Assembly (NCBI RefSeq): GCF_963921235.1
Contig: NC_086097.1
Location: 42,100,001-42,164,000, forward strand
Reading direction: 5' to 3'
Length of the DNA stretch: 64,000 nt
From: Mobula hypostoma
Lineage: Eukaryota
The position numbers and the translations under genes were made by a program. Under the pieces are notes generated by a model. It saw only the letters and a program-made list of their open reading frames with translations, searched no databases and was not told where the DNA came from. Each line of letters starts with the position of its first letter. Position 1 is the first letter of the stretch. This document shows, piece after piece, positions 1 through 64,000 of the stretch.

Positions 1-2540
1 CTCCACCAGGTGAACACCAAGAAATTTGGTGCCCTTAACGATCTCTACGGAGGAGTTGTCGATGTTCAGTGGAGGGTGGTTGCTCTGTGTCTTCCTGAAG
101 TCAACAACCATCTCTTTTATTTTGTTCACATTCAGAGACAGGTTGTTGGCTCTGCACCAGTCCGTTAGCCGCTGTACCTCCTCTCTGTATGCTGACTCAT
201 CATTCTTGCTGATGAGACCCACCATGATCATGTCATCGGCGAACTTGATGATCTGGTTCGAGCTGTATGTCACAGCAGTCATGGGTCAGCAGAGTGAACA
301 GCAGTGGACTGAGCACACAGCCCTGGTGGGCCCCTGTGCTCAGTGTGATGGTGTTGGAGATGCTGCTTCCAATCTGGACTGACTAAGGTCTCCCAGTCAG
401 GAAGTCTAGGATCCAGTTGCAGAGGAAGGTGTTCAAGCCCAGTAGGCTCAGCTTTCCATTCAGTTTCTGAGGAATGATTGTGTTGAATGCTGAACTCAAG
501 TCTATGAACAGCATTCGAATATACATGTCTTTTTTGTCCAGGGTGGGTTAGGGCCAGGTGGAGGGTGATGGCAATGGCATCGTCTGTTGAACGGTTGGGA
601 CGGTATGCAAACTGCAGGAGTTCCAGTGAGGTGGGCAGCAGGGTCTTGATGTGCCTCATGATGAGCCTCTCGAAACACTTCATGATGATGGATGTGAGTG
701 CGACGGGACGGTAGTCATTGAGGCAGGACACTGAAGACTTCTTCGGCATGGGGACGATGGTGGCGGCCTTGAAGCACGTAGGAACGACGGCACTGCTCAG
801 GGAGATGTTGAAGGTGTCAGTGAGAATCTCAGCTAGCTGGTCTGCACATCCTCTAAGCACTCTGCCAGTAATATTGTCTGGTCCAGCAGTCTTCCGTGGG
901 TTGACCCTGCACAGGGTTCTCCTCACATTGGTCACGGTAAGACACAGCACCTGGTCGTTTGGAGGAGGGATGGTCTTCCTTGCTGCCACGTCATTTTCCA
1001 CCTCAAAACGAGCGTAGAAGTTATTCAACACGTCTGGGAGGGAGGCATCACCAGCACAGGCAGGTGGTGTTGTCTTGTAGTTGACGATGTCCTGAATGCC
1101 CTTCCACATGCGCAGCATGTCGCTGCTGTCCTGGAAGTGGCTGTGGATTCACTGGGCGTGTGCACACTTTGCCTCTCTGATGGGCCGGGACAGTTTGGCC
1201 CTCGCTGTTGTTAGGGCTGCCTTGTCACCTGCTCTAAAGGTGGAGTCTCGGGTCCTCAGCAGCGCACGCACCTCCGCAGTCATCCATGGCTTTAGGTTAG
1301 CGCATGTAGTGATAGTCCTGGCTACAGTGACGTCATCGATGTACTTGCTGATGTAACTAGTCACTGATGCCGTGTACTTCTCTAAGTTGGTAGAGTCGCC
1401 ATCGGTTGCAGCCTCCCTGAACATGTGCCAGTCAGAGTGCTCAAAGCAGTCTTGAAGAGCAGAGATGGCTCCTGCTGGCCAGGTTTTCACCTGCTTCTGA
1501 ACTGATCTGGAGCGCCTGACGAGCGGTCTGTATGCTGGGATTAGCATAACAGAGATGTGGTCTGAGTAGCCGAGGTGGGGGGCAGGGATCTGCCTGGTAC
1601 GTGTCAGGAATATTTGTGTAAACAAGGTCCAACGCATTCTCCCCTCTTGTTGCAAAGTCCCCATTCTGATGGAATCTGGGGAGCACTGATTTAAGGTTCG
1701 CATGGTTAAAATCTCCGGCGACAATAAACAGTCCATCAGGGTATACATTCTGCAGTTCATTAATAGCCCCATACAGTTCACAGAGCACCTCCTTAGCATT
1801 AGCACTGGGGGGAATGTAGACACTGACTATAAGAGCAGTGGTGAATTCCCGTGGCAGATAAAATGGTCTGCATCTAACAGTCACAAACTCCACTAGCGAT
1901 GAGCAGTATCTGGAAACCAGCACAGATTTCTTGCACCATTCCGTATTGATGTAAACACACAAGCCACCACCATGAGTCTTACCAGAAAGAGCTGCATCTC
2001 TGTCCACTCGAAACAAGACAAGCCCGTTCAGCTGAATGAATGGCGGTGTCCGGGATTCCGTCAGTGAGCCACATTTCCGTGAAAACATATGCACAGCAGA
2101 CTCTGTACTCCCGCGGAGTATTTCATTGGAGTCGGTTGTAGTCCAATTTATTGTCCAGGGAGCGGACATTGGAGAGCAGAATGGACGGGATAGCCGGCCG
2201 GCTAGGATCTGCTTTTTGCCTGGCACGGTCTCCTGCCCGCTTGCCTCGCTTCCGCTTCCTCACACACCCCTTACGACGTCTCCACCTCCGGCCACTGGAA
2301 TCAGGCGACTCTGAGGACTGTAGGCCTGATCGCCTCAGCAAGCTGAGGTCACATAATTTAACCAGCAGATCTTCATGAAGGTTTGTTTTCGGGCGCTATC
2401 TATATTGTAGGAGCATCTGGCGACGGTAGATAGTCGCTCTGTTATCCATGTGCCCTCATCAAAAATTGTGCCTTGAAATTAAATTAAAGTAACACCAGAG
2501 CCGAAAGGCTGCTGCTGCTGTGCCGCGTCGCCTGCTGGCA
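1..2540 (-). mobile_element. Rex1/Babar-clade LINE, 5' part (APE endonuclease + RT), frameshifted; runs off the window start
   Basis: Minus ORFs 1441-2226 ([30 protein letters not shown]), 1149-1823 (GYSDH) and 279-1118 ([32 protein letters not shown]) are consecutive pieces of one ORF2. Confidence 0.9.
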
Positions 2541-2569
2541 AATTCTGGTGCAATGATCAATGATTCATG

Positions 2570-3855
2570 ATCAAGGAGATTTGGTATGTCAACTTCTATG
2601 GATGTACCATGGAGAGCATTCTGACAGGATACATCACTGTCTGGTATGGGGTGGGAGCTACTGCACAGGACTGAAAGAAGCTGCAGAGGGTTATAAATTT
2701 AGTCGGCTCCATCTTGGGTGCTAGCCTACAAAGTACCCAGGACATCTTCGAGGAGTGGTGTCTCAGAAAGCCAGCGCCCATTATTAAGGACCTTCTGCAC
2801 ACAAGGCATGCCCTTTTTTCACTGCTACCATCAGGTAGGAGATACAGAAGCCTGAAGGTTAACTTGAAATACTCAGCGATTCAGGAACAGCTTCTCCCCC
2901 TCTGCCATCCGATTCCTAAATGGACATTGAACCAGTGAACACTTCCTCACTTTTTTTAATATACATTATTTCTGTTTTTTGCATGACTTTAACCTAGTGA
3001 ATATGCATTTACTGTAAATTTATTTATTTATTTATTTATTATTGGGTTGTTTTTTCTTCTTCTTCTTCTATATTATGACCCCTGTTTCCATCCAGGGGGT
3101 CAGTGTGGACATGGTGGAGGATTACAAATACCTGGGGATACGAATTGACAATAAACTGGACTGGTCAAAGAACACTGAGGCTGTCTACAAGAAGGGTAAG
3201 AGCTGTCTCTATTTCCTGAGGAGACTGAGGTCCTTTAACATCTGCCGGACGATGCTGAGGATGTTCTACGAGTCTGTGGTGGCCAGTGCTATCATGTTTG
3301 CTGTTGTGTGCTGGGGCAGCAGGCTGAGGGTAGCAGACACCAACAGAATCAACAAACTCATTCGTAAGGCCAGTGATGTTGTAGGGATGGAACTGGACTC
3401 TCTGACGGCGGTGTCTGAAAAGAGGATGCTGTCCAAGTTGCATGCCATCTTGGACAATGTCTCCCATCCACTACATAATGTACTGGTTGGGCACAGGAGT
3501 ACATTCAGCCAGAGACTCATTCCACCGAGATGCAACACAGAGTGTCATAGGAAGTCATTCCTGCCTGTGGCCATCAAACTTTACAACTCCTCCCTTGGAA
3601 GGTCAGACACCCTGAGCCAATAGGCTGGTCCTGGACTTATTCCCTGGCATAATTTACTATTTAACTATTTATATATTACTATTTAACTACTTATGGTTTT
3701 ATTACTATTTATCATTTATGTTGCAACTGTAACGAAAACCAATTTCCCCTGGGATCAATAAAGTACGACTATGACTATGACTATGAACTGCTGCTGCTAA
3801 GTTAACAAATTTCACAACACCTGTCGGTAATAATAAATCTGATTCTGATTCTGAT
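2570..3855 (+). mobile_element. Rex1-type LINE 3' fragment, interrupted at about 3075-3786
   Basis: Rex1 C-terminal coding remnant (LFSLLPSGRRYRSL); the 3' UTR resumes at 3787 and ends in (CTGATT)n, as in the related copy at 9283-10355. Confidence 0.8.
3075..3786 (+). mobile_element. 5'-truncated Rex1 LINE of a second family, nested in the previous element's 3' UTR
   Basis: Open frame to 3623 (YKYLG..LDW..FLRRLRSFNI..FYESVVAS..HPLH..RKSFLP), then AATAAA and an (ACTATG)n tail. Confidence 0.85.
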
Positions 3856-3856
3856 C

Positions 3857-6268
3857 CCAAGAGAAAGAATTTGTAGAATGCCTACGAGTTAACATTTTAG
3901 AGCAGCTTGTGTTTGAGCCCTCTGGGGAAAAAGCAGCTCTGGATTGGATATTGTGTAATGAACCAGATTTGAATAGGGAGCTTAAGGTAAAGGAACCTTA
4001 GGTGTTAGTGATCATAATATAACAGAATTTACCCTACAGTTTGAGAGGGAGAAGCTAAAATCAGATGTATCAATATTACAGTGGGGTAAAGTGAACTACA
4101 GAGGAATGAGAGAGAAGCCTGCCAAAGTTGATTGGAAGGAGAAACTAGCAGAGATGATTGCCAAAAAGCAATGACAGGAGTTTCTGGGAGTAATTAAGAA
4201 GGCTCAGGAAGGATACATCCCAAAGAAGGAGAAGTATTCTAAAGGGAGGCTGAGGCAACCATGCTGACAAGGGAAGTCAAAGGTTGCATAAAAGCCAAAG
4301 AGAGGGCATATAATAGAGCAAAGATTTGTGGTAAGTTAGAGGATTGAGAAGCTTTTAAAAATCAACAGAAGGCATAACCTAAAAGGCATAGGAAGAGAAA
4401 AGATGAAATATAAAGGTAAGCTAGTCAATTATAAAAAAAGGATACAAAAACAATTTTCAGATATATAAAGAGTAAATGAGAGACAAAGGTGGATATAGGA
4501 CTGCTGGAAAATGATGCTAAAGAGGTACAGTAGTAATGTGGGATAAAGAACTGTTGGAAAAACTTAATAAGTATTTTGAATCTGTCTTCACTGTGGAAAA
4601 CAACAGCAGCATGCCAGAAATTCATGAGAGTCAGTGTGTAGAAATGAGGTTCGTTGTTATTACTAAGGAGAAGGTGCTTGGGAAGCTGAAAGGTGTGAAG
4701 GAAGATAAGTCACCTGGACCAGATGAACTACATCTGGGGGTCCTGAAAAAGGTAGCTGAAGAGATTATGGAGGCAATAGTAGTGATACTTCAAGAATTAC
4801 TAGATTCTGAAATGGTTCCGGAGGACTGGAAAACTGCAAATGTCACTCAACTTTTTAGGAAGAGAGTGAGGCAAAAGACAAGAAATTATAGGCCAGTTAG
4901 CCTGACTTCAGTGGTGATAAGATGTTGAATTTCATATTAAGTATGAGGTTTCAGGGTAATTGGAAGCACGTGATAAAATACACGGAAGTTAGCATGGGTT
5001 CCTTAAGAGGAGATATTGCCTTTCAAGTTTGTTGGAATTCTTTAAGAAAGTAATAGGCAGGATACACAAAGGAAAGTCAGTGGATGTTGCTTACTTGGAT
5101 TTTCAGAAGGCCTTTGAAAAGGTGCTGCTCATGAGGTTTCTAAACAAAGTTACAGTCCATTGTATTACAGGAAAAATTCCAGCATGGATAAAGATCGGCT
5201 GACTGGCAGGAGACAAAGAGGGGGAATAAAGGGGGCCTTTTCTGGTTGATGGCCGGTGATTAGTGGAGTTCCAAAGGGATCTGGGTTGGGACCGCTTCTT
5301 TTTACATTATACTGTATGCCAGTGATTTTAATGACTTTGTGGCCAAGTTTGCAGGTGATACGAAGACAGGTGAATTGTCAGGTAGTGTTGAGGAAGCAAG
5401 GAATCTACAGAAGGACCTGGGAAGATTAGGAGATTGGGCAAAGAAGTGGCAGATGGAATACAGTGTAGGGAAGTGCATGGTCATGCACTTCGGTAAATGC
5501 GTGGACTATTTTCTGAATAGATTCAGAAAAAAATCAGAAATCGGAGGTGCAATGGGACCTGGGAGTCTTCATTCATGTTCCCTAAAGGTTAACTTGCAGG
5601 TTGAGTCAGTGGCAAGGAAGGCAAATACAATGTTAGCATTCATTTTGGAAAGGATAGAATATAAAAGCAAGGATGTACGCTGAGGCATATAAGGCATTAG
5701 TCAGACCACATTTGGAGTACTGTGAGTAGTTTTGGGCATCTTATCTAAGAAAAGATGTGCTGGCATTGCAGAGGGTCCAGAAGGCGTTTGCAAGAACGAG
5801 TCCAGGCACGACAGGTTATCGTATGAGGAGGGTTTGATGCCTCTGGGCCTGTACTCACCGCAGTTTAGAAGAATGAAGCAGGTTTCATTGAAAACTATTG
5901 AATATTGAAAAGTCTAGATAGCGTAGATGTGGAGAGGTTGTTTCATATAATGTGTGAGTCTAAGAGCAGAGGGCACAGCCTCAGAATAGAAGGATGTCCC
6001 TTTAGAACAGAGATGAGGAGGAAATTATTTAGCCAGGGGCTGATGAATCTGTGGAATTCATTGCATTGACATCTGTAGGGGACAAGTAATTGGTTATATT
6101 TAAAGCTGAGGTTGATAGGTTCTTAATTAGTAAGGGTGTCAAGCTTACAGGGCGAAGACAAGAGAATGGGGCTGTGAAAGATAATGAATCAGCCATGATG
6201 AAATGAAAGAGCAGACCTGAAAGCTAAATAGCCTAATTTCACTCCAATGTCGCATGGTCTTATATGTC
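3857..6268 (+). mobile_element. CR1 LINE, 5'-truncated, decayed ORF2
   Basis: KSPGPDELH, NYRPVSLTSVV, KFAGDTK, WAKKWQMEYS; CR1-like 3' end near 6260. Confidence 0.9.
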
Positions 6269-6699
6269 AGAGTAATGCACTTGTCAAAATTGAATTTAAT
6301 GTAGTATCTTTTAGCTGTGATGTGTGATACAGAGTCTTGGGATAATAAAGGTACTTGAATGACAGTTGGACATATTAATATCAGGGAGCATCCTATGGAG
6401 ATTATTGGAAGGAAAGTGAAGAGGGACATTTACATGGAGGAATATGCAAAACAAGTGTATTTATTTGGAGACAGGAACATAATGACACAAGCATTTACAC
6501 ATTAGGGTCCTCCTGCACACCGATTTTAAAAAATTCATGACTATCTTCTACTTTAACACCATATTCTTGCATTACCTACATTCCCTTGATTCCTTCAGCA
6601 TCAGGACATCTATTGATCTCTCTTTAGAATGTACTCACTGATTGAGCCTCCACAGGCCATCCTCTGTGTGAAGAAACGTCCCCATTTCAGAGCAGAATG

Positions 6700-6840
6700 A
6701 CACTGAGATTATTGCTTGTCGAGGTTTCGGCGATACAGGATCAGAGTGAATTTAGCAAAATGCCAATTCATGCAATCAGCTCTGGAATATGATGCATCCA
6801 ACTCAGAGTGAAGTGGATGCCATTGCTAATACACAATGAG
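6700..6840 (+). mobile_element. Old Gypsy RT remnant
   Basis: Translates to RFRRYRIRVNLAKCQFMQSALEY..HPTQSEVDAIAN, resembling the Gypsy RT KC.F....VEY...HP..KV.AI segment. Confidence 0.45.
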
Positions 6841-6926
6841 GTAGTCAGAGTGTTAAACCAGCCATCACAGAATAAAATAATGGAGAATGCTGCCACATAC
6901 AAGGATGGTTAATAATCTGTGAACCT

Positions 6927-7697
6927 CAAGTCCAAGTTCAAATTTATTGTCATCTGACTGGACATATACACAATCAAACAAAACAACATTCCTCTAGATC
7001 ACTCTGCACCCACACTACATACATCAAGCACAGCACATAAACCAAAATATTATACTATAAATAAGTTAACAAAATATAATTAAAATGCATGTAGTAAAGT
7101 GCAACGTAGGTAAACAGTGAACAGCTCGCTATCCTAGAAACGAGACTTCATTGGTACAAGGTATTTATTAGGCTCAGAACCTGAGGAAAGAAGCTGTTAC
7201 CCAGTCTGGTCCAAGTCCTGGTGCTTCTGTACCACTTTCTTGATGGTAGAGGGCCAAAGAGATGGTAGGATGGGTGGTAGGCTTCCTCAAAAATGCTTTG
7301 CGCCCTTCGTCTGCAACGCTCTCAGTAAATGTCAGAAATAGGGGAAAGGGAGATGCCGATAATTCTTTCAGTGGTTTTAACTATCCTCTGTAGGGTCTTG
7401 CGGTCCAACGCCTTGCAGCTTCTGTACCACCAAATGATGCAGCCACACAGGAGGCTGTTGATGGTGCTCCTGTAAAACGTTGTTAGAATGGGGGCAGGGA
7501 ACCTTACATGCCCCAATTTCCTCAGAGCGTGGAGACGTTGCTGTGCCTTCTTGGTTAGTAAGGAGGGGTTGTGGGTCCAGGTTAGGTTGTCCATTATGTG
7601 CACGTCAAGGAGCTTTGCACTCTTCACTCTCTCTTCAGCAGATGTGCAATGGAGAGTGCTTGACCTGTGCCTTCCTGAAGTCCACAATCATCTCTCA
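6927..7697 (-). mobile_element. Rex1 LINE 3' fragment
   Basis: ORF 7322-7687 (NLTW..KKAQQRLH..TFYRSTI..LQRIVK); AATAAA and TTGAAC-like tail on the minus strand near 6930. Confidence 0.8.
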
Positions 7698-7789
7698 GAA
7701 CACTGAGAACATGTAAGTAAACAGACTGATAACAGAGTAATCAAAGAAATCTATATCCAACATTGATTGACTGTAGAATTCTGAACCAG

Positions 7790-8022
7790 GAATGGTATTT
7801 AAGCAATCTTGTATATATATTATTTGATTAAGTATTCTTTTTTGTTTAAATAATTCATTACAGGTTTAAATCATTCATTATCTGTTAATTGCATACGTCA
7901 TCATGCTACCACATATATGTTTATGTCTCACTTAAAGTAAACTCAAAATTACACCCACATTTCTTGGAGTTCTGTGTCTTTCTTCAAATTAGATTAATGT
8001 TTTGCAGTTACAAAAAGTAACA
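7790..8022 (+). repeat. 5' LTR of the Gypsy element (extreme 5' end eroded)
   Basis: Colinear with 16953-17200 (CTTGTATATATATTATTTG, CATACGTCA, CTTAAAGTAAACT, AAATTAGATTAATGTTTTG); ends in ACA. Confidence 0.85.
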
Positions 8023-8262
8023 TTGGCAAAGAGGTATTTTTAAAATGAACTTGAGACAGTTACCGACCCATTAAAGCACAGAGAGATGTTGGAGTTCAAA
8101 GAAAAGTACAGCAAAGAACGGTCGAGGGAAAAACAGAACGTACAGAGACGGCCTTCGGAAGGGAAGACATAACCAAGTTTTTTTTAAGTCATAAAACAAA
8201 AGAATTCACAGGTTCATCAAGAGTGAGTACCAGGTGAAAATAATCATTTTAAAAAATCAGAA

Positions 8263-9282
8263 ATGGTTAGCTACATCAGAAGAATTGATGAGTTTGATTT
8301 TACAATGGGTTATTTGCTCATGTATATTGAGTTATTGGAGCAGTACCTTGAAGCAAATGAAGTAGTAAATGAGAAACAAGTACCAATTTTGCAAAGTGCA
8401 TTGGGTTTAAAGGCATACAGTTTGCTTCAAAGTAAAACTGTTCCAACCAAACTTGCAGAAATTAGCTCTGCTGATAGTATTAAAGGAACATTTAGAACTG
8501 AAGCCATTGTAGATTGAAGAAGGCTTCAGGTTTCATAAGCAGAATCAATCAGAACTGGAGTCCAGTTCAGCATATGTGGCTGAATTGAAGAGATTATCTG
8601 AGCATTATCAGCTCAGTAATAGGCTTAATGATGTACTGAGAGATTGTTTAATTTGTGTAACCTTAAAAGAAAGCATTCAAAACTCAATGAATTAATTGAA
8701 ATGGCTGCCTCAATGGAAACAGTAGACAGAGACGCAGTCAGGAATGAAACTGAACCTGAAAAATATTGCAGCGTCGAAACAGAAACCAACCTGGCCGAAC
8801 AAATTGTGTTACCATTGTAGCAGGAGCTCACACATACCAAAGAAAGGTAGCTTTAAAGGTGAAACCTGCATAAGATGCAGCAATGTAGGTCACATACAAA
8901 GAGCACGTCGGGCAGACAAAAGTAAATGGTCTGCACAGGAAAGAGAAAATGCTAAAAAGTCAAGTTCCCGTTTTAAAGAGTACTAATCTGCATACTGTTG
9001 AAGAATCTGATAATGATGAAAGTGACACAGGACTGAGTAGCCTTGAAATCTAAAGTGTGAGAGTGAACAATAGACAAACAATATGGCTTACACCAGAAGC
9101 GAACGGCAAATTAATTAAAATGGAATTAGACACTGGTTCAGTCTTTGCACAAAATGAGTTGAACAGCATTTCAATTTTACCAAACTGAAAGCTGCAGATG
9201 TCCAGTTAAGAATTTACACTGGAGGAAAGATAACTCCTGCAGGAATGACATCGTAACAGTGAAATACGACCAACAAGCCACA
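8263..9282 (+). pseudogene. Gypsy gag (two degenerate CCHC knuckles) and protease, decayed
   Basis: EQYLEANEV..LGLKAYSLL; CYHCSRSSH and CIRCSNVGHIQRAR; protease IKMELDTGS near 9120; continues after the Rex1 insertion as LYVVKTRGKALWGCDQL at 10357. Confidence 0.8.
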
Positions 9283-10355
9283 TCAGAATCAGGTTTACTA
9301 TCACCAGCTTGTGACGTGAAATTTGTTATCTTAGCAGCAGCAGTTCTATGCAATATATAATCCAGCAGAGAAAAAAATAATAATAATCAATAAATAAAAT
9401 AAAAATAATAATAACAATAAATAAACAAGTAAATCAAATACAGTATATGTATATTGAATGGATTTTTTTTAATGTGCAAAAGCAGAATTTCTGTATATTA
9501 AGAAAAAGTGAGGTAGTGTCCAGAGATTCGATGTTGATATAAGAATCGGATGGGAGGGGAAGAAGCAATTCCTGAATCGCTGAGTGTGTGCCCTCAGGCT
9601 TTGGTATCTCCTACCTGATGGTAACAGTGAGAAAAGGGCATGCCCTGGGTGCTGGAGGTCCTTAATAACAATAGCTGCCTTTCTGAGACACCACTCCCTG
9701 AAGATGTCCTGGGTACTTTGTAAGCCAGTACCCAAGATGGAGTTGACCATATTTACAACCTTCTGCAGCTTCTTTCAGTCCTGTGCAGTTGCCCCTGCAT
9801 ACCAGACAGTGATGCAGCCTGTCAGAATGCTCTCCATGGTACGAATGTAGAAGTCTTTGAGTGTATTTGTTGACATGCCAAATCTCTTCAAACTCCTAAT
9901 GAAGTATAGCTGCTGTCTTGCCTTCTTTAAAACTGCATCCATATGTCGGGACCAGGTTAGATACTTAGAGATCTTGACACCCAGGAAGTTGAGACTGCTC
10001 ACTTTCTCCACTTTTGATCCCTCAATGAGGTTTGGTGTGTGTTCCTTCGTCTTACCCTTCCTGAAGTCCACAATTAGCTCTTTGGTCTTACTTCGTTGAG
10101 TCCCAGATTGTTGCTGTGGCACCACTCCACTAGTTGGCATATCCCACTCCTGTACGCCCTCTTGTCACCACCTGAGATTCTACCAACAATAGTAGAATCG
10201 TCAGCAAATTGAAAGACGGCATTTGAGCTTTGTCTAGCTACACAGTCATGTGTACATAGAGAGCAGAGCAGTGGGCTGAGGTGCACCAGTGTTGATTGTC
10301 AGTGAGGAGTATATGTTATCACCAATCCACACAGATTGTGGTCTTCCAGTTAGAA
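9283..10355 (-). mobile_element. Rex1 LINE 3' part inserted in the Gypsy protease
   Basis: FADDSTIVG, KTKELIVDFRK, FLGVKIS, LFSLLPSGRRY; CTGATTCTGAT tail. Confidence 0.9.
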
Positions 10356-10559
10356 AGTGTTGTATGTGGTAAAAACAAGAGGAAAAGCTTTGTGGGGGTG
10401 TGACCAGCTGAGACAACTAAAACTTGATTTGAGATCCATCCACAGTTTGCAAGACATTTTCCCTGCAATGAAGCCAAGTGAAAGCAAATTAAAACATAGA
10501 CTGAATGATGCCACAAATGTCTCCATGCTGTACACCATTGCCCAATAGAGGACAAATAG

Positions 10560-11205
10560 CTGTTGTTGCCAACCTCTGTGCCTCTGGTTGGAAAGCATAT
10601 TGGACCAAGGAAGGACCATGCTGCGCAGAGGAATTCTGAAAGTGACAAAAGCAGTTAGTATAATTATAACAGTTTTTGTAGACAGTATCTCTGAGAAAGC
10701 TGCTGATATGTTAATCAGGCAGCTACTTTGAAATGTGGCTTGGTTTTAAGCTGATAGAGCGTTCAAGGAACTTCAGGAAAGTCACAAGTATTCAGCTTTT
10801 GTGATTATAAAGATCCCGAATCTACCCTGAGTGCATAAAACCCAAGTGGGAGACAAAAAGCTGCTTGAAAAAGTAAATGCTAAGACTAAAGCCGAGCTGG
10901 ATGAATAGAAGGCCAAAGACAAAGGAGTAAATGGAGATACAAAAACAGAGGGTTTATCAGATGATGTTGTAGGTGATGAAACCAAGAGGAGAAATCAGAT
11001 CATAAAGAGAGCAATAAAAGGATGAATAAGGGAATGTTCCATTGCACTAAAGGCACATTCCTGAGATCAAGACGCACAAACTAGAAGAAAAAGGAGGTAA
11101 GAGATGAAGAGGAAGAATGTGAATGTGAAAGAGAAAGGTGAGAGAGAAAGAAGGAATGTTAGAACAAAAAAGATAGTGATCTAAGCAGACCCAGACGGAG
11201 AAAAG
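10560..11205 (+). pseudogene. RBM25: Processed (intronless) RBM25 fragment: RRM domain, following helix and part of the Arg/Glu-rich region; several stops and frameshifts
   Basis: Manual translation across frameshifts: VGKHIGPRKDH..TVFVDSISEKAADMLIRQLL/KCGLVLS**SVQGTSGKSQVFSFCDYKDPESTLSA*/QVGDKKLLEKVNAKTKAELDE*KAK..DETKRRNQIIKRAI. This matches vertebrate RBM25 as recalled (TVFVGNISEKASDMLIRQLLAKCGLVLSWKRVQGASGKLQAFGFCEYKEPESTLRA). Confidence 0.9.
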
Positions 11206-12791
11206 GAGAAGATAGATATTCAGGGCTGTCAGAACCACTCCCTGCCATCTCAGAATCAACTCCTACAACCAGCATAGAGGAGGCCCCAGACCTGAGATTA
11301 TTTCATAACCTCGTCTCACCTGCCAAGAAGAATGATCGCTTTTTGTCAGAAATGACATTATCTCTCAAGATTAAGAAATCCTGTGCAGTAATTAAATCTT
11401 TAGGCTCAATAGGACAATTAAAATTTACCATGCTGTTGATGTCCATATATAGTTGTTGTATAAAATAGTCTCCTGAGTGTGTAGCTGAGATAGACACATA
11501 GAAACATAGAAAACCTACAGCACAATACAGGCCCTTTGGCCCACAAAGCTGTGCCGAACATGTCCCTACCTTAGAAATTACCTAGCGGTATCCATAGCCC
11601 TCTATTTTTCTAAGCTCCATGTATCTATTTAGGAGTCTTTTAAAAGACCCTATCGTATTCACCTCCATCCCCGTCGCCAGCAGCCCATTCCACGCACTCC
11701 ACCACTCTCTGTGTAAAAAATGTACCCCTCACATCTCCTCTGTACCTACTTCCAAGCACCTTAAAACTGTGCCCTCTTGCGTTAGCCATTTCAGCCCTGG
11801 GAAAAAGCTTTGGACTATCCACACAATCAATGCCTTTCATCATCTTATACACCTCTGTCAGGTCACCTCTCATCCTCCATCGCTCCAAGGAGAAAAGGTC
11901 AAGTTCTCTCAACCTATTCTCATAAGGCATGCTCCCCAATCCAGGCAACATCCAAGTAAATCTCCTCTGCACCCTTTATATGGTTTTCAGGTCCTTTCTA
12001 TAGTGAGGTGACCAGAAATGAGCATAGTACACCAAGTGGGGTCTGATCAGGGTCCTCTATAGCTGCAACATTACCTCTCAGCTCCTAAACTCAATTCCAA
12101 AATTGATGAAGGCCAATGCACCATATGCCTTCTTAACCACAGAGTCAACCTGCGCAGTAGCTTTGCGTGTCCTATGGACTCGGACCCCAAGATCCTTCTG
12201 ATCCTCCACACCGCCAAGAATCTTACCATTAATACTATATCCTGTCATCATATTTGACCTACCAAAATGAACCACCTCACACTTATCTGGGTTGAACTCC
12301 ATCTGCCACTTCTCAGCCCAGTTTTGCATCCTATCAATGTCCCGCTGTAACCTCTGACAGCCTTTCACACTGTCCACAACACCTCCAACCTTTGTGTCAT
12401 CAGCAAATTTACTAACCCATCCCTCCACTTCCTCATCAAGGTCATTTATAAAAATCACGAAGAGTAGAGGTCCCAGAACAGATCCCTGAGGCACACCACC
12501 GGTCACCATCCTGCATGTAGAATATGACCCGTCTACAACCGCTCTTTGCCTTCTGTGGTCAAGCCAGTTCTGGATAAACAAAGCAATGTCCCCATGGATC
12601 CCATGACTCCTTACTTTCTCAATAGGCCTTGCATGGGGTACCTTATCAAGTGCCTTGCTAAAATCCATATACACTACATCTACGGCTCTACCTTCCTCAA
12701 TGTGTTTAGTCACATCCTCAAAAAATTCATTCAGGCTCGTTAGGCACAACCTGCCTTTGACAAAGCTATGCTGACTATTCTTAATCATATT

Positions 12792-12958
12792 ATAGAACAT
12801 AGAACAGTGGCCCTTTGACCCACAATGTTGTGCCGACCATGTAACCTACTCTAGAAACTGCCTAGAATTTCCCTAACGAATTCCCCTTTATTTTTCTAAG
12901 CTCCATGTACCTATCTAAGAGACTCTTAAAATATCCTATTGTATATGCTTCCAGCACC
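12792..12958 (-). mobile_element. Short CR1 3' tail inserted into the RT of the host CR1
   Basis: Begins TAGAACATAGAAC (tail repeat), resembles 11497-11680 and interrupts the RT frame. Confidence 0.7.
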
Positions 12959-13868
12959 GGTGCCTCTCCAAATGTTTATAAATCCTGCTTCTCAGGATCT
13001 TCTCCATCAACTTACCAACTACTGAAGTAAGACTCACCGGTCTATAATTTCCTGGGCTATCTCTACTTCCTTTCTTGAATAAGGGACCAACATCTGCAAC
13101 CCCCCAATCCTCCAGAGCATCTCCTGTCCCTATTGATGATGCAAAGATCATTGCCAGAGGCTCAGCAATCTCCTCCCTTGTCTCCCACAGTAGCCGGGGT
13201 ACATCTCGTCCAGTCCCAGTGACTTACCCAACTTGATGCTTTGCAAGTGCTCCAGCACATCTTCTTTCTTAATATCTACATGCTCAAGCTTTCCAGTCCG
13301 CCATATGTCATCCCTACAATTACCAAGATCCTTTTCTGTAGTGAATACTGAAGCAAAGTACTCATTAAATACCTCCGTTATCTCCTCCGGTTCCATACAC
13401 ACTTTTCCACTGTCACACTTGATTAGTCCTATTCTCTCACGTCTTATCCTTTTGCTCTTCACATACTTGTAGAATGTCTTGGGGTTTTCCTTAATCCTGT
13501 CCGCCAAGGCCTTCTCATGGCCCCTTCTGGCTCTCCTAACTTCATTCTTAAGCTCCTTCCTGCTAGCCTTATAATCTCCTATATCTCTAGCATTACCTTG
13601 TTTTTCTGAACCTTTTGTCAGCTCTTCTTTTCTTCTTGACTAGATTTACAACAGCCTTTGTACACCACGGTTCCTGTACCCTACGATCCTTTCCCTGTCT
13701 CATTGGAACGTATCTATGCAGAACCCCATGCAAATATCCCCTGAACGTTTGCCACATTTCTTCTGTACATTTCAATGAAAACATCTGTTTCCAATTTATG
13801 CTTCCAAGTTCCTGCCTGGTGGCCTCATATTTCCAGTTACTCCAATTAAACACTTTCCTAACTTGTCT

Positions 13869-14978
13869 AACATGAACTCTGCTATCAACTCTGCTCTTAA
13901 ACGCATCTCCCCCATTTCACGTACATCTGCTCTCACTCCATCCTCCCGCCACCCCACTAGGAATAGGGTTCCCCTGGTCCTCACCTACCACCCCACCAGC
14001 CTCCGGGTCCAACATATTATTCTCCATAACTTCCGCCACCTCCAACGGGATCCCACCACTAAGCACATCTTTCCCTCCCCCCCCCACTGCATTCCGCAGG
14101 GATCGCTCCCTACACAACTCCCTTGTCCATTCGTACCCCCCATCCCTCCCCACTGATCTCCCTCCTGGCACTTATCCTTGTAAGCGCAACAAGTGCTACA
14201 CATGCCCTTACACTTCCTCCCTTACCACCATTCAGGGCCCCAAACAGTCCTTCCAGGTGAGGCAACACTTCACCTGTGAGTCGACTGGGGTGATATCCTG
14301 CGTCCGGTGCTCCCAATGTGGCCTTTTATATATTGGCGAGACCCGACGCAGACTGGGAGACCGCTTTGCTGAACATCTACGCTCTGTCCGCCAGAGAAAG
14401 CAGGATCTCCCAGTGGCCACACATTTTAATTCCACATCCCATTCCCATTCTGACATGTCTATCCATGGCCTCCTCTACTGTAAAGATGAAGCCACACTCA
14501 GGTTGGAGGAACAACACCTTATATTCCGTCTGGGTAGCCTCCAACTTGATGGCATGAACATCGACTTCTCTAACTTCCGCTAAGGCCCCACCTCCCCCTC
14601 ATACCCCATCTGTTACTTATTTTTATGCACACATTCTTTCTCTCACTCTCCTTTTTCTCCCTCTGTCCCTCTGAATATACCTCTTGCCCATCCTCTGGGT
14701 CCCCCCACCTTCTTGTCTTTCTTCCCGGACCTCCTGTCCCATGATCCTCTCGTATCCCCTTTTGCCTATCACCTGTCCAGCTCTTGGCTCTATCCCTCCC
14801 CCTCCTGTCTTCTCCTATCATTTTGGATCTCCCCCTCCCCCTCCAACTTTCAAATCCCTTACCCACTCTTCCTTCAGTTAGTCCTGACGAAGGGTCTCGG
14901 CCTGAAACGTCGACTGCACCTCTTCCTACAGATGCTGCCTGGCCTGCTGCGTTCACCAGCAATTTTGATGTGTGTTGC
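13869..14978 (+). mobile_element. 5'-truncated Penelope-like element (Neptune type): Cys linker, GIY-YIG and terminal repeat
   Basis: GVISCVRCSQCGLLYIGETRRRLGDRFAEH; perfect 13-bp TSD TCCTAACTTGTCT at 13856-13868 and 14979-14991; nearly identical to 55001-56100. Confidence 0.93.
14875..14916 (+). ncRNA. Minimal type I hammerhead ribozyme motif in the Penelope terminus
   Basis: TAGTC-CTGACGA-AGGGTCTCGGCCT-GAAAC-GTC^GACTG: CUGANGA and GAAA boxes, helix I TAGTC/GACTG, GUC triplet, palindromic ACGT in place of helix III. Confidence 0.8.
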
Positions 14979-16952
14979 TCCTAACTTGTCTGTTCCTATC
15001 CCTCTCCAAAGCTATGGTAAAGGATCACTATCTCCAAAATGCTCTCCCACTGAGAGATCTGACACCTGACCAGGTTCATTTCCTAATACCAGATCAAGTA
15101 CAGCCTCTCCTCTTGTAGGCTTATCTACATATTGTGTCAAGAAACCTTCCTGAACACACCTAATAAACTCCACGCCATCTAAATCCCTCCCTCTAGGGAC
15201 ATGCCATTCGATATTTGGGAAATTAAAATCTCCCACCACGACAACTCTGTTATTATTACACCTTTCCAGAATCTGTCTCCCTATCTGCTCCTCAATGTCC
15301 CTGTTACTATTGGGTGGTCTATAAAAAAAAACCCAGAAGAGTATTTGATCCCTTCCTGTTCCTAACTTCCAACCACAGAATCTCTGTAGACAATCCCTCC
15401 ACGACTTTCTCTTTTGCTGCAGCCGTGACACTGTCTCCAATCAACAGTACCATGCCCTTACCTCTTTTGCTTGCCTCCCTCCGTGTCCTTTCTGAAACAT
15501 CTAAAGCCTGGCACTCGAAAGAACCATTCCTGCCCCTGATCCATCCAAGTCTCTGTAATCACCACAACATCATAGCTCCAAGTATTGATCCACACTCTAA
15601 GATCATCCGCTTTGTTCATAATACCCCTTGCATTAAAATAGACACATCTCAGACCATCGGTCTGAGCATATCCCTTCTCTATCACCTGCCTATCCTCCCT
15701 CTCGCACTGTCTCCAAGCTTTCTCTATTTGTGAGGCAACCACCCCTTCCTCTGTCTCTTTAGTTTGGTTCCCACCCACCAGCAATTCTAAGTTAAACTCT
15801 CCCCAGTAACCTTAACAAACCTCCCCACAAGGATATCAATCCCCCGGGATTCAAGTGCAACCCATCCTTTGTGTACAGGTCACACCTGCCCCAAAAGAGG
15901 TCCCAATGATCCAGAGATCTAAATCCCTGCCCCCTGCTCCAATCCCTCAGCCACACATTTATCCTCCACCTCATTTTATTCCTATACTCATTGTCATGTG
16001 GCACAGGCAGTAATCCCAAGATTACTACCTTTGTGGTCCTGCTTCTCAGCTTCCTTCCTAACTCCCTGTAGTCTGCTTTCAGGACCTCCTCTCTTTTCCT
16101 ACCTATGTTGTCGGTACTAATATGTACCACAACCTCTGGCTGTTCACCTTCCCACTTCAGGATAGCGTGGACGTGATCAGAAACATCCCGGACCCTGGCA
16201 CCAGGGAGGCAAACTACCATCCGTGTTTCATTCCTTCATCCACAGAATTGCCTGTGTGATCCCCCCAAACTATAGAGTCCCCTGTCACTGCTGCCATCCT
16301 CTTCCTTTCCCTACCCTTCTGAACCACAGGGCCAGACTCTGTGCCAGAGGCATGGCCACTGTTGCTTCCCCCAGTGGGCAGCCACAGGGGTACTCTCTAG
16401 CCTCTGACTCCTGCCCTTCCCTCTCCTGACTGTTATCCACTTACGTATCTGTTTCACGAGGACTCAGTGTGACTACCTGCCTATAGCTCCTCTCTATCAC
16501 CTCCTCACTCTCCCTGACCAGATGAAGGTCATCGAGCTGCATCTTCAGTTCCCTAACGTGGTCCCTAAGGAGCTGCAGCTCGACGCACCTGGTGCAGATA
16601 TGGAGGTCCAGGAGTCTGGGAGTCTCCAGGACTTCCCACATCTGATATCGAGCACAGAACACCAGCCTCACACACATACTTCCTGTCTGTATTCTACACA
16701 GGCAACCTACCTCACCTCGACGTATTATCGCTGAAGCCCCTTTGAGCCAAAGCCTTCCTACTCTGTCTCCCTCTACTCTGTTGCCCACTCTGTAAAGCTG
16801 TCTCCTTTTAAACTCTTCTCACTGTTCTACTGGCTGAAGTCCACACGCTTGTGCAGTTGTGCCCCGATCAAACCGCTGAAGAAATAACTGTCCTCTTTTA
16901 AATAGAGATGTATTCTCTATCAAGTCGAAGTTTATAGCTAAGTAGGATGGAG

Positions 16953-17200
16953 TGTTGTGTATTTAATATTACAATAATATTTGAGTAAACTTGTATATAT
17001 ATTATTTGCTTAAGCATTCTTGTTTGTTTAAGTAATTCATTACGGGTTCTAAGTAAAATACTTGAACTCCATACGTCATTATGCTACCAGGTGTAAGTTC
17101 ACATCTTGCTTAAAGTAAACTTGAAGATACACCCACGTTTCTTGGACTCTCACGTCTTCCTTTAAATTAGATTAATGTTTTGAAGTTACAAAACAGAACA
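16953..17200 (+). repeat. 3' LTR of the Gypsy element
   Basis: TGTTG...AACA termini, preceded by a purine tract; homologous to 7790-8022. Confidence 0.88.
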
Positions 17201-18258
17201 ATAACCATTGTCTGGAAGCAGTCCAGCATATGAGGAAGAACAATACTCCAATGCCACATACTCTCAACTTCACTAAGTGGCAGTAATGAATTAGGAAATT
17301 AGTTCGGCTTTATTAAAACTAAAGGTCTCACAGGCCTTCTAAATTGAAAGCAATAAGACTCTGGCCATTTAGTTGCAGTGAAATAAGAAACCACGGATCC
17401 TCTCTAAGGTATCTCCAATTGGATCGAGGCCCGCAGAGGCAGGAAGAGGAGCTACTATTATTATAGTAATGAAAGAGAACTCTAGGTCTGGCTTGAAACA
17501 GGGAAATAATTTGTGACAGGCTTGGTTATGGGACCCTCATGAAAAATCAGGTTCCTTTTATGAACTGTCAGGAGCATCCCCATTCCAAGTAAGCTTCTGA
17601 TGTGTATGCTTACTTCCCCTGTTCTTACCCTAATGTTCAGTGCCACTAACAAGGATGCTACATACTTGGTGAAGTATCAAATGAAGGTGGAAGCAGATAG
17701 TCCATTCGCAGTGCATTGGGGTAAACTGGATAAATTAGGATAAACTGGATGAGGCATTGTACTGGACTGTCAATATGGTACCATCTCTTTGAAGGATAAC
17801 AGAAGGAAAAGGAGGGAGATGGAATCTAGAAACAAGATTTATCTTCTTTACAAATCCAGTTACAAGAACCAGTAATCACCTGAATCTGGGGCTCAGCGAA
17901 AGGAAGCCTTAAGAGATATCAAATATGATCACTTTGTTCCCTGATAGGTTGTAAACAGTACAAGATGTGAGATTAAGTACATCTTTCACCCGTTGTCACT
18001 AGTGTGATTCTAAGTGCAAATTCAGCAAAGCAGCCATTATCGACCAAAATGGCAAAATTAAGATCATCAACCAATCAATCTTGCTCCAATCACTATATTA
18101 TTACAAGAAGACCCTGGATAGAGTTACAAATAAGAGGAAATCTCCAGCATTTTGCATGTGTGTTGCCTGGATAGGGTTAGCCTCCTCAGCATGAAAATGC
18201 ATTTCAGCAATGCAAGCACTACCTCAAGGAAGCTTCTGATGTGTATGCTTACTTCCCC

Positions 18259-18795
18259 CATCTCACTCCTTCTGATTCTCCTATTTTTCTTCCCTTTCCC
18301 ATACTCCCGCTTCAGCCTCCCATCACCCAGTTTTGTCCCCGCTCATCCACCTATGATCAACTCATTTCACCCATTGGAACCCTCCACCACTTGGTTCCAT
18401 TTGCCCTTCATCTTGCCCCAAATTCTTCCTATTATTACCTTCCTTACTTATTAGAGATTCCAGCACTGGTGGCCTTGGTTCCCTGCTTTTCACCCTCCCC
18501 CTCCACTTACGTGAATCCATTTGTCCTTTTCTCATGACAAACCAGCCTCTGTCTGCCAACTCCACCCCTCCTCCTTCCTCATCTGTCTCCATCTACCCAT
18601 CATCCTTTGCCCCTCCTTAGTTCAGCTCTCACCACTTCCCCACCCCTCTTTATATCTTCTCTCTCCACTCTCAGTCACGCTGAGGGTTCTCAACCGAAAC
18701 ATCGACAACTCCTTTCCTATCCCCACTTGGCCCCTCCCATCCCCCCCCCCCACAGAGCTTGCTTAAGCTTCTGAGTTCCTCCAGCTGGTTGTTTC
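18259..18795 (+). mobile_element. Old Penelope 3' UTR/terminal remnant with a degenerate hammerhead
   Basis: Pyrimidine-rich tract, then CAGTCACGCTGAGGGTTCTCAACCGAAACATCGAC and CTGAGTTCCTCCAGC, like the other Penelope ends. Confidence 0.6.
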
Positions 18796-19019
18796 TTGCT
18801 CTTGTGCTTGCATGTGATGCAGCCCAAATGAAGCTATTGCAGCCATCTCACACCTCGCAATAACTTTAGGAGTAGAATCATTTCTCGTCTCCAGAAGCAT
18901 GATACCAAGTGAATGTAATTATGCTGAAACTGAAAAAGAAGCATTGAGTGTAATCTTCGGGACCAAGAAATTTCATGTTATGTTGGCAGAATCGAAACTG
19001 TTGACTTATTGCAAACTAG

Positions 19020-19500
19020 GCTGTCTCTGAGTCTGAGGCTTCTATCGGTCAGAGTTGACCATGGATATTGCATCCTAGTTGTCCAGGGACGCAAGCCTGG
19101 GCAGTACAATATGGAGAGCAAGCTGTTGCCCATGTAGCAAGCTCCCCCTCTCCACGCGGCTGATGAACCCAAAGGAACAGCGGAGACTGATACAGTTTGG
19201 TACCAGAAGTGTCACAGGAGTTGCCAGTCAGCATTGAACTCCACATAGCACTGCCTTAGGGACTCCAGCTTTGGATTTTTCCCTCAAGGTTTACTCCCGA
19301 AGCCTTTCCCATGGGTGGGTGTAGCTGCAAGGCAGCGGAGGTTTGAGATCAGAGTTTTCCTTCTCTTAGATCAGCTGCCAACCGTGGCTGATGAGCTCCA
19401 TCTACCCAAAGTGACTAATTTTAAGGCACCAGTAACCTGCCTTTGCCCTTCTCTTGTCAGTAGAAACAGTTCCACCAGGCTTAGTAGCTAAGCCACACGT
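19020..19500 (-). mobile_element. Non-coding, probably RTE-derived non-autonomous retroelement
   Basis: Interrupts the Gypsy RNase H; minus strand carries GAGAAGGAAAACTCTGATCTCAAACC, a motif recalled from RTE 5' UTRs; short-repeat tail. Confidence 0.5.
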
Positions 19501-20185
19501 CCCCATTACCACTTCTGGCTATAACAACCATAAGGAACTAAACTAGACTGTAACTGGGCTAAAATCATCAATGCCAACTTTTGCAGTACTGAGATGGCAA
19601 GGTTGGGCCTGGACCTTTTCAATCTACAACAAGGTCATGTAGAGACATTCATAGGAACGTGCAAATGTGGAACCATTGACTCAGCTGTTGTGTAATAGAA
19701 CTGCAGGAACAACAATGGCCGAGTAGTAACTTACGTATCAAATATTGGGGAACTACTTGCTAGTGAAACAAGATGTGATCCTATTCTTTCAAAAGTCAGA
19801 TTTTATAGAGGGGTTGGCCCAGTTTGCTGAGAGACATGACATTCTGTTATTTCTTGGTTAAATGGGACCAGCTATCCACAGGTCAAAATAGCAGTCTGTA
19901 GGGTTCCAGAGTTATGAAATCTCCAAAGATCAGGAAATGTTTCCTTGCTGTCCTACATTAGTGTCACTCTGGCATTTCTCATGTGAAGGCCTTGGCCTGC
20001 ATTATCTCTGGTGGCCGGAATGGGTCAAGACACAGACAATTTTGTGAGTTAGTGTGCTTCCTGTGAGGGTTTTTGAGAGCAGTTTCCATCTGCACCTCTG
20101 TGTCCATGGCCTGGGCCACCAGACTGTAGAGTCATACGCACATGAAGTGAATAATCAGTATTCCTAGTTGGGATTGAGTTCTCTT

Positions 20186-22040
20186 GAATGCAAATACAAC
20201 ATTAGCGTTCATTTCCAGAGGACTGGACTATTAAACCAAGGACGTAATGCTGAGGCTTTAAAAGGTATTAGTCAGACCACATGTGAGTAGTTTTGGGCTC
20301 CATGTCTAAGAAAGGATATGTTGGCATTGGAGAGGGTTCAGAAGAGGTTTACAATAATGATCCCAGGAATGAAAGGGTTAATAATATATAACAAGTGTTA
20401 TATGGCTCTGGCCTGTACTCACTGGAGTTCAGAAGAATGAGTGATGATCTCAATGAAACTTAACAAATGTTGAAGGGTCTAGATAGAATGGACAGGGAGA
20501 GGATATTCCCAATAGTGGGAGAGTCTAGGACTAAAGGGCACAGCCTCTGGATAGAAGGATGCCCCTTTAAAACAGAGATTAGGGGGGTTTACTTAGAATC
20601 ATCATGCTCAGAATAAGAAACAAAATTAGACCAGAGATCAGTGAAGAACAGCGCGGCTTTGTGGAAGGCAAAGGAACATCAAACACCACTTATATTCTCA
20701 GGAATATTATCGAAAGGTCAATAGAAGTACAAGACCTATACAGTACTTCTGTTTCATTGACTACACAAAAGCCTTTGACACAGTGAAACACCAAGTCATC
20801 ATGAAAATGCTTAAAGATATTAATATCGACGGAAAAGATCTAAGAATAATCAGGAATCTCTACTGGCAACAAAGTGCAGCCATACGGATAGACAATGAGA
20901 TTGGTGAATATCAGCCAATACAGCGAGAAGTCAGACAGGTTTGTGTTCTATCACCAGACCTATTCTCCCTGTACAGTGAAAACATCATGAGAACCATACA
21001 AGACCTACCTGGAATAAGTATAGGAGGATAAAATATCAACAACCTCCGCTATGTGGATGATACAGTACTGATAGCAAACAGTGAAGTAAATTTACAGAAA
21101 CTGGTATCTACCATCAACACAGAGAGTGAAAGACTTGGTCTAACCTTAAACAAAAAGAAAACTGAAGTAATGGTAATATCAAAGAAACCTGATATTCCAA
21201 GCTGTAGGACTGTATTGGGAAATGAAATCCTGAAACAAGTTCACAACTTCAAGTACCTTGGATCATGGGTAACATCTGATGGCAAATGCGAAACAGACAT
21301 AAAAGCAAGAATAGCAATGGCAAGAACAGCATTTACAGAAATGAGAAACATCCTAACGAACAAGAAAATAGCAATTGACATCCGCCTTAGAAGTTTCAGC
21401 TGCTACATTCTTCCTATATTGATGTATGGCTGCGAGTCATGGACCATCACAAATGCAATGGAAAAAAGAATCACTGCAGCAGAGATGGGGTTCCTCAGAA
21501 GAATGCTATGCATATCGTATACGGACAGGATAACCAACAACGAAGTTCTACAGAGAACGAAAACAAAATGTACATTACTTTAAAAATTCAGAAGACAGCA
21601 ATCAAAATTCTTTGGACACATCATGCGAAGAGAGACATTAGAACATTTAGTTACAACTGGAAAGCTGGAAGGAAAATGAAGCAGAGACAGGAAGAGAATG
21701 AAAATGATAGATGGAATAACATCATGGTTAGAAACAGGAGAGGCAACAACTACAATTCGGAAGGTCAGGGACTGTGATGGATGGAGAGACATGATCGCCC
21801 TACACCGAACAACAAGGCACCTGAATATATATAGGGGGTTTTCTTTAGCCAGAGGGTGGTTAATCTGTGGAGTCCATTGCCACAGTCAGCTATGGAAGCC
21901 ATGCTATATGGGTATATTTAAAGCGGAGGTTGATTAGTAAGTGCATCAAAGGTTATAGGGAGAAAGCAGGAGAATGGGGTTGAGAGGGAAAATAAATCAG
22001 CCATGAGTTATGCAAACTCATTGGGTGGAATGACCTAATT
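20186..22040 (+). mobile_element. CR1 3' fragment split by an RTE insertion
   Basis: Homologous to 5620-6260; sequence resumes seamlessly at 21841. Confidence 0.8.
20591..21831 (+). mobile_element. 5'-truncated RTE-clade LINE (RT and C-terminus)
   Basis: ISEEQRGF, LSPDLFSLYSE, NNLRYVDDTVLIA, FKYLGS, YGCESWT; TSD TAGGGGG(G)TTT at 20580-20590 and 21832-21841. Confidence 0.9.
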
Positions 22041-22089
22041 CTGTTGCTTTATCTTAAGGACTAGAGGTGTCTCCCACATAACAGACTTC

Positions 22090-24030
22090 TACTCAGATCC
22101 AGTTATCTTCAGCTGCTTCACCAATAATCTTCTTTCCCTTATATGGTCAGAAATAGGAAAGTTCACTAAAGATTACCAATCATCCATTCACCATGCCTCA
22201 TTACGCGATTCAGTCCATGGTTACCTGTAGTAAAACTTCAGGCATAACATCCAGCATGGGCAAATCAGTAACACATAACATTCGTACCACAAAAATACCA
22301 GTCAATGTCCACCTGCAACAGGAAAGAGTCTAACCCCCTCTCCCCAGTATTCACTAGCATTACCTTTACTGAGTTCTCTACCAGCAATATCCTGATGGTC
22401 TGGAGCTAACCCCAAAATGGACACGGAATAGCAAATCACTGCCGTGCCATTGTAAATGTAGCAGTGTACTCAGTGAATGTCAGTTTTCATCACTTTGCTA
22501 ACAACTGAAAACAGACTGATCGGCAGGTATGTAGCCCAATTGGAATCCAATTTGGCTTGTTTTGTATCGGAAATATCTAGGAAATGTCGTATTATAACTG
22601 AATTGAAACAACTCAGTGTAGAACAAATGTAGAACAACTTGGCTGCATAGTTAGATACAAGTTATTTAGCTTGATTAACAATAGTACTTGATCACCTAAC
22701 TCTATTGTTTTCTTAAAATATGTTATCTTTTCTCCTTTCTGAAGCCTGGTCACACAAGCACAGATTAGAACACTGAGCCACCTTCTGATATGTTAGAGCA
22801 AAGCTGCCCTCCTAGAATGCATTAGAAAGGCCACTCTCCTCAGGGAGCAGAATATTTACTTATTTATTTTGACAGCCAGGACTGCCATTTCATGACTAGT
22901 CACAGGCTTGTCTTTGTGCTTTCACATTGAGTTTTCTTTCATTTCATTTTCACCTGACACTTCCTTTCCTATCTCCCTCACAGTTTGACAACGTCTGACA
23001 AATATTTCAAATCCTTTCGGACTTTTTTTTTATATAAAGGCTGAGACAGTATATGGCTTCATACATACAATATGGCAACTGACCTTTACTTTCCCACATC
23101 ACTCTCATTTTCAGCTGCCACTGAGGTTTCACCGTGTTTCTCCATTAGTCCAACTCCTGACACAGGGTCATATCGCTGGTGAGAGCTGATGGCATCTGTT
23201 CAGATTAACAGACCCCACAGAACTACAGGCAATCAACTCAGCGTGCTTTCCACTGATTTGTGCCTCTCTCAACAGGCTTCAGTGGGTCCACAAAATCTTT
23301 ATCGTGGGCTAGAAATTAAATAGCCTAAACAGGGCAAGCAGGGCCCTGTGACTATCTGCCCTCTTATCATTGGCATGCACTTTCCATCCCCACACTCTAA
23401 TAGCCTTTATAATAACACAGAAGGGAATATATTTTCAGTGTTGACCAGAGACCCAGATGGAACATGGTTACAGGAGCAGGTCACAGCCTATGTATTCTAC
23501 ATTGATTTAATCTCCTCCTGACACCCCAAGACTTTTCCACCATCTACTGGGCACACAGCAGCAACATGATGGACTGTTCTTCTCTGCCTTGGATGGGTGC
23601 ACTGTGGATGAGTTTTAAGAAGCTTGACACTGTTCAGAAATGCATGTGTCAGTTGATAGATGGAGTGCCTATTCATTACCATACACATTCAGTTCTTCCA
23701 CAAACAACTGCAGAATAAACCACCTTCAAAACTCACAGCAGCTTCTTGCCTAGACGTGTGACCTTTCCAACAAGTGAGAGAAAGGCAGTAGGTGCATTCC
23801 CATCCAAGTAACAGGACATACCATGCTAACAAAGAAATATACTGCTGTTCCTTCATTGTCACTGGATCTGACATGTGGAACTCCCTACCAATAGCACTGT
23901 AATGGTGCTATCATTAGAAGGACTGTAGTGGTATAGGAAGATAACTTGTCGTCACTTCTTCAGGGCAACTAGGGATGGTCAATAAATGCTGCCCTTGTCA
24001 GCAATACCCAAATCCCACAAATGGATAACT
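22090..24030 (+). mobile_element. Ancient CR1-like LINE remnants (22090-22400 and 23500-24030) separated by unique sequence
   Basis: Decayed RT/C-terminal-like segments and a 3' end AATAAATGCTGCCCTTGTCAGCAATACCCAAATCCC; recognised by eye only. Confidence 0.45.
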
Positions 24031-24983
24031 CTCATGCACAAATCAACTTTGATATACAGTTAAGCAAATAGAAACTAATGGCCACTGTCTGCCCAGTGTT
24101 TTTCTTTAATCAAACGATGTTGTAATATCAAGAGGTCCATGGTATTTGACTGGAAGTTAATGACTACCAGTAACATGGGGACATCAGGGGCAATTTCCAA
24201 TTATTAAAAAAAATAGTAGAAGTGTGAAACAGACTTTAGAATGCCTTGTTTGTATTAAGAAAGCATGACAATGTGGTCAGTCTCCAAGTTGAAAATAAAA
24301 CTCTCACCTCGTCGAAAGGGGATGTGACTAAATTTCATCACTGGTACAAATCGGGGGAGCAAGCCAATATTAGACCTGACCTTTGATTGGGAATAATTTC
24401 TTCCATGAGTCATGTACCATGTTGTACACATGAATACAGAAATGACAATTTACAGAGCATCTTTAATGTTATGTGATGAATGCGTGTGCGGACAGCCATA
24501 ACTCCAGTTTAACTGTTTCCTTTGGATGAATACTTGAGGGTGGGATTGGGGATAGCTATATGGACTCTTCCCATCCTCCCACCCCTTTCCACACTATGCT
24601 TGTAAAGAGTATGCTTGATTTCTCCATACCCAGCCCGCCCAACAAATGCTCACACAGGATAATGAAAGTGTAAAAATTCATTTGTTGGAATCAAATTTCT
24701 AATAAACAAAATAAAATTTATCTAAAAAATGTACATATTTGAATAAATTCAAATACCTGAGGAGGACATTATCAACTTTAAGCATAGCTTTCATCATATG
24801 TAATTCATCTTGCACACAATCTAATTTTCTTTTATATACTGTTGCAGAATGCATGTTGTTGGTGCAATTATGCAGATAAAACACAAAGCAATTAACTGCT
24901 CATTTTGAAGACAATCACTTGTCATTCCCTTTTTAATGAATTGACTTATTTGGAAATATATGCAGCAAATATTCTGAGCCTGA

Positions 24984-26396
24984 GGCTACATCCACACTAG
25001 ACCGGATAATTTTGAAAACGCTGGTTTCGCGTAAAAACAAAATACCTCCATCTACGTTAAAACGGGTACTTGGGCGAATCTCCTCCTGCTGGGCATGCGC
25101 AGGACACATCTACAGAAAACAAAGCGAAGAGGAAACAGTATACTATTTCCGTTTCCGTGGCGGCGTTGTGCTATCTCCATTGGTCAAAAACTAGAGTACC
25201 TACAACAACAGCGAAAGAAAGTTTTCAAAAATGTCTTTGAGGAATACAAGGAAAGCCTTTGCTGGAAAAAGCAGACCGGACTTCTTCGTTTGGACAGACA
25301 AGTTACAAATAACTACAAAGTCAGCAAAGCAGTGGAGAACGTGGGACTGGGAGACGTGCCAAACCAAATACAACGACATCCTCGACTGCTATAAAGAACG
25401 CTATATGTATTCAAGAAAACAATGAAATGCCACACTGCTGCCACCATCTGTTCCCGCACATCCTGACAGCGTTTTTTAAAAGCTCCGGTTACCCCGTACA
25501 CACTACACCGCCCAGCCGGCGTTTTCAGATTTACGCAGTCAGTCCACGTCCACACTAGACTAGATAAATCCATAACCGAAGCTTTTTCTCTTCGCTTTGA
25601 CCCTCCGTACACACTGAAACGGCGTTTTCCTCTCCCGAAAATGGAGCTTTTCTAAAATGCTCTCCAGAGTGTGTAAATCTGGAAACACTGGTTGGGCGGT
25701 GTAGGGTGTACAGGGTACTGGAGCTTTTTAAAAACGCAGTCATAACGTGCGGGAACAGATGGCGGTAGCAGCGCAGCATTTCATTGTTTTCTTGAATGTA
25801 TATAGCGTTCTTTATAGCAGTCGAGGATGTCATTGCATTTGGTTTGGCACAACTCCCAGTCCCACGTTCTCCACTGCTTTGCTGACTTTGTAGTCATTTG
25901 TAACTTGCAGAAGCAGCTCGACTTCATCGTCTGTCCAAACGAAGAAATCTGGTCTACTTTTTCCAGCAGAGGTTTTCTTTGTATTCCTCGAAGACATTGT
26001 TGAAAACTTACTTTCACTATTGTTGTAGGTACTCTCATTTCTGACCAATGAAAATAGCACAATGCCGCCGCGGAAACAGAAATAGTATACCGTTTCCTCT
26101 TCACTTGTTTTCTGTGGATGTGTCTTGCGCATGCCCAGTAGGAGGAGATACGCCCAATTACCCGTTTTAATGTGGACGGAGGTATTTTCAAAAACACCTG
26201 GTGTGGACGCCTATTGTTTTACGCGAAACCGGCGTTTTCAAAATTATTTGGTCTAGTGTGGATGTAGCTTCTGGACAGCATTTTAGAAAAGCTCCGTTTT
26301 TGGGGGAGGAAAACGCCATTTCAGTATGCACAGAGGGTCAAAACGAAGAGAAAAAGCTTTGGTTACTGATTTATCCGGTCTAATGTAGATGCAGCC
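24984..26396 (+). mobile_element. Non-autonomous PIF/Harbinger element (outer copy)
   Basis: TIRs GGCTACATCCACACTAGACCGGATAA / TTATCCGGTCTAATGTAGATGCAGCC; 3-bp flanks TGA/TAA; Myb/SANT-like peptide remnant. Confidence 0.85.
25542..26269 (-). mobile_element. Second copy of the same Harbinger element, inserted in opposite orientation within the first
   Basis: Own TIRs GTCCACGTCCACACTAGAC / GTCTAGTGTGGATGTAGCT; flanks TCA/TCT; encodes FFVWTDDEVELLLQVTNDYK..ENV/DWELCQTKCNDIL. Confidence 0.85.
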
Positions 26397-27659
26397 TAAG
26401 TGGCTGTACCAAAAACTTTGTAACCTAGCTGTAACTTCTAATGAATTGTTTAATCTGTAAGTTGAATTCCCTGCTTTTTTTCAGAAAAGACACTATGAAC
26501 ACCATAAGCACTTTTGCTCTTTCATTAATCTTGATAAATTAAAGAAAACCTGAATAACACAAAATAAGTCTCATGTGTTTCAGTACATTTACAACATGTG
26601 TCAGTAAGTCTTTCTACAAGATTTACAAGTTTGATAAATTTTGTCTTCAAACTGCAATGAAAGAGAACATCACACACAGGGGGCACTATTCAGGAAGTTT
26701 AGAGCAGAAAGCAAGGATGAAACAGTGTTGTAGTTTTTTAATAGAAGATTCATTTATTTTAAGACACCCATAATTCATTTCTGGAGAGATTTTTTTTAAA
26801 TGAGAAATAGGAACTAATATAATTCAGTTTCCATGTCTGCCCTTCACCTTCACCTAAATTAAAAATCAGTGTCGGTTCAGCATAGTAACCTTCCTTTTGC
26901 CATTTTTTACCAATGCCTGTAGTTGCTGGACAAGTTTAAAATAAAGAGAACAATGTCCAGAATTTGTTTCTGACAACATTTTCAACCACATTAATTTTAA
27001 TCAGACTGCCACCATTCATTCACAGTAAAGTACAGATTTACAGTGCTAGAGGCTCCAAAGTGTTACTTAAAGGGCCAGACATACTTCTCCTGCAGTCATA
27101 AACATGGTGCTGCACAACACTCTGTAAAAACTGATTCAATCGGGAATCATGGCACCCATTAGTTTCAGTCTTTCCTTGTTCTAAAATTTGGTGCCCAAAA
27201 ATACTAGAAGAAATCCTGCAAAATGGACACTGGCTCCATCATTATCAAATCCAAAGTGAGTAAGATGCAGAAGAAAGACACCTTATTAAAGAGATGGCAC
27301 CAGAAACCAAAGTCAACTTGCACAAGTAAATAAAGTGTGAAGGAGGAACAAGTGCAAGTTTTCAGAGCCCAGTTAATCGGCAATGACAATGGCACCAGAT
27401 ACCTTAGTCAACTTGACCTCAGAGCTCTGAAAGAAACCAGCAGTGTTCTCACTACTAAGAAGTGTTGAAAGGGAGTGCGTGCATGCTCTAGTAGGACAGA
27501 GGAACATTCCTAGGCTAGTAGAAGCTAGATCATGTGGTAATGTTCCAGAAAGTGACAGTGATACTGCAATCACTACAGGCAGCACATGAAGGAGCTTGGA
27601 TTCAATATGATCAAGTGTCATGCTGAGCGAAGGATTGTCTGTTTATATATTTATACATT

Positions 27660-27874
27660 TTTTGAGATTCCATGCAGACTAAGCCCTTCCGGCTTTTTGA
27701 GCCTAATCATGGACAGTTTACAATTAACCTACTGTGGGAGGAAACTGGAGCACCTGGAGGAAACCCATGTGGTCACAGGGAGAATGTACACACTGCTACA
27801 GGCAGCAGTGGGAATTGAACCCAGGTCACCTGTATTGTAAAGCATTGTGCTAACCACTACACTACTGTGCTGCC
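27660..27874 (-). mobile_element. tRNA-derived V-SINE (HE1-like)
   Basis: Minus strand: A box TAGTGTAGTGG, B box GGTTCAATTCC, V-domain TTCTCCCTGTGACCACATGGGTTTCCTCCAGGTGCTCCAGTTTCCTCCCACA. Confidence 0.85.
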
Positions 27875-28042
27875 TAATCCCTCCTGTGAAGAAAGGGTGG
27901 AGAATACTTTTCGTGCCAACTCCTGTATCTTTTTCTTGTTCTGTACTGATGGATTTGGAACCACACTTCTTATCTTACTGTACTTATTTTGGCATTTCTC
28001 CCTGCAGTTGATTTAAGGAAGAGGAGCCTGCAGAAACCATTT

Positions 28043-28085
28043 GGGTAGGGGTAGGGGTAGGGGTAGGGGTAGGGGGAGGGGGAGG
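28043..28085 (+). repeat. (GGGGTA)n / (GGGGGA)n G-rich tandem repeat, potential G-quadruplex
   Basis: Seven runs of 3-5 G separated by 1-2 nt. Confidence 0.85.
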
Positions 28086-30168
28086 CGACTAAGACCTAAT
28101 TTGAGTTGGATAAATCAGAGCTTTACCTGGCCGTTTAAGGCTTGTCTCTGTCTCTTGAAAGCTGCAAAAATTCAAACTCAAGAACCTTCAGTTAGTCAGG
28201 ATTAAAACAGCATTCAGAAACTAATGTTGTGTCTATAAAAGAGAATTATTAACATTTCTTTAAAGTCTATAAATTATTTGCTGTTAATTGCTATAATTTA
28301 AAAATTCTTAGCTAATCTGTAGTTTTAAATATATTGATTAAATTGAATTAGTACACAACATCTCATTTATAAACCTTATAATTTATAAGTGCATTAGCCT
28401 TAGATTGTCGTCATTAAAATAAATATATTCATCTACTCTTAAAACCATTAACATCCTTTGATTTACGCAAACATTCTTAGGCTATTTTTCTCATTCGAAA
28501 TTAAATGCTTGGTACAAAGATACACTGAATGATTAAAAGATTTTTCTTCAAAGTGAAAGAATATCAAAGAATTGAGGTTCATAGAGGGTGAGGCATAAAG
28601 AGCATTAGAAAAAGAATTCAAAGTTCAGAAACCAGACCAAGCAACTGAAGGCACTGTCATTAATGAAGAATGAGCAGACACTAACATAGAGCCCACTGTA
28701 CAACATCTCTATTATACTCTCTCACAATTACGCAGTATTCTTCATGGAAAAATAAAGTGTTCTTAAACTTACATAATAACTTATTAATATGACAAGACTG
28801 GAGTGATATCTTGCTCTTCAAAGACTCTTGCTCAGATGCATAATGCTGCACATAATGCACATAATAGTGAGTTTCATCATTAATGTTTGCTTTTGCTGAA
28901 AGATGTTTTTGACAACATGGAAAGCGATTCAGTCTCCAGGTTCTTCTGTGAACAATTGTTGCAGGAAGGATGCATAAAAATCTAAAGTGGAATCAAATTA
29001 ATAATGGGTCTCTGTCTTATGTATGCTTAGTGGAAGTCAATTTTCCTGATCAAGTTGACGATGACTGCTAACAGTTTGCATATCATCATCTTGCAGATGT
29101 AAACTGAGGAAATGAACTGACAGAACAGAAGACTTTGGTGAGGTTAATAGAAGACCAGGGAATTCACCGTGGGCTTCGGGAAAGGGAACACACACCAGCC
29201 CTCATCAGGGAATCAGCAGTAGAAAGGGTGAGCAGTTTCACGTTCCTGAGTTTCAACATCTCTGAAAATTTATCCTGGGTCCAACATATTGATGAAATCA
29301 CAAAGAAGGCACAACAGTGGCTATATTTCATTAGGAGTTTGAGGAGTACCATGGAGAGCTTTCTAACTGTCTGGCATGGAGGACCCACTGCATAGGTTTA
29401 GAAAAAGCTGCATAAAGGTTGTAGACTCAGTCATGGACACTGGCATCCTCAGCATTGAGGACTCCTTCAATAAATGATGCTGCAAGAAGGCGGCATCCGT
29501 CATCAAGGACCCCCATCGCTCAGGACACACCATCTTCTTATTACTGCCTTCAAGGAGGAGGTAGAGGAGCCTGAAGAGGCACGCTCAACATTTCAGGAAC
29601 AGCTTCTTCCCCTCTGCCATCAGATTTCTGCATGAACAATGAACTCATAAACACTTCCTCACTTTTACCTTTCTCTTTTTGCTTGCTTTACTTAGTTAAT
29701 TTAATTTTTTATATACAGTGGGTTCCAGTTAATTGGGCCATCAGTTAATCACATTAATTGGTTATTTGGGACAACTCTTACTAATCAAGAAAATAGCCTG
29801 GATTCCCTGAGTTTATTTGGGACATTATGCCGCTTAGCCTGGGACAGAAGACTGTTGCTGAACAGTTTCTAACTAGCGTCAGTTGCATGAGCTTGAGTGG
29901 GTGTTAAACACTGCACCATGCTTAGAGCAAACAGTTTTCAAATACTGTCAGTTGTGTGTGTTTGTGTTCAAAAGCAATGATTTTTGTCAAGAAATCATTG
30001 GCAGGAAATAAGCAGTAAGACAATTTGGAACTGTTTTGCTCGCTGTGGTTTGAAACATTCTGACTTGGAAGTGCCAGAAATGTCAAGAGTGAAAATGAAA
30101 TGATTTCATGACTTCAACAAGTTAGGTACTATGAAGAATTTTAAGGTATTGACAAATATCTTAAATGT

Positions 30169-31240
30169 TACCTTTGGTTCCCATCGGATACTCAGCTCCC
30201 ACCTGAGGCTCCAAGCAGATGATTGCATGAGACAGTGGCCACACCCCTATACAATGCACAACAGGCGGGCGAAACCAGGTCTGGGTAGCTGGTGGGTCTC
30301 AAACCCTGGTGAGAAAGGGACATGTCTGACATAGCATGAAAAGTCAGCTGGGGCGGTCTGAGCAGATGGGATCTACAGTGAGATCCAATGGCCAGGAAGG
30401 TGGTTCTGGAACACGACATGGACAGCGAAGCGCATGACAAGGCATAGAAGTCATGGTCATACACTGCAACCGGGGAAGACCCCAGTTGTGACATCCACTC
30501 ATACCACTGGGCCTGGACTTCTGAGGTCAAGAGAGTGGAACTGCCACAGTGGAATGGCTTTTCCACTTTTTTTTTAGATTATGAAGACACTTAGTCCTCT
30601 TTTATTGTCATTTAGTAATGCATGCATTAAGAAATGATGCAATATTTCCTCCAGTGTGATATCACAAAACACAGGACAGACCAAGACTGAAAAAACTGAC
30701 AAAACCACATAATTATAACATATAGTTACAACAGTGCAACAACACCATAACTTGATGAAGAAGTCCATGAGCACAGTAAAAGTTCAAAGTCTCTCAAATA
30801 CCCCACATCTCACGCAGACGGGAGAAGGAAGAAAAACTCTCCCTTCCATGCCGACCACAGTCTGACTCTGAGTCATCCGAAAACTTCGAGCTCTGATCAG
30901 CTCTCCGACACCGAGTACTGAGCGCCATCTCTGTCCAAACGATTCGACCTCAACCTCGGTCGCCAACAGCAGGCAAAGCCGGGGATTTTGAGGCCTACCC
31001 TCCGAAAGATTCCCAACCACGCAGTAACGACAGCAGCGAACGAGCATTTCAGAAATTTCTCCAGATGTTCCTCTGTGCTTTAAGTCCATTCTCCATCAAA
31101 TCAGAATTGTCCATGGCCCCTATTTAACAGATACAATATCACTTTTCACCGGAGGGCTGCGCACGCGCAGTGCGCTGCTCCCTCTCCTCCCGCCAGCACA
31201 GGTTTCCTGTCATCATCAGATACGAGAGACAAGCACCATT
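30169..31240 (+). mobile_element. Probable non-coding, RTE-related non-autonomous element, itself interrupted at 30576-31195
   Basis: Abrupt GC-richer block inside the AT-rich Tigger; family assignment is tentative. Confidence 0.4.
30576..31195 (-). mobile_element. Young non-coding SINE-like / LINE-derived element
   Basis: CpG-rich 5' end (GGCGGGAGGAGAGGGAGCAGCGCACTGCGCGTGCGC); minus-strand AATAAA near the 3' end, next to an A-run. Confidence 0.55.
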
Positions 31241-33671
31241 GGTAGTGTTCTAATTTGTTCTGTATTTCATTTAAATATATAAAATGTTACTCAGTTAAAT
31301 AGTTGCTTGTCTTTTTAACTATTTCGATGAAACTTTGGATATTTGGGGCAGCCGGTTAATTGGGACAAAATGTAGTGGGTCCAGTGTGTCCCAATTAACT
31401 GAAATCCACTGTATATTTCTTACTGTAAATTATTATTTTTTATTACTATGTATTGCAATGTACTACTGCCACAGAACAACAAATTTCACAACATATGTCA
31501 GCAATAAACCTGAATCTGATTCTGATTTTCAAGGTCTTATACAGAAGTTTTATTATCTCCAGTGCACCAACACAGTTTTGCCCACCTGCGGAAAAGTGTG
31601 TTTGAAAAACAAGTTCAGTGCTATGCTTAAGGTTCGCCAGACGCGATGATCCCTACCCCGTCATATGACTGGGAGGCATGGACTACCCACTGTAGCCACC
31701 TCAAAGCACCAGAGGGGCACCATATACAGGTTACCTACAAGATCCAGGAGGATCATCTGCCAGTGGATTTGCCAGACTTTTGTCCGCCCTCAGACCGATA
31801 TACCCATCATCAAGGCTTTAATTACAACCTGACACCAGACTCCCAAAACTGACAGTCTGCCCCAAAATCCATTGTGGAAGGACAAAGGAAAAGCTTCGAG
31901 GATATTCTCAGCCTCCTTAGAAAGAAACATTAGGCATCTTCACCAACTTGTGTGAGCCCCTAGACCTTGAAGGACCAGAAGAGCTTTGTTCATCTTTGGT
32001 CTCTACAGAAGCAAGTGGGGGCCATGCACAAACTGGCAGAAGTAACAGAGGTTCTCTCACCGTGACAAAGGCCCGTCACTGACTACGGACGGCACATGAC
32101 GTACTCGGTAAAACACTCATCCCCAGCAGTAATAGTGACTGGGTCTGAAACAGAGCTGCTGCATGGAGGTGTCTCAAATAGAGGCAGCAGCAACCTGCGC
32201 AGGTGTGCTGATGGTGGAGGATACCATCTTTAATTGGATAATTGAGTTAATTAGCTTTTGGTTAGTCTAGGGGAGGGGCTTAGCAGTTATAAGCCTCAGG
32301 TCACCAAGGTTTTGGGGTAGTGGTGGTAATGCACCATTAAGCTGGATGCCAACTGCTGTAAGACAAGATATAGCCAGACAGGCTTTGGGGTCAGTTGTCT
32401 TCGGTGTTTAGTCTGAGGGTGGCTATATATATAGTTTTTTCCCCCAGTTTTTGTCTTGTTTTGAGGTAAATAAAAGCACCTCAATTTATTTTTGTGACTC
32501 AAGCCATCTGGTTATTTTTCTTAAACATTTGATCTTCAGTTTTTTGTGACACTCACTCACTTGTCCCATCAGGCATCTTCTCCTCTACTAATGGCAGTGT
32601 GTGCAGATTCCAGACAGGATCCTTCAGTCTCCTCAGATTCTACAGAATTAGAGTGAAAAAAGTCAGCATTGGCCCGAGAGAACCATCTAAGAAGGAAAGA
32701 AACAAAGAATTATTAAAATTGATGAAATGCTTTAGATCAGAATTGGAGAAAAGTACAGACTTTGGAGAATTGTTGATTTGTAAAGTATTCCAAACAGCTG
32801 AAGGAATAGAGAGAGATTTGAAAGCAAGGATGAAGATTTTGCAATTAGTAAACAGAAGGCTGGTAGGTAGAGAGGACACTGAGGGAGAAACCATGAGCCA
32901 TTTCCATGGAACATGTTCAGTTTTTGGACATGGAGGGACACTGAAACACTGACTTCCAAAGGGAGAAGGTAAAACGGGACATGAGCTTCAGAAAGGCCTG
33001 GTTGCGTCAGATTTGTGCTTCCTGGTATCTTTAGAAGTAGTAAAGCAGTGTTAGAAAGTAGTTAATTTAGCAATAAACCTTAGAGACAACATTAAGACAA
33101 TTGAAAGAACTGCCAGTGAATGAATTAACTAATATCTGCTTTGAAAGAAGTTAGATGTTGTGATGGTCAGATAACTAGCCATAACATAGATCAGAGAAAT
33201 TCCGATCTTTCCAAAGCAAGTCTTTGGAATTAAACAGTAAAGTTAAAGACCTACAACTTTAGTTGAGATATTACTATGTTGCCACAGAAGGCCAGTTGGC
33301 CCATCAAGTCCACGTTGGCTCCCTTTTTAGCTATCCACTAAGTCCCATTCCCCACCCTTTCCCAATAACTGTATGAATTATTTTTCTTCAGGTGCCTCTC
33401 TAATTCCCTTGTGAAAACCAAATTAAATCTGTCCACGCTGCACCTACAGCAAATGATTATCAGACTATAACTGCCCTTGTGTGAAAACAAATTCCAATAA
33501 AAAGATTTAAAAAGAAAGAAAGAAAGAACAAATTCCTTCCTTATATCACCCTGCATCTTTTAATTTAAATCTGTCCCTCCATCACTCCCTTTCAATCTTC
33601 AATCACTTATTAATGGCAATAATCTTAACTAAATCAGTCATGACCCTGTATCATCAGACTTAATGGTCAGT

Positions 33672-34445
33672 GATTCAAAGTACATTTATTATCGAAGTAT
33701 GCATGCAGCGAATTTCATCTTCCCCACAGACAGCCAGAAAATAAAGAAAAACCATGGAACCCATTCAAAGAAAAACATCAAACCCCACACATGCAAAAAT
33801 AAACAAATCACACAAAAATAAATGAATTGTGCTAATGACAACAAAAAAAAAATGAGCAAGAGACACAGGACATTCAGCTCAGCATTTGTTATCCACAGGC
33901 TGCCCTGTTTCAAAGTTGTCCAAAATAGCAACAAAAAAAAGAGAAATCAGAAACCAGAAAAACATCACTTCAATTAAGCCTTGCTCAAGAGCTGGAACTC
34001 CGGCACCATCTTCCGACAGCATCAAGGGAGAGAGAGACTATCACATGCAAATACCTTCCTCTGGCAGCTGTGAGCAAGAGGCTGTGAGCTGGTAAACAGT
34101 GCCGAACACCAGGCTGCCTTCCACACTTGTCTCGATGATTTCAATCTACCTTGGCACTTTAATTGGCAAGGTCGCCAAGAAACGAGTCAATCATTGGCTC
34201 GTGCCTCTTCTCCCAGCTTCTTGGCCTCAAGGTGGCATGCCTCCTGGATCACCTTCAGAGACAGCAAAGCACCAGATCATTCGATTGACCAACACCCAAA
34301 TGTGGATCATAGGCTCCAACTGTAGCAGAACCACGTGTAAAAGAAAAAGATGAGGTAAAAGAAGTGATAGAAGTACCTTCATGAACTGTCTAGAGAATGT
34401 CACTCTTGGTCATGCTGTTTGCTGGCGCCATCTTCTTCCAGAAAA
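33672..34445 (-). mobile_element. Non-coding Rex1-associated non-autonomous element
   Basis: Minus 5' end AAGATGGCGCCAGC; 3' end AATAAATGTACTTTGAATC resembles Rex1 tails; no ORF2 motifs. Confidence 0.5.
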
Positions 34446-34654
34446 CAGTTCAAATCAACAGATAGATAATGTGTGTTAGTATTGGATAAACAAAAGAGAG
34501 AGCAGAGGGTGAAGAAGGTGCTTTGACAACATGGTAAGGTGCACCAGCAGGATGTTAAAAGGATAAAAAGAAAAATGCAGATGACTCTTGCATTATGAGG
34601 TGGTGGTGGGGTTTTGTTCATAGAATTTCTTCCCGATTGTGATTTTCCAGAATA

Positions 34655-34778
34655 TAGATGAAAGAAAAATAGAGGATTACAGGGGAAGGAGGGGTTAGGT
34701 TGATCTTGAAGTAGCTTAAATGTTGGCACATCATAGACTGAAGGATCTGTACTGTGATGTACTGTTCTATGTTCTATG
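34655..34778 (+). mobile_element. CR1 3' tail
   Basis: Ends TGTACTGTTCTATGTTCTATG. Confidence 0.65.
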
Positions 34779-34828
34779 AACCTGTGCATATGTCAAAAAT
34801 GCAAATTGAAAACTATGTTTTCTGCTTA

Positions 34829-35075
34829 AACACGAGGAATTCTGCAGATGCTGGAAATTCAAGCAACACACATCAAAGTTGCTGGTTGAACGCAGCAGGC
34901 CAGGCAGCATCTCTAAGAAGCGGTACAGTCGACGTTTCGGGCCAAGACCCTTCGTCAGGACTAACTGAAGGAAGAGCTAGTAAGAGATTTGAAACGGCCC
35001 GAAACGTCGACTGTACCTCTTCCTAGAGATGCTGCCTGGCCTGCTGCGTTCACCAGCAACTTTGATGTATGTTGC
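34829..35075. mobile_element. 247-bp Penelope-derived mini-element: two inverted termini, non-coding
   Basis: Perfect 14-bp TSD ATGTTTTCTGCTTA (34815-34828, 35076-35089); about 80-bp inverted arms at 34863-34943 and 34996-35075. Confidence 0.88.
34926..34967 (-). ncRNA. Intact minimal hammerhead ribozyme motif
   Basis: Minus: CAGTTAGTC-CTGACGA-AGGGTCTTGGCCC-GAAAC-GTC-GACTG. Confidence 0.82.
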
Positions 35076-35624
35076 ATGTTTTCTGCTTATTTATTTTTAC
35101 CACACAATTTTCATAAGAATGAATTTTTATTCCATATCCCAGATATATTGGTTATGATTTGTAGATTTCATCATGGCGAACTTCCACAAATCAAACCGCT
35201 GTATTATGGAGGCTGGCTGTACTGGAGACAGTACTAGAAACGATGACAAAGAGTCTCAGTTCTGAAACGTTTACTCCATTGTTGTTCGCGCAGACGCTGC
35301 TCTAAGCTAAGTGTTAACTTCAATTTCTGTTTTTATTTCAGATTTTCAGCATCTGCAGGCTTCTTTTCAAAAATTTTCATTGGACATTACAGGAATCCTA
35401 GATGCAAATAAATAAATATTTTGGTGTTGTGTCAGAAAAAAATAGTGCTTGGTTTTGATGATGATATGAATTGCCAATGGAAAATTCAAACAAGTGCAGA
35501 GCTCTGGGGTACAAGGTGGGAACTGGAGGTGTTGGAATAGCTGCTTCAATGGATAATCAATGTACAATGCTCAAATTAGCTGTAATTTTAGAATAGAACA
35601 TACATAGAATAGTACAGCACAGTC

Positions 35625-38452
35625 GAATCTTTGTGGGTGGAGTTAAAAAAATGCAAGGGTTAAAAAAATAATTATGGGAATCATATATAGCCCTCCAAAT
35701 AGTAGCCAGTATGTGGGGTTGAGATTGCAAAGGGAGCTGGAAATGGCATGTAATAAGGATAATGATGCTTCAATATGCAAGGAGATTGGGGAAATTAGGT
35801 CGGCGTTGGATCACAAGAAAGGGAATTTAATAAATGCCTATGAGATGGCTTTTTAGAGCAGCTTGTGCTTGAGCCTTCTTGGGGAATGGTTATCTTAGAT
35901 TGGGTGTTGTATAATAACCCAGATCTCATTATGAAGCTTATTGTAAAGGAACCCGTAGGAGGCAGTGGCCATAATTTGATTAAACTCATAATGCAGTTTG
36001 AGAAGGAGAAGCATAAGTGACATATATCAGTATCAGAATGGAATAAAGAGAATTACAGAAGCATAAGAGAGGAGCTTGCCCAGGTGGATTGGAGGAGGAT
36101 ACTGGCGGGGATGATGGCAGAGCAGAGGTGGCTGAAGTTTCTGGGAATCGTTCATAAATTGCAGAATAGATACGTCCCACAGAAGAAAAAGTTCTCAAAT
36201 AGCAGGGGTAGGCAACCGTGCCTGACAAGGGAAGTTAAGGATTGCATAAAAGCCGAGGAAAGGGCATACAAGATAGTAAAACTGAGTAGGAAGTTGGATG
36301 ATTGGGAAGCTTTTAAAAACCCATTAAAAGGCAACTAAAAAAACTATAAGAAAAGATGAAATATGAGGGCAAATTAGCCAATAATATAAAGCAGGATACC
36401 GAAGTTTTTTTCAATTGTATAAAGAGTAAAAGGGAGGTGAGAGTTGATATTGGACCACTGTAAAATCATGCTGGAGATGTAGTAATGGAGGATAAAGAAA
36501 CAGCAGATGAACTTAATGGGTACTTAGCAGGCCAGGCAGCATCTATGGAAAAGAGTGCAGTTAACATTTCAGGCCGAGACCCTTCAGTAGGACTCCTGCT
36601 AGAGGGATTCAGCCCAAAACACCGACTGTACTCTTTTCCAAAGCTGCTGCCTGGCCTGCTGAGATCCCCCAGCATTTTGTGGGTGCTGCTTGCATTTCTA
36701 GCATCTGCAGATTTTCTCTTGTTTGTTAATGGGTATTTTGCATCTTTCTTCACTGTGAAAGGCACTAGCAGTGTGCCAGAGGTTCATGAGTGTCAGAGAG
36801 CAGAAGTGAGTGCCATTGCTATAACAAAGGAAAAAATGCTAGGCAAACTCAAAGGTCTTAAGGTGGATAAGTGACCTGGACCAGATGGACTACATCCCAG
36901 AGTCCTGAGAGAGATTGCTGAAGGATAACAGATGCATTGGTCATGATCTTTCAAGAATCATTTGATTCTGGCATGGTCCTGGAGGACAAGAAGATTGCAA
37001 AAGTCACTTTACTCTTTAAGAAGGGAGGAAGGCAAAAGGAAGGAAATTATGGGCCGGTTAGCCTAACTCCAGTGGTTGCAAAAGTGTTAGAATCTATTAA
37101 TAAGGAAAAAGTTTCAGGATACTTGGAGACTAAAGGTGAAATAAGTCAATGTCAGCATGATTTCTACAATGAGAAATCTTGCCTGACAAATCTGTTAGAG
37201 TTCTTCGAGGAAGTAACAAGCAGGATGGACAAAGGAGAGGCAGTGGATGTCATTTACTTGGATTTTCAGAAGGTATTTGATAAGGTGCCACAGATAAGGC
37301 TGCTTAACAAGATTATGTCCTATGGTGTTACAGGAAATATAATGGCATGGATAGAGGAATGGCTGACAGGCAGGAGGCAGCGAGTGGGAACAAAGGGGGC
37401 CTTTTCTTGTTGGGTCCCAGTGACAAGTGGAGTTCATCAGGGGGTCAGTATTAGGATCACTACTTTTCATATTGTTTATCAGTGATTTGGATAATGGAAT
37501 TGATGGCTTTCTGGCAAAGTTTGTGGATGATATGAAGATAGGTGGAGGGATAGGTAGTGCTGAGAAAGCAAGATGATTGCAGCAGGACTTAGACAAATTG
37601 GAAGAATGGGCAAAGAATTGGCAGATGGAATACAGTGTTGGGAAATGTATGAGAATGCATTTTGGTAAAAGGAACAATAGTGCAGACTATTATCTAAATG
37701 GGGAGAAGGTTCAAACATCAGAGATGTAGAGGGACTTAGGAGTCCTCGTATAACACTCACAGAAGGTTAATTTACAAGCTGAGTCCGTGATAAAAGAAGG
37801 CAAATGCAATATGGCATTTATTTCAAGGAGAATAGAATTATAGAAGCAAGCAGCTAATGCTGAGGCTTTATAAAACACTTCTTAGGCCACACTTGGAGTA
37901 TTGTCTACAGTTTTGGGCCCCAAATCTCAGAATGGATGTGTTGTCATTGGAGAGTCCAGAGGAGGTTTAGAAGAATGATTCCAGGAATGAAAGGGTTAAC
38001 ATATGAGGAGTGTTTGGCAGCTTTGGGCCTCTATTCACTGAAATTTAAAAGAATGCAAGGGAATCTCCTTGAAACCTACTGAATGTTGAAAGGACTAGAT
38101 AGGATGGATGTGGAGAGGATGCTTCCTCTGGTGAGGGTATCCAGAACTAGAGGGCACAGCCTCAAAATTGAGGGGTGGCCTTTCAGAACGGAGGTAAGGA
38201 GGAATTGTTTTAGCCAGAGAGTAGTGAGTCTGTGGAATGCTGTGACACAAGCTGCAGCGGAAGCCAAGTTTGTGGGTATATTTAAAGTGGAAGTTGATAG
38301 TTTCCTAATCAGTCAGGGCATCAAAGGATATGGCGAGAAGGCAGGTGTATGGGGTTGAGTGGGATCTGGGATCAGCCATGATGGAATGGTGGAGCAGGCT
38401 CGATGGGCTGAATGGCCTAATTCTGCTCCTATGTCCTGTGGTCTTATGGTCT
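35625..38452 (+). mobile_element. CR1 LINE ORF2 (APE end + RT), decayed
   Basis: IIYSPPNS, NYGPVSLT, SCLTNLLEFFEEVT, YLDFQKVFDKVP; GTCTTATGGTCT tail. Confidence 0.9.
36526..36725. mobile_element. 200-bp Penelope-derived mini-element with two inverted degenerate hammerheads
   Basis: TSD TTAATGGGTAYTT (36513-36525, 36726-36738) inside CR1; arms GCAGGCCAGGCAGCA / TGCTGCCTGGCCTGC; tail AGCATCTGCAGATTTTCTCTTGTTTG. Confidence 0.82.
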
Positions 38453-38549
38453 AAACCAATACAATTTCAAAAGTACAATAATGCACATGCTGTCGGGAAT
38501 GCTAGAGCAACTGTTAAAAGTAGTTTCCCTGATATTTGTATTAACACGT

Positions 38550-39080
38550 TGGTGTACAGGTGTACATGTTATTAGGTATGCATGTACACCAGTCTATTAA
38601 TGCAAATATCTAATCAGCTAATCGTGTGGCAGAAACTCAATGCATAAAAGCATGCAGACATGGTCAAGAGGTTCAGTTGTTGTTCAGAACAAATGGGGGA
38701 AGAAATATAATCTAAGTGATGTTGACCATGGAACGATTGTTGGTGCCAGACAGAGTGGTTTGAGAATCTCAGGAACTACAGGTCTCCTCTGATTTTCACG
38801 CACAATAGCCTCCAGAGTTTACAGAGAATGGTGTAAAAAAACAAATAAAATTATCCAGTGAGCAGTAGGTCTGCTGGCAAAAGCTCCTTGTTAATGAGAG
38901 AGGTCAGAGGAGATCAGACAGACTGGTTCAAGCTGACAGGAAGACACCAGTAACTAAAATGACCACGCGTTACAACAGTGGTTTGAGAAAAAGCATCTCT
39001 GAATGCATAACATATCGAACCTTGAAGTGGATGAGCTACAGCAGAATAAGAGCACAAACGTACACTCAGTGGCCATTGAA
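38550..39080 (+). mobile_element. Tc1-like transposon deletion derivative (N-terminal HTH remnant)
   Basis: NLSDVDHGTIVGARQSGLRISGTTGLL*FSRTIASRVYREWC; TIR-like TACACTCAGTGGCCA at 39061. Confidence 0.8.
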
Positions 39081-39796
39081 TTCAGTATATCATTATGGAT
39101 ATTGTTATGTTGATTTTATGTCTTGTGAACTTATAGCTTTCAGAAGTCTGAACTGTGTTTTCTGGTGAGCATTCACTTGATGAGTGTCTTTGGTTCAGCA
39201 GATCATCATTTGAATTTAGTTTTCTTAAGGAAGAAAGACAAACATATTGGTGGAATGCATGCATCTATCTGCTTTGTGTGCCAACTTAGAAGGATAGTTT
39301 TAACAATGGATTAGCTTTAGCAATGCTCAGGGGTCTTACAAAGTACTATTGCAATTTGAATAATCTGCATCCTCACATTGGACGTCAAATTCGGGTTTTG
39401 TTTTACAAATGCCAAGGTTGTCCAACAGCACTTGTAGATTTAAACACAAAGCTGTTTTGGAAATGTTATTTTCTTGCACAATGGGATAGCTGTCAGATCA
39501 ACTATCAAAGAATAACAATAAGAACATTGAGATCTTAGCTTTTTGATATGAGTATTTGAGGAATTTTACAGAATTGTCATTGGAAAATGGTGTAATTTGG
39601 CAGTATGATTTTTGTCCACACTTAAATTGTGATAGCAGTACTAAGCTTCAAATTTCTCCCTTGTCTAGTCCTATCAAGTTGAAATAATCACAAAAAACAG
39701 AATTGAAATGGGGAAAAATGTATAAAAAATGACACATTTTCCAATTTGATATTTATGTTTTATTATTATAAAGACAGGAGACAAGAAATCTATTTA

Positions 39797-40192
39797 GCTA
39801 GGGCTTTACTCTTTGGAGAGAAGGAGGATGAAAGGAGACATGATAGAGGTATACAAGATAATAAGAGGAATAGATAGAGTGGATAGCCAGCGCCTCTTCC
39901 CCAGGGCACCACTGCTCAATACAAGAGGACATGGCTTTAAGGTAAGGGTTGGGAAGTTCAAGGGGGATATTAGAGGAAGGTTTTTTACTCAGAGAATGGT
40001 TGGTGCGTGGAATGCACTGCGTGAGTCAGTGGTGGAGGCAGATACACTAGTGAAGTTTAAGAGACTACTAGACAGGTATATGGAGGAATCTAAGGTGGGG
40101 GCTTATATGGGAGGCCGGGTTTGAGGGTCGGCACAACATTGTGGGTCGAAGGGCCTGTACTGTGCTGTACTATTCTATGTTCTATGTTCTAT
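39797..40192 (+). mobile_element. CR1 3' fragment
   Basis: ERRRMKGDMIEVYKI..FFTQRMVGAWN; (TTCTATG)n tail. Confidence 0.88.
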
Positions 40193-40540
40193 GTTTGTCT
40201 TACCTCTTGATGTGTTGTATGTTTATATATGTCATTCTGCAATTGCAGACTGCTTCAGACCATCCAGTGAAACTGAAATCCAGCCAGGTGATCAAAAGCA
40301 CACATGTCTGCCACAACAGAGGCTTTTAGCCAGGGCTGAAATGGTTGCCACAAGAGGATACAGGTTTAAAGTACAGGAGAGTAGGTACAGAGGAGAAGTC
40401 ATGGGGTAAGTTTTTTACACAGAGTGGTGAGTGCGTGGAATGGGCTGCCGGCGACAGTGGTGGGGGCAGATATGATAGAGTCTTTTAAGAGACTTTTGGA
40501 TAGGTACATGGATCTTAGAAAAATAGAGGGCTATGGGGAA

Positions 40541-41764
40541 TCTTACGCACACGCAAACCTGTAAAAGTATCAGCAGCAATGGAACACACCTGGAGTCTGG
40601 TGTCACTGTTTACAAACCACTATTTTATTAGCAACTACATAATATGGTAACTTAAACCAGGTAAATCAAGAGTTAGGTGTTATGCATATACAGGTGTATA
40701 GATAAAGTTCCCAAACGCATTCGAGCTCAGGTGGCAAGAGTTCAGTCTTACGATGGTATGTAAGAGAGTTCAGTTCAGTCCACAGAGTTGTTATTGTTGT
40801 TATGAGAGAGATATTTGTAATCCAAGGTGAAATCCACAATAGGAGAATAACAAGTAAACAGGTGCCATTGGTCATCCGTCGTCAGCTCCGAATCCACACA
40901 CGAAGTATCACCAACAGTGATCTTCACAGAATATCCTTCCTCACAAGTGGTTACCACAATAGCTTGCCAGAATTCAGCTACAGGTCATCCCAAAGTAGTG
41001 GCCACAGGATACTTAAACCGAATCCATATGTGGGTCATCACCAACAGCAGCTTATCACAAAGGGGACCATCTTCAATGGAAAACTACCACCCAAGCAGGG
41101 GTAGACACACCAGTAGATTCCACAAGGTTACCCCAATCACACAACATGATAGCCACTTATCCAATTCCACGACATTCGAAATAACTCCAAAAGTGATTTG
41201 CCACAGGGGTGCCTTCTTCAGTGAACTACCACACCCAGACAAGGGTAAACACACACGTGCTATTTACACAGGTCTCCCCTCACCAGAGAACCCACTCCTG
41301 TGAATTAACTGTGTGACAATCACATTTTTGTATTCAAATGGAATCAAACTCACCCCTACGGGCTACTTGGAGAGAGTCCAAACAGTGATCTCTTAGTCAC
41401 TAGGTTTCTTCTGTTTCAAACTTTCCTCTCTCATCCTCCCTGCAAACTTCTTCTAGTTGCAACAACTTGTGAGAGTCGTTTATCAATACTCTGGATCGAT
41501 CTCCACTCACCCCTTTGGGCTACTGAAAGTTTAAACCAGCGACCCCCCTGTCACTGGTGGCTTCCCATGATCGAAACCATCTCGACTCTGACCATGTGTC
41601 TCTGTGTGTCTGTGAGAGAATCACCTGACCTTGCTTATTCAAAACAAGCCGCGAACTTGTCTAAACAATCGATTGTCCATCATGTAACTCCTCCTCTCTC
41701 TCTTTCTCTCTAGCAACTCAGACAGTTAGCAGTAGAAAACAGTTGCTTTTCGTAACGCTGTATT

Positions 41765-41810
<46 letters not shown>

Positions 41811-41856
41811 CTTAAAGGCATAGTCTGTAACAAATGAAACTTAAGATCCCATCACA
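40541..41856 (-). mobile_element. Solo LTR of about 1.3 kb (probably Gypsy)
   Basis: 4-bp TSD GGAA (40537-40540, 41857-41860); minus strand starts TGTGATG; AATAAA near the 3' end; internal imperfect repeats; no ORF. Confidence 0.72.
41769..41807. repeat. (TC)n microsatellite
   Basis: Directly visible. Confidence 0.95.
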
Positions 41857-42317
41857 GGAAGTCTAGTAATTTCTAAGGTAGGGACATGTTCGGCACAACT
41901 CGGTGGGCCGAAGGGCCTGTATTGTGCTGTAGGTTTTCTATGTTTCTAACAGGGAAATGTTCTAATCTCTTTATACTCACTTACAACATGGCATCAAAAT
42001 ATTTAACCAACTATGACAGAAAGGATCACAGAAGACATGAACTGTGAAAGCAGAATTCAAGTTAAAGTCCAATACAAACAAGGTATGAATTTAAACATGC
42101 TATACAAATGATGCATAGTGCAAAAGTGAGAGGAATTGGAAGTGGAACATAGACATTGGAGCGCTGGGCATGAAAAGACATCGCAGAAAGCAGGAAAGCT
42201 GTCACTTTGCAACATGGTGGATATTGAAAGAATAAATCGAACGAACATTCTAATGCCAAAAGGCTGGATTTTGTTGTGGGGAATATCTGATGTCAAGCAT
42301 CTTACATTAGACAACAG

Positions 42318-43123
42318 TTTCTATTCTCTCTACACTCATGATTGTGTGGCTAAGCACAGCTCAAACACCATTTATACATTAACCAATGATAGAATCTCAG
42401 ATAGCAACAGGGAGGCGTACAGAAGCTAGATAGATCAGCAGGGTGAGTGATGTCACAACAGCAAATTCGCACTCAACCTCAGCAAGACTAAAAATTGATT
42501 GCAGACTTCAGGGAAAGGAAGTCGAGCAAGCGCACACAAATTCTCATTGAGGAGACAGCAGTGCAAAGACTGAGCACCTTCAAGTTCCGGGGTGTCAACA
42601 GCTGGCCCAACACACTGATGCAATCGCGAAGAAGGCATTCCATTGGCTCTACTTTATTAGGAGATTGAGGAGACTTGTTATACCACCAAAGACTCTGACA
42701 AATGTCTGGAGATGCACAGTGGAGAGCATTCTGACTGGTTGCTTCACAGCCAAGAGTAGCTCCAGTGCACAGGATCGCAAGGCTGCAGAGGATTGCAGAC
42801 TCATCCAGCACCATCACGGCAACAACTTGCCACGGTCACAGACATCTTTCAGAGGCAGTAACTCAGGAGGGCAACATTCATAATGAAGGAGCCTCACCAT
42901 CTTCTTGTGCTACTGTCAGGGAGTCGGACAAGGAGCCTGGAGAACCACACTCAACAATTCTGAAACAGTCCATGAATCCATGAACACTATCTTGTTATTG
43001 CTTTTTTTGCACTATTTTCTTTTTTTTTTTGTAATTGACGATAATTTGCCGCAAAACAACAGATTTCACATCACATAAGCCCATGATGATAACCTGGTAC
43101 TATTTCTGGTTCTGATTCTGATT
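42318..43123 (+). mobile_element. Rex1 3' fragment, decayed
   Basis: YSLYTHDCVAKHSSN, CTVESILTGCFT; (CTGATT)n tail. Confidence 0.8.
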
Positions 43124-43957
43124 CCGAGACCAGGCAATGTCAAAGGCCACTGTCAACTTCATTACCTGTGTCTGGTAGCTCATGCTAACTCCATCACTTT
43201 TGCTGACTTAATTTGTCAGTGTCACATTTCTCACCCATAAGACCATAAGACCCCTTCTCTCCAGTCAGTTAGTCAATACAGGAGTGTCTCATACATCAGT
43301 CATCCCACTGCTGTGTGCAGTATCAGTTCAAACTGGGTTAGAAAAATGGCAACAGTGCTACTTATTTGAAAAATTGAGACCATGCCTGTGATATTGATAT
43401 TTAGTTTTAGGTCAGTGCTCTGTATTTAGTGGAGAGAAGGAATTTGTTGAGACAACCTAGCAGGCGGGTCCGGTGAAGAAGAGCTCTACTATTGAAGCCA
43501 ATGGAAGGAAAAGTTGGTTTTATGGATAATGGCCAATCCAATCTCATTGGTTTAAATATCACCAGCATTGCTGAAAAATTTGCCCAATATTACTGACTGA
43601 TGGATGCTTTTTCATTTCAGTTCTTCTTAAAAAAGGTGGTGAGATTGAACCAGGTGTAACACTTTATATTCCTAACCCTGAAGAATTTTTCAGCACGAGA
43701 GAGAAATCTAGAGCTAAGCACAGGGAAAGCAGCAGTTAAAATCCTTGTACTTGTCCTTGCTTTCCTCCTTTACTTTATGCTTCTGGTCTGTTTTTCTTTT
43801 TATTCTGTTCTAGTATTTCTAACTCATGTCTTCTTACCTACAATAATTTTAACTTAATTTTTAACTTTGCAGTCCACATTGGAAATGAAAATACAAATTA
43901 GAAAAGTTATAGTGCATTGTGTATATAGTGTTTATTCGGTTAAAAGAAGGCATGGAT

Positions 43958-44243
43958 ATTGAATTGACTTTATTACCTACATCCTTCACATACATGAGGA
44001 GTAAAAATCTTCATGTTACGTCTCCATCTAAATGTGCAATGTGCAATCATAGTAATTTATAATAAATAGAACAGTCAATGTAACATAGAAATACATTCAA
44101 ATCAGTGTGAGTTAATCAGTCTGATGGCCTGGTGGAAGAAGCTGTCCTGGAGCCCGTTGGTCCTGGCTTACACGCTGCGGTACCGCTTCCCGGATGGTAG
44201 CAGCTGAAATAGATTGTGGTTGGGGTGACTCAAATCCCCAATG
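43958..44243 (-). mobile_element. Rex1 3' tail fragment
   Basis: Minus strand encodes FQLLPSGKRYRSV..RLQDSFFHQAIRLIN; AATAAA tail. Confidence 0.7.
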
Positions 44244-44695
44244 TGAATAATTCTCCTCTGTAGCATATTGTATCTTTCCCTACATTGTTTATTGCCCTTT
44301 AGTTTTTAAAAGGAACAAATATCTGACCCCTGTTTTAATCTAATCCAGGGGGTTCCAGCTTTTTTTTATGCCATGGATCCCTATAACCAAAGGGTCCATG
44401 GACTCATCTAATCTAAGAATGTTTCCCAGCATCAGCAATTAACTGGGAACTTGATTAAGCTGATGTGCCACCATTAAACCCATTGTTGCAATATACTAAT
44501 TGGCTCACTTTCAGTGGGATCAAAAGTAGCAGCTCTCTTCAGGAGTTCCACTTTAATAACCGTACCTAGATGTTCAAAGTTCAAAATAAACTTAATATCA
44601 AAGTGCAAATATGCCACCATATACAAACATGAGATAAAGTTGTCTACATGTCAGTACCAGTAAATGTATAATATATTATGGATTGTATTTAGTAC

Positions 44696-44840
44696 CGTAC
44701 ACAAAATGCAGGAGGAACTCAGCAGGTCAGGCAGCATCTATGGAAAAGAGTAAACAATTGACATTTCTGACGAAGACCCTTTTTCAGGACTGAGAGGCAT
44801 TGCTTTGGATTTTCAGCATCTGCAGATTTCCTTGAGTTTG
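44696..44840. mobile_element. 145-bp Penelope-derived mini-element
   Basis: TSD TATTTAGTAC (44686-44695, 44841-44850); minus-strand degenerate hammerhead followed by plus-strand tail CAGCATCTGCAGATTTCCTTGAGTTTG. Confidence 0.78.
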
Positions 44841-45314
44841 TATTTAGTACACTGCTTTCAAAATTCAGTTTCATTTAAACATTAGTACTAAGTTTTGGTT
44901 CTTATGTTCTTATGTATATAAATTACTCAACTAAGGATGAAATTCTCAGCAATATTTAGAAAATATTTTAGACATTGTTTTTACTACGCAGTTATAATTT
45001 TGACAACTAACCCTTAGAACAGGTTCATTGCAGGAACACTTTAGACAATACATTATGGATAAATGTTTTAATATGTTTCAGTGTGCATTTGCATCCAGCT
45101 GATCAATTTCAGTGAGATTTCCCCTTGTCATAATTTTGGAGAGAAAAAAATTGTTAAGGTCTTTTGAGAAATGGTTGTTAACATCCCCCCATGGTTTCTG
45201 CTGACATTGTTCTGGAGAATAGGAGAATTTGTGCGTAATCCTCTCCCTTCCCTTCTTGTGTACCCAACCAGGTCATTTTTGACAACTGTCAGGACATTGT
45301 GGAAGGTTTGTGCA

Positions 45315-46590
45315 GAAACTGCAGGTCCCTAGTGGATGTATTTAAAATGTCCATTGCCATGAGTGAGATTCTGGAGGATTTGAAGATAGCTAATATTGTT
45401 CCACTGTTTAAGAAAGGCTCTATGATTAAGGCAAGAAATTATAGGCCAGTGAACTTGATATCAGTAATGAGTAAGTTACTTTAAGAAATCAGACAGAAAA
45501 GTATTTGAATAGAAAGGGTCTCATTGGCTGTGCTTCGCAGGGTACGTCTAACCAATCCTGTAGGGTTTTTTTGAGGAGGTTACCAGGAAAGTTGATTTTT
45601 TAAAAAGGCAGTGGATGTTGTCTACATGAAATTTAGCAAGGTAGTTGACTAGGTCCTGTATGGGAAGGTAGTCAAGAAGGTTCAGTCACTTGGCATTCAG
45701 GATGAAGTAAATTGGATTCAATATTAGCTTTGCGAGAAAAGCCAGAAAGTGATAGTAGACGGTTGACTCTATGAGTGGAGACAGGTGACTAGTGGAGTGC
45801 CACAGGGATCGGTGCTGGGTACGTTGTTTGCCATCTATATCAATGATCAAGACAATAATGTGGGTAACTAGATCAGCAAGTTTGCGGCTGACACCAAGAC
45901 TGGGTTTGCAGTGGACAGCAAGGAAGACTATCAGAGGTTGCAGTGGAATCGGGACATGCTGGAAAATTGGGCTGAAAAATGGCAGATGGAATTTAATGCA
46001 GACAATGTGAAGTGTTGCACTTTGGGAGGATAAAACAGGTGGAATTACACACTGAATGCTAAGACATGTTGGTGAATATTATGTGCAGTTCTGGTCACCT
46101 AACTACAGGAAAGATATCAATAAGACTGAAAAAGTACATGAAAATTCACAAGGATATTACTGGGGCTTGAAGACCTGAGTTACTGGGAAAGGTTGAATAT
46201 GCTAGGACTTTATCCCTGGAGCGTAGGAGAATGAAGTGAGATTTGATAAAGGTATATAAAGTTAACAAGGGTATAGGAAGGGTAAACAAAAACAAGCTTT
46301 TTCCACCAAGGTTGGGTAAGACTAGAACTAGAGATCAGGGGTTAAGGGTGAAATGTGAAATATTTAAGGGGAACTAGGGGGTGGTGAGAGGGTGGAATGA
46401 GCTGCTAGTGGAAGTGGTGGATATGGGTTCAATTTCGACATTTAAGAGAAATTTGGATAAGTACATGGATGGCAGGGGTATGGAGGGAGATGGTCCTGGT
46501 GCAGGTTGATGGCATTAGGCAGAATAACAGCTTGGCACAGACTAGACTGACTGAAGGGCTCGTTTTTGTGCTGAAATGATCTATGAGTAT
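45315..46590 (+). mobile_element. CR1 RT/3' fragment, decayed
   Basis: IANIVPLFKKG..NYRPVNLIS, SGVPQGSVLG, KWQMEFN. Confidence 0.85.
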
Positions 46591-47970
46591 GTGAATGGAA
46601 TTAATATTTCTTGGCCACAACTGGGAAGGGATTTTTTTTATTTTTGTTCCAAAAGGAGCAATGAGGGGTGGACAGGTAGTTGGTGGTGGGGGTAGGGGGC
46701 AGCAGTTTGGGTGACATTTCTGAGTTTCAGATGTGACCCATTTGATCAGAAACAGATTATATTCACAAAGCATTTGACTTTCCCACTTCTAGGATCTGAC
46801 CTCAAATCAAATATGCTATTGCTTTGCAATTATTTTCCTGGTGTAAATTTAATTCAAAGGCTTAATTCAAATACTTTTCCAACATCTATAGCTCTCAAAA
46901 TTTTCCTATACTAATTTGGACTATTGCAAAAAGATATTTGTTTGTCATTAAAAAAAGAACAGAGGAGTATAATTAGTTAAAAAGAGACACTGAGCACCCG
47001 CTCTTATAAAACTACCTCAAACTGGATAAGGGCAGAAGCTCTCCAATACTTCATATCAGAGAGTTGATCATTGAAGTAGATCATACCTTCACTACTGCCT
47101 CACACAGAAACAACTTTATATTTTACAGAGATAAACATCCCAGAGTTTTTAACAGGAGCTTTATCAAACATAGTTTGACAAGAAGTGAGCTGTCAGAAGG
47201 ATACTAAGAGTTTGCAGAGTGACCAAGGCAGTCTTAGTCAGTGAGGACAGAAGAATATTAAATAGGAAAGTGTAAGGTTATTCACAAAAAAACAGACTTT
47301 TACTAGGGACAGATTAATAAACGTTGGTAACCAGGGACTTAAATGATTCTTGATGCATGGTAAGCAAATATGCGGGTGCAACATGCAAGTAGGAAATTAA
47401 GCAAATGCTTGGGGGGCTGGAAACTTAAGGGAATATTGATGAGATGTCATATAAAATATTGTGTGTAGCTTTGGACTCTGTGCCAAAAGAAGACTATACT
47501 TGTTGAAGTGCAATGTGAAATTATTCCTAAATTGTGGGGTTACCCTGTGAAAAAGAGATCAAGTGCAAACATTTATGTAGGGTGAAGTTTAAAAGAATGA
47601 GAAATGATTTCAATGAGCCATTCAAAGTTCTGACAGAAATCGACAGGGTGAATACCAAGATGCTGTTCACTGGCTGGAGACTCTAGAGCAGTGTCTTAGA
47701 TGTCAGCTATTCAGAATGAAGGTAAGGAGGGATTTTTTTTTCAATAGCTTTAATTCTCTATGTCAAGGTCTACAAATGTTCATAATCCCAGTTAATTGTG
47801 AGATTAATGGAATTTTGGAATCAGTAAACCAGAAGGGAGGACAGGAGGCATACAACAAGTGTACAGTATTTGAAGCGCAACTTCTACTGAGTGGTAGAAA
47901 GGACTAAAGGAACCCTGTGGCCATTTTCTGCTAAGTTTCAGTTTGTGCTTAATTATATTAGTACAAAATC

Positions 47971-48294
47971 TATCAGGAAATGCAGAGGAGGCATGACCCA
48001 AAGGCAGAGCAGTGGAGATGATTAATCAGTAACCGATACTTTATTAATAAAGTACAAAATAACAAGCCACGAGGGGCCATAAATCAAGAAAGCACAGATA
48101 CTAAACACAACCGGCAAAAAAGTAACTGAAGGCTAGGATCAACTGCTTGAGGCCGGCTGGTTCGATGGGTGAACAAGGACTGTGGATGAGAGCTGAGTTT
48201 CAACAGGGTGCAGGTGATGAGTTAGAAACAAGTAGCAGCTGATTCAGGCTAGCTGGGTAGAGATTGGGAGGTGCTTGCCTGTGCAGGCTTGACA
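47971..48294 (-). repeat. 3' LTR of the chromovirus element
   Basis: Direct repeat of 53684-53982 (GCAGAGCAGTGGAGATGATTAA, GTTCGATGGGTGAACAAGGA, GTGCAGGC.TGA.A). Confidence 0.85.
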
Positions 48295-48908
48295 GAAGCA
48301 CTTTTCTTACGGCCAGCACCCTACGGCCCAGCATGATCGGATGAGTCCGGCGAAACTCTGCAATGAGCAAGGAATCCAAGTTAAAACTGGACGGCACCCA
48401 AGGCTTCTCATCTGGGCCATAACCCTGGCTGTTGGCCAGGTACTGCACCCTGTTCACAATGACATGAATCCATTAACCGGTGAACCGTGTACATTGGAAC
48501 ATCTTCCGCCATTCTAGGTTCCAAAGGTGCAGACTCAGGTGGGTCGAGTGGTCTGTAGACAACGGGCTTGATGCAGGACAGATGGAGGTAGATATAATCC
48601 GGAGAGACGGTGGCAGGGGCAGATTTCTGGTGGACAGCCAAACTCTGTCCCCAGGTCAGAGTAGTCTGCTGGTTACCATCAGTGGTTGGCCTGGTGGCAG
48701 CAGGTGCAGTTGGCAGCTAGGATAGTCTCCCCTGCCCTCTTCCAAGCATTCCAGGGTCCTGGCAGATGGGACTTCTACCATTGGCACCTCCATGGGGAAC
48801 AACAGGGGTTGGTGGTCATGAAGCACTACAAAGAGTGCCATACCCATGGTAAAGGTGGGGTGAAGAATATCAGACAGCTAGGCCTAGAGCAGTCACTTCT
48901 TCCAGGGC

Positions 48909-50440
48909 AACATACATAAAATGCTGGAGCAATTCAGCAAGTCAGGCCGCATCTATGGAAATGAATGAACAGTTGGCATTTCAGTCTGAGGCACTTCGTC
49001 AGGACTGGAAAGAAAGGGGGAAGGGGAAGGAGGTCAAGCTAGAAGGTGATAGGTGAAGCCAGGTGGGTGGGAAAGGTAAAGGGCTGGAGAAGAAGGAATC
49101 TGATAGGCAAGGTGAGTGGACCATAGGAGAAAGGGAAGAAGAAAGGACAACGGGGGGAAGAGATAGACAGGTGAGGAGAAGGCACAAGTGGCCAAAGCAG
49201 TAAATAGAAGAAGAAGGAAGAGGGAGGGGGGATAAATTACTGAAGAAATCAATGTTCATGTGATCAGGTTGGAGGATAACTAGACAGAGTATGAGATATT
49301 GTTCCTCCAACCTCAGAGTGGCCTCATTCATGGCAGAAGAGCAGGCCATGGACCAACACGCTGAAACAGGAGTGGGAAAAGGAATTACAATGGTTGGCCA
49401 CCAGGAAATTACTGCTTTTGGCGGATAGAGTGAAGGTGTTCACCAAAGTGGGGCCCCAATTTTACGTAGGCTTTCACCAATGCAGAGGAGGATGCATTGG
49501 GAGCACTGGATACAATGGACAACCCCAACCAATTTGGAGGTGAAGTGTTGCCTCATGTGGACAGACTGTTTGGGGCCCTCAATGGAGCTGAGGGAGAAGT
49601 GGGCAGGAGTAGCATTTCTGCTGTTTGCAGGATAATGTGCAAGGAGGGAGATGAGTGGGGGGCTGGAGCGATTGGACAAGGCAATCAGAGGGAGTGATCC
49701 CTGTGGAAAGCGGAGAATGGAGTGGGGTAGGGAAGTAAAGAGTTGTTTGGTGGTAGGATGCCATTGAAGATGGCAGAGGTTACAGAGAATGATGTGATGG
49801 ATGCAAATGCTGATGTGGTGGTAAGTGAGGACAAACTATCCCTGTTTAGGCAGCAGAAAGATGATGTGAGCGCAGATGTCTGGGAAATGATGGGGCTGAG
49901 GGCAGCATCAATAGTGGAGGAAGGTAAACTGTTCTTTGAAGGAGGAGGACATCTCTGATGACCTGGTGAGGAAAGCTAGGGAACAGCTGAGACAGAGGTG
50001 AAGGGACTGAGAAAGGGAATAACATTTTTACAGGACACAGGGTGGGAGGCAGTATAGTCAAAAAAAGCTGTGGAAATCAGTGGGTTTATAAAATATGTCA
50101 GTAGACAGTTTGTCTCCAGAGATAGAGACAGAGAGAGGTTGAGAGAGAATTGTCAGAAATGTACTAAGGGATTTTAAGGATAGGGTGGAAGTTGGAGGTA
50201 AAGCTGTAGAAATTGATGAGTTCAGCATGGGTGCATGAAGCAACACCAATGCAGTTGTTAACACAGTGCAGCAAGAATTGGGGAGCATTGCCAGGGAAGG
50301 CTTGGAACATGCACAGTTCTGCATAGCCAACAAAAAGGCAGGCAGAATTAGGGCCCATGCGGGTGCCCATGGCTACCCCTTGAGTTTGAAGAAAGTGGGC
50401 GGAGCTATAGGAGAAATTGTTGAGGGTGTGGACCAGTTCT
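48909..50440 (-). mobile_element. Older Penelope-like element (RT 3' half, GIY-YIG, terminus) inserted in the chromovirus integrase
   Basis: HFLQTQGVAMGTRMGP, YKPTDFHS, CIQCSQCILLCIGE, ATLRLEEQYLI; degenerate hammerhead at 48970-49007. Confidence 0.88.
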
Positions 50441-53400
50441 TCCATGTAGAATGATTAGAGGCAGCGAAGCATCACAGAAACCTTCACTTACCGATTGGCT
50501 CTTTCTGACAGACCACTGGTCTGCGATGTTTGCCAAAGGATAATGTCACCACTGAGGTGCAAAGGAGGGGGCAGAAGGCTCATCTGAAGTGGGAGATGAA
50601 TTGTGGGCTCCCCCTCCAACACAATGTCTTGAGGGAAGCTGTGGAGGCAAACTACATGATGGAGAACCAGGTCTGCTGTCTCAGTGGCTGAGAAGTTTGG
50701 GGAAAGCAATGAAGTGGGATGCCTTGGGGAACTGATCCACCACTGCCATGTTCACCATGGCTCTGTCGAAGGTGGTGACCCTGTGATGAAATCCATGGAG
50801 ATTTGTGACCAATAGTGGCCACAGGAGCCCAGAGAACTGCTGGTTGGAGGAATTGGACTGGGCACATTGAAGGCACGGAGCGACAAACTGACATACATCT
50901 ACAATCATGGTGGGCCACCAGAACCGGTGTTTCACAAAATTCAGACACCTGAATACCTGGAGAAGGGTGAGGAGTAGGCCCCTGGAATTCCTCAGAGAAC
51001 TCGGCCACCAGCCCATATATACATTGTCAGGTGTGTGGGCCAGAACAGGCTTGTGCTGTAGGGCCTGGCCAATCTGGTTCTCAAGGTGCTGGACATTCGG
51101 AGTGAGGATCTGCAAGGATGGAATGATGAGCTGAGTGTCGGTCTCCATTTCCACTGTGTTGAACTGTTGTGAAAGGGCATCTGCCTTAGTGCTCTTGGAG
51201 CTGGGTCAGTAGGAGATGCTGAAGATGAATTACTTGAAGAGGGCCCAGCAAGCCTTACGTGGGTTGAGGTGACTGGTCAGTTGAATGGATATGAGGTTCT
51301 GGTGGTCAGTCCAGACCAGGAAAGGCTTGGTGGGTCCCATCAGCCAACATCTCCATTCCTCCAAGCTCCATTTAATGGTGAGTAGCTCCCCGTCTCCTAT
51401 TCCATAACAGCACTGTGTAGAGTTGAACTCGTCTGAAAAGAAGGCACAAGAGTGTGTCCTCCCATCCAGTCTTCGCTGGGAGGGGATGGCCTGGACACCA
51501 ATGTCAGATGCATCTACCTCTGCCACAAAAGCTCTGGAGGCGTCTGAATGGTGGAAAATGGGAGTGGTGGTGAAGCATCACCTGAGCTCCTCAAAAACGT
51601 GGTCCATGGCAGCAGAGCAGGTTATCCATGAGGCAGGTGACTTGGTGAGGGAGGTCCGAGGAGCAGCAAATTGGCTGTATTTACTGAAGAAATGGCAGTA
51701 GAAGTTGCAGGAGCTCAAGAAGTGCTGTTTGAGGGAGCGCAGTCAGGGCCATTCAACAACAGTGCACACTTTCTCTGGGTCCATGGTTATGCCTTGGTGT
51801 GAAAGGTCGTAACTCAGGAAGGAAATGACCAGGTGTGGAACTGCCATTTGTCTAATTTGCAGTAAAGTTGATTTTTAAGGAGACACCGAAATGAATGCAT
51901 GGACATGGCCCCGGTCGTCCTTGGAGAAGATGAGGATGTCGTTGAGGTACAAAGTAGATGAACATATACTTGTGTAGCATGTCTAGGAGGATCGCATTGA
52001 TGCAGGCTTGGAAAATGCCTGGACTCATCCCCTTGGTGGATGTGGATCAACTCTGTAGATCCAGTTTGGTGAAGATCTGGGCTTTGGGGAGTGTTTTGAA
52101 TACACCATCTATCAAGGGAAGAGGAAAGTGGTTGTTAATGGTGATTTTGTTGAGTCCAGAATAATCAATGCTGGAATGGAGACCCTATCTTTTCTTTTGC
52201 CAGAAAAAGAATCCTGCACCAGCGGGGATGGGTGAATGAAGCCATGCTGTGGCACTTTGGCAACGTAGTCATTCATGGCTTGGGTCTCAGGAGGCACAAG
52301 GGAGAACAGACAACCTTGGGGATGGGTGGTGCCCAGGAGGAGGTCGATGGTGCAGACATGCAGTCTGTGAGGCGGCAGGGTGCTGGTTTCCATTTTACTG
52401 AAGGCAATGGATAAGTTGCGGTGTTCCTGTGGGAGTTTGGTACATTGAAGGTTTCTTCTGTCTCCACGGATTCACAAGGTTCTGAGTATGCATGCAGGTG
52501 GTCTGACAGGTGGGTCGCCAACTTACCAGTGAGCCTGACCAAGCGAAGTGAGGGTCATGAGTGGAAGGCACGGGATATCCCAAGATGAGAGGAGTGTTGG
52601 GTGAGTCAATCAGGAGGAAATGGATGGATTCACGGTGCTCTCTGATGCTCATGTGCGCAGGCTGTGTGTATGTTCTGACCAACCCAGGTCCAAAGAGATA
52701 TCCATTAATGGCTGTGATACAGAGGGGGTGAGAGATGGGCTAGGTAGGGAATCCAATTTTCACACAGTGTCTGGTTTAGAAAGTTGACTGCTGTACTGGA
52801 ATCCACCAGGGGCTCTTGTGTGCATAGAGTCATCACAGTGTGGAGGAGGACAGCGAGATTGAGAAGGCTATGTTCCTGAAATGAGGGGGCCATGGGAGCT
52901 TACCAGAGAAAGTGCCCTCATCTCCACCTGACAGTGCCATTTTCCGGATGTGTGGGTGATCAGCTGCTCTGCTGTAAGCACAGTTGTTTTTCTATCGACA
53001 TTCTCGCTCTTGGAAGGTTAAGGAGCTCTCCCTAACTGCTGGATCCTGGTGGCATGGGTGGTGAGGGCCCAGCAGCCAGAACTGCTCTGGGATCAGAACC
53101 GGGGGTCTGGCTGATGACCTAGAGCATCATTCAATAAGATGCTTGTCAATTCAGAGGGCCAGAGTGACAAGGCTTTCACGATCAATGGTCATCTGCCAGG
53201 TAGGCAGCTCATCTTTCAATCACTCCAAGAGACTGTGGTGGCAACAGGCCAGCAGTACTTCTGCATTCCAGTTGCACCCCACAGCAAGGGTCCCAAATTC
53301 CACAGTGTAGCCCAGCACAGAATATGAGCTGGTCCCAGTCTGTGGTGGCCAGCTCGGAACTCGCCTGGTCACGGGAATGATGAAGTCAATCTTGGCTCGT

Positions 53401-53683
53401 CCATAAAATACAGAGATGGCTGGAGCTTGAAATGCAAGATACACTGCAACAGAAAGTTGTGGCATTGGGTTGGGGATCTGTCGAAGTGTTTGTGCACCGG
53501 AATCCACAGCTTCGAGGGAGGAGGTTGACTGGTGCAGGTTGGTGTATCAAGACGGAGAGTTGGTTGAGAATGACAAGCAGATGGTCAATAGTTTCCTACT
53601 GCTTCCGGATCATCTGCTTATGGTGACGGACACTTCCTTTGGGCAAGTAATATCTGCTGGGTCAAACACTGGTTCACCCATCC

Positions 53684-53982
53684 TGTCAAGAAATGAAGAG
53701 GAAATCTGAACCAAAAGCAGAGCAGTGGAGATGATTAAGCAGTAAACAATACCTTACTAATAAACTGCAAAATAACAAGACACAAGGGGCCACAAAGCAA
53801 GAAAGAACAGATACTAAGCACTACGGGCAACTGGTTGAGGCTGACAAGTTCGATGGGTGAACAAGGAGTGGGCATGAGAGCTGGGTTTAAATAGGATACA
53901 GGTAATTATTTGGAAAGGAACAGCAAGTTACTCCTGTCAGCTGGATGGAGACTGGGAGGTGCCTGCTTGTGCAGGCCTGATA
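53684..53982 (-). repeat. 5' LTR of the chromovirus element
   Basis: Direct repeat of 47971-48294. Confidence 0.85.
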
Positions 53983-55059
53983 AGAACAAAAGGCAAAGGA
54001 CTCCCACTTCTCTGATCTTATCTTGAAACCATCCACCTCTCCAAATCTGCAACATGTTCCCTGACTCCTTGTCTTCAGCCTTTACTTTTAGTCTATAATG
54101 AGCCTTTTGAAAATAGTGAAACATTGAGATCTAATGCAGCACCATAGTCTACTTTTTCTGTTATCCCCTTATAATATTCAATAAGGTTGAACATTATTTT
54201 GCTTTGTGAAATCCACACCATCTATTAAGCATTATATTTTTCATTATTCTCTCCTTTAAAAAAATCCCATTATTCTTTTCTTGCAACTGATTTTACTGCA
54301 TGAAGACTTAATTTTCTGTGGATTGTTTTAGTGTATCACTACATTGCCCAATTAATTTTCTATTTTATGTATATAATAGTTGGAAAAACTGTATAATGCC
54401 AATGTAATATGTATTAACCACCCCTTCATGGAAGATGAAGATACAAAAACATTTTCAGAAGTTCTTGTGACTATATTTCTAATCTGATAAAACTATTGTT
54501 ATTAAAGTGTAATAAAGGTGGATATAGGTCATTAAAAAATGCAGATGAGACAATAATGAATAATAAGGAAATAGAAATTGTTTTAGGAACACTGCATCCA
54601 TTTCCACTGTGATAGAAGTGGTCAAAATACCAAAGATGTAGAGGAATTGATAGTTATTAAATATTAGAAGTTATGGATTTTAATTAATTAAATAATCCTT
54701 TGTTAGCCAGAAAGAGCTACAATTTACCAATCAGTGAACTAAAATCAGTTAAGGACAGTAGAAGTAGACAAATCTAATTGTCTTTGTTCTTGCCAAGAGT
54801 GAAGGAATAGAGGCTGCCATTTTGTGAAGTTGCTCTGTAGCCTCCATTTTGTGAGCTGCCTTGTAAACTGATTTCGCGCTGGAGTAGCTGTTTTAAAGTG
54901 GACACATTGATGCTGCTGATAGTCTGTATAATTAGAGATTATTTTTGAATAAGTTATTTGTTAGGTGTTCTTTGGTACAAACGGACATAGGGAGTCTGTG
55001 ACACACATAAAAGTTGCTGGTGAACGCAGCAGGCCAGGCAGCATCTCTAGGAAGAGGTG

Positions 55060-55101
55060 CAGTCGACATTTCAGGCGGAGTCCCTTCGTCAGGACTAACT
55101 G
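55060..55101 (-). ncRNA. Hammerhead ribozyme motif (slightly mutated)
   Basis: Minus: CAGTTAGTC-CTGACGA-AGGGACTCCGCCT-GAAAT-GTC-GACTG. Confidence 0.65.
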
Positions 55102-55393
55102 AAGGAAGAGTGAGTAAGGGATTTGAAAGTTGGGGGGGGAGGGGGAGATCCAAAATGATAGGAGAAGACAGGAGGGGGAGGGATGGAGCCAGGAGCTGGA
55201 CAGGTGATAGGCAAAAGGGATATGAGAGGATCATGGGACAGGAGGTCCGGGAAGAAAGACAAGGGGGGAGGGGGGGACCCAGAGAATGGGCAAGGGGTAT
55301 ATTCAGAGGGACAGAGGGAGAAAAAGGAGAGTGAGAGAAAGAATGTGTGTATAAAAATAAGTAACAGATGGGGTACGAGGGGAAGGTGGGGCA

Positions 55394-57976
55394 TTAGTGG
55401 AAGTTAGAGAAGTCGATGTTCATACCATCAGGTTGGAGGCTACCCAGACGGAATATAAGGTGTTGTTCCTCCAACCTGAGTGTGGCTTCATCTTTACAGT
55501 AGAGGAGGCCGTGGATAGACATGTCAGAATGGGAATAGGATGTGGAATTAAAATGTGTGGCCACTGGGAGATCCTGCTTTCTCTGGCGGACAGAGCGTAG
55601 GTGTTCAGCAAAGCGGTCTCCCAGTCTGCGTCGGGTCTCGCCAATATATAAAAGGCCACATCGGGAGCATCGGATGCAGTATATCACCCCAGCTGACTCA
55701 CAGGTGAAGTGTTGCCTCACCTGGAAGGACTGTTTGGGGCCCTGAATGGTGGTAAGGGAGGAAGTGTAAGGGCATGTGTAGCACTTGTTCCGCTTACACG
55801 GATAAGTGCCAGGAGGGAGATCAGTGGGGAGGGATGGGGGGTACGAATGGACAAGGGAGTCACGTAGGGAGCGATCCCTGCGGAATGCAGAGAGAGGGGT
55901 GGAGGGAAAGATGTGCTTAGTGGTGGGATCCCGTTGGAGGTGGCGGAATTTACGGAGAATAATATGTTGGACCCGGAGGCTGGTGGGGTGGTAGGTGAGG
56001 ACCAGGGGAACCCTATTCCTAGTGGGGTGGCGGGAGGATGGAGTGAGAGCAGATGTACATGAAATGGGGGAGATGCGTTTAAGAGCAGAGTTGATAGTGG
56101 AGGAAGGGAAGCCCCTTTCTTCAAAAAAGGAAGACATCTCCCTCGTCCTAGAATGAAAAGCCTCATCCTGAGAGCAGATGCGGCGGAGACGGAGGAATTG
56201 CGAGAAGGGGATGGCGTTTTTGCAAGAGACGGGGTGAGAAGAGGAATAGTCCAGATAGCTGTGAGAGTCAGTAGGTTTATAGTAGACATCAGTGGATAAG
56301 CTGTCTCCAGAGACAGAGACAGAAAGATCTGGAAAGGGGAGGGAGGTGTCGGAAATGGACCAGGTAAACTTGAGGGCAGGGTGAAAGTTGGAGGCAAAGT
56401 TAATAAAGTCAACGAGCTCTGCATGCGTGCAGGAAGCAGCGCCAATGCAGTCGTCGATGTAGCGAAGGAAAAGTGGGGGACAGATACAAGAATAGGCACG
56501 GAACATAGATTGTTCCACAAAGCCAACAAAAAGGCAGGCATAGCTAGGACCCATATGGGTGCCCATAGCTACACCTTTAGTTTGGAGGAAGTGGGAGGAG
56601 CCAAAGGAGAAATTATTAAGAGTAAGGACTAATTCCGCTAGACGGAGCAGAGTGGTGGTAGAGGGGAACTGATTAGGTCTGGAATCCAAAAAGAAGCGTA
56701 GAGCTTTGAGACCTTCCTGATGGGGGATGGAAGTATACAGGGACTGGACATCCACGGTGAAAATCAAGCGGTGGGGGCCAGGGAACTTAAAATCATCGAA
56801 AAGTTTAAGAGCGTGAGAAGTGTCACGAACATAGGTAGGAACGGATTGAATAAGGGGGGATAAAATCGTGTCGAGGTATGCAGAAACGAGTTCGGTGGGG
56901 CAGGAGCAAGCTGAGACAATAGGTCGGCCAGGACAGGCAGGTTTGTGGATCTTGAGTAGGAGGTAGAAACGGGAAGTGCGAGGTGTGTGAACTATAAGGC
57001 TGGTAGCAGTGGATGGGAGATCCCCTGAGCGGATAAAGTCGGTGATGGTGTGGGAGACAATGGCCTGGTGCCCCTTAGTGGGGTCACGATCGAGGGGTAA
57101 ATAAGAGGAGGTATCTGCGAGTTGTCGCTGTGCCTCAGCAAGGTAGAGGTCAGTACGCCAGACTACAACAGCACCCCCCCCCCTTATTGGCGGGTTTAAT
57201 AATAAGGTTAGGATTAGTGCAGAGGGAGTGGAGAGCAGAGCGTTCCGAAGGAGTGAGGTTGGAATGGGGACAAGGTGCGGTGAAGTCGAGACGATGAATG
57301 TCCCGTCGGCAGTTAGCAATAAAGAGATCCAGAGCAGGCAGAAGACCAGAGCGGGGTGTCCATGAAGAAGAGGAGGGTTGAAGACGGAGAAGGGGTCATC
57401 AGTGGGAGTGGAAGAGTCCTTGCCGAAGAAGTAGGCTCGGAGACGGAGACGGCGGAAGAAAAGTTCCGCATCATGGCGAACACGGAACTCGCTGAGGTGT
57501 GGGCAAAGGGGGACAAAGGTGAGGCCCTTACTGAGGACAGAGCGTTCTGCCTCCAACAGTTGAAGGTCGGAGGGGATGGTAAAGACCCGGCATGGATGAG
57601 AGCTGGGATCAGAGGGGGGAGCGGGGAGGCTAGGGGTGTCAATGGAGAGGGGAAGGTTGGGGTGAGAGGAAGATGGAGCCTCTGAGGACCCAGGAGCTGA
57701 CGATGGGATCTGAGGGAGACGGGATTGCAGAGTATTGGTGGGGGAATGGGAGACGGGAGTCACAATAGCAGCACATAAAGACCCAGCCTGGAGTTCAAGG
57801 CTGGAATCTTGAGAGCTCGGATCAGAGGGGGGAGAGGGGAGGCTGGGGGTGTCAATGGAGAGGGGAGGGTTGGGGTGAGAGGAAGATGGAGCCTCTGAGG
57901 GCCCAGGAGCTGACGGTGGGATCTGAGGGAGATGGAGTTGCAGAGTGATGCTGGGGGAAGGGGAAACGGGAGTCAC
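55394..57976 (-). CDS. Penelope reverse transcriptase + GIY-YIG endonuclease (860-aa open frame, 5'-truncated, with an out-of-frame internal segment)
   Basis: KIHK..PGRPIVS, DVQSLYTSIP, QTKGVAMG, RYIDD, YYKPTDSHSYL, CKRNKCYTC, VIYCIRC..YIGET..RFAEH. Confidence 0.88.
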   Translation of the reverse strand: MTPVSPSPSITLQLHLPQIPPSAPGPSEAPSSSHPNPPLSIDTPSLPSPPSDPSSQDSSLELQAGSLCAAIVTPVSHSPTNTLQSRLPQIPSSAPGSSEAPSSSHPNLPLSIDTPSLPAPPSDPSSHPCRVFTIPSDLQLLEAERSVLSKGLTFVPLCPHLSEFRVRHDAELFFRRLRLRAYFFGKDSSTPTDDPFSVFNPPLLHGHPALVFCLLWISLLLTADGTFIVSTSPHLVPIPTSLLRNALLSTPSALILTLLLNPPIRGGGAVVVWRTDLYLAEAQRQLADTSSYLPLDRDPTKGHQAIVSHTITDFIRSGDLPSTATSLIVHTPRTSRFYLLLKIHKPACPGRPIVSACSCPTELVSAYLDTILSPLIQSVPTYVRDTSHALKLFDDFKFPGPHRLIFTVDVQSLYTSIPHQEGLKALRFFLDSRPNQFPSTTTLLRLAELVLTLNNFSFGSSHFLQTKGVAMGTHMGPSYACLFVGFVEQSMFRAYSCICPPLFLRYIDDCIGAASCTHAELVDFINFASNFHPALKFTWSISDTSLPFPDLSVSVSGDSLSTDVYYKPTDSHSYLDYSSSHPVSCKNAIPFSQFLRLRRICSQDEAFHSRTREMSSFFEERGFPSSTINSALKRISPISCTSALTPSSRHPTRNRVPLVLTYHPTSLRVQHIILRKFRHLQRDPTTKHIFPSTPLSAFRRDRSLRDSLVHSYPPSLPTDLPPGTYPCKRNKCYTCPYTSSLTTIQGPKQSFQVRQHFTCESAGVIYCIRCSRCGLLYIGETRRRLGDRFAEHLRSVRQRKQDLPVATHFNSTSYSHSDMSIHGLLYCKDEATLRLEEQHLIFRLGSLQPDGMNIDFSNFH

Positions 57977-58020
57977 AATAGCAGCACATAAAGACCCGGC
58001 CTGGAGTTCAAGGCTGGAGT
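57598..58020. repeat. Two tandem copies of a 213-bp (71-codon) Pro/Ser-rich unit
   Basis: GAGAGCT.GGATCAGAGGGGGG at 57598 and 57811; GGGAGTCACAATAGCAGCACATAAAGACCC at 57755 and 57968. Confidence 0.9.
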
Positions 58021-58153
58021 GGGAGTCTGTGTATGACCTGAGTAACTTGAGCCTAGTAACTGGCTAGACTGGTCTGATTTAGAACAAAGATATATTAATT
58101 ACAATTTGTCACTTACAAGAAGGGCAATAAAGTGATGCTGGCTTGGATCAGAG

Positions 58154-58241
58154 CCAATGGGAAGCTCACACATACTAGCCAGATAGGCCAGAGCCAATGA
58201 GATTGAAACACAACATTTGAGCTGATAAGCAGTGTATAAAA
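58154..58241 (+). promoter_or_regulatory. LTR promoter: two CCAAT boxes and a TATA box
   Basis: CCAAT at 58154 and 58194, TATAAAA at 58235, AATAAA at 58451; same layout in the 3' LTR (CCAAT 61579, TATA 61660, AATAAA 61887). Confidence 0.65.
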
Positions 58242-59234
58242 GTGAGCGTCTTTGAATGCAAAGAAGCAACAGCTCCAAAGATCAACTATCGCAGGTCTGG
58301 ATGACCCCACGGCAGATGCCTGGCTAGCGTAAACTTTTTTTCCAGGTATCACCTTTTCAATTCTTTGGCTGTCCTTGGAGGAGCAGAGAAACCTATTAGG
58401 AGTGTACACATCTAGTCAGTTTGTGAATTCACATACTTCTTAGTTGAGATAATAAAGGTACTTGCAAGTAAATACAGATACTGTCTGTCCCTAATTGATT
58501 ATTATCACTAATAGGTAATCCCTGTAACAGAATTGGTATCCATTGGTGGGCTAGAGGATAAATCTCTCCAATGAGTCTGAGGGAGACTTGAGTTGGACCA
58601 TGTGGGTGAGGTATGAAGAGATCTGTGGATGGGTAGTTACTACTGACCCAGGATGAAAAATTCAAAGAATTCTGCAAGTCCAGAGGACTTGGATTGTTTT
58701 GATTCTTCCAGAAATACGTATTGGGGAAGTGGCCACAATATGAAGGGTTCACCAATCAGAGTGAAGGGAAAACTGTTGGGAAGCTCTTTGGACGATTGCC
58801 CAAGGGAAACTTAAACAATTACAAAAGCCAATATTATAGTTGGCTGTTTAATTGAGGATTTGGTAGAATGTCAGCGAGAAACTGACGTAGAGGATGACAA
58901 ACTCATAGAGGAAATCAAAAGGCTTCAGGGGGTAATACACCTTAAGGAAAAGGTTACTGGGGCAGAGAAATATAGATCTGATGCATATGAACCAGTTTCA
59001 GCTGACTTCTGAAAAAAGAAAAGAGGAAACAAGAAGTTGTTGCTAAGAATGAAGTGGAGAGCTTGAAGAAACAGTTCAGTGATCTAAAGATGGCTATGAA
59101 TGTGATATAGAAATCAGTACTCGAAAAGAACAGTAATACTGGAGATCATTCAAAGTGTTTAAAGCAGATACAAAAGCTGCAGAGCCGACTTGCTGCTCAG
59201 AGAGAAATAACATGAATAATAATAGGAATGGGAT

Positions 59235-59772
59235 GGTGCTGCTGCTGGAGACCTCATTAAGACTGAGAAAGTAGAACATCACTCCAGTTCTCAGATCTCT
59301 ACACTGGCTTGCTGTCCATCAGAGGATTGACTTTAAAGTATTACTACTGGTTTATAAAGCACTGAATGTTCTAGGGCCAAAATACATCTCCAATCTCTTG
59401 CTGCATTAGGAACCTTCCCGAGCTCTCAGGTCGTCTGGGGCAGGTCTGCTTACCGTCCCCAGGGTCAAAATTAAACATGATGAAGCAGCTTTTAGTTACT
59501 ATGCTCCACATATCGGGAATAACCTTCCAGATAATCTGAAGTCTGCCCCAATTTAAAGCTCTTTTAAATTGAGGCTTAAAAGTTTGCTTTTTCTGCAGAT
59601 TTTAATAAGGATCTCCTGCACTGTATCTTGTATTTCTTTATTTTTATGTGATTTGATTCTCAATATTGTCTGAAATTTGATGTTTGATTTTTATATCTTG
59701 TTTTGTGTAAAGCACTTTGAACGGCCTTGTGTTTGAAAAGTGCTATACAAATAAACTTGTCTTGCCTTGCCT
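59235..59772 (+). mobile_element. L2 LINE 3' fragment
   Basis: HITPVLRSLHWLAVHQRIDFKVLLLVYKALN; tail GCACTTTGAA..AAGTGCTATACAAATAAA followed by (CTTGC)n. Confidence 0.88.
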
Positions 59773-59924
59773 AGTGAGTGATTCATGACTCTTGGGATAA
59801 ATTATGAAATTGGAGATCAAATGTTCAGATATGTCTGTCAGTGAGGATAGTACTGCATGCTGCTTCAATACTAGCTTTATGTACATTGATAATTGTATTA
59901 TTTAATGTAGATCAACTAAGAACT

Positions 59925-60940
59925 AGTTGTGACTAATGGTGTGCCTCAGGGATCTGTGCTGGAACCATTGTTGTTGTTGTCTATATCAATGATCTAGATG
60001 ATAATGTGGTAAATTGGATCAGCAAGTTTGCTGATGACACTAAGATTGGAGGCGTTGTGGACAGCAAGGAAGGCTTTCAAAGCTTGCAGAGGGATCTGGA
60101 CCAACTGGAAAAATGGGCCAGAAAATGGCAGATGGAATTTAATGCAGACAAGTGTGAGGTGTTGCATTCTGGAAGGACAAATCAAGATAGGACTTACACA
60201 GTAAATGGTAGGGCACTGAGGAGTGCAAAGGAACAAAGGGATCTGGGAGATCAGACACATAATTCCCTGAAAGTGGCGTCACGGGTAGACAGGGTTGTAA
60301 AGAAGGCTTTTGGCATTCTGGCATTCATAAATCAAAGTACTGAGTATAGGAGTTAGGATGTTATGGTGAGACTGTATAAGACATTGGTGAGGCCAAATTT
60401 GGAGTACTGTGTGCAGTTCTGGTCACCTAACTATAGGAAGGATATCAGTAAGATTGAAAGAGCGCAGAGAAGATTTACTAGGATGTTGCTGGGTCTTCAG
60501 GAGTTGAGTTACAGGGAAAAATTGAACAGGTTATGACTTTATTCCTTGGAGCGTAGAAGAATGAGGGGGGATTTGATAGAGGTTTACAAAATTATAAGGG
60601 GTATAGACAGAGTAAATGCGAGTAGGCTCTTTCCACTTAGATTAGGAGAGATAAGTATGAGAGGACATGGCTTTAGGGTGAAAGAGGAAAGGTTTGGGGG
60701 AACATTAGGGGGAATTTCTTCACTCAGAGAGTGGTGGGAGTGTGGAATGAGCTGCCATCTGATGTGGCAAATGCGGACACTCTTAAGTTTTAAGAATAAA
60801 TTAGATAGATACATGGATGGGAGAGATCTGGAGGGTTATGGACTGGGTGCAGGTCAATGGGACTAGCAGAATAAAGTTTTGGCACAGACTAGAAGGGCTG
60901 AATGGCCTGTTTTCTGTGCTGTAGTGTTCTATGGTTCTAG
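59925..60940 (+). mobile_element. CR1 3' fragment
   Basis: GVPQGSVL, KFADDTK, KWQMEFN, RGDLIEVYKI; TTCTATGGTTCTA tail. Confidence 0.9.
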
Positions 60941-61137
60941 GAAGGTGGAAGGCTGAAATTATGTGGAAGTCAGAGAATGGTGTTCTTATAAAACAGAAGA
61001 GACAATTGTCAGTATAAAGAGTGTGTGAGTTCAGTAAGTAAGTGTTACCTTTAACTTTATATAATGTAAGTGTAGCACACCTGAATGAGAGCAGGATAAT
61101 AGCCCTGTTAAATATCTTTGGATAAAGAGGAGAGAGA

Positions 61138-61959
61138 CGCTGGCTACTAAGAATTACAAGCTACAAATCAGTGAATTGGAATGAGTCAAGCACAAGAGAA
61201 GTAAACGAACCAATTGTCTTTTTTTTGCCAAAGATTGAAGGAAATGGAGGCTTCTATTTTGTGAAGCAGCTCTGTAGCCTCCATTTTGTGAGCTGTCTTG
61301 GGAACTGATTTTGCTCAGGATTAGCTTTAAAGTGGGTACAAAGATGCTCCTCATAATCTGCTGAACTAGAGATAATTTCTGAATAAGAAGTTGTTTATTT
61401 ATGAAGTGTTTTTTCATATGATAGAACATGCAGATTTATGACTAGTTGAATCTACGTCTGGCCTGAGTAACTTGAGCCTAATAACTGGCAGGTCTGCTCT
61501 GATTTAGAACAAAGAGTCATTAACTACAAGTTGTTACTTAAGAGAAGGGCAATAAATTAATGCTGGCTTGGACCAGAACCAATGGGAGGCTGACACACGC
61601 TAGCCAGATAGGCCAGAGCCAACGAGATTGAAACACAACATTTGAGCTAATAAGGAGCGTATAAAAGTGAGAGCAGTGAGACTCTGGAGACCAGCCATCT
61701 CGGATGCAGATGGTTCCACGTCGGACACATGGAGATCACATCAGGACCACAAGGAATGCCTGGCCAGCATAAACTCATTTTCCTGGGCATTTTCTAATCC
61801 TTGACCATTTACAGATGATCAGGGAAAACTAGTATTTGTGCACACAGTTAGTCCATTTGTGAATTCACATCCTAGTTAGTTGAGACAATAAAGGTACTTG
61901 TCAGTAAATATAGATTCTTTCTGTGCCTAACTGATCATTAGGGGTTAATCCTTGAGACA
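61138..61959 (+). repeat. 3' LTR
   Basis: Colinear with 54701-55000 plus 58032-58529; ends in ACA. Confidence 0.85.
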
Positions 61960-63169
61960 TAACTTCTCCAGGAGTTAGTAGTTTTTGTCCAGTCAAAAGC
62001 AAGTTTTCTGATCCTCACCATTCCAGTTAATAATCTATCTCAGTAAGGAAATTCACCCACCATTTGTCTCTGACTTCCCTCTTCCTTCTTCCTTTCTATA
62101 TGCCCAAGTAGCCACAAAAGATAAAACATTTACCTTGAGATCCAGATCTGTAAAAAGGAACAATGGGTTATCTTCTGCACCATTAACCTTGCACACCTAC
62201 TCAAGCATTAATGGGAAGAGTGCTCTGCAGCAGTTAAAATTGTATGATATTTCGGTAAAAAATCCCACAAGTTCTATCTCTACAAATTCTCCAAATTCTC
62301 CCCTGTTTTGGCAAGGTCATCATCCACACATAGTCCTTAGTTTAATAAAGATCCAACAATTAAGTTACTCCTGCTGTTCAAACTGGCAGGATATCCAGGA
62401 AAACCATACTTCCAAGATTCTCCAGTTGCTCAAGAATTTTCTGGCTACCCAGGACCTTCCATGTGTTTCCATAAATATTGGAGCATAGTAAGTAAGTACT
62501 TGGCCAAATACCTGCTGCTGATCAGAGGGTTTAAAGTATGAAAATGTGACTGGTGCATAATGGCTGTCTAATGCTGTGTGATTACCATACTTACCAACAT
62601 TTCAAACCATGTTGCCAGCAAGATTCGTTTCAAATTCCAGGCAAGATATGGGGAAGTTAACAAAAATATCACACATTTAAATTGCAGAATACATTTTAAA
62701 TATGTGTGCACACAAGCTCAGTTGCAATTGAGGCTAAAATGATTTCTATGATTTCATGTTATAGCCTATCATAGCTTGCATTCTCTTTGGCAATGGTTGA
62801 ACTTGAGATGGTAGATGTGCAGGCTAGAGTTCAGCGCTAGCGCACAGGAGACCAACCTGAAGACAACGGGGGAGAAAATGGAAACTTGGGACATGATTAT
62901 GACCACCACCTCTTGACTCAGATTTTGATATTAGTTGCAAAAGATGGACAAGTCAAAAGCGGTTATAGAAAAAAAAACACATTCTTTTGGTTTTGCTACT
63001 ACTAGATTGAATAGAATATTTGATAATCCAAATTCTTGTGTGAGACCAACAACTGGTGAGTCCAACTTTACTCTCCTGATGTCATCATCTTAAAAAGAGA
63101 ACAAATATATTATACCTCAAACTCCAAAATCCAAGATTTCAAATGAAAGTGTAGTTTAATTACTTCTAA

Positions 63170-64000
63170 TGTAATGGTTCCAGGATCAGGGACATCTCAG
63201 TACAGGTCCATGACACTCTAAAAGGGAAGAGGGGTGAGCAGCCAGAAGTCTTGGTACATATTGGCACCAATGACATAGGCAGGAAAAGCAAGGAGGTCCT
63301 GAAGAGAGAATTTAGGAAGCTAAGTAGAAAGCCGAAAAGCAAGACCTCCAGGGAAGCAACCTCCTTATTGCTGACCGTGTCACGCGCCACTGGGGGTAAG
63401 AATAGGATGATTTGTCAGACGAATGCATGGCTGAGAAACTGGTGCGGGGGCAGAGTTTCAATTATCTGGAACATTGGGATCTCTTCTGGGGAAGGAATGA
63501 CCTGCACAAAAGAGATGGGCTACACCTGAACCCAAGGAGGACCAATATCCTTGCAGGCAGGTTTGCTAGAGCTGTTGGGGAAGGTTTAAAATAATTTGGA
63601 AGGAGGATGGGATGGAGAATATAATTTCATAGAGTGATAGGGCTGAGGATAGGGCTATTGATTTACAAGCAAAGGCAGCATGCAGTGAGACTGTAATGAA
63701 TGATAGGCAGATGATAGGGCAAAACTACCGTCAGTGGGATGAGTTAAAGCATGAAAGGGAGACAAAATTGAAAATGGTAACAGATACAGGACTGAAAGTG
63801 TTATATTTGAATGCACGCAGTAAATGCAATAAGGTAGATGATCTTGTAGCAGTTAGAGATTGGCAAGTATAACGCTGTGGGCATTTCTGAGTTGTGGCTG
63901 AAAGAAGAGTATATTTGGGAGTTTAACATCCAAGGACACATATTGTATGGAAAGGACAGTCAGGTAGGCAGAAAGGGAGATGTGGCTCTGTTGGTAAAAA
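63170..64000 (+). mobile_element. CR1 LINE: ORF1 esterase end and ORF2 APE start; runs off the window end
   Basis: VHIGTNDIG, HWDLFWGR..DGLHLN, YLNARSK, ISELWL. Confidence 0.88.

Follow-up and report, generated by a model that had tools for sequence, protein, structure and literature searches.

The window (the whole 64,000-nucleotide stretch of DNA analysed here) contains at 7771-17201 a degraded Ty3/Gypsy LTR retrotransposon with two nested insertions (Table 1). Its direct LTRs have TG..CA ends, and other copies carry the same LTR; a polypurine tract (PPT), at about 16940-16952, immediately precedes the 3' LTR. As far as window position 10521, the gag and protease regions run colinear with the Gypsy polyprotein P0127 (residues 1-419). 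In tblastn searches with Gypsy polyproteins, residues 1-350 of P0127 and P0128 run colinear with 8263-9247 (42-54% identity), and the gag of a sister copy, L038, matches P0127 with E 4.8e-78. Pfam assigned 0 families to P0001 and three decayed open reading frames (ORFs) of the window, with gag matches below threshold only.

Table 1. Features of the Gypsy-RBM25 element in the window
Feature	Position	Strand	Remarks
5' LTR (TGT...ACA)	7771-8033	+	79.6% identity over 221 nt to 16978-17193; alignable with the 3' LTRs of other copies
gag (CCHC knuckle near 8800-8905) and first part of protease	8263-9283	+	decayed: stops, frameshifts
Private nested LINE-type fragment within the protease region	9284-10359	-	outside the family; bridged in other copies
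Protease end and linker, last Gypsy-derived codons (...NDATN-V)	10360-10518	+	P0127 residues 366-419 aligned with 10360-10521
RBM25 48-nt alternative (cassette) exon	10519-10559	+	host C1:99832633-99832586; 7-nt deletion in the window copy
RBM25 exon 3	10560-10730	+	block against host exon
RBM25 exon 4	10731-10788	+	block against host exon
RBM25 exon 5	10789-10935	+	block against host exon
RBM25 exon 6	10936-~11100	+	block against host exon
RE/RD-rich remnant (exon 8 pieces and exon 9 start)	11089-11212	+	alignment to host exons
RBM25 exon 8, internal piece	11089-11179	+	alignment to host
RBM25 exon 8, last 15 nt	11180-11194	+	alignment to host
RBM25 exon 9 start, first ~15-18 nt	11195-~11212	+	11198-11212 100% identical to exon 9
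3' fusion zone: purine-rich stretch that the Gypsy coding region for the integrase C-terminus has in common with RBM25 exon 9	11199-11212	+	
Gypsy pol C-terminal tail (last ~66 codons, past the integrase core)	11205-11405	+	73.5% identity to autonomous a49 1927-2129
3' untranslated internal region, first part	11406-11488	+	family homology up to 11488-11491
Nested 5.4-kb insertion(s) of other retroelements	11489-16905		outside the family; family homology back at 16906
End of internal region and polypurine tract aagtaggatggag	16906-16952	+	alignable with the sequence preceding the LTR in other copies
3' LTR	16953-17201	+	79.6% identity to the 5' LTR

The original prediction had Gypsy coding sequence running through the protease. 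Gag and protease are indeed colinear with P0127, but the LINE-type fragment interrupts them; in other copies, the positions equivalent to 9283 and 10360 are joined directly, with no LINE fragment between. The purine tract and LTR were also misplaced, near 11403: the internal region is cut at 11488 and resumes at 16906, with the 3' LTR 5.4 kb farther along the window. An ORF within the 5.4-kb insertion (12078-12845, minus strand) encodes RVT_1 (E 5.7e-23). Two copies were read for TSDs: the LTR flanks of the window copy, ttgac and ataac, are identical at 3 of 5 positions and form no clean TSD; L038 has a 5-bp TSD (CCCAC/CCCAC), consistent with integration as a whole element. A third copy, L037, showed no matching flanks at first sight.

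The pol order of this lineage is PR-RT-RNase H-IN, as given by the P0127 domains: gag-asp_proteas, residues 297-383; RVT_1, 504-645; RT_RNaseH, 708-839; Integrase_H2C2, 950-1003; and rve, 1037-1110. The chimeric element is without residues ~420-1252, which comprise RVT_1, RNase H, the IN zinc finger, and rve; as predicted, RBM25 sequence stands in their place. The return of Gypsy sequence near 11205, likewise anticipated, is seen in alignment with the autonomous copy a49, in which the 'HIDQLK' integrase motif immediately precedes the matching segment. A pol-end motif (EKRYPTRIRKPP-like) can be recognized in this tail.

By alignment, the segment from 10519 to ~11212 is an intron-less piece of host RBM25, in sense orientation, replacing RT, RNase H, and the integrase core. 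The translation of 10822-11163 (with X at stops) matches P0003, 'RNA-binding protein 25-like [Heptranchias perlo]', with E 2.5e-27 and 71% identity; a search with P0003 itself retrieves 431 proteins at E<=1e-10, the best 120 of which bear the name RBM25 almost without exception. The host gene, located with the C-terminus of gar RBM25 as query, lies on the same contig as the window (G000:C1, ~99791418-99840648, minus strand). A genome search with PWI (PF01480) gave no RBM25 among its matches, which we take to be SRRM1 and PRPF3. The LINE-type fragment at 9284-10359 resembles repeats scattered across the RBM25 region, and LINE reverse-transcriptase fragments are abundant around and inside the window element.

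Against the host gene, the window aligns as separate exon blocks (77-87% identity; best E 3e-53), and against the spliced host exons it is 80.7% identical over 620 nt. Exons 3-6, which have AG/GT borders in the host, are joined without introns and encode the pre-RRM segment, the RRM, and the helical region. Exon 7 and parts of exon 8 have gone from the window copy through internal deletions: exon 7 is retained in copies L012, L016, and L018, and L012 has exon 8 to its last base. Five introns are absent from the window copy and seven from the fullest copies. The captured mRNA fragment comprises the 48-nt cassette exon, exons 3-8, and the first ~30 nt of exon 9. At its borders there is no poly(A) or A-run and no duplication, and it ends in exon 9, far from the mRNA 3' end. 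The central claims of the original prediction are borne out: an RBM25 mRNA fragment inside a Gypsy element; on the element's strand; crossing exon-exon junctions; and lacking introns, poly(A), and TSD. (A match of a window fragment to Ara h 8 among PDB sequences, E 0.054, is due to chance. A circular-RNA origin was also weighed and set aside, since the piece stops within exon 9 and not at a donor site.)

The window element is one copy of a dispersed non-autonomous family. A first search gave 44 matches from 40 scored of 3895 candidates; a wider one gave 151 matches from 150 scored of 5555, and every one of the 150 scored candidates matched, in keeping with the amplified family that had been proposed. 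Scattered over many contigs, the copies show pairwise differences of about 17% and apparently number in the thousands, at roughly 3 kb each. The suggested search of the genome for further junctions also succeeded: the chimeric junction has 14 exact-pattern matches, versus 0 in the control. A pattern of equal length for a direct join of protease tail and integrase tail has 0. All 22 chimeric locus rows have identical exon blocks. Autonomous copies exist as well, with 72-79% nucleotide identity in gag-PR.

A consensus-free count of differences by codon position shows the decay of the family. Alleles private to one copy are spread evenly over the three positions (133/156/149), and the 26 differences common to at least 60% of the copies fall 3/2/21; no sign of selection on the RBM25 cargo was seen. 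A search of representative proteins with the ORF across the 5' junction returned 71 matches, made up of ordinary Gypsy PR-RT proteins and RBM25 fragments. Four junction-overlapping matches were read (P0198, P0186, P0158, and P0145); none of these is a chimera, and this search gave no evidence for the family in other organisms.

The 3' junction lies within exon 9, about 30 nt from the exon start, in low-complexity purine-rich sequence. The host exon reads ...GGAGAAGAAAAGG..., the autonomous copy a49 ...GGAGAAGAAAGATGTCC..., and the chimeras ...GGAGAAGAAAGGTGTCC...; about 10 nt are shared in 18 of the 19 aligned copies. The Gypsy side was read from a49 and the variant L015 only, a49 being the one of three autonomous 3' regions in which the pol end is present. 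(This copy also carries an inserted young 170-nt repeat.) Microhomology of this length is consistent with a template switch.

The 5' junction has a different character. Gypsy sequence was predicted to extend to 10553, including an early RT-like motif, 'PLP/IED'. It ends instead at 10518-10521 (nucleotide homology to the autonomous copies L043, L044, and L049 stops at 10515), and the supposed motif comes from reading the RBM25 cassette exon in two frames. Fusion is exactly at the first base of this exon, 10519, in frame with gag-PR: of the 22 chimeric sequences aligned, in which L002 and L010 represent one locus, 18 pass from Gypsy ...GATGATGCCACAACT to GTCTCCATG, the first base of the host exon. 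In the window, ORF 10354-10548 carries the reading frame through the junction, and the frame is likewise unbroken in at least 9 of the 22. In the host gene, ccttttcag (a polypyrimidine tract ending in AG) lies directly upstream of the exon and GTAAC downstream. This acceptor is in use: contigs from four of four runs (one study, the RNA nature of which is a guess) join it to the upstream exon with GT..AG intron ends, and the proteins P0004 and P0005 also include the exon. On the Gypsy side, all three autonomous relatives have GT at the exact fusion point (...GCCACAGCA|GTGTTC). An acceptor in use, joined to a Gypsy break at GT, gives the fusion the look of a splice junction, from a transcript reading through from Gypsy into RBM25.

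Two points weigh on this reading. The putative donor, GCA|GTGTTC, is presumably a poor match to the splice-donor consensus, which counts against splicing. Moreover, today's RBM25 gene has no Gypsy remnant between the upstream exons and the cassette exon; this weighs little, because an unfixed or long-decayed insertion would leave none.

The chimera probably arose, then, as a spliced Gypsy-RBM25 read-through RNA that gained its 3' end by a template switch with a helper and was then amplified in trans. We infer a progenitor insertion, in which an autonomous Gypsy element came to lie in sense orientation upstream of the cassette exon, probably within an RBM25 intron. LTR-driven transcription would have continued into RBM25; splicing would have linked a cryptic donor at the protease/RT boundary with the acceptor of the cassette exon, and removed the RBM25 introns farther downstream in the normal way. 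The resulting RNA, with part of the 5' LTR and gag, would have been co-packaged with helper RNA. During minus-strand synthesis, reverse transcriptase may have switched at GGAGAAGAAA from the integrase C-terminal region of the helper to RBM25 exon 9, whereby the PPT and 3' LTR would be regained. The predicted product is an in-frame Gag-PR-RBM25 fusion without pol, which autonomous relatives could have multiplied in trans to apparently thousands of copies, in one old burst.

The original prediction invoked a template switch onto a co-packaged mRNA, and suggested a comparison with autonomous Gypsy sequence for microhomology. The ~10 nt at the 3' junction agree with such a switch; at the 5' junction, just GT is shared, and its position, to the base, on the acceptor and on the autonomous GT points to a spliced Gypsy-RBM25 read-through RNA as the RNA that was co-packaged. 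In a version with two microsimilarity-guided switches, as in the LTR-mediated retroposition of Tan et al. (2016), the co-packaged RNA would be plain RBM25 mRNA: reverse transcriptase would leave the Gypsy RNA in the integrase tail, copy RBM25 mRNA, and re-enter at the GT of the PR/RT boundary. The architecture of LTR-mediated retrocopies, as described in the accessible part of that article (PMC5131818), is the one found here: an ORF replaced, no poly(A) or TSD, and microsimilarity. The microhomology at the 3' junction and the GT common to both sides at the 5' junction also fit. Because the cassette exon itself starts with GT, a 2-nt switch would yield the identical sequence, and at that junction the sequence appears to offer only one argument against such a switch, the coincidence with the exon border. 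Such a switch would have needed to land by chance on the very first nucleotide of an internal exon with an acceptor in use in vivo; a rough estimate puts the chance of any exon start within 2 nt at about 1-2%. Furthermore, 2 nt is short against the median microsimilarity of 6 bp that the same part of the article gives for such retrocopies (PMC5131818). Two switches are on balance an unlikely origin, though one deserving serious consideration.

A processed RBM25 pseudogene made by a LINE and later inserted into a pol-less Gypsy element, or a rearrangement or gene conversion at the DNA level, is very improbable. LINE reverse-transcriptase fragments are plentiful at the locus, but the RBM25 piece has neither poly(A) nor TSD and stops inside exon 9; the copies examined share the same two borders (18 of 22 at the 5' side, 18 of 19 at the 3' side); the direct join expected of pol-less relatives was matched 0 times against 14 for the chimera; and the 5' border coincides with a splice site. 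The reverse direction, in which the host's 48-nt exon is an exonized transposon fragment and the junction no host splice site, is the least credible of all: the exon is absent from 13 of the 13 bony-fish and tetrapod RBM25 proteins checkable by pattern, and may be lineage-restricted, but host sequence upstream is unlike the Gypsy protease tail and downstream unlike the element, the exon keeps the RBM25 frame and also occurs in a gene model from another species and in a transcript-like contig, and in the element it leads directly into exon 3.

Capture of a spliced read-through RNA, the preferred reading, has its closest parallel in retroviral oncogene capture, alongside which Swain and Coffin, in 1992, are reportedly named. 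Two features of capture by splicing are present: a GT of the element joined to a host exon precisely at its 3' splice site; and a 3' junction at a microhomology inside host exon 9. Acute transforming retroviruses, according to the available portion of one account, acquire oncogenes by read-through and splicing at the 5' side and recombination at the 3' side, giving a helper-dependent product (PMC4276931). The likeness to that account extends to an element in sense orientation upstream of host exons and a chimeric spliced transcript (both inferred here); loss of replicative genes with presumed dependence on a helper; and cargo in frame with Gag. The viruses it describes are infectious retroviruses, whereas the RBM25 chimera is a germ-line Ty3/Gypsy retrotransposon of a fish; it carries the N-terminal third of a splicing factor, with no sign of selection on this cargo, and became a high-copy repeat. 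Oncogene capture matches the data better than a double template switch.

The chimeras of Tan et al. (2016), whose two junctions are both ascribed to microsimilarity switches, are alike in several respects, so far as the accessible text describes them (PMC5131818): within an LTR element, an intron-less piece of host mRNA takes the place of some of the internal ORF; the parts on both LTR sides are kept; the piece lacks poly(A) and TSD; a fusion point shows microsimilarity; and the coding sequence is in sense orientation and in frame, in elements that can act as non-autonomous ones. Measured against the same text, the RBM25 family differs in having its 5' junction on a splice acceptor, and in being old and apparently thousands of copies strong; the species set given there is without cartilaginous fish. 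Maize Bs1, rice LTR retrotransposons, and human HERV-K/FAM8A1 are further LTR elements with pieces of cellular genes (as cited in the portion of PMC5131818 available). Their hosts are plants or primates and their copy numbers low, and the RBM25 family is likened to them by description only. Literature on LTR retrotransposons, shark Gypsy gene capture, and captured host genes yielded no report of RBM25 capture.

Could the cargo have been a working part? It includes the RRM and the RE/RD-rich region, without the PWI domain. An in-frame Gag-protease-RBM25 fusion might have been of advantage to the element without pol, for instance if it bound the element's RNA or directed its routing, or if it interfered with splicing or silencing in the host. 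This idea we regard as decidedly doubtful. If true, it would explain why one chimera apparently reached thousands of copies, and would make this a retrotransposon that recruited a domain of a host splicing factor as a functional component.

Capture of host genes by LTR elements is already known as a phenomenon. To our knowledge, however, few captures still allow a comparison of both junctions with the living host gene. Here one genome contains the donor gene with its exon borders as well as autonomous relatives of the element, so that each step of the pathway leaves a checkable trace. The results suggest that the read-through-and-splice route of retroviral oncogene capture also operated in a Ty3/Gypsy element of a cartilaginous-fish-like genome, and that a defective chimera turned into a major repeat of apparently thousands of copies. 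For annotation, RBM25-like RRM fragments that occur by the thousands in such genomes are transposon cargo, not genes.

Read in three frames, window 8000-13000 passes from decayed gag and protease sequence (CCHC knuckle in gag) into RBM25-like sequence, and then into a short tail. Alignment with seven sister loci, together with an LTR search, places the window copy at 7771-17201; the element is ~2.9 kb long once both nested insertions are subtracted. The gag of a compact sister copy matches Gypsy gag-pol polyproteins (P0127, E 4.8e-78; P0128, "K02A2.6-like"), and P0127 has the domain order protease, RVT_1, RNase H, integrase. Residues 1-419 of P0127 are colinear with the window up to base 10521. 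The pol end is kept at 11205-11405, colinear from about residue 1253 as judged via a49, an autonomous copy from the same genome. The window element lacks reverse transcriptase, RNase H, and the integrase zinc finger and core. No clean target-site duplication was seen around its LTRs; a 5-bp duplication, CCCAC, flanks those of one compact copy, as expected if integrase inserted the whole chimera.

Features of the window element and of host RBM25
Feature	Position	Remarks
5' LTR	7771-8033	from LTR search
3' LTR	16953-17201	79.6% identity to 5' LTR over 221 nt
Nested insertion 1	9284-10359	private to window copy
Nested insertion 2	11489-16905	private to window copy
RBM25 48-nt exon	99832633-99832586	host minus strand
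RBM25 exon 3		171 nt
RBM25 exon 4		58 nt
RBM25 exon 5		161 nt
RBM25 exon 6		177 nt
Cargo end in window		piece of exon 8, last 15 nt of exon 8, exon 9 start

The 5.4-kb nested insertion contains a reverse-transcriptase ORF (within 12078-13916, minus strand; RVT_1, E 5.7e-23) and, at 13876-14583 on the plus strand, a 235-aa ORF in which a cysteine-rich stretch precedes "...LLYIGETRRRLGDRFAEH...". The latter had no match in a Pfam search; it resembles the GIY-YIG nuclease of Penelope-like elements. The nested LINE fragment at 9284-10359 carries an ORF (9775-10164, minus strand) that matches Pfam ALKBH8_N (E 2.8e-7), an odd label: the ORF looks like the C-terminal part of LINE ORF2. A repeat opening "atagaaacatagaa..." occurs at 11499-11600 and again at 12795-12900. 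It matches RBM25-locus introns at 92-93% identity, so its age must be far below that of the Gypsy family; it is probably a SINE or LINE tail, from an abundant family.

The cargo is RBM25, as the original prediction held: window 10822-11163 (with X at stops) matches a shark "RNA-binding protein 25-like" protein, P0003 (E 2.5e-27). P0003 contains an RRM_1 domain (Pfam) and, as query, finds 431 proteins at E<=1e-10; of the 120 best, almost all carry the name RBM25. Host RBM25, located with the gar RBM25 C-terminus, lies on the element's own contig (minus strand, ~99791418-99840648). Against this gene, the cargo falls into separate blocks whose host borders are canonical AG/GT, so the predicted crossing of exon-exon junctions is borne out. 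Block borders are identical in 22/22 chimeric locus rows examined; three (L012, L016, and L018) retain the 84-nt exon 7, and L012 retains exon 8 through its last base. Together, these common borders and retained exons indicate an original cargo that began with the 48-nt exon and ended ~30 nt inside exon 9; the fullest form lacks seven introns. Deletions in purine-rich repeats have taken exon 7 and some of exon 8 from the majority form, window copy included.

P0003 and P0004 (220 aa and 216 aa), public "RBM25-like" gene models from another shark, begin in the 48-nt cassette exon. They are truncated versions of the true RBM25 gene and not transposon copies, because, in this genome, their exons correspond one to one with those of the RBM25 locus, which contains introns. 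Host RBM25 also has a ~30-nt micro-exon (L028 ~7476-7505; G000:C1:99837476-99837505) between exon 99838439-99838487 and the cassette exon, seen only as joints in contigs of four runs.

The 5' junction was examined by three-way alignment of the host, 22 chimeric sequences, and three autonomous relatives (72-79% nucleotide identity in gag-protease). With a slash marking each border, autonomous Gypsy reads ...GATGATGCCACAGCA/GTGTTCAAGG; the chimera, ...GATGATGCCACAACT/GTCTCCATGCTG...AAACAG/GTGTTGGTGCC; and host RBM25, ...ccttttcag/GTCTCCATGCTG...AAACAG/gtaacc. Thus, the cargo starts with base 1 of an internal exon that has an acceptor and a donor of its own; the break on the Gypsy side is at a GT. 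The cassette exon is real: in protein P0005 it is in frame, flanked by upstream sequence and exon 3; P0003 and P0004 include it; and in contigs from four runs of one study (run kind presumed) its acceptor is joined to a small upstream exon with GT..AG ends, a form unlike anything in the transposon copies. Loose ends of these contigs represent forms with and without the exon. The "PLP/IED" stretch, previously taken as an early RT-like motif, is this exon. In the window, ORF 10354-10548 carries the gag-protease frame on into that of RBM25, and at least nine of the 22 copies have the same continuity.

At the 3' junction, the copies pass from the end of exon 8 into the start of exon 9 (AGAGAAAAG...GGAGAAGAAA), and then turn to Gypsy sequence (GGTGTCCAGAGCTGTCAGAACC), where the autonomous copy has ...GTTGGAGAAGAAAGATGTCCAGAGCTGTCAGAACC. 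The two parents have about 10 nt in common here, the Gypsy side being based on two sequences. The junction is the same in 18 of 19 aligned copies. In the exception, L015 (G000:C67:49968638-49972204, minus), exons 7-9 are absent and exon 6 runs directly into integrase sequence ~55 codons upstream of the break that the others have; L015 probably is a later recombinant of the chimera with a helper element. Copy a49 (L053, G000:C2:31260300-31262500), used for this junction, contains a young insertion at positions ~1345-1821, the first 170 nt of which have 96-98% identical copies in at least 39 other places.

In sequence, a splice-site 5' border combined with a microhomology 3' border matches the route of retroviral oncogene capture, outlined in PMC4276931 as read-through and splicing, recombination, and then a helper-dependent product. 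Accordingly framed, a read-through Gypsy-RBM25 transcript would have been spliced at the 5' side, recombination at microhomology would have made the 3' junction, and the resulting chimera would be helper-dependent. The putative Gypsy splice donor is poor, and no progenitor insertion is left in the host RBM25 intron. Moreover, the 48-nt exon begins with GT, so sequence alone does not separate splicing from template switching. Template switching at both ends onto co-packaged RBM25 mRNA, as originally proposed and as in the two-switch model of LTR-mediated retroposition (PMC5131818), agrees with the microhomology at the 3' end, but requires at the 5' end a coincidence estimated at 1-2%.

The exact 5'-junction pattern occurs 14 times (reversed control, 0), and these hits, with block borders common to all 22 rows, confirm the expected chimeric family. 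An exact pattern of equal length, joining protease tail directly to integrase tail, has 0 occurrences in the genome; hence no sister element was seen that shares the deletion but lacks RBM25. These counts, and a 5' border on a host exon start, contradict both a LINE retrocopy and a DNA rearrangement. Derivation of the 48-nt exon from a transposon is contradicted by its host flanks, which hold no Gypsy remnant. Our literature search found no published account of RBM25 capture by a Gypsy or LTR element.

Capture, probably by splicing and recombination, was followed by spread. An 874-nt query with both junctions gave 3895 candidates over many contigs at first look, and 44 matches from 40 scored candidates (72-100% identity; full-length ones, 75-81%). 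With P0003 as query, 150 of 5555 candidates were scored and yielded 151 matches, all colinear at E<=1.6e-64. A representative-protein search with the ORF spanning the 5' junction (71 hits) found no chimeric protein elsewhere, judged from four hits that overlap the junction. One copy (L037/L009; G000:C96:22419300-22427300) carries the cargo in tandem, ~575 nt twice, 83.8% identical. This copy and L002, ~1.2 Mb apart on one contig, have almost equal ORFs across the junction, and are probably the pair with the smallest distance among the copies compared, 0.025; their likeness suggests duplication at the DNA level.

Over 615 nt (cassette exon to exon 6), the mean distance is 0.170 between pairs of the 22 copies and 0.129 between copies and host. 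By codon position (1/2/3), alleles number 133/156/149 in one copy, 53/43/59 in two copies, and 41/32/31 in three copies up to 60%. This even spread shows neutral decay; selection on the cargo during spread was not seen. Differences present in 60% of copies or more number 26 (3/2/21 by codon position; 20 synonymous) and are best explained by changes that the living RBM25 gene underwent after capture. Half of the pairwise distance (0.085), half of the window LTR-pair divergence (~0.10), and host third-position divergence (~0.10) agree, which indicates that capture, burst, and window insertion are all old and about equally so.

What the first reader, a model, noticed from the sequence alone, without database searches (positions are those of the whole stretch)
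34829..44840. Tiny non-coding, TSD-flanked, hammerhead-bearing mini-elements made of inverted Penelope termini
Seen: three separate insertions of 247 bp (34829-35075), 200 bp (36526-36725) and 145 bp (44696-44840). Each joins a minus-strand terminal piece to a plus-strand piece, contains CTGANGA...GAAA hammerhead-derived sequence and the AGCATCTGCAG tail, and has its own 10-14 bp TSD. Known: Penelope termini carry minimal hammerheads, Penelope insertions often have inverted partial terminal repeats, and short non-autonomous ribozyme retroelements (retrozymes) exist. Inference: these are either extreme truncation-inversion products or a retrozyme-like family mobilised by the Penelope RT. Their differing decay implies repeated generation over time.
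Basis: partly seen in the sequence, partly recalled or inferred. Interest (0 to 1): 0.7.

Follow-up and report, generated by a model that had tools for sequence, protein, structure and literature searches.

The report
Tiny two-armed Penelope retroelement insertions
The three small inserts are real, but they are the shortest form of the known back-to-back insertion pattern of Penelope-like jumping genes, each made separately, and not a self-amplifying ribozyme element.

Summary
The three inserts (247, 200, 145 bp) and their 10-14 bp target-site duplications (TSDs) are real. Each is a head-to-head pair of 5'-truncated 3' ends of a Neptune-type Penelope-like element (PLE) whose longer copies lie in the window, with the ~35-bp tail on one arm only. 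This inverted-copy-plus-tail layout is published, and two RT start sites flanking the tail explain it. A missed 39-bp insert and 1.1-kb and 3.0-kb copies extend the size series.

The retrozyme reading fails. There are no tandem hammerheads, only the 247-bp insert keeps an intact core, and its own hairpin buries that core. The three junctions differ. In run contigs the 247-bp junction is crossed at about single-copy depth, among 543 listed junction types with none dominant (15 seen).

One lead remains. Eight of the 15 best-supported junctions, and three arms in the window, stop at or within a few bases of the hammerhead's 5' edge, which could mark a fixed RNA 5' end. Subfamily divergence and CT microhomology at that spot confound it. 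Short or circular RNA was untestable. The scan has reported this pattern before, in this genome and in others.

The parts
34829..34994 (-). E1 tail-bearing arm: 166 bp of PLE 3' end; tail about 34829-34862; 5' truncation 32 nt upstream of hammerhead helix I
   Evidence: 91% identical to 14848-14979
34927..34962 (-). Minimal type-I hammerhead motif, intact core; the only intact one in the three inserts
34995..35075 (+). E1 tail-less arm: 81 bp, starts 18 nt inside the hammerhead and lacks the CUGANGA box
   Evidence: 94% identical to 14898-14978; 3 mismatches and 1 indel against the other arm
34815..34828 (+). E1 TSD, left copy, 14 bp; right copy 35076-35089, exact
36526..36593 (-). E2 tail-less arm, older subfamily; inner end at the 5' edge of helix I; outer end about 30 nt short of the usual tail-less end
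36594..36725 (+). E2 tail-bearing arm, starting about 2 nt into helix I; E2 is a palindrome centred on 36593 with decayed cores
   Evidence: (75-nt arms, 1 nt apart, 75% complementary)
36513..36525 (+). E2 TSD, left copy, 13 bp with 1 mismatch (right copy 36726-36738), inside a CR1-type LINE
44696..44793 (-). E3 tail-less arm, older subfamily; inner end 1-7 nt upstream of helix I; core decayed
   Evidence: 80% identical to 48913-49007
44794..44840 (+). E3 short arm: the tail plus about 6 nt; barely overlaps the other arm
44686..44695 (+). E3 TSD, left copy, 10 bp (13 bp counting shared bases); right copy 44841-44850
18127..18165 (.).
   Evidence: stub matches tail ends 15 of 17; 0.014% of window positions sampled match as well
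13869..14978 (+). 1.1-kb 5'-truncated PLE copy (endonuclease part and 3' end, no tail), 13-bp TSD, possible 7-bp inverted tail stub at 13869-13875
   Evidence: stub weak: 1.6% of positions sampled match as well
55001..58020 (-). 3.0-kb PLE copy with an open RT + GIY-YIG frame and a CX4CxxC linker (Neptune/Nematis type); 11-bp TSD; no tail; same subfamily as the E1 arms
48907..50439 (-). Older-subfamily PLE remnant, about 70% identical to the 55-kb copy; no confident TSD

Best explanation
Each insert is one abortive integration of an abundant endonuclease-bearing, Neptune-type Penelope-like element. The GIY-YIG domain nicks both target strands 10-14 bp apart (inferred from the TSDs; double nicking shown in vitro for an anole PLE). 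Each 3'-OH primes reverse transcription inside PLE RNA, one at the far end of the ~35-nt tail and one at its near end (inferred here; two start sites bounding the tail shown in vitro). Both cDNAs stop early, after 7-170 nt in the small inserts. Their inner ends are joined head-to-head, often through 2-4 nt of microhomology, and gap filling makes the TSD (inferred). The junction is made anew at each event, so the inserts are dead-on-arrival scraps and not templates of a family. The hammerhead is a passenger of the PLE terminal region. In E3 and E4 the arms barely overlap, so the second arm cannot be a fold-back copy of the first and must have been primed on RNA.
For: Arms match the 3' ends of coding PLE copies in the window at 91-94% (E1) and about 80% (E2, E3). 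The 55-kb copy has RT and GIY-YIG motifs and a CX4CxxC linker. The tail is on exactly one arm in 4 of 4 two-armed inserts, or 5 of 5 counting the weak 7-bp stub. Outer ends fall on two fixed points: tail-less ends within about 4 nt in 6 of 7 cases, tail ends within 2 nt. Six TSD-bounded inserts form a series of 39, 145, 200, 247, 1110 and 3020 bp; depth at 34993, next to the E1 junction, is 9.7 in X1 against 14-19 in unique flank bins and 0.45-11 million in arm bins; 543 junction types are listed, and the largest in a DNA run has depth 211. Literature: two RT start sites bound the tail, both strands are nicked and extended, and hammerhead cleavage is not needed (PMC11167929). An inverted 5'-truncated copy with a one-sided tail and 8-10 bp TSDs is standard (PMC8557442; PMC3846280). 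Opposite-strand hammerhead pairs 100-700 bp apart were already noted in Schistosoma (PMC4209133).
Against: No genome was held, so copies were not collected one by one. I saw 15 of 543 junction rows and 12 of 369 between-letter rows, and the tool left some joints uncounted in X1 and X5. Some junction types recur (34962 to 35001 in 6 contigs of X1 and 5 of X5; depths up to 211, about 15 times single copy), so small clonal sets are not excluded. Depth beside the E1 junction in X5 is 68, several times its flank depth of 10-15. Arm ends are not random: 8 of 15 top junctions stop at 34960-34962. In vitro, the start site did not differ between strands (PMC11167929), so the one-tail-per-insert rule is not explained by that work. 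Both Pfam scores of the 55-kb frame fall below the curated cut-offs (25.1 vs 29.6 and 22.5 vs 22.6).
Confidence: 0.85

Rival explanations
1. A retrozyme-like non-autonomous family: the mini-element is transcribed, self-cleaved, circularised and re-inserted by PLE RT, so copies share a junction.
For: Non-coding, TSD-flanked and derived from a hammerhead-bearing PLE end; animal retrozymes are proposed to be pLTR derivatives (bioRxiv 10.64898/2026.07.22.740005). Some junction types recur in several contigs.
Against: Retrozymes are head-to-tail tandem units with a hammerhead in each (PMC7229834). Here the arms are head-to-head, no insert has two cores on one strand, and none of 19 tandem-repeat rows in the window is a hammerhead unit. 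E1 RNA folds into one long hairpin (-164.8 kcal/mol); helix I pair probability is 0.00 in the whole element against 0.63-0.67 in the arm alone. The three junctions differ, and E1's is at single-copy depth in X1.
Confidence: 0.04
2. Fold-back (self-priming): one cDNA is made, its 3' end folds back and copies itself, and the endonuclease resolves the hairpin at the near end of the tail, giving the tail-less arm.
For: E2 is a palindrome with 1 nt between arms. E1's short arm lies within the range of its long arm, and both arms of each insert belong to the same subfamily. Palindromic junctions were read as self-priming in a rotifer (PMC3846280). One listed joint uses the 4-nt helix I complement as microhomology.
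Against: It cannot make E3, E4 or the 1.1-kb copy, whose arms hardly overlap. E1's junction is blunt. Three cDNA ends folded as DNA did not form the helix I mirror hairpin.
Confidence: 0.2
3. The inserts began as longer head-to-head insertions and shrank later by deletion of the unstable inverted repeat.
For: E2's tail-less arm lacks about 30 nt at its outer end. Instability of long inverted repeats is recalled general knowledge, not from a call.
Against: TSDs directly abut the arms. The least decayed insert (E1) is already short and is probably present at the same site in organism B. Heavy 5' truncation at insertion is the described norm for PLEs.
Confidence: 0.08

Closest known systems
Complex inverted insertions of endonuclease-positive PLEs with a one-sided 30-40 bp tail (Craig et al. 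2021, PMC8557442; Pen2a_Av and Pen2_Av of Adineta vaga, PMC3846280; passages read)
   Same: Inverted 5'-truncated copy at the 5' end, tail at one end only, head-to-head orientation, one TSD around the whole unit, palindromic junctions in some copies.
   Different: Here both arms are cut down to the terminal 17-170 bp, so no coding sequence remains; TSDs are 10-14 bp against 8-10 bp; the host is probably a cartilaginous fish.
Poseidon_Ac of Anolis carolinensis in vitro (Frangieh et al. 2024, PMC11167929; parts 1-2 of 4 read)
   Same: Two internal RT start sites that bound the tail; both strands nicked and extended; hammerhead upstream of the start sites and dispensable for insertion.
   Different: Different clade: the partner here has a CX4CxxC linker, which Penelope/Poseidon lacks. 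In PAc the ORF starts inside the hammerhead, and I found no such coding match here. No strand preference for the two sites in vitro.
Minimal type-I hammerheads of metazoan PLEs (Cervera and De la Pena 2014, PMC4209133; parts 1-2 of 4 read)
   Same: Short helix I, palindromic minimal helix III, mostly lone motifs on truncated PLEs; pairs on opposite strands 100-700 bp apart already reported; in D. virilis the intron end maps to the 5' end of helix I.
   Different: Only 1 of the 6 arms keeps an intact core; a recurrent arm endpoint at the helix I edge is not mentioned in the parts read.
Non-LTR retrozymes of animals (PMC7229834, passages; bioRxiv 10.64898/2026.07.22.740005, parts 1-3 of 5)
   Same: Short, non-coding, related to PLE terminal repeats, large TSDs.
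   Different: Retrozymes are head-to-tail tandem repeats with a hammerhead per unit and give monomeric linear and circular RNA; these inserts are single head-to-head pairs with unique junctions.
L1 twin priming (recalled, from no call)
   Same: A second nick primes an inverted piece; the two cDNAs are joined by microhomology within one TSD.
   Different: L1 primes at poly(A) and at a variable internal site; here both outer ends are fixed sites about 35 nt apart.

Membership tests
EN+ PLE inverted insertion (truncated) | Sequence derives from the terminal repeat of a PLE with RT and C-terminal GIY-YIG | tested here: met
   Pfam scores below the curated cut-offs but catalytic motifs present; 245 homologues at E<=1e-30 among 8000 candidates scored
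EN+ PLE inverted insertion (truncated) | Inverted 5'-truncated copy, head-to-head | tested here: met
   3 of 3 inserts, plus E4
EN+ PLE inverted insertion (truncated) | 30-40 bp tail at one end only | tested here: met
   about 34-36 bp tail on one arm in 4 of 4
EN+ PLE inverted insertion (truncated) | Single variable-length TSD around the unit | tested here: met
   10-14 bp; empty-site equivalent for E2
Neptune/Nematis clades | CX2-5CxxC linker upstream of GIY-YIG, with two Cys inside GIY-YIG | tested here: met
   CKRNKCYTC and GVIYCIRCSRCGLLYIG in the 55-kb frame; definition
Neptune/Nematis clades | RT phylogeny with reference elements, to separate Neptune from Nematis | not tested
   no named reference set was in hand
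Non-LTR retrozyme | At least two consecutive head-to-tail units, each with a complete hammerhead | tested here: not met
Non-LTR retrozyme | Hammerhead able to fold in the element RNA | tested here: not met
   cores broken in 5 of 6 arms; helix I probability 0.00 in whole E1 (computed)
Non-LTR retrozyme | Many dispersed copies of the same unit | tested here: not met
Non-LTR retrozyme | Monomeric linear and circular RNA | not testable with these tools
   no holder on record as RNA; only contigs were served

The most novel reading that the evidence does not exclude
Many arms are run-off cDNAs that reach a fixed 5' end of the PLE template RNA at the first base of hammerhead helix I. That end would be a transcription start (the site fits YYANWYY) or a 3' splice acceptor (pyrimidine tract plus YAG, where the D. 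virilis intron also ends). The thousands of mini-inserts would then be 'strong-stop'-like products of about 100 and 135 nt, made in a coupled reaction that always uses one tail site per nick. The genome would be an archive that maps the PLE template and tests the dimer model of PLE integration.
Probability: 0.3. Interest if true: 0.45.

Novelty: new member of a known kind. Interest (0 to 1): 0.18.

Why it matters
Mostly it does not: this is the published PLE insertion layout at its smallest. It matters for annotation, because such 40-250 bp hairpins can be mistaken for MITEs, microRNA precursors (a sub-threshold Rfam MIR8562 hit lies on E1) or retrozymes. The PLE integration steps after priming are described as not yet validated (PMC11167929). 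A genome with a very large number of these scraps could test, by counting alone, whether the two nicks use different start sites and where the template RNA begins.

Tried and rejected
Whole-genome census: no genome is held. Collection scans for more copies found nothing: viral contigs 0, metagenome contigs 0 by DNA pattern, and 0 confirmed of 128 pattern matches by protein.

RNA: no RNA holder listed. Two runs guessed to be RNA gave contigs on the repeat arms; the E1 flank bins had no cover there, which says nothing about expression.

Rfam: no match at gathering score in the window. The MIR8562 hit on E1 (45 bits against 211) only reflects the hairpin.

Arms starting at the hammerhead cleavage site: none of the six arms does, and none of the 15 listed joints has that coordinate. 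One between-letter row (34962 to 35018) can be read as starting there through helix I microhomology.

A cDNA hairpin protecting the helix I edge: not formed in 3 of 3 DNA folds.

Tail as the start of the ORF: tblastn of 120 homologues against four terminal stretches gave only weak hits (best E 0.007), so this is not shown.

In one search the 'no full core' lines for the 14-kb and 55-kb copies came from my off-by-one slices; one search shows both motifs.

Literature searches that found no paper on these inserts in cartilaginous fish: (listings only). Searches gave the papers used. The library lacks most subscription papers. I opened no supplements, and those of the bioRxiv preprint are closed; Fig. 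S2 of PMC11167929 and the preprint's tables may bear on end positions.
Full report
OBSERVATION. E1 (34829-35075) has an exact 14-bp TSD, E2 (36526-36725) has 10 bp exact or 13 bp with one mismatch, and E3 (44696-44840) has 10 bp, or 13 bp with three ambiguous bases. Exact repeats of 10 or 13 bp arise in 0.1% and 0.04% of 5000 matched random zones. E2 sits in a CR1-type LINE, and a second copy of that LINE in the window carries the duplicated word once. The tail motif occurs once per insert. The hammerhead claim is overstated. An intact motif is found at three places in the window: 14880-14915, 34927-34962 and 55061-55096. Only the second lies in a mini-insert. E2 has no CTGANGA on either strand, and E3's lies on the strand opposite its decayed hammerhead.

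WHAT THE PIECES ARE. All arms align to the 3' ends of longer Penelope-like copies in the window: 13869-14978 (+), 55001-58020 (-) and an older one at 48907-50439 (-). The 55-kb copy keeps an open frame with RT motifs, a GIY-YIG domain with two internal cysteines and a CX4CxxC linker. Both Pfam scores are below the curated cut-offs. That linker marks Neptune and Nematis and is absent from Penelope/Poseidon (PMC8557442, passages); I built no tree. The best named protein relatives are from Chiloscyllium punctatum at 61-64% identity, so the host is probably a cartilaginous fish (inference). E1 arms are 91-94% identical to the young copy. E2 and E3 carry older-subfamily signatures, matched between the two arms of E2.

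ANATOMY. In each insert the PLE 3' ends point outward and the 5'-truncated ends meet in the middle. Outer ends fall on two fixed points about 35 nt apart, with and without the tail, and each insert has one of each. E2's tail-less arm starts about 30 nt further in. Counted from the first base of helix I, the inner ends are about -32/+18 (E1), 0/+2 (E2) and -1 to -7 / about +93 (E3), so no junction is shared. The same layout appears in a 39-bp insert at 18127-18165 (17-bp inverted tail end, ~24-bp tail-less end, 14-bp TSD with one mismatch). It may also appear in the 1.1-kb copy, as a weak 7-bp stub with a 13-bp TSD. The 3.0-kb copy has an 11-bp TSD and no second arm. Six TSD-bounded inserts thus run from 39 to 3020 bp. 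Two further remnants (48907-50439 and about 35240-35370) had no convincing TSD and are left out of that count.

ARE JUNCTIONS SHARED? No genome was held, so I laid contigs of four of the 23 listed runs on 34480-35230. X1 may be the source sample. In X1, 85,600 contigs were laid. Unique flank bins have depth 14-19 and arm bins 0.45-11 million; these are summed depths and not copy numbers. Depth at 34993 is 9.7. Two listed pieces that end at 34994 already sum to more than that, so I read the figure as counting only contigs that continue across the junction (inference). On that reading E1's junction is single-copy. In X5 (organism B) the figure is 68 against flanks of 10-15; one contig of depth 9.3 differs there, and another runs from 30 letters inside E1 into the right flank, one letter short of the tool's bridging rule. 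E1 is therefore probably shared with a species whose flanks differ at 11 of 296 and 7 of 185 letters. The joint table lists 543 types, of which I saw 15; some joints went uncounted. The largest in a DNA run has depth 211, and several recur in 2-6 contigs. No dominant junction is visible, but small recurrences exist.

RETROZYME TEST. Animal retrozymes are head-to-tail repeats with a hammerhead in each unit (PMC7229834, passages; bioRxiv 10.64898/2026.07.22.740005, parts 1-3 of 5). None of 19 tandem-repeat rows here is such a unit, and no insert has two cores on one strand. E1 RNA folds into one long hairpin. Helix I has pair probability 0.00 in the whole element against 0.63-0.67 in the arm alone. 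Short or circular RNA could not be tested.

MECHANISM. Shown here: the TSDs, the two fixed outer ends, one tail per insert, variable inner ends and PLE origin. Shown elsewhere: an anole PLE protein nicks and extends both strands, starts RT at two internal sites that bound the tail, is predicted to be a dimer, and does not need hammerhead cleavage (PMC11167929, parts 1-2 of 4). Inferred: each nick primes at one of the two sites, both cDNAs abort early, and their ends are joined, often by 2-4 nt of microhomology. Nine of ten junction forms at 34960-34962 can be read with CT or GACT overlap (my reading); E1's own junction is blunt. E3 and E4, with arms that barely overlap, need two primings on RNA. 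Fold-back remains possible for E1 and E2.

THE REMAINING LEAD. Eight of the 15 best-supported joints have one side at 34960-34962, the first bases of helix I. Both arms of E2 end there, and E3's long arm ends within 1-7 nt. The letters after these joints do not continue either subfamily's upstream sequence. The site fits an initiator consensus (recalled; 1.1% of window positions match) and follows a pyrimidine tract and YAG (0.2% of positions, but the region is pyrimidine-rich anyway). In D. virilis the Penelope intron ends at the 5' end of helix I (PMC4209133), 46 + 75 bp after the start site (PMC2377424, passages and part 2 of 4). Against it: young and old subfamilies diverge at exactly this base, joints also pile up at two other divergence points (34872-3 and 34911-2, three rows each), and the site ties for first in 2-nt microhomologies. 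If joints could only fall on three or four such points, 8 of 15 has p = 0.09 or 0.02. The hot spot is suggestive and not shown.

COMPARISON AND VERDICT. An adjacent inverted 5'-truncated copy, a one-sided 30-40 bp tail and a TSD are standard for endonuclease-bearing PLEs (PMC8557442; PMC3846280; PMC8969392; passages only). Opposite-strand hammerhead pairs 100-700 bp apart were noted in 2014 (PMC4209133). I found no paper on these inserts in cartilaginous fish. Earlier reports of this scan describe the same pattern in this genome and in two others; they are unchecked notes and not support. Verdict: real, ordinary, a new member of a known kind. Interest 0.18. The fixed-RNA-end reading has probability 0.3 and would merit 0.45.

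Noticed in passing
window 18113-18179: A 39-bp two-armed PLE micro-insert with a 14-bp TSD (one mismatch), the smallest of the series.
   Followed up: yes
window 13869-13875: Seven bases between the left TSD and the 1.1-kb PLE copy match the inverted tail end 6 of 7; possibly a minimal second arm.
   Followed up: partly
window 57597-58018: A 213-bp in-frame tandem duplication (92% match) in the Pro/Ser-rich N-terminal part of the PLE frame, starting at the 5' truncation point.
   Followed up: no
window 35240-35370: A much older PLE-type 3' end (decayed hammerhead region plus tail motif) 165 bp right of E1; no TSD found.
   Followed up: partly
window 25299-25907: A 609-bp element with 191-bp terminal inverted repeats (91% complementary) and internal sub-repeats, like a MITE; related motifs near 25000 and 26280.
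   Followed up: no
window 34740-34791: A ~50-bp stretch left of E1 with very high contig depth in all four runs: a fragment of another abundant repeat, not identified.
   Followed up: no
window 50681-51205: Integrase H2C2 zinc-binding match (Pfam E 9e-9): a decayed LTR-retrotransposon fragment beside the old PLE remnant.
   Followed up: no
window 58021-58060 and 61448-61485: A 38-bp sequence beside the 55-kb PLE recurs at 61.5 kb (84%); probably another repeat.
   Followed up: no
window 279-3623, 4343-4786, 12078-13639, 21032-21583, 36000-37700: Several decayed non-LTR retrotransposon frames with RT matches; the window is dominated by repeats.
   Followed up: no
run X16, joint 34872 to 34996: One contig of depth 522 in a run guessed to be RNA carries a different two-armed junction, readable with a GGCC overlap; perhaps a mini-insert inside an abundant host transcript.
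   Followed up: no
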